The position numbers were made by a program, and so were the translations under genes. This document shows, in pieces, positions 1 through 64,000 of a DNA stretch of 64,000 nt. The notes beneath the pieces were generated by a model. It did no database searches. It worked only from the letters and a program-made list of their open reading frames with translations, and was not told the origin of the DNA. This DNA is from Selaginella moellendorffii (Eukaryota; Plantae; Lycopodiophyta), in assembly GCF_000143415.4 (NCBI RefSeq), contig NW_003314303.1, positions 904,613 through 968,612 of the forward strand, in the 5' to 3' direction. Position 1 is the first letter of the stretch, and the number at the start of each line of letters is the position of its first letter.

Positions 1-494
1 GATGGAGTCTGAGATGGACCCGAGATGGACCCGAGATGGAGTCCGAGATGGAGTCCGAGATGGAGTCCGAGATGGAGTCCGAGATGGAGTCCGAGATGGA
101 GTCCGAGATGGAGTCCGAGATGGACCCGAGATAGACCCGAGATAGACCCGAAATGGAGTCCGAGATGGAGTCCGAGATGGACCCGAAATGGAGTCCGAGA
201 TGGAGTCCGAGATGGACCCGAGATGGAGTCCGAGATGGAGTCCGAGATGGACCCGAGATGGACCCGAGATGGAGTCCGAGATGGAGTCCGAGATGGACCC
301 GAGATAGACCCGAGATAGACCCGAAATGGAGTCCGAGATGGACCCGAAATGGAGTCCGAGATGGAGTCCGAGATGGACCCGAGATGGAGTCCGAGATGGA
401 GTCCGAGATGGACCCGAGATGGACCCGAGATGGAGTCCGAGATGGAGTCCGAGATGGAGTCCGAGATGGAGTCCGAAGTCGAGACCGAGACCGG

Positions 495-532
<38 letters not shown>

Positions 533-636
533 TCGGGACCGAGACCGAGACCGAGGCCGAGGCCGAGACTGAGCCCGAGCCCGAGTCCGAGTCTGAATCC
601 GAGTCCGAGTCCGAGTCCGAGTCCGAGTCCGGAGCC
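1..636 (+). repeat. LTR-borne minisatellite: (GAGATGGAGTCC/GAGATGGACCC)n grading into (CCGAGA)n then (CCGAGT)n; also at ~5971-6610, 12570-13045, 15755-16115 (minus), 61392-61935
   Basis: Units read directly from the sequence; present in every LTR copy that includes the 5' half. Confidence 0.95.
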
Positions 637-1492
637 TGAGAGGGTGAAAGCCCAAAGCGTTCGTCTCCCAGACCCTGGGGGGTTTGGTGAGCTCCAAAAG
701 TATAGTAGGGGGGAGGACTGCAGTGGAGCCAGTTTGGCCAGGAAAGGCCAGTTTGGCCCAGGAAGGCCAGACCCAGTGTTGGGTGATGAACTGACCACTG
801 GGAAGTCCAAGACTAGAGTGAATACGGACCGACAAGCGGGGTAGCTTGGTGAAGTGTTCAAGAGCCGGCTCTAGTTCCCCCGGGAGATCGACTGGCCGAT
901 GCTCCCAGTCCAAGTGTGGGTGGCACTACCTACTTGGATACCAGGTGTGGCTCAACGGAACCTCGCTCTAAGCCCATGGCTAGAGCACCCAAGGGCAGAA
1001 GGTGGGGAGAGTACCCAGGTGGCTCGCGTAAGGCCACGGTGTTCCGAAATGTTGTCCCAAAGGCCCAGACTGTGGAAAGGAAGAGGAGTAGTCCTCTGGG
1101 GTAATGACCAAGGACACAGTCGTGTGGTGAGGAAGTTCCAGAGGACCGTGGGACTTAGTGGTCGGGCCTGTGGGCCTCGATCCAGTGGCAGTGTTGGCAA
1201 ACACGGCCAGGGGCAGAAAGGGACTTAGGGGGGACTGACAGAGGGACATTGGGGAAGGCTGTTCCCCGTGTCGGTGGGCATCCTAAGGATGCTAAGGAGT
1301 GGATTTGAGATGACCACTCATGGATGGTTGGCCCAGTCTTGGAGAGCCAAGACTGTGATGCAAGTGGTGTTGGACCACCAATGTGACCAAGGTAAATGGG
1401 CATGGCCTTAGCGTAACAGGCCGGTACGTCGGTGATACCTTAGGGTGTCGATCATGGGATCGGACACGTGGAGCACTTGGACCAAGTGTTTA

Positions 1493-1592
1493 NNNNNNNN
1501 NNNNNNNNNNNNNNNNNNNNNNNNNNNNNNNNNNNNNNNNNNNNNNNNNNNNNNNNNNNNNNNNNNNNNNNNNNNNNNNNNNNNNNNNNNNN
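1493..1592. other. Assembly gap (100 N)
   Basis: Run of N; corresponds to 63 bp (7468-7530) of the sister LTR. Confidence 0.99.
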
Positions 1593-1677
1593 GGAAGTTG
1601 TCAATGAGACTCCTCCAAGTGGTCAGACGTATGGTTAAGTGACTAAAGTAAAATGGAAAATTTAGTCGCTTACAACT

Positions 1678-1689
1678 TGGTATCGGAGC
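1678..1689 (+). promoter_or_regulatory. Primer-binding site for initiator tRNA-Met (TGGTATCGGAGC, one G:U wobble vs canonical TGGTATCAGAGC)
   Basis: 3 nt downstream of the LTR-terminal CA; identical in element 2. Confidence 0.9.
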
Positions 1690-3760
1690 TGTTCCTTAGT
1701 CCGACTTTTATTGGTGTTCAAGTATATCACCACTAGTGTTGGCATCGGAAGGTCCGAGGAGTGGGCCTATCCTTGAGGAGTAGCAAGTCTGGAAGACATG
1801 GCTCTCCATTACAGTTCATGTGTGAACTTGTAGACGAGGTGGTGGATAGAAAAGGGCCAATAATGGAACGACTTTGGGATCTTGGGAACAGTGCAAGGTT
1901 TTCCTCATTGAGTTGAGGATGTGATCCGGATGAGCATTTGTCTCAGCAAATTGGCTTAGGTTGTTGTGGTAAACAACTAAAGTTGGGATCACGGGAAAGA
2001 TAGAGACTCCAAAACAATAAAGGAGTCACAAGATTATCCTCATATAGTTGAGGTTGGTGCTCATGAATGTGAGACCAAAGGTAATGACCGTGGAAGGTCA
2101 AATACGGAAGGGGACTCAAGTCCTTGAAATGGTAGCCGGGGCTACCTCTAATAAATGCTGGAACAACCCAAGGAGTTGGGGGTGTATTAAGTGGATGAGT
2201 TGGTATTCTCATCACATGGACAAGTAGTCCTAAGGGGCAAAAGTTGCCCCCAGAGAACAAAATCAAGTGTCGGAGTAACACTTGTGAAAATAGTCCTTTT
2301 GAGTAGGACCGGAATGCAAGATGTGTATTCCAGTGAGCTAGTGCCTCACAAGTAGGACCTTACGGGTCGGTGGATTAACCAAGTCCAAAACTGCTAGACG
2401 ACTCAAGTAGAGTCAAAGGATGGTCCTAAAAAGGACTGAATGAAGCATTTGGACTGAGGTGCGTTGTACCCCACAAAGGATGGGGGGGGATCATAGGACC
2501 CAAGGATGAGAATAGAGAGTATCTCATCGATGGCAAAATGTGCCATGCTAAAGTTATAGGAAAGGTGTTCCCAGAAGAAAACAACTTTGACATAAAGTTG
2601 TGTGTGACCTCTATGGTGCCGTGCTAACAGATGGTTGGCATGAGAAAGAGCGGTGTTGGTCTTGGCAAAGACTTAGACACAAATGGAAATGTCATAGAGG
2701 TAGGCTCGTGGAGCCGATGGTGTGGAGACACCAAATGTGCCAAGGTGTGATACCTTGAGGCTATGTTGGTGGGTTCATAAGAACCCCTTGCCAAAGGAAT
2801 CCCAATGGAAATGGGAATGGCATAGCCTAAGCTGCAGAGCATGCAGTTGGAGTGTGGTGACCCAGATAGTGATGGAGGTGTGAAAGCACCAAGCAATGAG
2901 TTGTAGGACTTGACAACTATGAGGCAACTAAGCAAGAGGTGCAAAATAACTGGTTAAATGGGTAGAAGGTAGCTACCCAAGACTTCTAGTATAGGGAAGT
3001 CGGATATACCCTTACGGGGGATAAGTTGCTTATGTTGCGATATAGTAAGTCAATGTCATAAAAGGAAATACTCATTGTCAAGAAAGCCATCATTGGGACA
3101 CCCGAACACTCTAGAACACCAGAAGGTGGTGTTTGATGTCGCGAGGGCAATGGATAAAGCCCAAGGGACTAAGTCCTTAGCGAATGATGGATAGAAGGTG
3201 CTATCCAAATGTCCCAGGGTTGCGGAGACAGGAGAGGACTGTCTACCCGAGTTGGACAAAGCCAAAAATGGAATTTTGGCAAGGCTAGTGATGGGCATGT
3301 AAAGGCCCATAAGCAACAATGTAATCCCAGTGTGTAGGATTATAAGGTGAGCATACCCGGATTGAGGAACCACTCCCTAGGCTATTGGGTAGGTTCATCC
3401 CTAAGAATACTTGCTAAAGCGTGATAGAAAGTGCAAAGCTATCCTCCTGGTCTGGAGGAGAATGACCAAAGGAAAGGTGTGAAGCCAAAAGGCAAGAAGT
3501 AAGGGGATAGAACCGAACCATAGGAATCAAAGGGCATGACTAAGGTTGGTTATGCCAGCTGGGAGTGAAGAATCAAGTGGGGGCTCGAGGGTGTTGCTGC
3601 TAGCAACCGTGATGCCATGGAGAGTCTAAAATATGGAATTGTCCATATTAGACTATGTGGCATTTTGAAGGCTTGCAAAAAGGGAGGCCTTAGCAAGCTA
3701 AGGGACAAAGTTCCTTCAAGGTTCCCAAAGACGATTCTATGTAGCTTAGTACCTAAAAGG

Positions 3761-4560
3761 GCCAAGTGTAAATGGTTCAAGGAAAGCGTGAAATCAGAGT
3801 GGCACAGCAGAAGCGTGGTCTTGAAGCTTGCCATGAGGCAAGGTTATCAAGGTTAGGGAAGTAGTTCCCGAGTGTTCAAAGAGAGGGCTTTGAACGAAAG
3901 TCGATGGTCAAGGACTTTCACGCTTATGCAGGAACCATGTTACAATGGTCAGAGGACTTGCCAAGTGAGATTGGCAAGTCAGGGGAACAAATACCCTAGT
4001 TGAAGGTGATAACTTCAAAAAGGGTGGGCCATGGGGCCGAGCATGGAGGAGTCCATGCATGATCACAGACATGTCAAGTGAGAGGACTTGGCAGTGTGGA
4101 GGAACTAAGTTCCTAAGCTGTGATCTGTAGCGCGCTTTAAAAATAGGTTGGTGCACCGGCGTGGGGAGTCACGCCAGGCATCTAGTGTGATGCCGTTCGT
4201 AGATGCATATACGGAGGTTGGGTTCGAGTCCCGACCCTCTAGTGCTTGGGTTCGAGTCCCAAATCACTAGGGCGTGGTGATGGTTTGGAATATGAGGACA
4301 CTCATATTTCGGTGGTCATGGACTCTCAGTGGGGAGACTGGTTTGGGCACACCGCCAAGCGAGGGATGCCTCGAAGTCGTGATGCACGGTTAGATTGCTT
4401 AGTGTGAAAGCTCAGCATATCTAACTTGAACACTTTGGTGCAAGTGGCACCAAGGTCGTGGTGAGTGAGATGGGGACACCTAATCTCAGTTGCTATGAAC
4501 CCTTGGCCGTAAGGGCTAGCTTGGGTGCACTGCCAAGTGTGGGGGATGCCCCCGGGGTTA
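3761..4560 (+). ncRNA. Putative structured RNA domain inside element 1 (many hairpins, two tRNA T-arm-like stems); homolog at 10314-11115
   Basis: Stems read by eye: 3784-3793/3916-3925, 3827-3842, 3955-3980 (10-bp perfect), 4061-4068/4118-4125, 4158-4175, 4177-4194, 4216-4236, 4246-4262, 4289-4308. 3761-4126 is identical between the two elements. Confidence 0.55.
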
Positions 4561-5726
4561 TAGTCAACAACTTGGAGGTCTAGAAAACCAAGTACCTCTT
4601 GGCAACTCTGTTAAGGTGCCAAAGTGAGATCACTAGGTGATCTTATGGCCAGATAAGGACAAGGTCCTTGGTTGGCTAAGGAATGAAGTTCCTGGTTCAA
4701 AATGTTGAAATTGAACTGTTTAAGGTGGTGTGGCTTGGTCGTGATAACCAAGTGGGAAGAGCACCTAAGGGAAATAAACTATGTCCGTGCGATGGCATAG
4801 TGAGTTCGAGGAAAGTAGTCTCTATAAAAGACCCATGGGAGGGTCACGAAGTTGGGCCGTGGATAGAGCCCATAGCAGAAGATGCTAAAGAGACGTACTA
4901 GGGGTGAACGTCCTCCGGACTTGGCAAAGAAGAGTCTTTGCTATGGAACCAAAACAATACCTCAAGGAGGGAGGTAGAGATTCGATGTTGCTTGGTGCAA
5001 CAATCAACGGATAGGAGCAAAGGACTAGTGGCCAAAGTTTGGGCCATGGAATTTAATGGAAGGGATCCAAATGGCAAAGTTAGCCAAGGAACACTAATGT
5101 GTTCGATGCTAACAGCTTGTGGGAAAGGAAGCGGACTTTCAAGGATGGATTCCTAAGTGCTCCAATTTGGCGAAGTAAAGGCTCCAAGTGAGGGAGCGGT
5201 AAGGTAGCCAAATGATAGGGCCATGGACAGCCCTAGCACAAAGTATGATAAATGGAACTTAGTGCCCAAGGTGGCACGAAATAGAAGAGAGGATGATGGT
5301 GCCCTCAAGTAATGAACTTCCTAGGATAGGGAAGTGGAGTTGCACAATCTGTGCAATGCAAGGTGTTGGAGACACCTAGGAAATTGACTCCCAAAAAGTC
5401 AAAAGAGTAAAAGTTCCAAGGTGCAAACATTCAATAGATGGAAATTGAGACTACTCGAGAAGGAGTAGTGGGATTGACTTAGAGAAGGGTCTCTAAGAGG
5501 TTTAGCAAGAACTAAACCAATAAAAGGGGAGAACCATTACATGTGGTCCAATCAGTCTCTAAGTTGGAGAGACTACGCTCCTTAAAGGATGGACAAGGCA
5601 TGGTGAGCCTTTGATGTCAAACCATAGACAAAGATTGGCTAGGTGCCAATGATGGAAATGGTAACACGTGTGGGTGTTACTTTATGAAAGGGTTTACCGT
5701 TCGATGAGGACATCGAACTTCGTCTA

Positions 5727-5739
5727 TGGGTGGTGGAGT
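5727..5739 (+). promoter_or_regulatory. Polypurine-tract-like primer (TGGGTGGTGGAGT) preceded by an 8-bp hairpin at 5699-5718; same tract at 12328-12340
   Basis: Immediately 5' of the TG that starts the 3' LTR. Confidence 0.75.
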
Positions 5740-7612
5740 TGTGAGACACAAAATCCCTAGGCCCCAAAGTGGAGCCGGAAGGGCGCCACATGGTAGTGGC
5801 CGAAGCGAGAGCCAAACGAGCGTAACACGTTTGGACCAAAAGCTCCGACTTGAAAAGTCAAGAGCGGGAGTGGAACTCCCAACGAAGTGCTCGAGGAACG
5901 AGCACGAAGCGAGCAAAAGGCGAGGCTCCAAAAAGGGACCCAAAAGGACCAACACATGACACGTGGGAGTGTCCGAGATGGAGTCCGAGATGGAGTCCGA
6001 GATGGACCCGAGATGGAGTCCGAGATGGAGTCCGAGATGGAGTCCGAGATGGACCCGAGATAGACCCGAAATGGAGTCCGAGATGGAGTCCGAGATGGAG
6101 TCCGAGATGGACCCGAAATGGAGTCCGAGATGGAGTCCGAGATGGAGTCCGAGATGGACCCGAGATAGACCCGAAATGGAGTCCGAGATGGAGTCCGAGA
6201 TGGATCCCGAGATGGACCCGAAATGGAGTCCGAGATGGACCCGAGATAGACCGAGATAGACCCGAAATGGAGTCCGAGATGGAGTCCGAGATGGACCCGA
6301 GATGGAGTCCGAGATGGAGTCCGAGATGGACCCGAGATAGACCGAGATAGACCCGAAATGGAGTCCGAGATGGATCCCGAGATGGACCCGAAATGGAGTC
6401 CGAGATGGAGTCCGAGATGGAGTCCGAGATGGAGTCCGAAGTCGAGACCGAGACCGGGACCGAGACCGAGACCGAGACCGAGACCGAAACCGAGACCGAG
6501 ATCGGGACCGAGACCGAGACCGAGGCCGAGGCCGAGACTGAGCCCGAGCCCGAGTCCGAGTCCGAATCCGAGTCTGAGTCCGAGTCCGAGTCCGAGTCCG
6601 AGTCCGGAGCCTGAGAGGGTGAAAGCCCAAAGCGTTCGTCTCCCAGACCCTGGGGGGTTTGGTGAGCTCCAAAAGTATAGTAGGGGGGAGGACTGCAGTG
6701 GAGCCAGTTTGGCCAGGAAAGGCTAGTTTGGCCTAGGAAGGCCAGACCCAGTGTTGGGTGATGAACTGACCACTGGGAAGTCCAAGACTAGAGTGAATAC
6801 GGACCGACAAGCGGGGTAGCTTGGTGAAGTGTTCAAGAGCCGGCTCTAGTTCCCCCGGGAGATCGACTGGCCGATGCTCCCAGTCCAAGTGTGGGTGGCA
6901 CTACCTACTTGGATACCAGGTGTGGCTCAACGGAACCTCGCTCTAAGCCCATGGCTAGAGCACCCAAGGGCAGAAGGTGGGGAGAGTACCCAGGTGGCTC
7001 GCGTAAGGCCACGGTGTTCCGAAATGTTGTCCCAAAGGCCCAGACTGTGGAAAGGAAGAGGAGTAGTCCTCTGGGGTAATGACCAAGGACACAGTCGTGT
7101 GGTGAGGAAGTTCCAGAGGACCGTGGGACTTAGTGGTCGGGCCTGTGGGCCTCGATCCAGTGGCAGTGTTGGCAAACACGGCCAGGGGCAGAAAGGGACT
7201 TAGGGGGGACTGACAGAGGGACATTGGGGAAGGCTGTTCCCCGTGTCGGTGGGCATCCTAAGGATGCTAAGGAGTGGATTTGAGATGACCACTCATGGAT
7301 GGTTGGCCCAGTCTTGGAGAGCCAAGACTGTGATGCAAGTGGTGTTGGACCACCAATGTGACCAAGGTAAATGGGCATGGCCTTAGCGTAACAGGCCGGT
7401 ACGTCGGTGATACCTTGGGGTGTCGATCATGGGATCGGACACGTGGAGCACTTGGACCAAGTGTTTAAGGTTGAGTGGCATGGATACCATTCTCGGGGTT
7501 AGCAAGCCCCAAGTCCTGAGTTGGACTTATGGAAGTTGTCAATGAGACTCCTCCAAGTGGTCAGACGTGTGGTTAAGTGACTAAAGTAAAATGGAAAATT
7601 TAGTCGCTTACA
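5740..7612 (+). repeat. 3' LTR of element 1 (1873 bp)
   Basis: TG...CA termini; followed by CTCGC (candidate TSD), which resumes the host LTR. Confidence 0.95.
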
Positions 7613-8229
7613 CTCGCGTAAGGCCACGGTGTTCCAAAATGTTGTCCCAAAGGCCTAGACTGTGGAAAGGAAGAGGAGCAGTCCTCTAGGGTAGTGACCA
7701 AGGACACAGTCGTTTGGTGAGGAAGTCCCAGAGGACCATGGGACTTAGGGGCTGGGCCTGTGGGCCTCGATCCAGTGGCAGTGTTGGCAAACACGGCCAG
7801 GGGCAGAAAGGGACTTGGTAGGAACTGACAAAGGGACTTTGGGGAAGGCAATTCCCCAGGTCTGTGGGCATCCTAAGGATGCTAAAGAGTGGATCTAGGA
7901 TGACCACTCGTGGACAGATGGCCCAGTCTTGGAGAGACGGGATTGTGATGCAAGTGGTATTAGACCACTAGTGCAGCAAAGGTGAATGGGCATGGCCTTA
8001 GTGTAACGGGCCGAGATGTCAGTGGTACCTTTGGGTGTCGGTCTTGGGACCGGACACGAGGAGCACTTGGACCAGGTGCAAGTGTTGAGTGGCATGGATG
8101 CCATTCTTGGGGCTAGCAAGTCCCAAGTCCTGAATTGGACTTAAGGAGGTTGTGAGTGAGACTCCTCCAAGTGGTCAAAGGTGTGGTTAAGTGACTAAAG
8201 TAGAATGGAAAAATTAGTCGCTTACAACT

Positions 8230-8241
8230 TGGTATCGGAGC
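8230..8241 (+). promoter_or_regulatory. PBS (tRNA-iMet) of element 2
   Basis: TGGTATCGGAGC 3 nt after the LTR end at 8226. Confidence 0.9.
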
Positions 8242-11200
8242 TGTTCCTTAATCCGACTTTTATTGGTGCTCAAGTATATCACCATTGATGTTGGCATTAG
8301 AAGGTCCTAGGAGTGGGCCTATCCTTGAGGAGTAGCATGTCGAGAGGACATGGCTCTCCACTCAAGTTCGTGCGTGAACTTGGGCACGATGTGGTGGATA
8401 AAAAAGGGCCAATAATAGAACGACTTTGGGATCTTGGGAACGGTATAAGGTTTCCTCAGAGAGCTGAGGATGTGATCCAGATGAGCGTTTGATGCAGCAA
8501 ACGGGCTAACATAGTTGTGGTAAACAACTATAATTGGGATCACGGGAAAGATGTAGACTCCAAAATAATAAAGGAGTCACAAGATTACCCTCATATAGTT
8601 GAGGCCGGTGTTCATAACTTTGAGACCCGAATTGATGACCATGGGAGGTCAAATATAGGAGAGGACACAAGTCCTCGAAATGGTAGCTGAGGTTACCCTT
8701 GATAAATGCTGGAACAACCCAAGGAGTTAGGGATGTACTTAGAGGATGAGTTGGTATTCTCATCACATGGACAAGTGGTCCTAAGAGGCAAAAGGTTGCC
8801 CCAAGAGAACAAATCAAGTGTCGGAGTAACACTTGCAAAGATGGTCCTTGTGAGTAGGACCTGAATACAAGAAGTTGTATTCCAATGAGCTGGCACCTCA
8901 AAGGTAGGACCTCATGGGTCGTCGGATGACAAAGTCCAAAAAACTGGATGACTCCAATAGAGTCAAGGAATAATCCTAAAGGACTGATAGGAGCATTTGG
9001 ACTAAGGTGTGTTGTACCCCATGAAGGATGGGGGGGGATCATAGGATCCAAGGATGAGAACAAAGGGTATCTCATCGATGGCAAAATGTGTTGTGCTAAA
9101 GTCGTGGGAAAGGTGTTCCCAAAAGGAAAAACAACTTTGACACAAAGTTGTGTGTGACCTCTATGGTGCCGTGCTAACAGATGGTTGGCATAAGAAAGAG
9201 CGGTATTGGTCTTGGCAAAAACTTAGACACAAAGAAAAAGTGTCATAGAGGTAAGTTCGTGGAGCCGATGGTGTGGAGACACCAAATGTGCCAAGGTGTG
9301 ATACCTTGAGGCTATGTTGGTGGGTTCGTGAGAACCCCTTGCCAAAGGAATCCCAATGGAAATGAGAATGACATAGCCTAAGCTGCAGAGCATGCAGTTG
9401 GAGTGTGGTGACCCAGATAATGATGGAGGTGTGGAAGCACCAGCAATGAGTTGTAGGACTTGACAACTATGAGGCAACTAAGCGAGAGGTGCAAAATAAT
9501 TGGTTAAACGGGTAGAAGGTAGCTACCCAAGCCTTCTTAATGGCATAAGGAAGTTGGATATACCCTTACGAGGGATAAGTTGCTTATGTTGCCATATAAT
9601 AAGTCAATGTCATAAAAGGAAATACTCATTGTCAAGGAAGCCATCATTGGGACACCCGAACACTCTAGAACACTAGGAGGTGGTGTTTGATGTTGCGAGG
9701 GCAATAGATAAGGCCCAAGGGACTAAGTCTCTAGCGAATGATGGATAGAAGGTGCTATCCAAATGTCCAAGGTGGCGGAGACAGGAGAAGACTGTCCACT
9801 CGAATTGGACAAAGCCAAAAATGGAATTTTGGCAAGGCTAGTGATGGGCATATAAGGGCCCATAAACAATAACGTAATCCCGGTGTGTGGGATTATAGGG
9901 TGAGCATACCTGGATTGAGGAACCACTCCCTAGGCTATCGGGTAGGTTCATCCCTAAGAATACTTGCTAAGGCGTGATAGAAAAGTGCAAAGCTATCCTC
10001 CTAGTCGGGAGGAGAATGACCAAAGGAAAAGTGTGAAGCCAAAAGTAAGTAGTAAGGGGATAGAACCAAACCATAGGAATCGAAAGACATAACCAAGGGT
10101 AGTTATGCCAGTTGGGAATGGAGAATTAAGTGGGGGCTCGAGGGTGTTGTTGCTAGCAACCGTGATGCCATGGAGAGTCTAAAATATGAAATAGTCCATA
10201 TTAGACTATATGGCAACTAGAAAGCTTGCGAAAAGGGAAGCTTTAGCAAGCTAAGGGACAGAGTTCCTTCAAGGTTCCCAAAGACAATTCTATGTAGCTT
10301 AGTACCTAGAAAGGCCAAGTGTAAATGGTTCAAGGAAAGCGTGAAATCAGAGTGGCACAGCAGAAGCGTGGTCTTGAAGCTTGCCATGAGGCAAGGTTAT
10401 CAAGGTTAGGGAAGTAGTTCCCGAGTGTTCAAAGAGAGGGCTTTGAACGAAAGTCGATGGTCAAGGACTTTCACGCTTATGCAGGAACCATGTTACAATG
10501 GTCAGAGGACTTGCCAAGTGAGATTGGCAAGTCAGGGGAACAAATACCCTAGTTGAAGGTGATAACTTCAAAAAGGGTGGGCCATGGGGCCGAGCATGGA
10601 GGAGTCCATGCATGATCACAGACATGTCAAGTGAGAGGACTTGGCAGTGTGGAGGAACTAAGTTCCTAAGCTGTGATCTATAGCGCGCTTTGAGTATAAG
10701 TTGGTGCACCGGCGTGGGGAGTCACGCCAGGCATCCTGGGTGATGCCGTCCGTAGATGCATATACGGAGGTTGGGTTCGAGTCCCGACCCTTTAGTGCTT
10801 GGGTTTAAGTCCCAAATCACTAGGGCGTGGTGATGGTTTGGAATATGAGGACACTCATATTTCGGTGGTCATGGACTCCTAATGAGGAGACTGCCTTGGG
10901 CACACTGCCAAGTGGGGGATGCCCCGGAGTCATGATGCACGGTTAGATTGCTTAGAGTGAAAGTTTGGCATATCTAACTTGAACACTTTGGTGCAAAGGG
11001 CACCAAGGACGTGGTGAATGAGATGGGGACACCCAAGTCTCAGTTGCTATGGATCCTTGGCCAAAAGGGGCTAGCTTGGGCTCACCGCCAAGTGTGGGGG
11101 ATGCCCCCGGGGTCATAGTCAACAACTTAGAAGGGTCTGGAAGACCTAGTCCCTATTGATAGACCTATTAAGGGGTCAAGATAAAATCACTAAGTGATCT

Positions 11201-12340
11201 TGTGGCTAAACAAGGACAAAGTCTTTGTTTGGGTTAAGGAATATGATTCCTAGTTCAAAGTGTTGATTTGAACTATTAATAAAGGTGTGGCTTGGTTGAG
11301 GTGACCAAGTGGGAAGAACACCTAAGGGAAATGAGCTATGTCAATGCTATGGCATAGTAAGTCCAAGGAAAGTAGTCTCTATAAAAGATCCAAGGGAGGG
11401 TCTCAAAAAGTTGGGCCGTGGATAAAGCCCACGACAGAAAATGTTAAAGAGACGTACTAGGGGTGAACACCCTTTGGACTTGGCAAAACAAAGTGTTTGC
11501 TATGGAACCAAAAGGAAACCTCAAAAATAGAGGTAGCGATCCTATGTTGCTTGGTGCAACAATCCAAGGATAGGAGCAAAAGACGAGTGCCCAAGATAGG
11601 GCGGTGGAATCCGTTGGAAAGAATCCAAGTGGCAAAGTTAGCCAAAGAACACTAATGTGTTTGGTGCTAATGGATTGCGGAAAAAGAAGTGGACTTCCAA
11701 GGACGGATTCCCAAGTGCTCCAATTTGGCAAATGAAAGGCTCCAAGTGAGGGAGCAACTAAGTAGCCAAAAGATAGGGCCGTGGACAGCCCTAACACAAA
11801 TAATGATAAATGGAACGTAATGCCAATGGTGGCACAAAAATAGAAAAGAGGATGAGGGTGCCCTCGAGTAGAGAACTTCCTAGGAGGGGAAGTGGAGTTG
11901 CATAAAATGTGCAAGGCAAGGTGTCGGAGACACCTAGGAAATTGACTTCAAGAAGTCAAAAGTAAACGTTCCAAAGTGCAAAGATAGATCAATGGAATCT
12001 ATGACTACTCAAGAATGAGTAGTGGAATTGAGTTAGAGAGGGTGTCTCTAACGGGTTTAGCGAGGACTGAACCAATAAAAAGGAGCAACCCACCCCAAGT
12101 GGTCAAGTGAGTCTCTAAGTTGGAGAGACTATCCTCCTTAGAGGATGGGCAAGGCATGGTGAGCCTTTGGTGTCAAACCATTGACGAATATGGAGAAGGC
12201 CTGGTGAGCCTTCAATGTCAAACCATTGACAAATATTGGCTAGGTGCCAAGGATGGAAATGGTAACAAATGCGGGTGTTACTTTATAAAATGGTTTACCG
12301 TTCGATGAGGACATCAAACTTCGTCTATGGGTGGTGGAGT

Positions 12341-14041
12341 TGTGAGATACAAAATCCCTAGGCCCCAGAGTGGAGCTGGAAAGGGTGCCACATGGTAATG
12401 GCCGAAGCGAAAGCCAAACGAGCGTAACACGTTTGGACTAAAAGCTCCGACTTGGAAGGTCGAGAGTGGGAGTGGAACTCCCAACAATGGCTCGAGGAAC
12501 AAGCACGAAGCGAGCAATAAGTGAGACTCCAAAAAGGGACCCAAAAGGACCAACACATGACACGTGGAGGAGTCCGAGATGGAGTCCGAGGTGGAGTCCG
12601 AGATGGAGTCCAAAGTGGAGTCCGAGATGGACCGAGACGGAGTCCGAGATGGAGTCCGAGGTGGAGTCTGAGATGGAGTCCAAAGTGGAGTCCGAGATGG
12701 AGTCCGAGATGGACCCGAGATGGAGTCCGAGATGGAGTCCGAGGTGGACCGAGACGGAGTCCGAGATGGACCCGAGATGGAGTCCGAGATGGAGTCTGAG
12801 GTGGACCGAGACGGAGTCCGAGATGGACCCGAGATGGAGTCTGAGATGGACCGAGATGGAGTCCGAGATGGAGTCCGAGATGGAGTCCGAGAAGGACCCG
12901 AGATGGAGTCCGAGGTCGAGACCAAGACTGAGACCGAGACCGAGACCGAGACCGGGATCGAGACCGGGACCGAGACCGAGACCAAGGCCAAGGCTGAGAC
13001 TGAGCCTGAGTCCGAGTCCGAGTCTGAGTCCGAGTTCGAGTCTGAGAGGGTGAAAGCCCAAAGCGTTCGTCTTCCAGACCCTGGGGGGTTTGGTGAGCTC
13101 CAAAAGTATAGTAGGGGGAGGACTACAGTGGAGCCAGTTTGGCCAGGAAAGGCCAGTTTGGCCCAGGAAGGCCAGACCCAGTGTTGGGTGATGAACTAAC
13201 CACTGGGAAGTCCAAGACTAAAGTGAATACGGACCGACAAGCGGGGTAGCTTGGTGAAGTGTTCAAGAGCCGGCTCTAGTTCCCCCGGGAGATCGACTGG
13301 CCGATGCTCCTAGTCCAAGTGTGGGTGGCACTACCTACTTGGATACCAGGCGTGGCTCAATGGAACCTCGCTCTAAGCCCATGGCTAGAGCACCTAAAGG
13401 CGAAAGGCGGGGAGAGTACCCAGGTGGTTCGCGTAAGGCCACGGTGTTCCAAAATGTTGTCCCAAAGGCCTAGACTGTGGAAAGGAAGAGGAGCAGTCCT
13501 CTAGGGTAGTGACCAAGGACACAGTCGTTTGGTGAGGAAGTCCCAGAGGACCATGGGACTTAGGGGCCGGGCCTGTGGGCCTCGATCCAGTGGCAGTGTT
13601 GGCAAACACGGCCAGGGGCAGAAAGGGACTTGGTAGGAACTGACAAAGGGACTTTGGGGAAGGCAATTCCCCAGGTCTGTGGGCATCCTAAGGATGCTAA
13701 GGAGTGGATCTAGGATGACCACTCGTGGACAGATGGCCCAGTCTTGGAGAGACGGGATTGTGATGCAAGTGGTATTGGACCACTAGTGCAGCAAAGGTGA
13801 ATGGGCATGGCCTTAGTGTAACGGGCCGAGATGTCAGTGGTACCTTTGGGTGTCGGTCTTGGGACCGGACACGAGGAGCACTTGGACCAGGTGCAAGTGT
13901 TGAGTGGCATGGATGCCATTCTTGGGGCTAGCAAGTCCCAAGTCCTGAATTGGACTTAAGAAGGTTGTGAGTGAGACTCCTCCAAGTGGTCAAAGGTGTG
14001 GTTAAGTGACTAAAGTAGAATGGAAAAATTAGTCGCTTACA
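12341..14041 (+). repeat. 3' LTR of element 2 (1701 bp)
   Basis: TGTGAG...GCTTACA. Confidence 0.95.
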
Positions 14042-17000
14042 ACAGTAGAATTAACCTACTCACAACAAAGAGTTGTATATCATAATTGCTACTGTGAAGG
14101 AATGGCAACATTATCTATATGGATCGAACTTCCATGTAGATTCAAATCATTAGTCTCTCCAAATGTGGATCTTCGAGGCCACCTTGTTCATTGGCAAGAG
14201 TTCTTGCAGAAAATATTTGTTAAGATCCAGTACAAGCATGGAGGTGACAATAAGATGGCTGATGCATTATCCAGGATGGTAAATTCTATCTCATTCATGA
14301 AGCTATCCAATGATCTCTTAGATGAGCTTAAGGAGTTTGTTGACTTCGATTGCTTTATCACTAGTATTCATGTGAGGGTTTTGTTGAGGGACGCTTTTAT
14401 AGATTTGAAGGGTGACAAATTTGTGTCATTCAAAATACAAGATGGAATCCTAGTGAAGAAGGAACATGTAATGGTTCCTCGTGTTGACAAACTCATGATG
14501 TGCCAAATGCTGGGCATCTAAGGGTATGAAAAGGTTTTTTTTTGGCCAAATGTTAAGAAGTACATATATGATTGTTTGACCTGCCAAGTGGTCAAAGTTG
14601 ATCATCAGAAGCTTGTTAGCCTCTATCATCCTTTATGTGTACCTGAGAATAAGTGGGATAACATCTCGATGAACTTTATCACTAGTTTGCCCAAAACCTT
14701 TTGAAGAAATGATATTATTTGGGTTATTGTGGATCATTTGACGAAGATGGCTCATGTAAGCGACTAAATTTTCCATTCTATTTTAGTCACTTAACTACAC
14801 CTTTGACCACTTGGAGAAGTCTCATTCACAACTTCCATAAGTCCTTTTCCGGACTTGGGGACTTATTAGCCCCAAGAATGGCATCCGTGCCACTCAACTG
14901 TTGCACTTGGTCCAAGTGCTCCATGTGCCTGGTCCCAAGACCGACACCCCAAGGTACCACTGATATACTAGCCCGTTACGCTAAGGCCATGCCCCTTCAC
15001 CTTGGTCACACCGGTGGTCCAACATTACCTGCATCGTAGTCCTGTCTCTCTAGGATTGGGCCATCTGTCCAGGAGTGACCATCCAAGATCCACTCCTTAG
15101 CATCCTTAAAATGCCCACAGATATGGGCAACAGCCTTCCCCAATATCCCTTTTACAGTCCCCACCAAATCCCTTTTCTGCCCATGGCTATGTTCGCCAAC
15201 ACTGCCACTAGGACAAGGCCCATAGGCCCGACCACTAAGTCCCACTGTCTTCTAGGACTTCCTCACCATATGACCGTATCATTGGTCACTACACCAGAGG
15301 ACCACTCCTCTTCCTTTCTATAGTTTGGGGCTTTAGGACAACATTTTGGAACACTGTGGCCTTACGCAAGCCTCATGGGTACTCTCCCCACCTTTCATCT
15401 TTTGGTGCTCTAGCCATGGGCTTAGAGCAAGGTTCTGTTGAGCCACACCAGGTATCCAAGTAGGTAGTGCCACCCAAACTTGGATTGGGAGCATTGATCA
15501 TTCGATCTCCCGGGGGAATTAGAGTTGGCTCTTGAACACTTCACCAAGCTACCCCACTTGACAGTCCATATTCACTTTAGTTTTGGACCTCCTAGTGGTT
15601 ATCCCGTCACCCAACACCTGGGCACGGCCTTCCTGGGCCAAACTAGCCTTTCCTGGCCAAACTGGCTCCACTGGAGTCCTCCCCCTATTATACTTTTGAA
15701 GCTCACCAAACCTCCAGGGTCTGGGAGATGAACGCTTTAGGCTTTCACCCTCTCAGACTCGAACTCGGACTCGGACTTGGACTCGAACTCGAACTCGGGC
15801 TTGGGCTTGGTCTCGGCCTCAGCCTCGGCCTCGGTCTCGGTCTCGGTCCGGTCTCGGTCTTGGTCCCGTTCTCGGTCTCGGTCCCGGTCTCAGTCTTGGT
15901 CTCGGTCTCGACTTCAAACTCCATCTCGGGTCCTTCTCGGACTCCATCTCGGATTCCATTTCGGGTCCATCTCAGTCCATCTCGAACTCCATCTCGGACT
16001 CCATCTTAGGTCCATCTCAGACTCAATCTCGGGTCCATCTTGGGTCCATCTCGGGTCCACCTCAAACCCCACCTCGAACTCCATCTTGGACTCCATCTCA
16101 GACTCCACCTCGGACACTTTCACGTGTCATGTTTTGGTCCACTTGTGTCCCCTTTTCTAGAGACTCACTTATGGCTCACCTCGTGCTTGTTCCTCGAGCA
16201 CTTCGTTGGGAGTTCCACTCCCACTCTTGACCTTTTCAAATCGGAGCTTTTAGTCCAAATGTGTTACGCTCGTTTGGCTTTCGCTTCGGCCACTACCACA
16301 TGGCACCCTTTCGGCTCCACTTTGGGGCCTAGGGATTTTGTGTCTCACAGCTCACTTCTTCCTGCTAAAGATGACGATAAAAGCTTCTAAACTTGCTCAG
16401 TTGTTTGTAGACCTGTTATTCAGTCTTTATGTTTTGCCAAGTCTGATTAGAATCCTAAGTTCATGTCCAAGTTTTGGCAAACGGTCTTTAAGAACTAAAG
16501 ACTAAGCTAAGTATGAGTAGTGGTGAGCATCCACAATCAGATGGGCAGACAAAGCATATGAATCAGCTATTAGAAGATATGTTGAGGTCTTTTGTGAGAA
16601 ACTTGACTCAACAAGGAGTATGGGAGAAATATTTGCCTTTACTTCAATTTGCTCACAATAGTGCTTATTAATCAATTATTGGCATGTCTCCTTTTATGGC
16701 AATGTATCGCTATGAGCCTAGGTCTTCTATGAGTTTGAATTTGGCTTTGGTTCGGGTACCTCATGCTTGTGATTTCCTGGAGGATATGCAAGACAAGCTT
16801 GAGTTGGCAAAGTTAAACATGGGGCAAGCTCAAGAGCAAAACAAAAGATTGGCTAATGAACATTGTCATCATCAAAAGTACAAAGTTGGTGACAAGGTAT
16901 TCCTTAAGCTGTCAGATGCACAACAGTCTCTAAAAGGAGGTGGTAGTGCTAAGTTGTCTCTACAATATTGTAGGCTTTGGACAATTTATAGCATGTGGGG

Positions 17001-17696
17001 GATCTTGCATACACTTTGGACTTGCCAACTAGTTCAAAGATTCATCCAATGTTCTATGTGAGCAAACTTAAAGTGTGTTTGCACTCTGGTGATGTAGTGG
17101 ATCAGTCCATCAACCAGGTCCCAGAGATTGATGTAGAGAAGGCTGGTCCAGCCAATATTCTTGCTCAAAGATTGGTCAAAACACGCTGGAAGACAACTAA
17201 AGAGTTGTTAGTTCAGTGGAATGGCTATTCTATGGACGGAGTTACATGAAAAAGTAAAGATGATATGAAGAGAGTGTTTCCGAGTTTTGGTTATGACTTG
17301 GATGACATTCCTAAGGAAGGGGAGAATTGAGTTCTATAGCCATATTGCTATATGCTTTAAGCCATTTGTTCTATTCTTATTCTCTTGTTTCCATGACTGT
17401 ATTGTCATGTGAGAAAGCTATATTTCTTTCTTTCTTTCGTGACCGTTTGTCGCGACGCTAGTGTTGCCATTTGCACATCTTTTCTCCATGGCCATATTGC
17501 CTTAGACTCCCTTTATGTGAGGCTCATTTAGCTTCTCAAAGTTGCTGTATGTGGCTAGGTCATGAGGGAAGGGAGAATGACACAAACCATAAGAATATTC
17601 TAAAAATATTCCATGGCCTGTGGGATTTAAAGCCGTAACACTTTAAGAGCTAGGCCTAGGGAGGTAGGCCTAGGGTTCACTCTCCTATTCGTTTCA
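14042..17696 (+). mobile_element. Degenerate Ty3/gypsy chromovirus, 3' part (RNase H, integrase, chromodomain, PPT, short 3' LTR ~17578-17696)
   Basis: RNase H ELYIIIATVKEWQHYLYG; YKHGGDNKMADALSR; integrase WVIVDHLTKMAH, HPQSDGQT, MSPFMAMY; IHPMFYVSKLK; chromodomain-like ELLVQWNGY. Purine tracts at 17313-17327 and 17564-17577, TGACAC...GTTTCA end, many stops and frameshifts. Confidence 0.85.
14755..16349 (-). mobile_element. Solo LTR of the LARD family inserted in the gypsy integrase
   Basis: Reverse complement of the LTR; perfect 5-bp TSD GCTCA at 14750-14754 and 16350-16354. Confidence 0.95.
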
Positions 17697-19528
17697 ATAT
17701 GTATGCCAAGTGTGGTGGCATAGACGATGCTCGGCACGTTTTCGAGAGCATGGAGAGGTGGCTCATGCTGGGCTATGCCCAGAGTGGCGATGGCCAAGCT
17801 GCACCTGAGCTCTTCCAGGTGATGGAACGCGCAGGACACTTGGACTTTCGTTGTTGCAGTGAAGGCTTGCTCGAGCCTGGCTATGGCGGCAAAGGAAGGA
17901 TCATCTAGCGCAAGAGCCATGAGAGCTCTTGAGACCGGCATGGCTGTTCATCGCGAAGCTCGCAAGAGTGGATTCGAGTCAGATGCTTTCGTGGCTTGCG
18001 GACTTGTGGATTTGTATGCGAAGTGTGGGAATATGGAGGATGCGAGGAGGATCTTTGAGCACTTCGCCAGCCACGACGTTGTCTCGTGGACGGCGTTGAT
18101 ACTTGGCTATGGTGACAATGGCGAGAACGAGGTGGCGGTGGAGCTCTTCTTGCGCATGGTTCACCAGGGATACCATGCAAACGCTCGGACTTTCGTGGCA
18201 GTGATCAAGGGTTGCAGCAGCCTTGCCGAGGAGGAGCAAGGCGGAAGTGTGATAAAGTTTCACGCTCTCACCACTGGAATGGCGATCCATCGCCTCGCAG
18301 CTGTGAACGGTGGCTGCGATTCCAGGGACGTTTTCGTGGGGAACACTTTGATCGACATGTATGCAACGTGTGGAACTATGGTGGATTTCTGGCGAGTTTT
18401 CGATGCGATGCTTACACGGGGTGTGGTCTCGTACAACGCAATCATGCTGGGCTATGCCGAGAATGATGGCGAGGCTATGGCGCTCGAGCTACTCGCGGCC
18501 ATGCACAGGGAAGAACCACGCGTTGTAGCGAATAGCTTGATCTACCTTGCTGCTGTGAAGGCTTGCAATCACTTGGCATCGCGAGAAGAAGCCAGGACTT
18601 CGATGGAAGAGCTGTGAAGATCGAGAGCCTGGAGAAAGGCATGGCTGTTCATGCTCGAGCTACGGAAGCCGGGTGTGATCGAGATCTTTTAGTGGCGAGC
18701 AGCCTGATCGATATGTACTCGCGAGCTGGAAGCATGGAGGATTCGCACAGGGCCTTTGATCAAATGGAGAGCCACGATGTAGTGTCATGGACGGGGCTCG
18801 TCTCCGGCTACGCTGAGAATGGCGATGGCGAGAGCTCCCTGGCGGTGTTCTTCGCGATGGTGGACGAGGGAGTGGAGCCCGACTCATGGACACTCGCGGC
18901 GGCGCTCAAGGCGTGCAGATCCATCGCCTCGAGCAAAGCTGGGCGACGTCTCCATGGCGAGATTTGCCGGCATGGACTGGAGGGCGATACCATCGTGGTC
19001 ACCGGTTTGATTGACTTCTATGGGAAGTGTGCTACCATGGCCTACGCTCAGCGTGTCTTTGACGGTTCCATGGTTGCCGCGCAGGACGTGGTTGCATGGA
19101 CGGCTCTAGTGTCCGGCTATGGCCGCCAAGGTGACGTGAAGTTCGTGTTTGTGACGTTCCAGGCGATGGTGGACACTGGCGTGAGGCCGGGTGGTGTGAC
19201 CCTGCTGTGTGTGCTAGCCGCGTGTAGCCATGCAGGGCTTGTGGAACGAGGGAAACGATTGTTTGGATCGATGAGAGAGAAGTATGGGATTGATCCTGGG
19301 CGAGAGCACTACCACTGCGTGATTGATATGCTGGGGCGAGCAAACCATCTGGAGGAGGCGCTGGAGATTGTGAGATCGATGCCTTTCCAAGCGGGTGTCG
19401 TGACCTGGATGATGATCTTGAGCGCTTGTAGGAAGTGGAAGAACACGAGAGTTGGAAGTGAAGCATTTGATGCGTTGGTTGGAATGGATGTGAGGGTGAA
19501 ATCGCCAGCGTCATGTTTATGAGAGCTA
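17697..19528 (+). pseudogene. PPR-A copy 1, PLS-E class PPR, interrupted by the retroelement stack, with deletions and frameshifts
   Basis: ORF pieces 17699-17908, 17859-18617 and 18563-19522 match the 816-aa copy at 50920. Confidence 0.9.
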
Positions 19529-21154
19529 AGATCTTATCTATTGGCGGGAGCTCTTTGAATTTACGCCGTTGGATTTAGGGTTCTTGCTAGATCTTTTGCA
19601 ATGCTGATGTTCTCTCCAACTCTATCTATGCTCCATCGTTTAAGATCTCCTCTTGACTTGACAGGTCTCCCAGTCGGATTCAAGGAAATGTGTAGACTGA
19701 AGACTGGAAACGATACACGAAGCTTAAGATCGGTCTCTGGAAAGAAGCCTAGTATTGTTTAGATTATTCTTCCTAGGATGTCATGTTACAGATGCTGTTT
19801 TCTCAAAGGAAAACCCCGAAGCCTACACAGTCTAGCCCGAGCTATAGAACTTCCAAAAATCTTGGAAGTAAAGATGCTCGATCAAGAGAGATCTTTGCCA
19901 GAGTGTTTGCAGACTCCACTTTCTAAAGGTATTATGTACTTTTCTCGTCTTGTCACTACTACTCACTTTCTTGCGCAGGCTTTCTGCCAAATACAAAAGA
20001 GTCCCTTTTGCCACCGGTCCGAGTCATGAGAATTTCCCCATGCTATGCTTTAAGTTCATATTGCATTAGTTCAGGCCTTGGATGATCTGGATCGCGTGTG
20101 CTTTGTGCCACTTGCAGCCGAACTCTTGCAGCCGATTGTTGATTTCCAAAGTATCTTGTGCTCGTTGTTTATTAATCAGGGCTTTTTATTTACCAGCAAA
20201 AAACCAAAAAACTGGGCATAGTTTCATTGAGCACGAAAAAAAGTTTCTTGTGTCCTTGGTGTGAACTGCTTCTTAAGACTTAAGCCGCGTTTACATTTCT
20301 GACCATGGAAGGCATGCATGCTTCTATATGTCACGCAAAGCGATAAAAGGATGCTCAAGCATTTGCAGGTATTTTTTGATTAATGTCTGTTTTCATCTCC
20401 TAGTTTCACCCTTCCACAGGTGCCAATGTGGAGCGAGCTCGAACAGAAAAAAGCTTCCAAGAAGACATAAATCGATTTGCTGCATTGACTGATCACCTTT
20501 CTTCCTTAGGAACAATGACACTTGAAACAGAAAAACTCATTTTCGAGCAGAAATAATCAGTGATGTGAATAGTAGTTCATCCTGGAGTGTTTGTAACATC
20601 TCTGAGAGAAATTTGTTTGACAGTCTAGCAGTTCTCCAAGAGAAGGTTTATAGCCAAGCTTCCCCGCATTGTAGCTGAATCTCAGCCTAGATCTTGGCAG
20701 GAGGGACTCCAATTCCTTGGTCTCATGTTAGGAGATTCTAGTCCGTGACACCATGACCATGCTTTCTCACTCGGTTTCTCCTTCTCTCACTCGTTTCCCT
20801 TTCTCTTTGCTCGTCCTTTCCCTTTCTTTTTGCTGCACATAAGGGTGACAAATAAAGGTCTTTTTTTACACCCTTATTTCTGGTCGCAAATTCTGATGGT
20901 GGCTGTTTCTAATTATTAAACAGTGTTTCTTACACAAATCACATTTCTTTTTCATTCTCCCATGGCTTAAGCTAATGATCCTTCATTCTAATTGTGATGG
21001 AACTACTGATTAATTGATGAGGGTGCAGTTGAGCTCGATATCTCCATATTTTGACCTTGTTGTTAGCTACATCACAAGAGGTTTTGAGTAAACTATAGAA
21101 TAAACTTATATAAAAAAAAATTTGGATGGGTCAGTATCATAAATTATATTACAA

Positions 21155-21449
21155 TTTTTGGTTTGAGATGGTAATGGATATACCTAGAAAATGCTTGGAT
21201 ATTCTAGGATATTCTATCATCTAACGGTTGTTATTCATTTAGATTAATTTTGTATTTATAATTTATAAACATGTCTATAATTTTTAAACTTTCTTAAACT
21301 CTTTCTAGTATATTCTTTTTTATTCTATCATCTAATGGTTGATATGCAATAAGATTAATCTTATGTTTATAAATTACAAACATGCTTATAATTATAAAAT
21401 TTATTTGATTATTAAACAAACCAAGCGATGCAACATGTAACAATTTATT
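21155..21449 (+). mobile_element. AT-rich ~300-bp non-autonomous element (Helentron/HINE-like or MITE), copy A
   Basis: TTTTTGGTTTG...TTAAACAAACCAA plus decayed 3' stem-loop; unit 3 has the empty T-run site at ~55139-55143. Confidence 0.65.
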
Positions 21450-21831
21450 ACGAGATTACATCAAAGCTTTCAAGTTGGACCTCTCTCCTTGGAACTGACA
21501 AGAAACGCAACACACAAAACTGCAGTTCGGAGCAGCAAGCTGGTGGTGCTCCAAAATCCTTGCAGACTTTGCTGGATTGAAGCGTCTGGAGCAGCCCATG
21601 CTTCATCTCCTATTGCCAAGATGAAACAAAAGAGCTCTCTCCTTTTCAATGGAAGTGGGGGACCGGCCTGATGCTGCAGAGCAGTTGATATCCCGCCGAG
21701 GGTGGACCATCATCAAGGCTTTTTGTGCGGCTCCTCCGCAGAAAAAGAATTTGTAAGAGCAATCTTTTATTTTTTTTTTAATTCACACATTAGCAGATTT
21801 ACATGGTCCTTATGTAAGAGCAACATTATTT

Positions 21832-22782
21832 TTATAAATATTTTTTTATCCACTCATGTTCGAGGACCTTTTCCAAAGTAAACCTCCTTCCGGGATCCAA
21901 TTCCGTCATGCCTTGGATAAGCTGCCTTGCAGAAAGGGATGGAATGCTATCCCAATCCATAGAATTGTGATGGAGGTTCCTTAAATTTCGATCTCGCTTG
22001 CGTGCATTCTTAAATACCACCTCCACATCCATATTTGGGAACGGACAAGTTGCCGTGAGACAAGTGTAAAGCAGCATCCCTAAGCCCCACACATCGCTGG
22101 CTGTGATATAGCGCCCATCGAGCATCGCTTCGGGGGACATATAATCCCACGTCCCAGCCCCACGCTCGTTCCACGGATCCTCCATCCAGCAAGCCATCCC
22201 AAAGTCGGACACCTTTGGGACATAAAACTTCCCAGGCCGCGGGTACTTCAGCAAAACATTCGCGGGCTTCAGGTCGCAGTGGATGATCTCGTTGTCATGA
22301 ACCCTCTTTAGCGTCTTGGCGAGAGCTATGACGATCTTTGCAGATTCTTCCTCATCAAGCTGCCCCTTGTACTTGATCCGGTCGTGAAGGCTGCAATTGC
22401 ACAGCTCAAGAACAAGGTGGTACACCTCCCCGTACTGATTGGGCTCTTCTCGTATGAGCTGCTCGAAGTGGACGAGCCCCTGCTCATCGAGACCCTTGAG
22501 TGACACCTCTAGCATAGCCATCAGCCGAGCTTCAAACAGCCCATCGGGCCCATGGACCGTCTTGATCGCAAAAACCTTCCCATCACTCCTTCGGAATGCC
22601 TTGTACACCGTCGCTTGCCCTCCACCCCCAATCGATTTCTCTAGTTTATATTTCTCTACCAGCGCTGGGTGTTCCTCACAGAGTTTCTCATCCAGGACCG
22701 TGTGGTAATCCATCCCTTGCCTAAGTTTTTTGTGCATATAATTGTCTAAACTATGCTCGCGCTCGCGCTCGCGCTTAACCAT
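21832..22782 (-). CDS. Single-exon Ser/Thr protein kinase (CAMK-like, non-RD), copy 1, 316 aa
   Basis: [41 protein letters not shown], all in an intact ORF. Confidence 0.9.
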   Translation of the reverse strand: MVKREREREHSLDNYMHKKLRQGMDYHTVLDEKLCEEHPALVEKYKLEKSIGGGGQATVYKAFRRSDGKVFAIKTVHGPDGLFEARLMAMLEVSLKGLDEQGLVHFEQLIREEPNQYGEVYHLVLELCNCSLHDRIKYKGQLDEEESAKIVIALAKTLKRVHDNEIIHCDLKPANVLLKYPRPGKFYVPKVSDFGMACWMEDPWNERGAGTWDYMSPEAMLDGRYITASDVWGLGMLLYTCLTATCPFPNMDVEVVFKNARKRDRNLRNLHHNSMDWDSIPSLSARQLIQGMTELDPGRRFTLEKVLEHEWIKKYL

Positions 22783-22899
22783 CTCGAATGAGCACTAGGG
22801 CTTGTTTGTAAAGGCAGAATCTTAGTTTATGCATCTTTTATTTTAAATGTATCATGTTTAAGTGAACATTTCCTGGAATGCCAAGTGTGGAAGCATGAG

Positions 22900-23856
22900 A
22901 AACTCTCGGCGATGGGATTGAGAACCACGACGTTGTCTCCTGGACGGTATTGGTTCTGGGATACGCTCAAAACCGGCAGGAAGATTTGGCTCTCGAGCTC
23001 TTCTCCCAGATGGAAGCTGCTATGATCAATCCAGATTGCTCGAGTTTTCTCGCGGCTATCAAAACTTGCTCTAGTCTGGCTGCGCGAGAGGAGATTGATG
23101 CGTCGTTGGCTGTGAAGATTAAGAGCTTGGAACGAGCTTTGGCGATTCACTCTCACGCATCAAGCTCTCGCGGCTTCAAGTTGGAGGCGAGGAGACATAC
23201 ACTTGGCAAACGCGATGGTGGACTTGTATGGCAAGTGTGAAAGTCTAGAAGATGCTCGCAGGGTGTTTGATTCGATGGAGCAGCACGACATCGTTTCCTG
23301 GACATCGATCATCACAGGCTATGCTCACGAGAGCCGAGATGGAGACGAAGCTTTCCTTCTCTTCTCTTCCATGCAAGAACAACGATTTAAACCCGATCGT
23401 TTAGCTTGTCTCGCCGCTATCAAGGCTTGTAGCGTAATCACAGAGAAGAAAATGGGATTTAGACGTAGAATCTCTCGAGAAAGCAATGAAAATCCACTCG
23501 TGGATCTCGCAGCTTGGCCTGGAGAGAGATCCGGCAGTCTGGTTGATATGTATGCCAAGTGTGGAAGCTTGATCATGGACGCTCGCAGGGTATTTGATAA
23601 AATCTTAGATCGCGACATAGTTTTGTGGAACTCTTTCCTGTTTGGATGTGTTTACATTGGCGAGGACGAGCTTGCGTTGGAATGCTATGCAGCCCTGGAA
23701 GTTGCTCTAAACTCTCAAACCTTTCTTGCGTTGTTGCCAGTTTGCAGGAACCTGGGAGATTTGAAGCTCGGGAAGCTCTTCCACGCACAGATTCTCCGGC
23801 AGGGACTGGAAGGGAGTTCTGTGGGGATTTCCCTGCTTGTGTTGCGGACCACATAG
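22900..23856 (+). pseudogene. PPR-B copy 1 (frameshifted PLS PPR)
   Basis: LYGKC, DIVSWTSII and LVDMYAKCGS motifs split across frames. Confidence 0.8.
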
Positions 23857-24158
23857 AAATCGCTTCCTGCTTCCTGATGTTGTCAATCTTTCCATCACTT
23901 TCTTTTCTCCAGGTCCGAATCACAGCGAAAAGTGGAGCTACCTCTCTGATACAATGGCAGCAATCGGTGGTGGCTCTGCGAAACCTTTGTGGCAAAAATC
24001 CAATGTGAGAGCTTGGCGAGAGCTTGTTGACAACACCAAGCTTGCTCTCGAGCTCGGTGACTGTGTAAACTCGCTGGTAGCCGCAAAACCAAGGCTCTCA
24101 AGACTCCAACAGGGATCACCCCTTCAAAGATTGTTTGGCGCGAATCCTCAAATATACA

Positions 24159-24362
24159 TCAAAGTTTTTTCTCAAGTGCATCTTTTCCTACTCGCATGCT
24201 CCGAAATGCTTGGAACGCAGCGATGGCGTCTCCTCGAGCGCCATGTCCTGCAATCAAAGTATTCCATGCCACAGTGTTGGGAGACGCAATGGAGCTCTCA
24301 AACACAAGCTCGGCGACCTCGACGCTCCCGCATTTACAGTAGAAGTCGAGACTACATATCAC
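24159..24362 (-). pseudogene. PPR fragment (copies at 43095-43298 and ~57886-58080)
   Basis: LDFYCKCGSVEVAELVFES...NTVAWNTLIAG. Confidence 0.65.
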
Positions 24363-25369
24363 CTAGTCTGCAGTGAAGGAAAAAGAGAAAGATCTCATAC
24401 TTATGTGCAAGATCCAGCAATTCCAACTTGTCCACAAATCATACAGTTGCATCCTATCACAACATTATGTCCAATCTACATGCAAAGAAGCCAAGAGTAA
24501 GCAGTGCTTAAGAAAAGAAAATGTTTCTCAAACGTGAACCAAGTTGTCAAGCTTCACCTTATCCCAGATGACTGTATCACACCAGCTGATGATTAGTCTA
24601 GGGTAAATGAGACTTCAGAAGAAGAACGAGCCACTTTTGCTACCTCTCAGGGTCGAGGATGAATTGGCACTCACTGCTTCCAATCTTTATCAGCAATTCC
24701 TAAGAAAAAAACATTGTTTGTCGTTGCATTGCTTTTATTATTTATAATAAATCAGTGCTTGGAAAATTTGGTATTTTTCCCACTTTTCCTAAACAAGATA
24801 TTGTTTCAGAATGTTTATAAATTCTAAATATGTTATAGTTCGTTAGATTGACGGTTTGCTCAAAAGTAATTTGTATGTTCAATTACATTCTTTTCTATTT
24901 TTAATTTCTTTTTCTTTCCATTCATTGTTACGATCAAAACTCTTGATCATAGTTTCACATCTACGTGTACAAAAAAAGCTGGACGCCACTTGCGAGCAAA
25001 TGCTTGGTCATCGACTTGAGGCAGGAGACCAAGCAGCTCAAGGCACAGTTGAGTTAGTTCCTTTCATTTCTTTAGATGTACAGTGTTTCTAGAGGATGCT
25101 CGGAGCGTCTTCGTGGAGATAGAGCTAGAGTTGCAGCCGAACAAGGTTGCATCATATCTAGAGTTGCGGGTTTCAACTAATGCTCTGGCTAAATGCTATT
25201 CCAGGACGAGCTATATGGTAATTCCGGTTGAGTTGGACCGTTTGCCTTGAGGACCTCATTTCAGTTGAATTCGTTAGGGTTTGGTTGCGGGTTTATCATT
25301 TGGGAATGGCGGGATCATGAATATTTGGAAGCGCGAGATTTCTCTCTGGATCCAGGAATTTTGAGAGTC

Positions 25370-26402
25370 AGGCCGAAATGGAGAAGATTTGGTGTCTCGG
25401 CTGCATTTTCTTGCGCCGGCGTCTCATTCCACGCGACGTTGCATCGCAGCGATGCGCTGTTGACGACTGATGTGCATTGGTACACACAGACTCTGGATCA
25501 CTACACGACTCAAGTGAGAAGTTTTCTTTCTTTTTCCTTCAAGAGATTGGATTTTTACGTGCTCGATCTTTGCAGGACGATGGAACTTTTGCTCACCGTT
25601 ACTATGAGTTTACTGACTACTTCGATGCTCAAGATGTGTGGTGAGGGACCGTGTGTAGGGATCCAAAACGATTACAGTGCGGTAAGAAAAGCATTTTTTC
25701 TCGACTGAATTGGATCGCTTTTCTTACCTGCAGTGTCAAGGTGCTAGTGAAAAGATTAGGAGCCGCGATTGTTTCTCTGGAACACCAATACCATGAACAA
25801 AGCTCGCCATTCAAATCTCACGCGACAGAGAACTTGATTTTCCAAGCAGGCTCTTTTCGATCTCGCAGCATTTCGTGAATATTACCAGGTGAGCAGCTAT
25901 TTTATAGTTTCACTGCTTGAATAGATAAAAGAGTCGGCTATAAAAATGAGGGACATAAATGCGAGCATCAATATTTATGATCAAAAGCACTTGAAAGAAA
26001 ACTTGGCTACAGGAGATCTTTCAAGTAAGTCTAACGTTGAGATTGTGTTTTTGTTGATAGCCTGCATGTAGGTGATAGGTACCAAGTGTGCACCGAATTG
26101 GCATACTTTCAAGCGGCGCCTGCCAACAATAGCATTCGCTCTGCTCTCATTAATGTCAAGTACATAAGCACAAGCGGTATCATCTTATCCCATGTCCTGA
26201 TGCTTGTGCAGGGCGGGTACCATTTGGATTTACGCTCCAACGTCTTCGAGAACGGCACATTCCCAGAAGTCGATAGCACAAACCTTCACTACGGGGGAAA
26301 CAAGATCCCTGATGTTGTCCATCATTCGAGATAAGATTTTGTTTATAAACGGTTCCCAAGATCCTTGGTGTCATGTCTCCAAGCAAACTTCTTCGCTTAA
26401 TG
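25370..26402 (+). pseudogene. Serine carboxypeptidase S28 family (EDA2/prolyl carboxypeptidase-like) pseudogene, copy 1
   Basis: Exon pieces WYTQTLDHY, CGEGPC, AAIVSLEHQY, QALFDLAAF, YQVCTELAYFQ, NGSQDPW; middle exons missing, frameshifts. Confidence 0.8.
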
Positions 26403-26904
26403 GTAAGAGAGCCATCATAAGCTATGTCGTCTCAAATCAGCTTTGATGCAATTGCAGAGCCCGCATATGTGACAAAATGTCAAAACTGAGCTCATGGAGG
26501 TGATGTGTGAGGCTGTCTGCAGAGTATCGGAGTAAACCCATGGATTTCGTTTAATCAAGACGATGGCTGAGGGGCACTCTTCCTGGTGGCTCTGAGGATG
26601 GCAACTTTCGAAGTGGTGAACAAAAGTTTTTGGGTGAGGACATGATGGAGAGTAAGTTGAGGAGGAAAGACTAAGAAATCATGCAAAATATTGGAAGGAA
26701 GAAGAGGAGAGAGGGAAGAGGACAAAGCACCTCTCTCTATGTGATTTTTAGGGCTGTGGAGTCCCAAAACATGATAACAGGGATGGAGCTCAGCATGGAT
26801 GGCTTGAACTCAATGGACTTGGACACTCACTATCACTAGCTAAGTTTTGTGGAGCATTATTGTAGCATTCCCATACCTTTTTAGCATTTAATTTTTACTA
26901 TTGA

Positions 26905-27180
26905 TTTTTGGTTTGCTTAAGCAAATCTGTATGGATATTCTACCATCTAATAGTTGTTACTTATTATTTATAATTTATAAATCTTCTTAAGCACTTTCTA
27001 GTATATTTGTTTTTATTTTACCATCTAATGGTTGATATGCAATAAAATTCATCTTGTGTTTATAAATTATAAACATGTTGATAATTATAAATTTTTATTT
27101 GATCAATTGGATTAATAAGTAAGAATAACATTACTATTAAGCAAACCAAACATTGCTATTATGCAACGTGTAACAGATTT
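26905..27180 (+). mobile_element. AT-rich Helentron/HINE-like element, copy B (paralogous copy at ~45022-45450 has an extra ~140-bp insert)
   Basis: TTGGTTTGCTTAA...TTAAGCAAACCAA subterminal inverted repeats. Confidence 0.65.
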
Positions 27181-27539
27181 TTACTATTTTATATAAAAAC
27201 ACAATAAAATATCCCTCAAACCATTTTAAAAAATTATTAGAGGCATTAAATTTGTGAGGTTCAAGACAATGCCATATACTAATATTAGAGTAGTGGGATT
27301 TTGATAACTATTAGATTAGTTTCAATATTCATTTCTATATATAAACTAGGGTTTTTGGGTTAATATATTTTTGTATTCCATTTTTATATTTTATGCACTC
27401 ACAGTGATGTGTAGTTTTGATTGTCCCTGAGAAGTGTTTAATTTAGAATGTTGGTTTAGATCTAACTTTTATATAATTTAAATCTTCCTTTCTTTATAGC
27501 TTTTCCAATTTCTTCTCTGTTGTTTTTCCTTTGTGTTCA

Positions 27540-28450
27540 TTTTTATGGTAAAGCCTTATTCTTTAACTTTAGAGCAGCAGTTAGTGCAATTACTCAATGC
27601 TATGTGGTTATAATTGAATAATCAAACTCAATTGATAGCAACATTCACAGCATGTGATACAACTCCTCATGCTCGTGGTAATCCTTGCGTTCGGCCAAAG
27701 TTCTTATGTGAGTCCTAGAAATATGTACCATTAGTTTCATAAATTTATAGCACATATTATTCTTGGGATAATACTTAACAATTATGTAAGTTTCCCACGT
27801 GTCTTCAAGGGACAGTGTTACAATGGTATAGTGGTTTGAGTGTAGCGACTCGTGAGGATTGGAGCATTCTCCTAAATGTCTTTGTGTATTTAAACATGTT
27901 GATGATTGTAATGATACCTTTCAATAATGACATCATTTTTGTTAAAGGCCATATGAGTCAGTGATGCAATTTGGTGTTTGATTTTTGTTTCATGCCAAAT
28001 ATGTAAAAAAGGATCAAGTTAAGAATGTTGTGGCTAACACTTTGTAAAGATCTTGTAAAATTTGTATATACACTTACTTTAACCACTTTAAACAATACCT
28101 TTCACTTGGCATAATGTTATGAAATGTCACTTTTTCCACTTCTCATTACACGTACTTCAACTCCACTTCCTATAAAAGATAGTTATGCTCCACTTCTTAA
28201 AAAAAAAAATTATATTCTAATGAAGGTGGATGTTATTGCCGCCCAAGTTCAAAGACAAGGACGAAAACATAGTTATAACTGTGATGTCTATTGTTGGGTA
28301 TGTGATAAAAGTAGTTACATTTATTAGTATTGTTGATATTTTCCAAAGTGGTGACCTTCATTTCCTAGGTGAAGACTTTAGTATCAACAATATCTTGTTA
28401 ATGTTATTATAGATAAACATTAAGATACTTATGAGAAATAACAAGTCGCA
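27540..28450 (+). mobile_element. Degenerate Ty3/gypsy gag remnant (paralogous copy at ~45830-46750)
   Basis: Across copies: FxGSPRDDV...W, WYSGL...EDW, PMEVD motif and a decayed CCHC knuckle; many stops. Confidence 0.6.
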
Positions 28451-28529
28451 TGAGTAAAGTCAGAACATCCACAGCACCAAGAATTTCTTCAATCAAATGT
28501 CAAAGCAGAGCTTCACATCCTAGAATCTG

Positions 28530-29549
28530 ATGATCACTGCCTACTTGCACGACAGCCAAGTGAAATCTGCCAAGAGCCTCTTCAATCAAACCCCACCCAA
28601 GAACCCCCTCCTCTACAACGTGATGCTCACAACCTACGCCCATAACGGGTGCCACGCCCTCGCGATCGAGCTCTTCACCTTGATGCTGTGTAGAGATCTC
28701 ATCTCGTACAATGCAATGCTCTCTGCGCTCGTGAACTCTAGCCCTATCGATCAAACCAAAGATTTCTTCGATCTAATTCCCGAGAAGATCGTTGCATGGA
28801 ATACGATGCTCACAACATATGCCGAAAATGGGCATCTGGAAATGGCGATTTCCATGTTCGATTCGATGAGCCATCACGATATCGTGTCCTACACTGCCAT
28901 GGTCACTGCGTATGGATCGAGCGGCCAGATAGAACACGCAAGAATACTGTTTGCCTCGTCACTCCAGAAAGACGTGGTTTTATCAACTGCCATGCTCGCA
29001 GCATATGCCCATTTAGGGTTCTTGGCAGAGGCTAGCACAATTTTCGAATCTATGCGAGAATGCAGCATAATCACGTGGAATTATATGCTAGATGCTCACG
29101 AATTGAGCAGAAAAATCGAAAAAACGCAGTTTATTTTCGATTTGATGCCAGTAAGAGATACAGTGTCTTGGATTTTGATACTCAACGCATATGCCCGGCT
29201 TGGGCATCTGGAGAAAGCGATTTCGTTCTTCGCGACAATGCCAATGCCACACGCAGTCCCGGATCGCGTCGTGCCCTGGAACACGATGCTCGCAGCGCAC
29301 GGAACCAGCGGCCAGGACGCCGAGAATCTCCTGTGGGCCGCGAATTTGCAAGGTGTGGCCCCGGATGCCGGCTGGAGCTACTTCGTGTCGATGCGCAGCG
29401 ATTACTCGATCCAGCCGGAGAAGCTCCACTTTGGGTGCATGGTGGCCATCCTGGCTCGAGCCGGGAACTTCGATTTCGCCCGGGATCTCCTCGACAACAT
29501 GCCATTCGTTCCAGGGATCGAGCAATTGAGCTGCCTGACACTGTTCTAG
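28530..29549 (+). pseudogene. PPR-C copy 1 (339-aa ORF, N-terminally truncated against the gag remnant, internal deletion)
   Basis: Tandem short PPR motifs, HFGCMVAILARAG...MPF; lacks the segment seen at ~47620-47660. Confidence 0.7.
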
Positions 29550-29758
29550 AGCCAAACAACTTAGATTTCGTCCAGGAACTTCCAGAGATCGAGCAATTGG
29601 GCTAAGACGCAATTGCCCATCTCGAGATCAATTGGAAGAAACAAAGATCCTCCTCCACGTGCCATATATCATGTGTCGAAGGGCACCAAATTATAAAACT
29701 ATATCCGTGATCCTATCAAGCATCCCTCAAGCTCCCATATATAATATGTATGGTCCTT

Positions 29759-30184
29759 TCAGAGGGCTGTCTCTTCGCTCTTCGGAGCACTGGCCGCCTC
29801 GACTGTCTCCTGGACAGCATCCACAGCCTTGTCTTGGACGCTGCTTTTCCCCTCCGCGGCCTTGAGCTCTCCCGCCGCGGCCTCTGTCTTCTCTGGAGCA
29901 TCTTCGGTCAAGCACTTCCCAAACGGCTTGCCTTTGCGAATGTCCACGACAACGTTGGGGTTGGCAGTGTCCATACCCCCACCACCACCTTCCTTCTTAG
30001 CTCCTACTCCTCCCATTTGCTGCATCGCGGCGTCTGGAAGCTCCGAGTAGCTTGGAACTTCGCCGCTGGTCTTCTTTGCCTCCTTCTTTGGCTCCTCCGT
30101 GCCTGATCCATGGCCTGGTTGTTCCGTCTTTGGCTTCTCGCTCTCCTTGCCTCCGCTGAGAAAGGATCCTGCCTGCTTATCCAT
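29759..30184 (-). CDS. Nodulin-related protein, deleted but in-frame copy (141 aa); may be a pseudogene
   Basis: Colinear with the 183-aa copy at 47964-48515; at least 7 deletions, all multiples of 3. Confidence 0.55.
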   Translation of the reverse strand: MDKQAGSFLSGGKESEKPKTEQPGHGSGTEEPKKEAKKTSGEVPSYSELPDAAMQQMGGVGAKKEGGGGGMDTANPNVVVDIRKGKPFGKCLTEDAPEKTEAAAGELKAAEGKSSVQDKAVDAVQETVEAASAPKSEETAL

Positions 30185-30894
30185 GGAGGAAAAAAAAACG
30201 AAATGTGAGTAGACAAAGAGAAGAACCGAGAAGAAGAACCGAGAAAGTCTAAACTGTCGATGGCACTTCTCCAGTGGATAGTTTTATAGAGTCCGGGAAA
30301 ACGGGACAAATTTTTTACGCGTTGGGGCCCAAACGGGATCACTATCCTCCGGTGAAGAAAGATGGACGAGGTAAATGTGAGACACAGAAAAAAAGATATA
30401 TACAAAACTGCCCCACCCACAAGTGCCATCCAGACTCCGATTTGGATGCACCACCAAAGATTTTTATCAAGCCGCTGTGGTTTGATTTGTCACAGTGACT
30501 TACAAAACACATCGGAGAACTATAATACAAAGCTTTCGAGCCTTATTTCGTGCTGCTACCTTGTCTGCCAAAGAAAAGAAGAGTTTAGCATAAAAGAAAT
30601 GGAAAAACTTGTCATACCAGGTAATGAATTGTCTCGCTCCAGTTAAGAACTCTGTATCTGCAAAGAGAGAGAAGTCAACCAGGGAATCGTGAATCAAAAA
30701 CATGTCCTTCAGCCACACCAATTCCTCATATGACTGGTCCGTATTCTAGTTACACGAGCACTGCTCCAACCGGTTCCAAGACCGGGAGCAACGACGTGCA
30801 ACGTCAACGGGCAGCGCAGTGAGATTACTAAATTATGCATCATAGGACCGAACCACCAGAAGGAAAAAAAGTAAAGCGAACTTACATTGAGAGC

Positions 30895-31683
30895 TTAGAA
30901 GTTTAAGATGATCTTCTCTTGTGGAACCCCTTCGGCCGAGAGTAGATCAGTCACATCCTGCAATAAAAATATCACAGTGAAGGTAGAGCAAAGGGAAACA
31001 AAAAATCTCTACCTTGACCATGCCCTTGTGGCCACAAAGAAAAGTAACAACTTGAGAGGAATCTGGAATACTTATGTTCTTCGAAAAGGCTGCATAACAG
31101 TGACCATAAAAATACCTGGACATATCCTGATTCGCCCATCCAGCTCCCAAGGCTGCGAGAGCACGGGAATTATGCTCACGCCGTGTCCTATCGTAGAGAT
31201 AAGTGAGAATCGACAACCGAAAAAGAAACAAAAGAAGAGTACCCGATATGCCATTCTCTCAAGGCCCTCACATCGCTCCTCCTGTTCGCGTCAGTTCCGG
31301 CCTCTATAAGTGATCGAATCGAACTGTCCTGAAAAAAAAAAGAACCATACGTAAACCATCCCAAAAGATAGCGAACTACAAGTAAGAAAAACGAGTGGAA
31401 AGAAGGAAACATCATGTCTACGTAAGAGATGAAAGAACGAGAGTGGAAAGAAGAAAAAAAATGCCCTACGTAAGAACAAAAAAAGAAACGAGAAAAAATC
31501 ATGTCTACCATAGCAAGAACAAAAAAAAAAAAAAAAATCACGTTGAGTTCCTTGTCAAGGACGTGGAGGGCACTACCTCGGCTGTGCTGTGCGATCTGGC
31601 CAAGGGAGATAAGGTGGATTTAAGCCAAGTGATGGGCAAAGGTTTCGATATCGACCAGCTCTACCCTCCAGAGAAGTTCCAGA
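30895..31683 (-). pseudogene. FAD/NAD(P)-binding oxidoreductase pseudogene (exon 1 deleted, 139-bp piece inverted)
   Basis: Homologous to 49240-50585; 31545-31683 is the reverse complement of 50069-50207. Confidence 0.9.
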
Positions 31684-31940
31684 GGCCAGGAACCCTAAAT
31701 TCCCAAATTTTGGGAGGCCTTTAAACATGCCATTGTTGGCCATTTGCAACACTTACGGATTCTCAAGCTTGGAGATCTTCTTTGGGCATAGAATCGAACA
31801 CTTATCTAAAGTAAAGAAGCATATCTTGTGAGCAGATATGTCATTTTTTTTTTCTGACAAGATTCTTTCATGAAATTAGAACATTCTTCTAGCTTCCAAA
31901 TGCCGCATTTTCATTAGCCCATGTTGACTTTTGCGTTGAC

Positions 31941-34419
31941 ATGGTTGACTTTGCATTCACTTACATTGAAAAAGTGGCTCTGGCTCCTAAGAGATTCTTT
32001 CTTCTTGCGATGCTCCACAGCGATGGCGTTTCAACCACCACCACCACCAGCAGGAGCTGGAAAGTGGCAAAGAAATCGACGAAGGGAATCGCCACACTCT
32101 TGGCGGCGCTCAAGGAGGCAAGCAAGGCCAGGGATGCCAAGAGGGGGCGGGAGCTCCACTCCGACGCCATAGCCAGTGGAGTTGCGGGCGATATCTTCGT
32201 GGGCAGCAGCCTGGTGGACATGTACTGCAACTGCGGCCTCATGGGTGAAGCGCGAGAGGTATTTGACGCCATGCCTAGCCATGACATTGTCGTTACGCAG
32301 AGACGACGATGGATTGGCGGCGCTCGCCCTCTTCTCGCCGATGCGCGACGAGGCTGCTCTCCAAACTCGAGAACTTTTGTTGCTGCGGCCAAGGCATGCT
32401 CTAGCATTGCCACGGCTGAGAAGGAAGAAGAAGTTCCAAGAGGTAGCGAAGTATGCTCGACTTCCAAGATGGGATCGCTGGAGATTGGAATGGCGATCAA
32501 CTCGCAGGCCCTGGAGAGGAGGTGCGGATCCATTTTCGTGGAGAGCTGCCTCGTCGATATGTATGCCAAGTGTGGCGGCATGGACGACGCTCGACGCGTT
32601 TTCGAGAGCATGGAGAGGAGGAATATGGTGGCCTGGACGTCGCTCATGCTGGGCTATGCCGAGAGTGGCGATGGCCAAGCTGCGCTCGAGCTCTTCCAGG
32701 TGATGGAACGCGAGAATTGCCCGCGTGACGCTCGGACTTTCGTTGCCGCGGTGAAGGCTTGCTCGAGCCTGGCTATGGCGGCGAAGGAAGGATCATCTAG
32801 CGCGAGAGCCATGAGAGCTCTTGAGACCGGCATGTGTTCATCGCGAAGCTCGCAAGAGTGGATTCGAGTCGGATGCTTTCGTGGCTTGCGAACTTGTGGA
32901 TTTGTATGCGAAGTGTGGGAGTATGGAGGATGCGAGGAGGATCTTCGAGCGCTTCGCCAGCCACGACGTTGTCTCGTGGACGGCGTTGATACTCGGCTAT
33001 GGTGACAATGGCGAGAACGAGGTGGCGGTGGAGCTCTTCTTGCGCATGGTTCACCAGGGATACCATGCAAACGCTCGGACTTTCGTGGCAGTGATCAAGG
33101 CTTGTAGCAGCCTTGCCGAGGAGGAGCAAGGCGGAAGTGTGATAAAGTTTCGCGCTCTCGCCACTGGAATGGCGATCCATCGCCTCGCAGCTGCGAACGG
33201 TGGCTGCGATACTAGGGACGTTTTCGTGGGGAACACTTTGATCGACATGTATGCGAAGTGTGGAACTTTGGTGGATTCCCGGCGAGTTTTCGATGCGATG
33301 CTTACACGGGATGGTCTCGTACAACGCGATCATGCTGGGCTATGCCGAGAATGATGGCGAGGCTATGGCGCTCGAGCTACTCGCGGCCATGCACAGGGAA
33401 GAACCGCGCGTTGTGGCAAATAGCTTGAGCTACCTTGCTGCTGTGAAGGCTTGCAATCACTTGGCATCGCGAGAAGAAGCCAGGGACTTCGATGGAAGAG
33501 CTGTGAAGATCGAGAGCCTGGAGAAAGGCATGGCTGTTCATGCTCGAGCCACGGAAGCCCGGTGTGATCGAGATCTTTTAGTGGCGAGCAGCCTGATCGA
33601 TATGTACTCGCGAGCTGGAAGCATGGAGGATTCGCACAGGGCCTTTGATCAAATGGAGAGCCACGATGTAGTGTCATGGACGGGGCTCGTCTCCGGCTAC
33701 GCCGAGAATGGCGATGGCGAGGGCGCCCTGGCGGTGTTCTTCGCGATGGTGGACGAGGGAGTGGAGCCCGACTCGTGGACGCTCGCGGCGGCGCTCAAGG
33801 CGTGCGGATCCATCGCCTCGAGCAAAGCTGGGCGACGTCTCCATGGCGAGATTTGCCGGCATGGACTGGAGGGCGATACCATCGTGGTCACCGGTTTGAT
33901 CGACTTCTATGGGAAGTGTGCTACCATGGCCGACGCTCAGCGTGTCTTTGAGGGTTCCATGGTTGCCGCGCTGGACGAGGTTGCATGGACGGCTTTAGTG
34001 TCCGGCTATGCCGCCAGGGTGACGTGAAGTTCGTGTTTGTGACGTTCCAGGCGATGGTGGACACTGGCGTGAGGCCGGGTGGTGTGACCCTGCTGTGTGT
34101 GCTAGCCGCGTGTAGCCATGCCGGGCTTGTGGAGCGAGGGAAACGATTGTTTGGATCGATGAGAGAGAAGTATGGGATTGATCCTGGGCGAGAGCACTAC
34201 CACTGCGTGATTGATATGCTGGGGCGAGCAAACCATCTGGAGGAGGCGCTGGAGATTGTGAGATCGATGCCTTTCCAAGCGGGTGTCGTGACCTGGATGA
34301 CGATCTTGAGCGCTTGTAGGAAGTGGAAGAACACGAGAGTTGGAAGTGAAGCATTTGATGCGTTGGTTGGAATGGATGTGAGGGTGAAATCGTCAGCTTA
34401 TCATGTTAATGAGACCTAA
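31941..34419 (+). pseudogene. PPR-A copy 2, several frameshifts
   Basis: ORF pieces 31941-33005, 32821-33354, 33251-34027, 33985-34419. Confidence 0.9.
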
Positions 34420-34594
34420 AATCATCATACTTCTTTATTTAAAAGTGCTATTGGCATCGGGGGACAGATATTCTCTTACCCTTGGATTTGTCAAATTGAT
34501 GGTTCAGATGTAATACTTTCTTAAAAACAGTTATTATGGCTTTTTGTATCTGAGGGTTTCATATTTGTACTGATTGTGGTGGTTTGGATGTGAT

Positions 34595-34658
34595 CAATTC
34601 TTGCACCCTTATGGATTGACACTGTAACAACTAGACAGGTGCATGCTCTCTCTCGCAT

Positions 34659-34697
<39 letters not shown>

Positions 34698-35140
34698 AAT
34701 CTTCCATGGCGCTGGGGATGGTGATGAGCATCGCACCAAGAGATCCTGGTGCCACAAGAACCTGGCATCGGCACACAGGCGGCTGGCGATGGTGGCGCTC
34801 CCCCACCATGATTGCTACAGTGAGGACGTCATCGCACCAAGAGATCCTGGTGCCACAAGAACCTGGCATCGGCACACAGGCGGCTGGCGATTGTGGCACT
34901 CCCCCACCATGATTGCTACAGTGAGGACGTCACAAGCTTCCATTTATCCAGCTCTGTGAGGGATTCCCTCGATGCCATCTCCTACGGATTGGGGATCCAG
35001 TCCAAAGATTGGATCACGGGGATCAAGCTAGCAGTGCTGGATTTTGCCGCCATCGCGGCCAGCAATCCAGTTCTCGCACCCTTATGGATTGACATTGTAA
35101 TCGACTGGACAGGTGCGTGCTCTCTATCTCTCTCTCTCTC
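34595..35140 (+). repeat. Nested duplications: 101-bp tandem pair (34729-34932) between two copies of a ~60-bp motif each followed by (CT)n
   Basis: CATCGCACCAAGAG at 34729 and 34830; GCACCCTTATGGATTGACA at ~34603 and ~35076. Confidence 0.85.
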
Positions 35141-35179
35141 TGAGCGCACGCACATGCATGCACACACACGTGCAATTCT

Positions 35180-36890
35180 GATGGTATACTTGTTTGCTAC
35201 AACTCATATTATACCAATACACTGATTGTTAGTTTTTGCTTTTGTTGTAAGTTCAAAACTCATATTGTGTCAGATATCTATTAAGGAGCCTATTATGGAA
35301 GTATGCTGCAGAAAATCGGTAGGAGGCTTTCATGTCTCTGATTATCTAAAGTGCTTTTTGTGCCTTCAATATCTGTAAGTCCATAGCGATTTGATTGAAT
35401 ATAGCATAACTACCATATGTGGTTTTTGAAAAACAGAGAATAGCTGCATTACAGTCGACTATACTGCAGAGCTAAAACTATTTTAGGTAAGCAGTTCGGT
35501 GTGTCAATGTTGTAGCAATTTATTTCATCAGTTATAATCTCCCTAGGCAATAGTGAAAATGAGATGGTGGCAGCTGCCATGGATACTGCCACCTGAAAAA
35601 GAGCAGCCTGGGGAGTATGAACTGGCAGCTTTGAGAGAAAAGCAGGGCTATCAGCTTCAAGAAATGGCAGCAGCAAAACTATCCTCAAAGCTTATTGATT
35701 TAGAAAATGAGGCGGAATACTTGAAGAACCTTTTTCGGGATCTAGACTGATTGAGGTAATATATGTAAAGCTAACGGAGAAAGCATTAAGGTGTTAAAAG
35801 ATAGTGAATAGTGGTGACATTCTAGCATCACAGAAGTACCCTCTGCTCGAAAAGGCAGAAAGCCTTTTATTCAAGGAACAGTTGTGTATATCAAGTTTCC
35901 TTTTTGTCAGCTGTTGTGTGCTTGGCATTGGCAATTGAAGCGAAAAAGAAAGCAAAGATTTTTTAAAACAACAGAACCACTGGCAGAAAACCCAAAAAAT
36001 CGGGATCGTGCACTTGATAGACACATTCGAGCAAGGCAAAGATGTTAAGAAGAATCCCTGCAGAGAGAGCACAAGCAACAAATGGAAGAAGAGTATCGCT
36101 TGTACATCTTTTACATTTTTTTCTTTCTAAATATTTACAACTCTTTCTCATCATAGGAAAACCTGGAGAAGTATCTAGAGGAGTTGAAGGCCAGGCATTG
36201 TGAAGTTTCAACCAAGGTAGACCAAAGAAAACAGCAGAAAGTTTGCACAACCAACGGCCATGGTACTGTAGTTGCAGACTCACGGTCAAAAGTGAAAGGC
36301 TGACTGCCGTGTAGAGAGAACAAATGAAACTCTTAATGCAAGCAACCTTTGGACGAAGATACTTTTGGCATGAATGATGAGGACTGGCATATGTACAAGC
36401 AAATTGACAGAGACTACAAAGAAGAAGTAGAAGAAGATGTAGATGAAGATGAAGTAGAACTCAGTCGTCTAACCTCGAAACTCAAGGTATATCACTTTCG
36501 TCACTACTTTTCTTTTCCCTTTCTAACTGCTTTACTTCCAGGAAATTGATCTTTCATATACTTCAGTGCCACCACCCGGATTGCAGGAAATAGTGCCAGA
36601 GTTTGTAATATAACGGCCTCTTACTGAGAAGGACTACCAAATAGTTCTTGGTGTGGAACGATTCAGAGATATTCTTCCAGCCTGTAGATCAGGCAGAAGT
36701 GGGAGAAATGGCATCCATTGCCATGAGGAGAGTGCCAAACTAACTCGTCAGCCGAGTTATGGATGGGATGATTCTACTCACAGGTGGAAACTGCGAGTTT
36801 GATGGATTTAACAAGAGGATGTTCTTGGAGAGATTGATCACTGGGCTCGGTTATCAGAGTGGTGTGAGCAGCAGACCCGTGGTATGATGA
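35180..36890 (+). pseudogene. ARP5: Actin-related protein 5 (INO80 subunit) pseudogene with introns
   Basis: TTHIIP, VGGFHVSDYLK, LREKQGYQLQEMAAAK, DTFGMNDEDWHMYK, RPLTEKDYQIVLGVERF, ILLTGG; stops and frameshifts. Confidence 0.8.
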
Positions 36891-39800
36891 GGAATAAGAA
36901 CTTAAGCTGATACAAAACAAGCTGCACTCTGTGTTTGCATCAGGTAGTTTCTTTAGTTTTTTTTTCAGAGGTTTACATAGCAGATTTAAAAGATGAGTCA
37001 CTATTTTAGTGGTTCATGGCATTGATTTCAGTAATGTAGTGTTCATTCCAACTGTTAACATTCGTAAAGACAATTTCCAACAAGCCAAAATTGATTCTAA
37101 TGCATCCAATGGTATATAGTATAAGAAAAAATTGATAAACAGGACATGTACATGAAATTTGGAAACTTGGTGGATTCTCAGCCAGCTTTGACAAGATGGC
37201 TTGCCACAGTGCTGTGTCATAGATGTCACTGATGCTGGGATTGGCAAGGAGGTGGTTCTGGAGTTGTTTGTTTGTGATGGTTTTGCCATAAGCCTCTCCA
37301 TGGTGCTTAAGTTGTGTGGGAGCCTAGTGGATGTGTGGCTTAGAGAAGGAGAGGGTCACTCCCAGGCGTGTAGAAAACAATGCTGCCGTGTCAAACTCAG
37401 TAAAAGTTTTTGGAATCTGACTTTGTTCTTATGTCAGGATTTCAGGATAAATACAACACAAAGAATAGGCCTTGGCCTTGCTTTAGAGGGCTTCACTAAT
37501 AAGATCTACGAGGCATAGAACATAGTTAAATTCATCACATTTGTTCCTGTTATTTTCAACTGCAAATGTGTTGTCCCATCAAGCCAGATGACTACTCAGA
37601 TTTTTCTCAGATAATTCAAATTCTCTGCTTGAGAAAGTTGTGATCACAACAAACAAGTACTTCCAGTCATCTGGATTGCTGTTAAGATTGGATTGTGAGT
37701 TAAAAGCTTTTGGATAGATTTCTTTCACCATTTTTTGCCGGTCTACACAACTTTAGTCACATGTAAGTTCATTGGCTACCTCATTGTCAATGCCACTTTG
37801 TTTCAGTGTGCCAGATAATACTAAGATATATGTGAAACATCAACTACTCATGCAACTTAGGGAAGGTTAGTATGACACATGTCTTGGAGCTTCCTCTTCA
37901 TAGTGGCCTCCCATGCCTCACTTCCATCATCAATAGTACGTGATGAGTGAGAATGAACGAAATGCCTTTAAAAGAATTAAAGAATAGACAGATTTACATA
38001 ACATATAATATGTATAAGATGAGCATCTCTAGCAAATTTCTCCAGTTGTACCTTGAAGCATTGTTCAAAAAAATGCAAAGAGTAAGACAAGCATCCAGAT
38101 GACCATTGTGTTTGTGGTGCCATATAACAAGAGGATCTACCTCCGGAACTAAGTGACTTGTGCAACCTTTTTGAGCCACCCAACTTCGACAACGCTTGGG
38201 CCATAAAAATCCTCTTCTAATGTTTTTCTGATCAGACAAGTTGCATCAAAGAACTTCTTAATTTCATGATTGGAGTTTAGACTATGACCCTTTACAGGAG
38301 TAGTGACAACAGAAGTAAATGAAGTTTTTTTTTCTAGATTCTTGAGAGTCTAGAGCTGGTTGCCAGAATCTAGTAATTGAACTTATAGATGTATACTCTT
38401 TCTCTTGGTTTTGAAGGTATTCTTAATCAACTTAGTTCAAAGACTTATGAAGAGCTCATTGAATTGCTAAAAGACTTACTAGTGGTGGGGAGAATGCAAA
38501 GAGAAACTCTCCCATTCTTTTCTGACAAATTGTCAACTACCAACCTTAGAAAAGGATAATCCCAGGATCTTTGCCAATAATTTCTTCCCCTCTTTGACAC
38601 GGCTAAAGTGGATGCAAGTGCTGAAGCTGCATTTTGCACCTGCAAAGTTTCTATGACCAACTTGTAGCATTAAAAGCTGTAAATGACTATTCAATTCCAC
38701 TCCTTTAACATGGCTCCCTCTTTTCTTTTTTTTTTAAAAACAAAAAGAAAAGGCTACCTAAGACGCCACCAAGTCTCATTACTAGGAGAACCACCAAGTC
38801 TCATTATAGGGAAAATCATCATAAGTCATTGTTCTATTTTTTTTTTTAAATGTGTTGTTCTAACCCAAAGTATGTATGATTACTTGCGAAATACAAAAGA
38901 GTCCCTTTTGCCACCGGTCCGAGTCATGAAAATTTCCCCATGCTATGCTTTAAGTTCATATTGCATTAGTCTAGGCCTTGGATGATCTGGATCGCGTGTG
39001 CTTCGTGCCACTTGCAGCCGAACTCTTGCAGCCAATTGTTGATTTCCAAAGTCCAATCCAGATCTTGTGCTCGTTGTTTATTAATCAGGGCTTTTTATTT
39101 ACCAACAAAAAACCAAAAAACTGGCTGGGCATAGTTTCATTGAGCACGAAAATAAGTTTCTTATGTCCTTGATGTGAAATGCTTCTTAAGACTTAAGCTG
39201 CATTTACATTTCTGACCATTTTGAGCTGGAAAGCATGCATGCTTCTATATGTCAAGCAAAGCGATAAAAGGATGTTCAAGCATTTGCAGGTATTTTGTGA
39301 TTAATGTCTGTTTTCATCTCCTAGTTTCACCCTTCCACAGGTGCCAATGTGGAGCGATCTCGAACAGAAAAAAGCTTCCAAGCAGACATAAATCGATTTG
39401 CTGCATTGACTGATCACCTTTCTTCCTTAGGAACAATGACACTTGAAACAGAAAACTCATTTTCGAGCAGAAATAATCAGTGATGTGAATAGTAGTTCAT
39501 CCTGGAGTGTTCGTAACATCTCTGAGAGAATTTTGTTTCGCAATCTAGCAGTTCTCCAAGAGAAGGTTTATAGCCAAGCTTCCCCGCATTGTAGCTGAAT
39601 CTCAGCCTAGATCTTGGCGAGAGGGCCGCCATGTTTTCCCACACGGTTTTCGAATCGATTTCATGTGACAGTTATTGTCACATGACAAAGGAACAGAAAG
39701 AGAGGCAAAACATTGTGTGTTCGTTTCGGGGCATTACAACAGACTCCAATTCCTTGGTCTCATGTTAGGAGATTCTAGTCGGTGACACCATGACCATGCT

Positions 39801-40167
39801 TTCTCACTCGGTTTTCTCTTTGCTCGTCCTTTCCCTTTCTCTTTGCTGCACATAAGGGTGACAAAAAATAAAGGTCTTTTTTTACACCCTTATTTCTGTT
39901 GCAAATTCTGATGGTGGCTGTTTCTAATTATTAAACAGTGTTTCTTACACAAATCACATTTCTTTTTCATTCTCCCATGACTTAAGCTAAGGATCCTTCA
40001 TTCTAATTGTCATGGAACTACTGATTAATTGATGAGGGTGTAGTTGAGCTCGATATCTCCATATTTTGACCTTGTTGTTAGCTACATCACAAGAGGTTTA
40101 GTAAACTATAGAATAAACTTATATAAAAATTTTTTTGGATGGATCAGTATCATAAATTACATTACAA

Positions 40168-40433
40168 TTTTTGGTTTGAGATGGTAATGGATATACCTAG
40201 AAAATGCTTGGATATTTTAGAATATTCTATCATCTTATGGTTGTTATTCATTTAGATTAATTTTGTATTTATAATTTATAAACATTTTTTAGTATATTAT
40301 TTTTTATTCTGTCATCTAATGGTTGATATGCAATAATATTAATCTTGTGTATATAAATTACAAACATGCTTATAATTATAAACTTTATTTGATTATTAAA
40401 CAAACCAAGCAATGCAACACGTAGCAATTTATT
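40168..40433 (+). mobile_element. AT-rich Helentron/HINE-like element, same site as copy A in unit 2
   Basis: Same site and same 5' deletion as 21155-21449. Confidence 0.65.
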
Positions 40434-40817
40434 ACAAAATTACATCAAAGCTTTCAAGTTGGACCCATCTCTCCTTGGAACTGACAAGAAACACAACACA
40501 CAAAACTGCAGTTCGAAGCAGCAAGCTGGTGGTGCTCCAAAATCCTTGCAGACTTTGCTGGATTGAAGCATCTGGAGCAGCCCATGCTTCATCTCCTATT
40601 GCCAAGATGAAACAAAAGAGCTCTCTCCTTTTCAATGGAAGTGGGGGCTGGCCTGATGCTGTAGAGCAGTTGATATCCCACCGATGGTGGACCATCATCA
40701 AGGCTTTTTGTGCGGCTCCTCCGCAGAAAAAGAATTTGTAAGAACAATCTTTTATATTTTTTTTTAATTCACACATTAGCAGATTTACATGGTCCTTATG
40801 TAAGAGCAACATTATTT

Positions 40818-41756
40818 TTATAAATATTTCTTTATCCACTCATGTTCGAGGACCTTTTCGAAAGTAAGCCTCCTTCCGGGATCCAATTCCGTCATACCTT
40901 GGATAAGTTGCCTTGCAGAAAGGGATGGAATGCTATCCCAATCCATAGAATTGTGATGGAGGTTCCTTAAAGTTCGATCTCTCTTGCGTGCATTATTAAA
41001 TACCACCTCCACATCCATATTTGGGAACGGACAAGCTGCCGTGAGGCAAGTGTAAAGCAGCATCCCTAAGCCCCACACATCGCTGGCTGTGATATAGCGC
41101 CCATCGAGCATCGCTTCGGGGGACATATAATCCCACGTCCCAGCCCCATGCTCGTTCCACGGATCCTCCATCCAGCAAGCCATCCCAAAGTCGGACACCT
41201 TTGGGACATAGAACTTCCCAGGCCACGGGTACTTCAGCAAAACATTCGCGGGCTTCAGGTCGCAGTGGATGATCTCGTTGTCATGAACCCTCTTTAGCGT
41301 CTTGGCGAGAGCTATGACAATCTTTGCAGATTCTTCCTCATCAAGCTGCCCCTTGTACTTGATCCGGTCCTGAAGGCTGCAATTGCACAGCTCAAGAACA
41401 AGGTGGTACACCTCCCTGTACTGATTGGGCTCTTCTCGTATGATGTGCTCGAAGTGGACGAGCCCCTGTTCATCCAAACCCTTGAGTGACACCTCTAGCA
41501 TAGCCATCACTCGAGCTTCAAACAGCCCATCGGGGCCATGAACTGTCTTGATCGCAAAAACCTTTCCATCACTCCTTCGGAATGCCTTGTACACCATCGC
41601 TTGCCCTCCACCCCCAATCGACTTCTCTAGTCTATATTTCTCTATGAGCACTGGGTATTTGTCACAGAGTTTTTCATCCAGGACCGTGTGGTACTCCATC
41701 CCTTGCCTAGGTTTCTTGAGCGCATAGTTCTCCTGCTCGCACTCGCACTTAACCAT
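40818..41756 (-). CDS. Ser/Thr protein kinase (non-RD), copy 2, 312 aa
   Basis: All catalytic motifs present in an intact ORF. Confidence 0.9.
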
Positions 41757-41879
41757 CTCGAAAGAGCTCTAGGGCTTGTTTGTAAAGGCAGAATCTTAGT
41801 TTATGCATCTTTTATTTTAAAGGTATCATGTTTAAGTGAACATTTCCTGGAATGCCAAGTGTGGAAGCATGAGAGACTC

Positions 41880-42792
41880 TCGGCGATGGGATTGAGAACC
41901 ACGACGTTGTCTCCTGGACGGTATTGGTTCTGGGATACGCTCGAAGATTTGGCTCTGGAGCTCTTCTTGGAGATGATTGCTCGAGTTTTCTCGCGGCTAT
42001 CAAAGCTTGCTCTAGTCTGGCTGCGCGAGAGGAGATTGATGCGTCGTTGGCTGTGAAGATCAAGAGCTTGGAACGAGCTTTGGCGATTCACTCTCACGCA
42101 TCAAGCTCTCACGGCTTCAAGTTGGAGGCGAGGAGACATACACTTGGCAAACGCGATGGTGGACTTGTATGGCAAGTGTGAAAGTCTAGAAGATGCTCGC
42201 AGGGTGTTTGATTCGATGGAGCAGCACGACATCGTTTCCTGGACATCGATCATCACAGGCTATGCTCACGAGAGCCAAGATGGAGACGAAGCTTTCCTTC
42301 TCTTCTCTTCCATGCAAGAACAAGGATTTAAACCCGATCGTTTAGCTTGTCTCGCCGCTATCAAGGCTTGTAGCGTAATCACGGAGAAGAAAATGGAATT
42401 TAGACGTAGAATCTCTCGAGAAAGCAATGAAAATCCACTCGTGGATCTCGCAGCTTGGCCTGGAGAGAGATCCAGCAGTCTGGTTGATATGTATGCCAAG
42501 TGTGGAAGCTTGATCATGGACGCTCGCAGGGTATTTGATAAGATCTTAGATCGCGACATAGTCTCGTGGAACTCTTTCCTGTTTGGATGTGTTTACATTG
42601 GCGAGGACGAGCTTGCGTTGGAATGCTATGCAGCCCTTTGCTCCAAACTCTCAAACCTTTCTTGCGTTGTTGCCAGTTTGCAGGAACCTGGGAGATTTGA
42701 AGCTCGGGAAGCTCTTCCACGGACAGATTCTCCGGCAGGGACTGGAAGGGAGTTCTGTGGGGATTTCCCTGCTTGTGTTGCGGACCACATAG
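41880..42792 (+). pseudogene. PPR-B copy 2
   Basis: Same fragments as copy 1 plus extra deletions. Confidence 0.8.
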
Positions 42793-44269
42793 AAATCGCT
42801 TCCTGCTTCCTGATGTTGTCAATCTTTCCATCACTTTCTTTTCTCCAGGTCCGAATCACAGCGAAAAGTGGAGCTACCTCTCTGATACAATGGCGGCAAT
42901 CGATGGTGGCTTTGCGAAACCTTTGTGGCAAAAATCCAATGTGAGAGCTTGGCGAGAGCTTGTTGACAACACCAAGCTTGCTCTCGAGCTTGGTGACTGT
43001 GTAAACTCGCTGGTAGCAGCAAAACCAAGGCTCTCAAAACTCCAACAGGGATCACGCCTTCAAAGATTGTTTGGCGCGAATCCTCAAATATACATCAAAG
43101 TTTTTTCTCAAGTGCATCTTTTCCTACTCGCATGCTCCGAAATGCTTGGAACCCAGCGATGGCGTCTCCTCGAGCGCCATGTCCTGCAATCAAAGTATTC
43201 CATGCCAAAGTGTTGGGAGACGCAATGGAGCTCTCAAACACAAGCTCGGCGACCTCGACGCTCCCGCATTTACAGTAGAAGTCGAGACTACATATCACCT
43301 AGTCTGCAGTGAAGGAAAAAGAGAAAGATCTCATACCTATGTGCAAGATCTAGCAATTCCAACTTGTCCACAAATCATACAGTTGCATCCTATCACAACA
43401 TTATGTCCAATCTACATGCAAAGAAGCCAAGAGTAAGCAGTGCTTAATAAAAGAAAAAATTTCTCAAACGTGAACCAAGTCGTCAAGCTTCACCTTATCC
43501 CAGATGACTGTATCACACCAGCTGATGATTAGTCCAGGGCAAATGAGACTTCAGAAGAAGAACGAGCCACTTTTGTTACCTCTCAGGGTCGAGGATGAAT
43601 TGGCACTCACTGCTTCCAATCTTTATCAGCAATTCCTAAGAAAAAAACATTGTTTATTATTTATAATAAATCAGTGCTCCGAAAATTTTGTATTTTAACC
43701 CCACACTTTTATTTTTCCCACTTTTCCTAAACAAGATATTGTTTCAGAATGTTTATAAATTCTAAATATGTTATAGTTCGCTAGATTGACGGTTTGCTCA
43801 AAAGTAATTTGTATGATCAATTATCTTTTCTATTTTTAATTTTATCTTTACTCTCCTGTTCATTGTTACGATCAAAACTCTTGGTCATAGTTTCACATCT
43901 ACGTGTACAAAAAAAGCTGGACGCTACTTGCGAGGAAATGCTTGGTCGTCGACTTGAGGCAGGAGACCAAGCAGCTCAAGGCACAGTTGAGTTAGTTTCT
44001 TTCATTTCTTCAGATGTACAGTATTTCTAGAGGATGCTCGGAGCGTCTTCGTGGAGATAGAGCAGCCGAACAAGGTTGCATCATATCTAGAGTTGCGGAT
44101 TTCGACTAATGCTCTGGCTAGATGCGGAAATGGCCTTAATTCCGGTTGAGTTGGACCGTTTGCGGACCTCATTTCAGCTGAATTCGTTAGGGTTTGGTTG
44201 CGTGATCATGAATGAAAAGTAGATTTGGAAGCGCGAGATTTCCCTCTGGATCCAGGAATTTTGAGAGTC

Positions 44270-44475
44270 AGGCCGAAATGGAGAAGATTTGGTGTCTCGG
44301 CTGCATTTTCTTGCGCCGGCATCTCATTCCACGCGACGTTGCATCACATCTTGAGCATCGAAGTAGTCAGTAAACTCAAGATCCCTGATGTATCATTCGA
44401 GATAAGATTTTGTTTATAAACGGTTCCCAAGATCCTTGGTGTCATACCTCCAAGCAAACTTCTTCGCTTAATGGT
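44270..44475 (+). pseudogene. S28 peptidase remnant, copy 2 (~850-bp deletion with 33-bp inverted filler)
   Basis: Joins the equivalent of 25445 to that of 26301 via the reverse complement of 25606-25638. Confidence 0.8.
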
Positions 44476-46788
44476 AAGAGAGCCATCATAAGCTATGTCG
44501 TCTCAAATCTGCAATTGCAGAGCCCGCATATGTGACAAAATGTCAAAACTGCGCTCATGGAGTTGATGTGTGAGGCTGTCTGCAGAGTATCGGAGTAAAC
44601 CCATGGATTTCGTTTAATCAAGACGATGGCTGAGGGGCACTCTTCCTTGTGGCTCTGAGGATGGCACTGGGACCTCTGTTGCCTAGGCTGCATCCAAACT
44701 CTCCCTAACTTTCGAAGTGGTGAACAAAAGTTTTTGGGTGAGAACATGATGGAGAGTGTGGTAAGTTGAGGAGGAAAGACTAAGAAATCATGCAAAAGAT
44801 TGGAAGGAAGAAGAGGAGAGAGGGAAGAGAACAAAGCACCTCTCTCTATGTGATTTTTAGGGCTGTGGAGTCCCAAAGGACTTTAAACATGATAACAGGG
44901 ATGGAGCTCAGCATGGATGGCTTGAACTCAATGGACTTGGACACTCACTATCACTAGCTAAGTTTTGTGGAGCATTATTGTAGCATTCCCATACCTTTTT
45001 AGCATTTAATTTTTACTATTGATTTTTGGTTTGCTTAAGCAAATCTGTAAGTCTAGAATATGAGGATATTCTACCATTTAAAAGTTGTTATTCATTGTTT
45101 ATAATTTATAAAACTTCTTAAGCACTTTCTAGTATATTCGTTTTTATTTTACCATCTAATGGTTGATATGCAATAAAATTTATATTGTGTTTATAAATTA
45201 TAAACATATTTATAATTATAAATTTTTATTTGATTAATTGGATTAATAAGTAAGAATAACATTACTATTGAGCAAACCAAACATTGCTATGACTGAAAGC
45301 TCACCATGCCTTTTCCCTCCTCTAAGGAGAATAATCTCCCCAACTTAGAGACTTATTAGACCACTTGTGGTGGTTCTCTCCCTTTATTTAGTTTAATTTT
45401 TGTTAGACCCATTAAAGACACCTTTTCTATCTCTGCAATGCGTAACTGATTTTTACTATTTTATATAAAAACACAATAAAATATCCCTCAAACCATTTTA
45501 CATAATTATTAGAGGCAGTAAATTGCATTTGTGAGGTTCAAGTGTACAATTACGATGCCATATACTAATATTAGAGTCGTGGGATTTTGATAATTATTAG
45601 ATTAGTTTTAATATTCATTTCTATATATAAACTAGGGTTTTGGGCTAATTGATATACATATTTCTGTTTTCCATTTTTATATTTTATGCATGGTGGAGGT
45701 GAAGTGTAGTTTTAATTATCCCTATGAAGTGTTTGGATTTAGTATTTTAGTTTGATCTAACTTTTATATAGTTTAAATTTTCTTTTCTTTCTAGCTTTTC
45801 CAATTTCTTCTTTGTTGCTTTTCCTTTATATTCATCTTTATGGCAGAGCTTTCTCTTTTAACTTTGGAGCAGTAGTTGGTGCAATTACTTGATATTATGT
45901 GATTATAATTGAATAATCAAACTCAATTAATGGCAACATTCACAGCATGTGATAGAACTCCTCACCAATCCTTGCGTCCGGTTGGAGTTCTTTTGTGGGA
46001 GTCCTAGAGATGATGTGTACTATTAGTTTGATCATTTTATAGCATATATTATTTTTGGGATAATGCTCAGTGTTTGCATGAATTTCCCACATGTGTTTAA
46101 AGGACAGTGTTATAGTGGTATAGTGGTTTAAGTGCAGTTACTCATGAGGATTAGAGCATTCTCCTAAATGTCTTTATGCATTTGGACATGCCAACAATTA
46201 TGATGATGCCTTCCAACAATTGCATCATTTTTGTCAAAGGCTGTCTAAGTTAATGATGTAATTTGATGTTTGTTTTTTGCTTCATACCAAATATGTCAGA
46301 GAGGATCAAATTAAATGTTGTGGCCAACACTTCATAAAGATCTTGTAAAATTTATGTATACACTTGCTCTAGCCACCCTAGATAATACTCTTCACTTGGC
46401 ATAATGTTATGAAATGTTATTTTTTCCACTTCTCATTGTATATCCTTTAGTTCCATTTCTTATAAAAGATAGTCATGTTCTAATGGAGGTGGATGTTATT
46501 GCCACCTAAGTTCAAGAACAAGGACGAAGACGTAATTATAGCTGTGATGTTTATTGTTGGGCATATGATAAAAGTGGTTACATTTATGAGTATTGTTAAT
46601 ATTTTCAAAAGTGGTGACCTCCATTTCCTGGGTGGAAACTTTAATATCAACAACATCCTATTAGTGTTGTTACAATAGAAAGTCTAAATATTGAGATGCT
46701 TATGAGAAACAAAGAGTTGTAAGAGTAAAGTGGGAACATCCACAACACCAAGAATTTCTTCGATTAGAGCTTTGCGTCTTGGAATCTG

Positions 46789-47837
46789 ATGATCACTGCC
46801 TACTCGCATGACAGCCAGGTGAAATCTGCCAAGAGCCTCTTCAATCAAACTCCAGCCAAGAACCTCCTCCTCTACAACGCAATGTTCATAACCTATGCCC
46901 AAAATGAGTGCCATGCCCTTGCGATTGAGCTCTTTGCCTTGATGCTGTGCAGAGATCTCGTCTCCTACAATGCAATGCTCTCTGCGCTCGCGAAATCTAG
47001 CCCTATTGATCAAACCAAAGATTTCTTCGACCTAATTCCCGAGAAGAACATCGTTCCATGGAATGCGATGCTCACAACATATGCCGAGAATGGGCATCTG
47101 GAAATGGCGATTTCCATGTTCGATTCGATGAGCCATCATGATATTGTGTCCTACACTGCCATGCTCACTGCGTATGGATCGAGCGGCCAGATAGAACACG
47201 CAAGAACAGTGTTTGATTCGTCACCCCAGAAGGACGTTGTTTTATCAACTGCCATGCTCGCAGCATATGCCCATTTAGGGTTCTTGGCAGAGGCTAGCAC
47301 AATTTTCCAATCTATGCGAGAATGCAGCATAATCACGTGGAATTCTATGTTAGCTGCTCACGCATTGAGCAGCACAATCGAGAAAACGAAGTGGATTTTC
47401 GATTTGATGCCGGTAAGAGATACAGTGTCTTGGATTTTGATGTTCAGCGCATATGCCCAGATTAGGCATCTGGAGAAAGCGATTTCCTTCTTCACGACAA
47501 TGCCAATGCCACACGCAGTCCCAGATCGCGTCGTGCCCTGGAACACGATGCTCGCGGCGCACGGAACCAGCGGCCAGGACGCCGGGGCCGCGAATTTGCA
47601 AGGTGTGGCCCCGGATGCCGTCTCCTTTTGGGGGCGTTTGGCCACACCGGGGACGTGGATTCCAGCTGGAGCTACCTTGTGTCGATGCGCAGCGATTACT
47701 CGATCCAGCCGGAGAAGCTCCACTTTGGGTGGGCGATCCGGGCTCGAGCTGGGAACTTCGATTTCGCCCGGGATCTCCTCGACAACATGCCATTCGTTCC
47801 AGGGATCGAGCAATTGAGCTGCCTGACACTGTTCTAG
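46789..47837 (+). pseudogene. PPR-C copy 2 (frameshifted near the 3' end)
   Basis: 342-aa ORF changes frame before the GDVDSSWSYLVSMRSDY segment (47628-47837). Confidence 0.75.
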
Positions 47838-47963
47838 AGCCAAACAAATTAGATTTCGTCCAGGAACTTCCAGAGATCGAGCAATTGAGCTATGACGCAA
47901 TCGCCCATCTCGAGATCTAGACTAGACAATTGGTAGAAACAAAGATCTTCCTCCTTGGTCCTT

Positions 47964-48515
47964 TCAAAGGGCTGTCTCTTCGCTCTTCGGAGCACTGGCC
48001 GCCTCGACTCTCTCCTGGACAGCATCCACAGCCTTGTCTTGGACGCTGCTTTTCCCCTTGAGATCCTCGGCCGCGGCCTTGAGCTCTCCCGCCGCGGCCT
48101 CTTTCTTCTCTGGAGCAACGTCGGCCTCTCTCGACTGATAAGTGTGGAGATAATCCTCGGCCTTCTTTACGTAGTTCCCAAACGGCGTGCCTTCGAGCTT
48201 GCCATAGTGTGAGGCGCCCTGGAGAATGTCCTCGGCAGCGTCGGCGAGCTTGGCAGTGTCCATACCCCCACCACCACCTTCCTTCTTAGCTCCTGCTCCT
48301 CCCATTTGCTGCTTCGCGGCGTCTAGAAGAACGTTGGCACTGCCCATAAGCTCCGAGTAGCTTGGAACTTCGCCGCTGGTCTTCTTTGCCTCCCCCGTGC
48401 TGCTCTTCTTTGGCTCCTCCGTGCTTGGTCCATGGCCTGCTTCTTCCGTCTTTGGCTTCTCGCTCTCCTTCTCTCCGCTGAGAAAGGATCCTGCCTGCTT
48501 CTTGAAGAAATCCAT
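47964..48515 (-). CDS. Nodulin-related protein (plant NRP1-like, hydrophilic), 183 aa from MDFFKKQ
   Basis: SYSELMGSANVLLDAA...DTAKLADAAEDILQGASHYGKL...YVKKAEDYLH resembles the plant nodulin-related family; ATG at 48515. Confidence 0.75.
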   Translation of the reverse strand: MDFFKKQAGSFLSGEKESEKPKTEEAGHGPSTEEPKKSSTGEAKKTSGEVPSYSELMGSANVLLDAAKQQMGGAGAKKEGGGGGMDTAKLADAAEDILQGASHYGKLEGTPFGNYVKKAEDYLHTYQSREADVAPEKKEAAAGELKAAAEDLKGKSSVQDKAVDAVQERVEAASAPKSEETAL

Positions 48516-49239
48516 ACAGGAAAAAAAGAAATGTGAGCAGACAAAGAGAAGATGAACCGAGAAGAAGAGCCGAGGGTAAACTGTCGATGACACTCTCCAG
48601 TGGATATTTTTATAGAGTCCGGGAAAACGAGTAAAGGGACACGATTTTTGACGCGTGGGGGCCCAAACCGGATCACTATCCTCCTGTGAAGAAAGATGGA
48701 CGAGGTAAATGTGAGACAGAGAAAAAAAGATATATACAAAACTACCCCACCGACAAGTGCCACCAAGACTCCGATTTGGATGCACCACCAAAGATTTTTA
48801 TCAAGCCGCTGTGGTTTGATTCGTCACAGTGACTTACAAAACACGTCGGAGAACTATAGTACAAAGCTTTCGAGTCTTATTTCGTGCTGCTACCTTGTCT
48901 GCCAAAGAAAAGAAGAGTTTAGCATAAAAGAAATGGAAAAACTTGTCATACCCTTGTCATACCAGGTAATGAATTGTCTCGCTCCAGTTAAGAACTCTGT
49001 ATCTGCAAAGAGAGAGAAGTCAACCAGGGAATCGTGAATCAAAAACATGTCCTTCAGCCACGCCAATTCCTCATATGACTGGTCCGTATTCTAGTTACAC
49101 GAGCACTGCTCCAACCGGTTGCAAGACCGGGAGCAACGACGTGCAACGTCAACGGGCAGCGCAGTGAGATTACTAAATTATGCATCATAGGACCGAACCA
49201 CTAGAAGGAAAAAAAGTAAAGTGAACTTACATTGAGAGC

Positions 49240-50585
49240 TTAGAAGTTTAAGATGATCTTCTCTTGTGGAACCCCTTCGGCCGAAAGTAGATCAGTCACA
49301 TCCTGCAATAAAAACATCACAGTGAAGGTAGGGCAAAGGGAAACAAAAAATCTCTACCTTGACCATGCCCTTGTGGCCACAAAGAAAAGTAACAACTTGA
49401 GAGGAATCTGGAATACTTATGTTCTTCGAAAAGGCTGCCTGTGGCACAATAAAGCGAAGCTAAATGAGAGATGGAGTAAAAGAGAAAACAATGAATCATG
49501 TCTACAACAGTGACCATAAACCTGGACATATCCTGATTCGCCCATCCAGCTCCCATCAGGCTGCGAGAGCACGGGAATTATGCTCACGCCGCTTGCCTCC
49601 CACTCTTTGAACTTGTCCTATAGTAGAAATAAGTGAGAATCGACAACCGAAAGAGAAACAAAAGAAGAGTACCCGATATGCCATCCTCTCAAGACTCCTG
49701 GCTCCATAGTAAAGCCTCACATCGCTCCTCCTGTTCGCGTCAATTCCGGCCTCTATAAGTGATCGAATCGGACTGTCCTGAAAAAAAAAGGAACCATACG
49801 TAAACCATCCCAAAAGATAGCGAAAAAACGAGTGGAAAGAAGGAAACATCATGTCTACGCAAACTCCAAGAAATGAAAGAACAAGAGAGTGGAAAGATGC
49901 CTACGTACGAACAAAAAAAGATACGAGTGGAAAAACATGTCTACCATCCCAAGAGATAGCGAAGAGCAAGAACAAAAGAAAAAAAGAAAAAAAAGAATGG
50001 AAACGGAAGAAAAAAGAAGAAGAAATCACGTTACCTGATACCAGAGCCAGTCGCGAAGAACAGCACAGTCTGGAACTTCTCTGGAGGGTAGAGCTGGTCG
50101 ATGTCGAAACCTTTGCCCATCACTTGGCTTAAATCCACCTTATCTCCCTTGGCCAGATCGCACAGCACAGCCGAGGTAGTGCCCTCCACGTCCTTGACAA
50201 GGAACTCCAAGAATCCCTTGGCGGCGGTGGAAGGCGGGGAAGCGATGGCGAAGAATCCCGGCTTGTGCTCCTCCTTTTTCATCTGGACGAATTGCCCCGG
50301 CTTGGAATGCCCCTTCTGGAGCTCGGGATTCCGGCCAATGTCGAGCACGATGTGGAAGAGTTGTTCCGCCGCTGGAGCAATCTCGACCAGCGGCGCCGAC
50401 GTCCACAGCACTTCCTGCTTCCATTGCGCCCTCACGACGAATCTCACCCGCGCGGAGGATGATTTCTTGGACAGCGTCGAGCAGTACCTTTTGGCGAAAC
50501 GCAAGCTCGGCGCCGCCGCCGTCGCCGCTGCTATCGCCATGGGATTTCCTAGGGCAAGTACCTGCGGCGCTCGCAATACCGCCAT
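49240..50585 (-). CDS. Plastid-targeted FAD/NAD(P)-binding oxidoreductase (FNR-like, fruit protein pKIWI502 type), 296 aa; exons 50585-50035, 49772-49673, 49617-49522, 49438-49358, 49302-49240
   Basis: All introns GT-AG and the frame joins cleanly. PGQFVQ, FAIASPP, FATGSGISPIRSLIE, LYYGARS, GYVQ, LCGHK; Ala/Ser/Arg-rich N-terminus. Confidence 0.9.
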
Positions 50586-50919
50586 TGCCAGGAACCCTAA
50601 ATTCCCAAATTTTGGGAGGCCTTTAAAAATGCCCTTGTTGGGCATTTGCAACAAGTACGGATCCTCAATCTTGGAGATCTTCTTTGGGCATAGAATCAAA
50701 CACTTGTGTAAAGTAAAGAAGCATATCTTGTGCGCAGATATACAGTAATATATTTTTTCCTGACAATATTCTTTCATGAAAATAGAACGTTCTTCTAGCT
50801 TCCAAATGCCCAGCTTGGGCATTTTCATTATCCCATGTTGACTTTTGCGTTGACATGGTTGACTTTGCATTCACTTACATTGAAAAAGTGGCTCTGGCTC
50901 CTAAGAGATTCTTTCTTCG

Positions 50920-53370
50920 ATGCTCCACAGCGATGGCGTTTCGACCACCACCACCACCAGCAGGAGCTGGAAAGTGGCAAAGAAATCGACGAAGGGAATC
51001 GCCACACTCTTGGCGGCGCTCAAGGAGGCAAGCAAGGCCAGGGATGCCAAGAGGGGGCGGGAGCTCCACTCCGACGCCATAGCCAGTGGAGTGGCTGGCG
51101 ATCTCTTCGTGGGCAGCAGCCTGGTGGACATGTACTCCAACTGCGGCCTCATGGGCGAAGCGCGAGAGGTATTTGACGCCATGCCCAGCCATGACATTGT
51201 CTCGTGGAATGCGCTCATGCTCGGTTACGCAGAGAACGGCGATGGATTCGCGGCGCTCGCCCTCTTCTCGCCGATGCGCGACGAGGGCTGCGCTCCAAAC
51301 TCGAGAACTTTTGTCGCTGCGGCGAAGGCATGCTCTAGCATTGCCACGGCTGAGAAGGAAGAAGAAGTTCCAAGAGGTAGCGAAGTATGCTCGACTTCCA
51401 AGATGAGATCGCTGGAGATTGGAATGGCGATCCACTCGCAGGCGCTGGAGAGGAGGTGTGGATCCATTTTCGTGGAGAGCTGCCTCGTCGATATGTATGC
51501 CAAGTGTGGCAGCATGGACGACGCTCGGCGCGTTTTCGAAAGGATGGAGAGGAGGAATATGGTGGCCTGGACGTCGCTCATGCTGGGCTATGCCGAGAGT
51601 GGCGATGGCCAAGCTGCGCTCGAGCTCTTCCAGGTGATGGAACGCGAGAATTGCCCGCGGGACGCTCGGACTTTCGTTGCCGCGGTGAAGGCTTGCTCGA
51701 GCCTGGCTATGGCGTCGAAGGAAGGATCATCTAGCGCGAGAGCCTTGAGAGCTCTTGAGACCGGCATGGCTGTTCATCGCGAAGCTCGCAAGAGTGGATT
51801 CGAGTCGGATGCTTTCGTGGTTTGCGGGCTTGTGGATTTGTATGCAAAGTGTGGGAGCATGGAGGACGCGAGGAGGATCTTCGAGCGCTTCTCTAGCCAC
51901 GACGTTGTCTCGTGGACGGCTTTAATACTCGGCTATGGTGACAATGGCGAAAACGAGGTGGCGGTGAAGCTCTTCTTTCGCATGGTTCGCCAGGGATACC
52001 ATGCAAACGCTCGGACTTTCGTGGCAGTGATCAAGGCTTGCAGCAGCCTTGCCGAGGAGGAGCAAGGCGGGAATGCGATAAAGTTTCGCGCTCTTGCCAC
52101 TGGAATGGCGATCCATCGCCTCGCAGCTGCGAACGGTGGCTGCGATTCCAGGGACGTTTTCGTGGGGAACACTTTGATCGACATGTATGCGAAGTGTGGA
52201 ACTATGGTGGATTCCCGGCGAGTTTTCGATGCGATGCTTACACGGGACGTGGTCTCGTACAACGCGATCATGCTGGGCTATGCCGAGAATGATGGCGAGG
52301 CTATGGCGCTCGAGCTACTCGCGGCCATGCACAGGGAAGAACCGGGCGTTGTGGCGAATAGCTTGAGCTACCTTGCTGCTGTGAAGGCTTGCAATCACTT
52401 GGCATCCCGAGAAGAAGCCAGGGACTTCGATGGAAGAGCTGTGAAGATCGAGAGCCTGGAGAAAGGCATGGCTGTTCATGCTCGAGCTACGGAAGCCGGG
52501 TGTGATCGAGATCTTTTAGTGGCGAGCAGCCTGATCGATATGTACTCGCGAGCTGGAAGCATGGAGGATTCGCACAGGGCCTTCGATCAAATGGAGAGCC
52601 ACGATGTAGTGTCATGGACGGGGCTCGTCTCCGGCTATGCCGAGAATGGCGATGGCGAGAGCTCCCTGGCGGTGTTCTTCGCGATGGTCGACGAGGGAGT
52701 GGAGCCCGACTCGTGGACGCTCGCGGCGGCGCTCAAGGCGTGCGGATCCATCGCCTCGAGCAAAGCTGGGCGACGTCTCCATGGCGAGATTTGCCGGCAT
52801 GGACTGGAGGGCGATACCATCGTGGTCACCGGTTTGATCGACTTCTATGGGAAGTGTGCTACCATGGCCGACGCTCAGCGTGTCTTTGATGGTTCCGTGG
52901 TTGCCGCACGGGACGTGGTTGCATGGACGGCTCTAGTGTCCGGCTATGGCCGCCAAGGTGACGTGAAGTTCGTGTTTGTGACGTTCCAGGCGATGGTGGA
53001 CTCTGGCGTGAGGCCGGGAGGTGTGACCCTGCTGTGTGTGCTAGCCGCATGTAGCCATGCCGGGCTTGTGGAGCGAGGGAAACGATTGTTTGGATCGATG
53101 AGAGAGAAGTATGGAATTGATCCTGGGCGAGAGCACTATCACTGCGTGATTGATATGCTGGGGCGAGCAAACCATCTGGAGGAGGCGCTGGAGATTGTGA
53201 GATCGATGCCCTTCCATGCGGGTGTCGTGACCTGGATGACGATCTTGAGCGCTTGTAGGAAGTGGAAGAACACGAGAGTTGGAAGTGAAGCATTTGATGC
53301 GTTGGTTGGAATGGATGTGAGGGTGAAATCGTCAGCGTACTTGTTGATGGCTCATGTTTATGAGAGCTAA
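50920..53370 (+). CDS. PPR-A copy 3, PLS-class PPR protein with E domain and no DYW, 816 aa (probable organellar RNA-editing factor)
   Basis: Repeated LVDMYAKCG / DVVSWTALI motifs; HYHCVIDMLGRA...MPF...TWMTILSAC...SAYLLMAHVY; uninterrupted ORF. Confidence 0.92.
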   Translation: MLHSDGVSTTTTTSRSWKVAKKSTKGIATLLAALKEASKARDAKRGRELHSDAIASGVAGDLFVGSSLVDMYSNCGLMGEAREVFDAMPSHDIVSWNALMLGYAENGDGFAALALFSPMRDEGCAPNSRTFVAAAKACSSIATAEKEEEVPRGSEVCSTSKMRSLEIGMAIHSQALERRCGSIFVESCLVDMYAKCGSMDDARRVFERMERRNMVAWTSLMLGYAESGDGQAALELFQVMERENCPRDARTFVAAVKACSSLAMASKEGSSSARALRALETGMAVHREARKSGFESDAFVVCGLVDLYAKCGSMEDARRIFERFSSHDVVSWTALILGYGDNGENEVAVKLFFRMVRQGYHANARTFVAVIKACSSLAEEEQGGNAIKFRALATGMAIHRLAAANGGCDSRDVFVGNTLIDMYAKCGTMVDSRRVFDAMLTRDVVSYNAIMLGYAENDGEAMALELLAAMHREEPGVVANSLSYLAAVKACNHLASREEARDFDGRAVKIESLEKGMAVHARATEAGCDRDLLVASSLIDMYSRAGSMEDSHRAFDQMESHDVVSWTGLVSGYAENGDGESSLAVFFAMVDEGVEPDSWTLAAALKACGSIASSKAGRRLHGEICRHGLEGDTIVVTGLIDFYGKCATMADAQRVFDGSVVAARDVVAWTALVSGYGRQGDVKFVFVTFQAMVDSGVRPGGVTLLCVLAACSHAGLVERGKRLFGSMREKYGIDPGREHYHCVIDMLGRANHLEEALEIVRSMPFHAGVVTWMTILSACRKWKNTRVGSEAFDALVGMDVRVKSSAYLLMAHVYES

Positions 53371-55566
53371 GATCTTATCGGAGCTCTTTGAATTTATGCC
53401 GTTGGATTTAGGGTTCTTGCTAGATCTTTTGCAATGCTGATATTCTCTCCAACTCTATCTATGCTCCATCGTTTAAGATCTCCTCTTGACTTGATAGGTC
53501 TCCTAGTCGGATTCAAGGAAATGTGTAGACTGAAGACTGGAAACGATACACGAACCTTAAGATCGGTCTCTGGAAAGAAGCCTGGTATTGTTTAGATTAT
53601 TCTTCCTAGGATGTCATGTTACAGATGCTGTTTTCTTAAAGGAAAACCCAGACCTCGAAGCCTACACAGTCTAGCCCGAGCTATAGAACTTCCAAAAATC
53701 TTGGAAGTAAAGATGCTCGATCGAGAGAGATCTTTGCCGGAGTGTTTGCAGACTCCACTTTCTAAAGGTATTATGTACTTTTTTCTCGTCTTGTCACTAC
53801 TCACTTTCTTGCGCAGGCTTTCTGCCAAATACAAAAGAGTCCCTTTTGCCACCGCTCCGAGTCATGAGAATTTCCCCACGCTATGCTTTAAGTTCATATT
53901 GCATTAGTTTAGGCCTTGGATGTTCTGGATCGCGTGTGCTTCGTGCCACTTGCAGCCGAACTCTTGCAGCCGATTGTTGATTTCCAAAGTCCAATCCAGA
54001 TCTTGTGCTCGTTGTTTATTAACCAGGGCTTTTTATTTACCAGCAAAAAACCAAAAAACTGGGCATAGTTTCATTGAGCACGAAAAAAAGTTTCTTGTGT
54101 CCTTGGTGTGAACTGCTTCTTAAGACTTAAGCCGCGTTTACATTTCTGACCATGGAAGGCATGCATACTTCTATATGTCAGGAAAAGCGATAAAAGGATG
54201 CTCAAGCATTTGCAGGTATTTTGTGATTAATGTCTGTTTACATCTCCTAGTTTCACCCTTCCACAGTTGCCAATGTGGAGTGAGTTCGAACAGCAAAAAG
54301 CTTCCAAGCAGACACAAAACGATTTGCTGCATTGACTGATCACCTTTCTTCCTGAGGAACAATGACACTTGAAACAGAAAAACTCATTCTCGAGCAGAAA
54401 TAATCAGTGATGTGAATAGTAGTTCATCCTGGACTGTTGGTAACATCTCTGAGAAAATTTTGTGGCAATCTAGCAGTTCTCCAAGAGAAGGTTTAAGGCC
54501 AAGCTTCCCCGCATTGTAGCTGAGTCTCAGCCTAGATCTTGGCAGGAGGGCCGCCATGTTTTCCCACACGGTTTTCGAACGAATTTCATGTGACAGTTAT
54601 TGTCACATGACAATAACTGTGAACTAAGAACAGAAACAGAGTAAAAGGTGAGAGAACCAAGGTGTGTAGAAACCGGGTGAGGTCACAGTGTCATCGACTA
54701 GAATCTTCTAACATGAGACCAAGGAATTGGAGTTTGCTGCAATGTCCCTTCTCTCACTCCTTTCCCTTTCTCTCTGCTCGTCCTTTCCCTTTCTCTTTGC
54801 TGAAACACCAACAAATAAAGGTCTGTTTTTACACCCGGTCGCTACTGTGATCGGCAGGCTTCGTGAAAATTCTGATGGTGGATGGTGGCTGTTTCTAATT
54901 ATTAAACAGTGTTTCTTACATAAATGACATTCTTTTTCATTCTCCCATGGCTTAAGCTGATGATCCTTCGGTGATCATTCTGATTGTGATGGAACTACTG
55001 ATTAATTAGGTTTATATTGTGAGGGGAATGCCAGAAGTCGAGCTCGATATCTCCTAGATTTCGACCTTGTTGGCTACATCACCCCATATATACTTTTTAT
55101 ATATGGTTTTGGGATCAGTATCATAAACTATATTACAATTTTTATAAGAGCATCTGGCAACGATATCAATCGAGGCGATCTTCTTCCTCTCCTTGGAACG
55201 GACGAGAAACGCGACGCACGGAACTGCAGTTGCGATCCGGAGCAGCAAGCTGGTGGTGCTCCAAAATCCTCGCAGACTTTGCTGGATCGAAGCGTCTGGA
55301 GCAGCCCCTGCTTCATCTGCGACACTGCTCTGGGCTTACAACACCTATTGCCAAGATGAAACAAGAAGAAATAAAGAGCTCTCTCCTTTTCAATGGAAGT
55401 GGGCCGGCACGATGCCACAGAGCAGTTGTCAACGGTGGACCATCATCTATGCCAGAAAAAAGAATCTGTAGAATCGACAGAGCAATCTTTTTGATTTTTT
55501 CAAATTCAAACTTTAGCTTGCATTATATAAGATTTACATGGTCCTTATATAAGAGCAACATTATTT

Positions 55567-56511
55567 TTATAAATATTTCTTTATCCACTCATGTTCGAGG
55601 ACCTTTTCCAAAGTAAGCCTCCTTCCGGGATCCAATTCCGTCATGCCTTGGATAAGCTGCCTTGCAGAAAGGGATGGAATGCTATCCCAATCCATAGAAT
55701 TGTGATGGAGATTCCTTAAACTTCGATCTCTCTTGCGTGCATTCTTAAATACCACCTCCACATCCATATTTGGGAACGGACAAGCTGCCGTGAGGCAAGT
55801 GTAAAGCAGCATCCCTAAGCCCCACACATCGCTGGCTGTGATATAGCGCCCATCGAGCATCGCTTCGGGGGACATATAATCCCACGTCCCAGCCCCACGC
55901 TCGTTCCACGGATCATCCATCCAGCAAGCCATCCCAAAGTCGGACACCTTTGGGACATAGAACTTCCCAGGCCGCGGGTACTTCAGCAAAACATTCGCGG
56001 GCTTCAGGTCGCAGTGGATGATCTCGTTGTCATGAACCCTCTTTAGCGTCTTGGCGAGAGCTATGACGATCTTTGCAGATTCTTCCTCATCAAGCTGCCC
56101 CTTGTACTTGATCCGGTCCTGAAGGCTGCAATTGCACAGCTCAAGAACAAGGTGGTACACCTCCCCGTACTGATTGGGCTCTTCTCGTATGATGTGCTCG
56201 AAGTGGACGAGCCCCTGTTCACCCAAACCCTTGAGTGACACCTCTAGCATAGCCATCACTCGAGCTTCAAACAGCCCATCGGGCCCATGAACTGTCTTGA
56301 TCGCAAAAACCTTTCCATCACTCCTTCGGAATGCCTTGTACACCGTTGCTTGCCCTCCACCCCCAATCGACTTCTCTAGTCTATATTTCTCTACCAGCGC
56401 TGGGTATTCGTCACAGAGATTTTCATCCAGGACCGTGTGGTACTCCATCCCTTGCCTAGGTTTCTTGGGCACATAGTTCTCCAAGCTGTGCTCGCGCTCG
56501 CGCTTAACCAT
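55567..56511 (-). CDS. Ser/Thr protein kinase (non-RD), copy 3, 314 aa
   Basis: All catalytic motifs present in an intact ORF. Confidence 0.9.
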   Translation of the reverse strand: MVKREREHSLENYVPKKPRQGMEYHTVLDENLCDEYPALVEKYRLEKSIGGGGQATVYKAFRRSDGKVFAIKTVHGPDGLFEARVMAMLEVSLKGLGEQGLVHFEHIIREEPNQYGEVYHLVLELCNCSLQDRIKYKGQLDEEESAKIVIALAKTLKRVHDNEIIHCDLKPANVLLKYPRPGKFYVPKVSDFGMACWMDDPWNERGAGTWDYMSPEAMLDGRYITASDVWGLGMLLYTCLTAACPFPNMDVEVVFKNARKRDRSLRNLHHNSMDWDSIPSLSARQLIQGMTELDPGRRLTLEKVLEHEWIKKYL

Positions 56512-56639
56512 CTCGAAAGAGCTCTAGGGCTTGTTTGTAAAGGCAGAATTTTAGTTTATGCATCTTTTATTTTAAAGGTATCATGTTCAAGTGAACATTT
56601 CCTGGAATGCCAAGTGTGGAAGCATGAGAGACTCTCGGC

Positions 56640-57595
56640 GACGGGATTGAGAACCACGACGTTGTCTCCTGGACGGTATTGGTTCTGGGATACGCTCAAA
56701 ACCGGCAGGAAGATTTGGCTCTGGAGCTCTTCTCGCAGATGGAAGCTGCTATGATCAATCCAGATTGCTCGAGTTTTCTCGCGGCTATCAAAACTTGCTC
56801 TAGTCTGGCTGCGCGAGAGGAGATTGATGCGTCGTTGGCTGTGAAGAGCAAGAGCTTGGAACGAGGTTTGGCGATTCACTCTCACGCATCAAACTCTTGC
56901 GGCTTCAAGTTGGAGGCGAGGAGACATCCACTTGGCAAACACGATGGTGGACTTGTATGGCAAGTGTGAAAGTCTAGAAGATGCTCGCAGGGTGTTTGAT
57001 TCGATGGAGCAGCACGACATCGTTTCCTGGACATCGATCATCACAGGCTATGCTCACGAGAGCCAAGATGGAGACGAAGCTTTCCTTCTCTTCTCTTCCA
57101 TGCAAGAACAAGGATTTAAACCCGATCGTTTAGCTTGTCTCGCCGCTATCAAGGCTTGTAGCGTAATCACCGAGAAGAAAATGGGATTTAGACGTAGAAT
57201 CTCTCGAGAAAGCAATGAAAATCCACTCGTGGATCTCGCAGCTTGGCCTGGAGAGAGATCCAGCAGTCTGGTTGATATGTATGCCAAGTGTGGAAGCTTG
57301 ATCATGGACGCTCGCAGGGTATTTGATAAAATCTTAGATCGCGACATAGTCTCGTGGACGTGGAACTCTTTCCTGTTTGGATGTGTTTGTTTACATTGGC
57401 GAAGACGAGCTTGCGTTGGAATGCTATGCAGCCCTGGAAGTTGCTCCAAACTCTCAAACCTTTCTTGCGTTGTCGCAAGTTTGCAGGAACCTGGGAGATT
57501 TGAAGCTCGGGAAGCTCTTCCACGGACAGATTCTCCGGCAGGGACTGGAAGGGAGTTCTGTGGGGATTTCCCTGCTTGTGTTGCGGACCACATAG
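56640..57595 (+). pseudogene. PPR-B copy 3
   Basis: Frameshifted PPR motifs as in copies 1 and 2. Confidence 0.8.
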
Positions 57596-58561
57596 AAATC
57601 GCTTCAAAGGTCCTGCTTCCTGATGTCAATCTTTCCATCACTTTCTTTTCTCCAGGTCCGAATCACAGCGAAAAGTGGAGCTACCTGTGATACAATGGCA
57701 GCAATCGATGGTGGCTTTGCGAAACCTTTGTGTGAGAGCTTGGCGAGAGCTTGTTGACAACACCAAGCTTGCTCTCGAGCTCGGTAACTGTGTAAACTCG
57801 CTGGTAGCCGCAAAACCAAGGCTCTCAAGACTCCAACAGGGATCACCCCTTCAAAGATTGTTTGGCGCGACTCCTCAAATATACATCAAAGGTTTTTCTC
57901 AAGTGCATCTTTTCCTACTCGCATGCTCCGAAATGCTTGGAACGCAGCGATGGCATCTCCTCGAGCGCCATGTCCTGCAATCAAAGTATTCCATGCCACA
58001 GTGTTGGGAGACGCAATGGAGCTCTCAAACACAAGCTCGGCGACCTCGACGCTCCCGCATTTACAGTAGAAGTCTTCACCTAGTCTGCAGTGAAGGAAAA
58101 AGAGAAAGATCTCATACTTATGTGCAAGATCCAGCAATTCCAACTTGTCCACAAATCATACAGTTGCATCCTATCACAACATTATGTCCAATCTACATGC
58201 AAAGAAGCCAAGAGTAAGTAGTGCTTAATAAAAGAAAAAATTTCTCAAACGTGAACCAAGTCGTCAAGCTTCACCTTATCCCAGATGACTGTATTACACC
58301 AGCTGATAATTAGTCCAGGGCAAATGAGACTTCAGAAGAAGAACGAGCCACTTTTGTTACCTCTTAGGGTTGAGGATGAATTGGAATGTTTATCAGCAAT
58401 TCCTAAGAAAAAAAACATTGTTTGTCGTTGCATTGCTTTTATTATTTATAATAAATCAGTGCTCCAAAAATTTGGTATTTTAACCCCACATTTTTATTTT
58501 CCCCACTTTTCCTAAACAATATATTGTTTCAGAATGTTTATAAATTCTAAATATGTTATAG

Positions 58562-58909
58562 TTTTTGGTTTGCTTAAGCAAACATATAGATGGTAGTGAA
58601 TATACCTAGAATATGCTTGGATATTCTAGGATATTCTACCATCTAACGGTTGGTATTCATTTAGATTAATTTGGTATTTATAATTTATAAACATGTTTAT
58701 AATTTATAAACTTTCCAAAACCCTTCCTAGTATATTCTTTTTTATTCTATCATCTAATGATTGATATGCAATAAGATTAATCTTGTGCTTATAAATTACA
58801 AACATGTTTATAATTATAAACTTTATTTGATCAATTAGATTAATAAGTAATAATAAAACTACCATTAAGCAAACCAAGCGTTGCTACATGCAATGCGTAG
58901 CAATTTATT
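58562..58909 (+). mobile_element. Most complete Helentron/HINE-like element, copy E
   Basis: 5' T-run, subTIR TTGGTTTGCTTAA overlapping palindrome GTTTGCTTAAGCAAAC, 3' subTIR TTAAGCAAACCAA, stem-loop TTGCTAC/GTAGCAA, then TTT. Empty sites at ~24840 and ~43778; no TSD. Confidence 0.7.
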
Positions 58910-59464
58910 AGATTGACTGTTTGCTCAAAAGTAATTTAACATTCTTTCTATTTTTAATTTTATCCTTACTCTCCTGTTCTTTCCATTCATTGTTACGATC
59001 AAAACTCTTGATCATAGTTTCACATCTACGTGTACAAAAAAAGCTGGACACTAGTTATGCTAGTTGCGATCAAATGCTTGGTCGTCGACTTAAGGCAGGA
59101 GACCAAGCAGCTCAAGGCACAGTTGAGTTAGTTCCTTTCATTTCTTTAGATGTACAGTATTTCTAGAGGATGCTTGGAGCATCTTCATGGAGATAGAGCA
59201 GCTGAACAAAGTTGCATCATATCTAGAGTTGCAGGTAACTTTCAACTAATGCTCTGGTTAAATGCTATTCTAGGACGAGCTATATGGAAATGGCCTTAAT
59301 TCCGGTTGCGTTGGACCGTTTGCCTTGAGGACCTCATTTCAGCTGAATTCGTTAGGGTTTGGTTGCGGGTTTATCATTTGGGAATGGCGGGATCATGAAT
59401 GTGCTGAGGTAAAAGTAGATTTGGAAGCGTGAGATTTCTCTCTGGATCCAGGAATTTTGAGAGT

Positions 59465-60150
59465 CAGGCCAAAATGGAGAAGATTTGGTGTCTCGGCTGC
59501 ATTTTCTTGTGCCGGCATCTCATTCCACGCGATGTTGCATCACAGCGATGTGCTATTGACGACTGATGTGCATTGGTACACACAGACTCTGGATCACTAT
59601 GCGACTCAAGTGAGAAGTTTTCTTTCTTTTTCCTTCAAGAGATTGGATTTTTACGTGCTCGATCTTTGCAGGACGATGGAACTTTTGCTCACCGTTACTA
59701 TGAGTTTACTGACTACTTCGATGCTCAAGATGTGTGGTGAGGGACCGTGTGTAGGGATCCAAAACGATTATAGCGGTAAGAAAAGCATTTTTCTCGACTG
59801 AATTGGATCACTTTTCTTACCTGCGGTGTCAAGGTGCTAGCAAAAAGATTAGGAGCTGCAATTGTTTCTCTGGAACACCAATACTATGGACAAAGCTCAC
59901 CATTCAAATCTCATGCGACAGAGAACTTGATTTTCCAAGTAGGCTCTTTTCGATCTTGCAGCGTTTTGTGAATATTACCAGGTGAGCAACTATTTTATAG
60001 TTTCATGGCTTGAATAGATTTGGAGGAAATCAATAAAAGAGTTGGCTATAAAAAGGAGGGACATAAATGCGAGCACCAATACTTATGATCAAAAGGACTT
60101 GAAAGAAAACTTGGCTGCAGGAAATCTTTCGAGTAAGTCTACTGTTGAGA
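59465..60150 (+). pseudogene. S28 peptidase pseudogene, copy 3 (5' exons)
   Basis: WYTQTLDHY, CGEGPC, SLEHQYYGQSSPF. Confidence 0.75.
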
Positions 60151-62322
60151 TTGCTTTCTAACGATTGTATCATTTTCGTCAAGAAGCATTTAAGTTAGTG
60201 ATGCAATTTAACGTTTGTTTTTTACTTCATGCTGAGCTAAATATGTCAAAGAGGATCAAGTTGGGAATGTTATGGCTAGCACTTCATGAAAATCTTGTAA
60301 AACTTGTGTATACACTTGCTTTAGCCACCTTTGATAATATTTTTCATTTGGTACAATGTTATGAAACATTGCCTTTTTTATTTTTCGTTACACGTCTTTT
60401 AGCTCCACTTCCTATTAGAGATGATTATGTTCCAATGGAGGTGGATGTTGTTGCTGTCGAAATTCAATGACAAAGACGAGGATGTAGTTATAGCTGTGAT
60501 GTTTATTGTTGGGCATATGATGAAATTAATTACACTTATCAATGTTGTCAACATTTTCCAAATTGATGACCTCTATTTTTTGGGTGGAGATCTTGGTATC
60601 AACAATATCTTATTAGTGTTGTTGTAATAGAAGATTTAGACACTAAGATGCTTCTGGGAAATGAGGAGTCACACAAATAGTGAAGGATCTTTGCATGAAT
60701 AAATTAGTGACCTTTCCATCATTTTTTTAGGAGGGCACAAGTTTATTTAATGCTTATTTTCTAAATTTGTTTTTATAAAAAGAAATATTTTATTATTCTC
60801 TTTGTGTTGGTTAATATATGCTTGAGTTTATCCTCTATTGCTTAGTTTATTGCCACACATTGCCATCTATATTTGCGTCATGTGGCAAAACTAATTTTCA
60901 TTTTTTATGGCAATGGATATACATATGCATATGTATGGGATTAGGTGGATCTAATTGTACATATGAGTGATTTAAACCTTAAGTTATAGTTGTTGCAAGT
61001 GGTGCCAAGTCAAATTTTTGACTTCATCCTTGGTATGGATTGGTTATGATGCAATTATGCCAAATGTGACTTTAAAACTTTTCCCCCTTATCTTATATTT
61101 TTTTATATGTTTTTTAGTCCTTTTACTTATGTTATTTTTCATTTCTCTACTTCTATCTTTACTTCCATCACTTTTGTCTCTTTATTACTTTCTCCTATCT
61201 TTTTGTTTTGTTCATTTATTCCCTTTTTTGATCCTTTTGACGATCTTTGTGTTGCAATGATTGACTTATGAAAGAGTTGTGAGACACAAATCCCTAAGCC
61301 CCAAAGTGGAGCCAAAAGGGTGCCACGTGGTAGTGGCCGAAGCGGAAGCCAAACGAGCATAACATGTTTGGATTAAAAGTTCCAACTTGAGGAGTCCGAG
61401 ATGGACCTGAGACGGAGTCTGAGATGGATCCGAGATGGAGTCCGAGATGGACCCGAGATGGAGTCTAAGATGGACTTGAGATGGAGTCCAAGATGGACCT
61501 GAGATGGAGTCTGAGATGGACCTGAGATGGAGTCTGAGATGGAGTCTAAGATGGAGTCCGAGATGGACCCAAGATGGAGTTCGAGATGGACCCGAAATGG
61601 AGTCCGAGATGGACCGAGATGGAGTCCGAGATGGAGTCCAAGATGGACCCGAGATAAAGTTTGAGATGGACCCGAGATGGAGTCTGAGATGGAGTTTGAG
61701 ATGGAGTTCGAGATGGACCCGAAATGGAGTCCGAAATGGAGTCCGAGATGGAGTCCAAGATGGACCTGAGATGGAATCTGAGATGGAGTCTGAGAAGGAC
61801 CAGAGATGGAGTCCGAAGTCGAGACCGAGACCGAGACCGGGACCGAGAGTGAGACCGAGGCTGAGGCCGAGACCGAGCCCAAGCCCAAGTCTGAGTCCAA
61901 GTTTGAGTCCAAGTCCGAGTCTAAGTTCAAGTCTGAGAGGGTGAAAGCTCAAAGTGTTCGTCTCCCAGACCCTGGGGGGTTTGGTGAGCTCCAAAAGTAT
62001 AGTAGGGGGAGGACTCTAGTTGAGTCAGTTTGGCTAGGAAAGGCCAGTTTGGCCCAGGAAAGCTGTATCCAGGTGTTGGGTGATGGGATAACCACTGGGA
62101 GGTCTAAGGCCAGAGTGAATATGAACTGTCAACCAGGGTAGCTTGGTGAAGTGTTCAAGAGCTGGCTTTAGTTCCCTCGGGAGATCGAATGGTTGATGCT
62201 CCTAGTCCAAGTGTGGGTGGCACTACCTACTTGGATACCTGGCATGGCTTAATGAAACTTCACTTTAAGCCCATGGCTAGAGCACCCAAAGGCAAAAAGC
62301 AGGGAGAGTACCCACAAGGCTT

Positions 62323-62916
62323 GTGAAGCTCTTGGATTTGGACTTCCCGGGAGGTCACCCAACCCAGTATTATTCAAACCCAAGGATGCTTAACCCCAAA
62401 TATCCCAAGACCCTTAACCGATTGGAAAAGGGGGTACACTCTTGTTCATGGGCTCTTTCCCTCTATATTTAAACCCTATGGACCATCTCTCGAGTCGTTC
62501 TCTTTGGTTGCTTACAATCCACCACGCTTCCCTGCAAGTTCACGCCCTCGTGAACAGAAGCTGAGAGCCGCAGCTCTCCCGAGAGAGCCGCTCTCTTGAC
62601 ACCCTACCCCTCGGGTCGAGCCCAACGGGAGCAAATTGGACCAGCCAGATGTCAATCAACATGTGATGTGATTCCCCTAACCAACCAACAGAGTCGGACC
62701 CGAGACCCCCTCTAATACCAAATGTAAGCTCCTGGATTTGGACTTCCCGGGAGGTCACCCAGCCTAGTACTATTCAAACCCAAGGACGCTTAACCCTAAA
62801 TATCCCAAGACCCTTAACCGATTGGAAAAGGGGGTGCACTCTTGTTCATGGGCCCTTTCCCTCTATATTTGAACCCTATGGACCGTCTCTCGAGTCGTTC
62901 TCTTTGGTTGCTTACA
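62323..62916 (-). mobile_element. Cassandra-type TRIM: two 194-bp LTRs (62723-62916, ~62323-62516) and a 206-bp internal domain
   Basis: Direct repeats at 400-bp period, TGTAAGC...GCTTACA termini, PBS TGGTATTAGAG (62710-62720, minus), PPT AGGGAAGCGTGGTGGAT (62517-62533, minus), 5S rRNA-derived block in each LTR. Confidence 0.92.
62740..62795 (-). promoter_or_regulatory. 5S rRNA-derived internal Pol III promoter (A box, IE, C box) in the Cassandra 5' LTR; second copy at 62340-62395
   Basis: Minus strand GGTTAAGCGTCCTTGGGTTTGAATAGTACTAGGCTGGGTGACCTCCCGGGAAGTCC vs plant 5S (from memory) AGTTAAGCGTGCTTGGGCGAGAGTAGTACTAGGATGGGTGACCTCCTGGGAAGTCC. Confidence 0.9.
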
Positions 62917-64000
62917 CCGAAATGTTATCCCAAAGTCCCAGACTGTAGAATGGAAGAGGAGCAGTCCTCTAGTGTGGTGACCAAAGATACAATCATATGG
63001 TGAGAAAGTCCTAGAGGACAATGGGACTTAGTGGTCAGGCTTGTGGGCCTTGTCCCAGTGGCAGAGTAGGCAAACTCGGCTATGGATGGAAAAGGGACTT
63101 GGTGGGGATTGTAAAAGGGATATTGGGGAAGGCAGTTCCCCCTGTCTATGGGCATCTTAAGGATGATAAGGAGTGGATCTTGGATGGTCACTCCTGAACG
63201 GATAGCCCAGTCATTGAGAGACGGGATTGCAATGTAGGTGGTGTTGGACCACCGGTGGTACCAAGGTGAATGGGCATAGCTTTAGCGTAACGGGCTGGTA
63301 TGTTGGTGGTACCTTGGAGTGTCGGTCTTGGGACCGGACATGTGAAGCACTTGGACCAAGTGCAAATGATGAGTGGTATAGATGCCATTTTCGGGGCTAG
63401 CAAGTCCCAAGTCTTGAATTGGACTTAAGGAGGTTGTAGATGAGTCTTCTCCAAGTGGTCAGAGGTGTGGTTAAGTGACTAAAGTAGAATGGAAAAATTA
63501 GTCTCTTACAGGAGTATGCTAACCTCTTTGAATTTGAGTTGTCATTTGAGGTTAAGATTGCAACATGTCATCTTATTCCCATTAGGGATGCTCATCTAAT
63601 CAAGGTTCTTATTTGTTTTTAGTCACCAAAAGAGATCAAGATTTTACATGCAAACATCAAAGAGATGTTGGAAAAAAGTGTTATTTAAAAGTCGCAAAGT
63701 CCTTGGGCATGTGAACCTTATCTTATGACAAAGCCTGATGGGAGTATTCATTTTTGCATTGACTATCATTTGTTAAATAAAGTGACAACCTTGGATGTGT
63801 ACCCTCTTTTTCACATTGCTAATCTCCTAGATTGTTTGGGGAGAAATTATTAGTTTATTAAGTTAAATTTTGCTTCTAGGTACTAGCAAGTGTTGATCGC
63901 TGAGGAAGATATTCCAAAAATTACTTTTTGTATAACATTTAGTTTGTATAAGTTCTTAGTGATGCCGTTTGGTTTAAATAATGCTTTAACAACATTTCAA

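What the first reader, a model, noticed from the sequence alone, without database searches (positions are those of the whole stretch)
62517..62722. Cassandra internal domain is homologous to the LARD post-PBS leader: candidate shared-helper system of non-autonomous RNAs
Seen: on its sense strand the 206-bp Cassandra interior aligns colinearly with the LARD leader (1678-1847; 8230-8399). GTCCGACT lies at exactly nt 22-29 from the PBS start in Cassandra and element 1. It is followed in order by TTGGT, ATCAC, TTGRCATC, GGTCC, TGGGC, GAGGRGTAG, GGCTCTC, a GTTCA..GTGAACTTG hairpin and GTGGTGGAT. Both families end in GCTTACA, use a tRNA-iMet PBS and have GTGGTGGA in the PPT, while the LTR bodies look unrelated. 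Established: TRIMs and LARDs encode no proteins and need a helper, and packaging signals usually lie just after the PBS. Inference: both RNAs carry the same packaging/dimerisation signal for one autonomous element. Cassandra may be a minimal leader-only derivative that uses the leader GTGGTGGAT as its PPT.
Basis: partly seen in the sequence, partly recalled or inferred. Interest (0 to 1): 0.85.

Follow-up and report, generated by a model that had tools for sequence, protein, structure and literature searches.

The report
Cassandra interior matches LARD leader
In a spikemoss genome, the whole 206-base interior of a tiny gene-less 5S-carrying retrotransposon (Cassandra) is a diverged copy of the first 170 bases inside a large gene-less retrotransposon (a LARD), so the two parasites probably descend from one lineage and use the same copying machinery, but that helper was not found.

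Summary
Window 62323-62916 is a Cassandra-type TRIM on the minus strand, with 5S-like LTRs and an initiator-tRNA-Met primer-binding site (PBS).

Its 206-nt interior aligns end to end with the post-PBS leader of two non-coding LARD copies (1675-1850, 8227-8402):
- z is 6-8 against dinucleotide shuffles, with or without the PBS and the GTGGTGGAT motif.
- In nhmmer searches the LARD leaders are the only non-self hits in the window.
- With profiles over 167 kb that include four Selaginella moellendorffii loci, E-values reach 6e-8.

The two families also share the LTR tips (TGTRAG...GCTTACA), the PBS, and GTGGTGGA 1-2 nt before the 3' LTR. The LTR bodies are unrelated.

The functional reading, one packaging or dimerisation signal for one helper, is plausible but not shown:
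- There are no compensatory base changes between the families.
- The ordered motif blocks are no blockier than simulated neutral divergence.
- No gag-pol element with this leader turned up.
- Two chromovirus families with the same PBS type lack the leader.

Stranded RNA-seq shows sense transcripts of related Cassandra copies across the interior.

Best reading: the two families share descent by internal deletion or recombination and keep a common set of replication sequences, so they probably share one unidentified helper. The scan had already noted the same homology on other DNA of this genome (s1-419378).

The parts
62323..62916 (-). Cassandra-type TRIM, 594 bp, inserted in reverse orientation in a LARD solo LTR
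   Evidence: Two 194-bp LTRs about 95% identical; 5S-like match in both; PBS; no ORF over 72 aa
62723..62916 (-). Cassandra 5' LTR (TGTAAGC...GCTTACA); the 5S-like part is at 62813-62726
62517..62722 (-). Cassandra interior, the finding: PBS 62720-62709; GTCCGACT 62699-62692; ATCAC boxes 62672-62663; GGCTCTC hairpins 62589-62563; GTTCAC..GTGAAC hairpin 62555-62538; GTGGTGGAT 62525-62517
62323..62516 (-). Cassandra 3' LTR; the 5S-like part is at 62413-62326
1675..1850 (+). LARD element 1 leader (PBS 1678-1689, GTGGTGGAT 1839-1847), homologous to the Cassandra interior
8227..8402 (+). LARD element 2 leader (PBS 8230-8241, GTGGTGGAT 8391-8399)
1..7612 (+). LARD element 1: 5' LTR cut by the window start and holding an N gap (to 1674), non-coding interior 1675-5739, 3' LTR 5740-7612 (TGTGAGACAC...GCTTACA); the LTRs are 95.4% identical
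7613..14041 (+). LARD element 2: 5'-truncated LTR 7613-8226, non-coding interior 8227-12340, 3' LTR 12341-14041; the short LTR part is 99.35% identical to 13429-14043
5730..5737 (+). GTGGTGGA 2 nt before the LARD 3' LTR (a second copy is at 12331-12338)
61278..63510 (+). LARD solo LTR that hosts the Cassandra; flanks AGAGT/GGAGT
   Evidence: empty-site contigs
14755..16349 (-). LARD solo LTR with a 5-bp target duplication (GCTCA) inside a chromovirus integrase; this copy fixes the true LTR ends

Best explanation
The Cassandra interior and the first ~172 nt of the LARD interior are two diverged copies (about 60% identity with indels) of one ancestral module. The module runs from the initiator-tRNA-Met primer-binding site to a GTGGTGGAT box.

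The two gene-less families share every short sequence that a reverse transcriptase and integrase must recognise: the LTR tips TGTRAG...GCTTACA, the PBS, the post-PBS leader, and GTGGTGGA just upstream of the 3' LTR. Their LTR bodies are unrelated. Cassandra has a 5S-type, presumably Pol III, promoter. The LARD has a long LTR with a 12-bp tandem array.

Shown: the homology, the shared ends, the lack of coding capacity in both families, and sense transcription of Cassandra family members through the interior.

Inferred:
(a) The Cassandra interior arose from a longer LARD-like or autonomous relative by loss of everything between the leader GTGGTGGAT and the GTGGTGGA next to the 3' LTR. This could be a deletion or a template switch between the two boxes.
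(b) Because both families keep the same cis-sequences, both are copied and inserted by the proteins of one, still unidentified, autonomous LTR retrotransposon.
(c) The leader probably holds the part that this helper recognises for packaging or priming.
For: - Alignment statistics.
- Homology covers the whole interior and ends exactly at GTGGTGGAT.
- GTGGTGGA is present at the leader end and before the 3' LTR in the LARD, and before the 3' LTR in Cassandra.
- LTR tips are shared but bodies are not.
- The LARD has no Pfam hit and no gypsy remnant.
- Two other LTR families with the same PBS type do not carry the leader, so it is not generic to tRNA-iMet-primed elements.
- Stranded RNA-seq reads cover 62477-62846, almost all in one direction, from copies 90-95% alike.
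- A decayed Cassandra LTR-PBS joined to a LARD interior in L003 fits exchange between the two families.
- Positions shared with LARD copy 1 vary less among six Cassandra copies (31% against 49% variable, P 0.02). The effect is weaker with copy 2 (P 0.36).
Against: - No autonomous element with this leader, these LTR tips or this GTGGTGGA box was found in the window or in about 103 kb of S. moellendorffii loci.
- No compensatory changes support a conserved RNA fold between the families. Where the LARD differs, 2-5 predicted pairs are kept and 6-11 are broken.
- Folding energies are ordinary (z -0.7 and -0.9).
- The motif blocks are as expected under uniform neutral decay.
- The leader is no better conserved than the rest of the interior between the two LARD copies.
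- The direction of descent (TRIM from LARD, or LARD from TRIM) is not resolved.
- The repeat of the leader end at the LARD 3' end is not significant beyond the 8-mer.
Confidence: 0.6

Rival explanations
1. Shared ancestry only. The leader came into one family from the other by a one-off recombination or template switch at the PBS, and has since drifted. It has no role beyond the PBS and the plus-strand primer, and the two families need not share a helper today.
For: - Blockiness of identities equals neutral simulation.
- No covariation.
- No extra conservation of the leader between LARD copies.
- Chimeras joined at the PBS exist in this genome (earlier notes s1-402654 and s1-432119, which I did not check myself).
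Against: - The LTR tips and the GTGGTGGA box next to the 3' LTR are shared too, and these lie outside a single PBS-to-leader swap.
- There is a weak depletion of variable sites at shared positions.
- Any non-autonomous element must keep working cis-signals in order to amplify to the copy numbers seen (DNA contigs).
Confidence: 0.25
2. Reverse direction of descent. The LARD grew out of a Cassandra-like TRIM. Its 'leader' is the complete old TRIM interior, including the old plus-strand primer box. About 3.9 kb of foreign sequence and a new GTGGTGGA box were added behind it, and the LTRs were replaced.
For: - The leader homology spans the entire TRIM interior, with both of its ends (PBS and GTGGTGGAT) intact inside the LARD.
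- The LARD interior has no trace of gag or pol.
- The LARD LTR is a mosaic: it shares a 70-100-nt module with a chromovirus LTR (E 7e-8).
Against: - Internal deletion is the usual route to TRIMs and needs one step here.
- No intermediate forms were seen in the 167 kb sampled.
- With one diverged pair of families, no outgroup roots the comparison.
Confidence: 0.12
3. Chance, or convergence imposed by the common PBS and a G-rich plus-strand primer.
For: Against real 250-nt windows the margin is modest (313 against 276). Single-sequence nhmmer E-values are only about 0.004.
Against: - z is 6.1-6.5 after removing the PBS and GTGGTGGAT.
- Profile E-values reach 6e-8 over 333 kb of searched strand, with no significant hit outside Cassandra interiors and LARD leaders.
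- Control leaders with the same PBS score z 0-1.8.
Confidence: 0.03

Closest known systems
Cassandra, the 5S-carrying TRIM lineage (Kalendar et al. 2008; Maiwald et al. 2024, 10.1101/2023.07.14.548913; 'TRIMp3' of Kojima 2024, PMC10886601)
   Same: Size under 1 kb, short LTRs with a 5S-derived part, methionine-tRNA PBS, no coding capacity, and sense transcripts.
   Different: - The host is a lycophyte. The papers I could read describe Cassandra from ferns and seed plants.
- The 5S-like part of this copy lacks about 32-36 nt and scores below Rfam's threshold.
- The literature treats the interior as a 'stuffer' (PMC7215508). Here it has a homologue in another family.
LARDs, large retrotransposon derivatives (Kalendar et al. 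2004, as cited in PMC7215508)
   Same: Long LTRs, PBS, a non-coding interior of about 4.1 kb, high copy number, and no gag or pol.
   Different: The barley LARDs are not known to share their leader with a TRIM. The LTR here carries a 12-bp tandem array and shares one module with a chromovirus LTR.
Cassandra-related TRIMs without a 5S promoter in Carduoideae (Maiwald et al. 2024)
   Same: A second non-autonomous LTR family shares part of the internal region with Cassandra while its LTRs differ.
   Different: Those are small TRIMs in Asteraceae. Here the partner is a 6-8 kb LARD, the whole Cassandra interior is covered, and the match sits at the LARD's 5' end.
Non-autonomous/autonomous pairs that share internal rather than LTR sequence: SMART with FRetro64, Helenus with Copia-9_PGr (PMC3281118; PMC10886601)
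   Same: Similarity is restricted to the internal portion and the LTR tips, and is read as a mark of dependence on one helper.
   Different: In those cases one partner encodes gag-pol. Here both partners are gene-less and the coding partner is missing.
Ty1 and Ty3 extended primer and 5'-3' interactions
   Same: A box downstream of the PBS (CACCAC) can pair with a box at the 3' end (GTGGTG). The 3' box resembles part of the primer tRNA.
   Different: No experiment and no covariation supports this. In Ty3 the 3' box is complementary to the tRNA, whereas here it has the same sense as the tRNA.

Membership tests
Cassandra (5S-carrying TRIM) | Complete element under about 1 kb with short direct LTRs | tested here: met
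   594 bp; LTRs 194 bp, about 95% identical
Cassandra (5S-carrying TRIM) | 5S rRNA-derived sequence with Pol III control boxes in each LTR | tested here: inconclusive
   Rfam 5S_rRNA match in both LTRs, E 4e-5 and 1.4e-4, but 32-34 bits against a gathering score of 38, and 32-36 model positions are missing. RNA reads from related copies carry the missing 5S-like part (loose ends at 62794). Promoter boxes were not examined.
Cassandra (5S-carrying TRIM) | Methionine-tRNA PBS after the 5' LTR and a plus-strand primer tract before the 3' LTR | tested here: met
   TGGTATTAGAGG in this copy; reads and contigs of the family have G instead of A at 62714, which gives TGGTATCAGAGG. AGGGAAGCGTGGTGGAT abuts the 3' LTR.
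Cassandra (5S-carrying TRIM) | No coding capacity | tested here: met
   Longest ORF is 72 aa and has no homologue
LARD | LTRs, PBS and a plus-strand primer site around an interior of several kb | tested here: met
   LTR about 1.7-1.9 kb, interior 4.06-4.11 kb, PBS 1 mismatch from the tRNA-iMet type
LARD | Interior encodes no gag, pol or env | tested here: met
   No sense-strand ORF over 79 aa inside the interior before the LTR repeat array; no Pfam domain in the ORFs tested; tblastn with 42 gypsy proteins finds nothing below E 0.04
LARD | Conserved RNA secondary structure of the interior (claimed for barley LARDs) | not tested
   Only the leader was folded; its folding energy is ordinary
Parasite-helper pair (Dasheng/RIRE2, BARE2/BARE1, SMART/FRetro64 type) | An autonomous gag-pol element with the same LTR tips, PBS, leader and plus-strand primer site | tested here: not met
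   None found in the window or in L001-L004. The two chromovirus families seen have LTR ends ...GCTACA, the tract GAGGAAGGGGAGAA in the primer position, and unrelated leaders. The sample is only 167 kb, so absence from the genome is not shown.
Structured packaging or dimerisation signal | Base pairs kept through compensatory changes between diverged members | tested here: not met
   0 compensatory changes between Cassandra and the LARD in a structure-blind projection. The high figures come from an alignment fitted to the structure.

The most novel reading that the evidence does not exclude
The shared 170-nt module is a self-contained 'replication cassette' that lets one unknown helper copy both a Pol III-driven TRIM and a Pol II-driven LARD.

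The cassette would consist of the tRNA-iMet PBS, a CACCAC box about 40 nt downstream, and a 3' box. In Cassandra the 3' box copies nt ~12-29 of the initiator tRNA itself (17 of 18 bases). The 3' box and the primer tRNA would then compete for the CACCAC box. That would bridge the RNA ends for strand transfer, a plant counterpart of the Ty1 and Ty3 primer and cyclisation contacts.

If this is right, the cassette sequence is the handle that finally identifies Cassandra's helper.
Probability: 0.12. Interest if true: 0.8.

Novelty: new variant of a known kind. Interest (0 to 1): 0.55.

Why it matters
The element that mobilises Cassandra is a long-standing unknown. [quoted passage not shown]

Cassandra's interior is usually dismissed as a stuffer. 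Here it is a recognisable relative of another family's leader, and the LTR tips and the 3' primer box are shared as well. This gives a concrete sequence signature to search for in gag-pol elements: TGTRAG...GCTTACA tips, tRNA-iMet PBS, the leader, and GTGGTGGA before the 3' LTR.

It also links a presumably Pol III-transcribed TRIM and a LARD as probable competitors for one machinery. And it places a Cassandra-type element in a lycophyte.

Tried and rejected
- **Helper search by protein.** A chromovirus RNase H-integrase piece from the window (14102-14518) found 14 representatives. These led to four S. moellendorffii loci. The chromovirus families there share the PBS type but not the leader, the LTR tips or the primer tract.
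- **Further homologue searches.** The search with P0003 gave only two Selaginella proteins. The search with the L004 reverse transcriptase ORF was swamped by angiosperm gypsy proteins. The search with the 72-aa Cassandra ORF found nothing.
- **Exact look-up of the window's PPR protein.** Not on record. The species call therefore rests on the shared repeat families.
- **Coding remnants in the LARD.** None found.
- **Conserved fold.** RNAalifold on three sequences gives an unfavourable covariation term. A covariance model adds little over a sequence-only model for the LARD hits. The strong numbers are set aside because that alignment was fitted to the structure. The structure-blind projection shows no compensation.
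- **Idea that the last ~45 nt of the LARD interior repeat the leader end (hairpin plus GTGGTGGA).** Not significant beyond the 8-mer and a GAACTT at equal spacing. The Cassandra 3' end matches the leader end better (z 3.5-8) than the LARD 3' end (z 1-3.5).
- **Idea that the post-PBS leader is a read-through copy of the primer tRNA (complement).** No signal (z below 1).
- **Idea that LARD LTR position 1259 is the transcription start.** Left open.
- **Earlier-notes look-ups by sequence and by some word sets.** Blank.

Full report
**What is at the coordinates**

- Its two 194-bp LTRs (62723-62916 and 62323-62516) are about 95% identical. In the sense orientation they begin TGTAAGC and end GCTTACA.
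- Each LTR gives a 5S_rRNA match on the minus strand (E 4e-5 and 1.4e-4; 34 and 32 bits, below the gathering score of 38, with 32-36 model positions missing).
- After the 5' LTR comes TGGTATTAGAGG, two mismatches from the tRNA-iMet primer-binding site (PBS).
- Nearly all RNA reads and DNA contigs of the family have G instead of A at 62714, which restores TGGTATCAGAGG.
- The 206-nt interior (62517-62722) ends in AGGGAAGCGTGGTGGAT directly against the 3' LTR.

This is a Cassandra-type element, with the caveat that this copy's 5S part is shortened.

**The 'LARD'**

The left 16 kb of the window holds copies of one non-coding LTR family.
- The true LTR ends come from a reverse solo LTR (14755-16349) with a 5-bp target duplication, GCTCA. 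The LTR begins TGTGAGACAC and ends GTCGCTTACA.
- Element 1 has a 5' LTR up to 1674, an interior at 1675-5739 and a 3' LTR at 5740-7612. Its LTRs are 95.4% identical.
- Element 2 starts with a 5'-truncated LTR (7613-8226), then an interior at 8227-12340 and a 3' LTR at 12341-14041.
- Inside the interior, before the LTR repeat array, the sense strand has no ORF above 79 aa. The ORFs tested have no Pfam domain. Forty-two gypsy proteins give no tblastn match below E 0.04.
- The label LARD therefore fits. A further solo LTR (61278-63510) hosts the Cassandra.

**Is the similarity real?**

- The sense strand of the interior aligns end to end with 1676-1850 and 8228-8402, with 128 and 123 identities. 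z is 6.5-8.1 against 1000 dinucleotide shuffles and none reach the observed score. The reverse-complement controls are at background.
- Without the PBS and GTGGTGGAT, z is still 6.1-6.5.
- nhmmer with the interior against all 64 kb, both strands, returns only the two leaders, full length (E 0.0037 and 0.0065; reciprocal 0.015).
- I then fetched four loci of Selaginella moellendorffii (GCA_000143415.2). They contain the same two families, so the window is this species or a very close relative.
- With profiles over 166,666 bases, the LARD-leader profile hits five of six complete Cassandra interiors end to end (E 5.7e-8 to 1e-4). The only other matches are two non-significant partial ones inside further Cassandra interiors. 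The Cassandra profile hits LARD leaders at 3e-5 and 8e-4.
- The leaders of two chromovirus families that use the same PBS type score z 0-1.8.
- The LTR bodies are unrelated.

**What else is shared**

- The LTR tips (TGTAAGCAAC against TGTGAGACAC, and ...GCTTACA in both).
- The PBS.
- GTGGTGGA 1-2 nt before the 3' LTR in both families. The LARD has the same box a second time at the end of its leader, exactly where the homology with Cassandra ends.

The simplest history is loss of everything between the two boxes in a LARD-like or autonomous ancestor. The opposite direction, a TRIM that gained 3.9 kb, is not excluded. I could not show that the LARD's 3' end repeats the leader end beyond the 8-mer.

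**Is it a functional RNA signal?**

I found no positive evidence beyond the homology itself.
- Folding energies are ordinary (z -0.7 and -0.9).
- Six Cassandra copies support a consensus fold mostly through G-U-compatible transitions.
- A covariance model built on that fold finds the LARD leaders at 28.8, 17.5 and 15.7 bits. A sequence-only model gives 23.3, 18.7 and no hit.
- On the model-fitted alignment 89% of cells pair, but that alignment leans towards the structure.
- When the Cassandra pairs are projected onto the LARD through a structure-blind alignment, 73-83% still pair, against 31-54% for slid controls. However, 25-27 of those pairs are simply unchanged sequence. Changed pairs are kept 2-5 times and broken 6-11 times, and none is compensatory.
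- The run-length pattern of identities matches simulated neutral decay (P 0.3-0.5).
- The two LARD copies are 87.5% identical in the leader and 87.3% overall.
- One weak hint of constraint: positions shared with LARD copy 1 vary less among Cassandra copies (31% against 49%, P 0.02; copy 2, P 0.36).
- A CACCAC box about 40 nt after the PBS can pair with GTGGTG of the 3' box in both families. This is conserved by descent and untested.

**Expression**

Three stranded RNA-seq runs labelled with the same species cover 62477-62846 at depths of about 5-60.
- Almost all first mates lie on the plus strand. In the usual library type this means minus-strand RNA, which is Cassandra's sense strand.
- No read is 99% or more alike and most are 90-95% alike. 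Other family copies, not this one, are the source.
- Some reads over the 5S-like part belong to other 5S-like RNAs (loose ends at 62738 and 62794).
- The flanking LARD LTR has almost no reads at the 88% threshold. This says little, because this solo LTR is only about 82-84% like the other copies.

**The helper**

It was not found. The chromoviruses seen (window 14042-17330; L001 about 2450-18446; L004 minus strand about 26-6965, with LTRs 96-98% identical and long ORFs) have the following features:
- LTR ends ...GCTACA.
- GAGGAAGGGGAGAA in the plus-strand primer position.
- Unrelated leaders.

The LARD LTR does share a 70-100-nt module with the chromovirus LTR (E 7e-8). A decayed chimera in L003 joins a Cassandra LTR and PBS to a LARD interior. 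Earlier notes of this scan report many Cassandra-chromovirus and Cassandra-LARD chimeras joined at the PBS. I did not check those loci.

**Comparison with what is known**

- Non-autonomous LTR elements that keep the cis-sequences of a partner are well known. Examples are SMART/FRetro64 and Helenus/Copia-9_PGr (PMC10886601, PMC3281118).
- Cassandra-related TRIMs that share part of the interior but lack the 5S promoter were described in Carduoideae (10.1101/2023.07.14.548913).
- What is different here: both partners are gene-less, one is a LARD, the whole Cassandra interior is involved, and the host is a lycophyte.
- In the papers I could read, Cassandra's helper is stated to be unknown (PMC10886601) and its interior is called a stuffer (PMC7215508).
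- The same homology was already noted by this scan on other DNA of this genome (s1-419378), with the same conclusion. My tests were made independently of that note.

**Verdict**

Homology is near certain (about 0.95). A shared helper is likely (about 0.6). A specific packaging or dimerisation structure is unproven (about 0.3).

Noticed in passing
62519-62535 (-): The 3' end of the Cassandra interior (GCAG-GGAAGCGTGGTGG) is a sense-strand copy of nt ~12-29 of the eukaryotic initiator tRNA-Met, the same tRNA whose 3' end matches the PBS. The human 5' half printed in PMC13625232 agrees except at one base. The LARD boxes keep only GTGGTGG. The species' own tRNA gene was not available.
   Followed up: partly
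62314-62323 and 62916-62925: The Cassandra has no target-site duplication. Compared with other copies of the LARD LTR (empty-site contigs), 19 bases (CGCGTAAGGCCACGGTGTT) are replaced by the element. The left junction lies within 1 nt of the LTR position where LARD element 2's truncated 5' LTR begins (7613), and at the homologous point a chromovirus in L001 starts to have matching LTRs (2923/18039). This may be a recurrent breakpoint, perhaps the U3/R border.
   Followed up: partly
7606-7620: LARD element 2 begins with only the last 614 bp of an LTR, joined directly to the last base of element 1's 3' LTR (GCTTACA|CTCGCG). This partial LTR is 99.35% identical to element 2's own 3' LTR, while element 1's LTRs are 95.4% identical. 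It is an unusual tandem junction whose origin I did not work out.
   Followed up: no
6616-6685 (LARD LTR positions 877-946); L004 6587-6696 (-); L001 2756-2817: The LARD LTR shares a 70-100-nt module (GGGTGAAAGCCCAAAGCG...GTATAGTAGGG) with the LTR of a chromovirus family that has near-identical LTRs and long ORFs (E 7e-8). The LARD LTR is therefore a mosaic, partly related to a chromovirus LTR.
   Followed up: partly
1-640, 5971-6616, 12569-13047, 61391-61877, 15752-16115: The U3 part of every LARD LTR holds a long, variable array of 12-bp tandem repeats (GAGTCCGAGATG type). This creates spurious ORFs of 200-330 aa on both strands.
   Followed up: no
17800-58400: The middle of the window is a three-fold tandem segmental duplication (units of about 14.9 and 18.9 kb, 92-99% identical) carrying PPR-repeat genes and a protein kinase gene. 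Only the third copy has an uninterrupted 816-aa PPR ORF.
   Followed up: no
14042-14754 and 16355-17330; 63517-64000: Decayed chromovirus (Ty3/gypsy with chromodomain) fragments are the insertion targets of the LARD LTRs. The integrase is split by the reverse solo LTR with target duplication GCTCA.
   Followed up: partly
L003 14480-15000 (-): A heavily C-to-T-decayed chimera: the end of a Cassandra interior, a Cassandra LTR and a PBS, then a jump into the LARD interior about 240 nt past the leader.
   Followed up: partly
62726-62813 and 62326-62413 (-): A 5S-carrying TRIM in a lycophyte. Gao et al. 2016 (PMC4717578) reported Selaginella TRIMs but said no family other than Cassandra has 5S sequence, and the Cassandra papers I could read list ferns and seed plants. 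Expressed family members carry a longer 5S-like part than this copy.
   Followed up: partly
3859-4033 against 10412-10586: The two LARD interiors, 87% identical overall, are 100% identical over about 175 nt and at least 95% identical over about 500 nt in the middle. This may be gene conversion.
   Followed up: no
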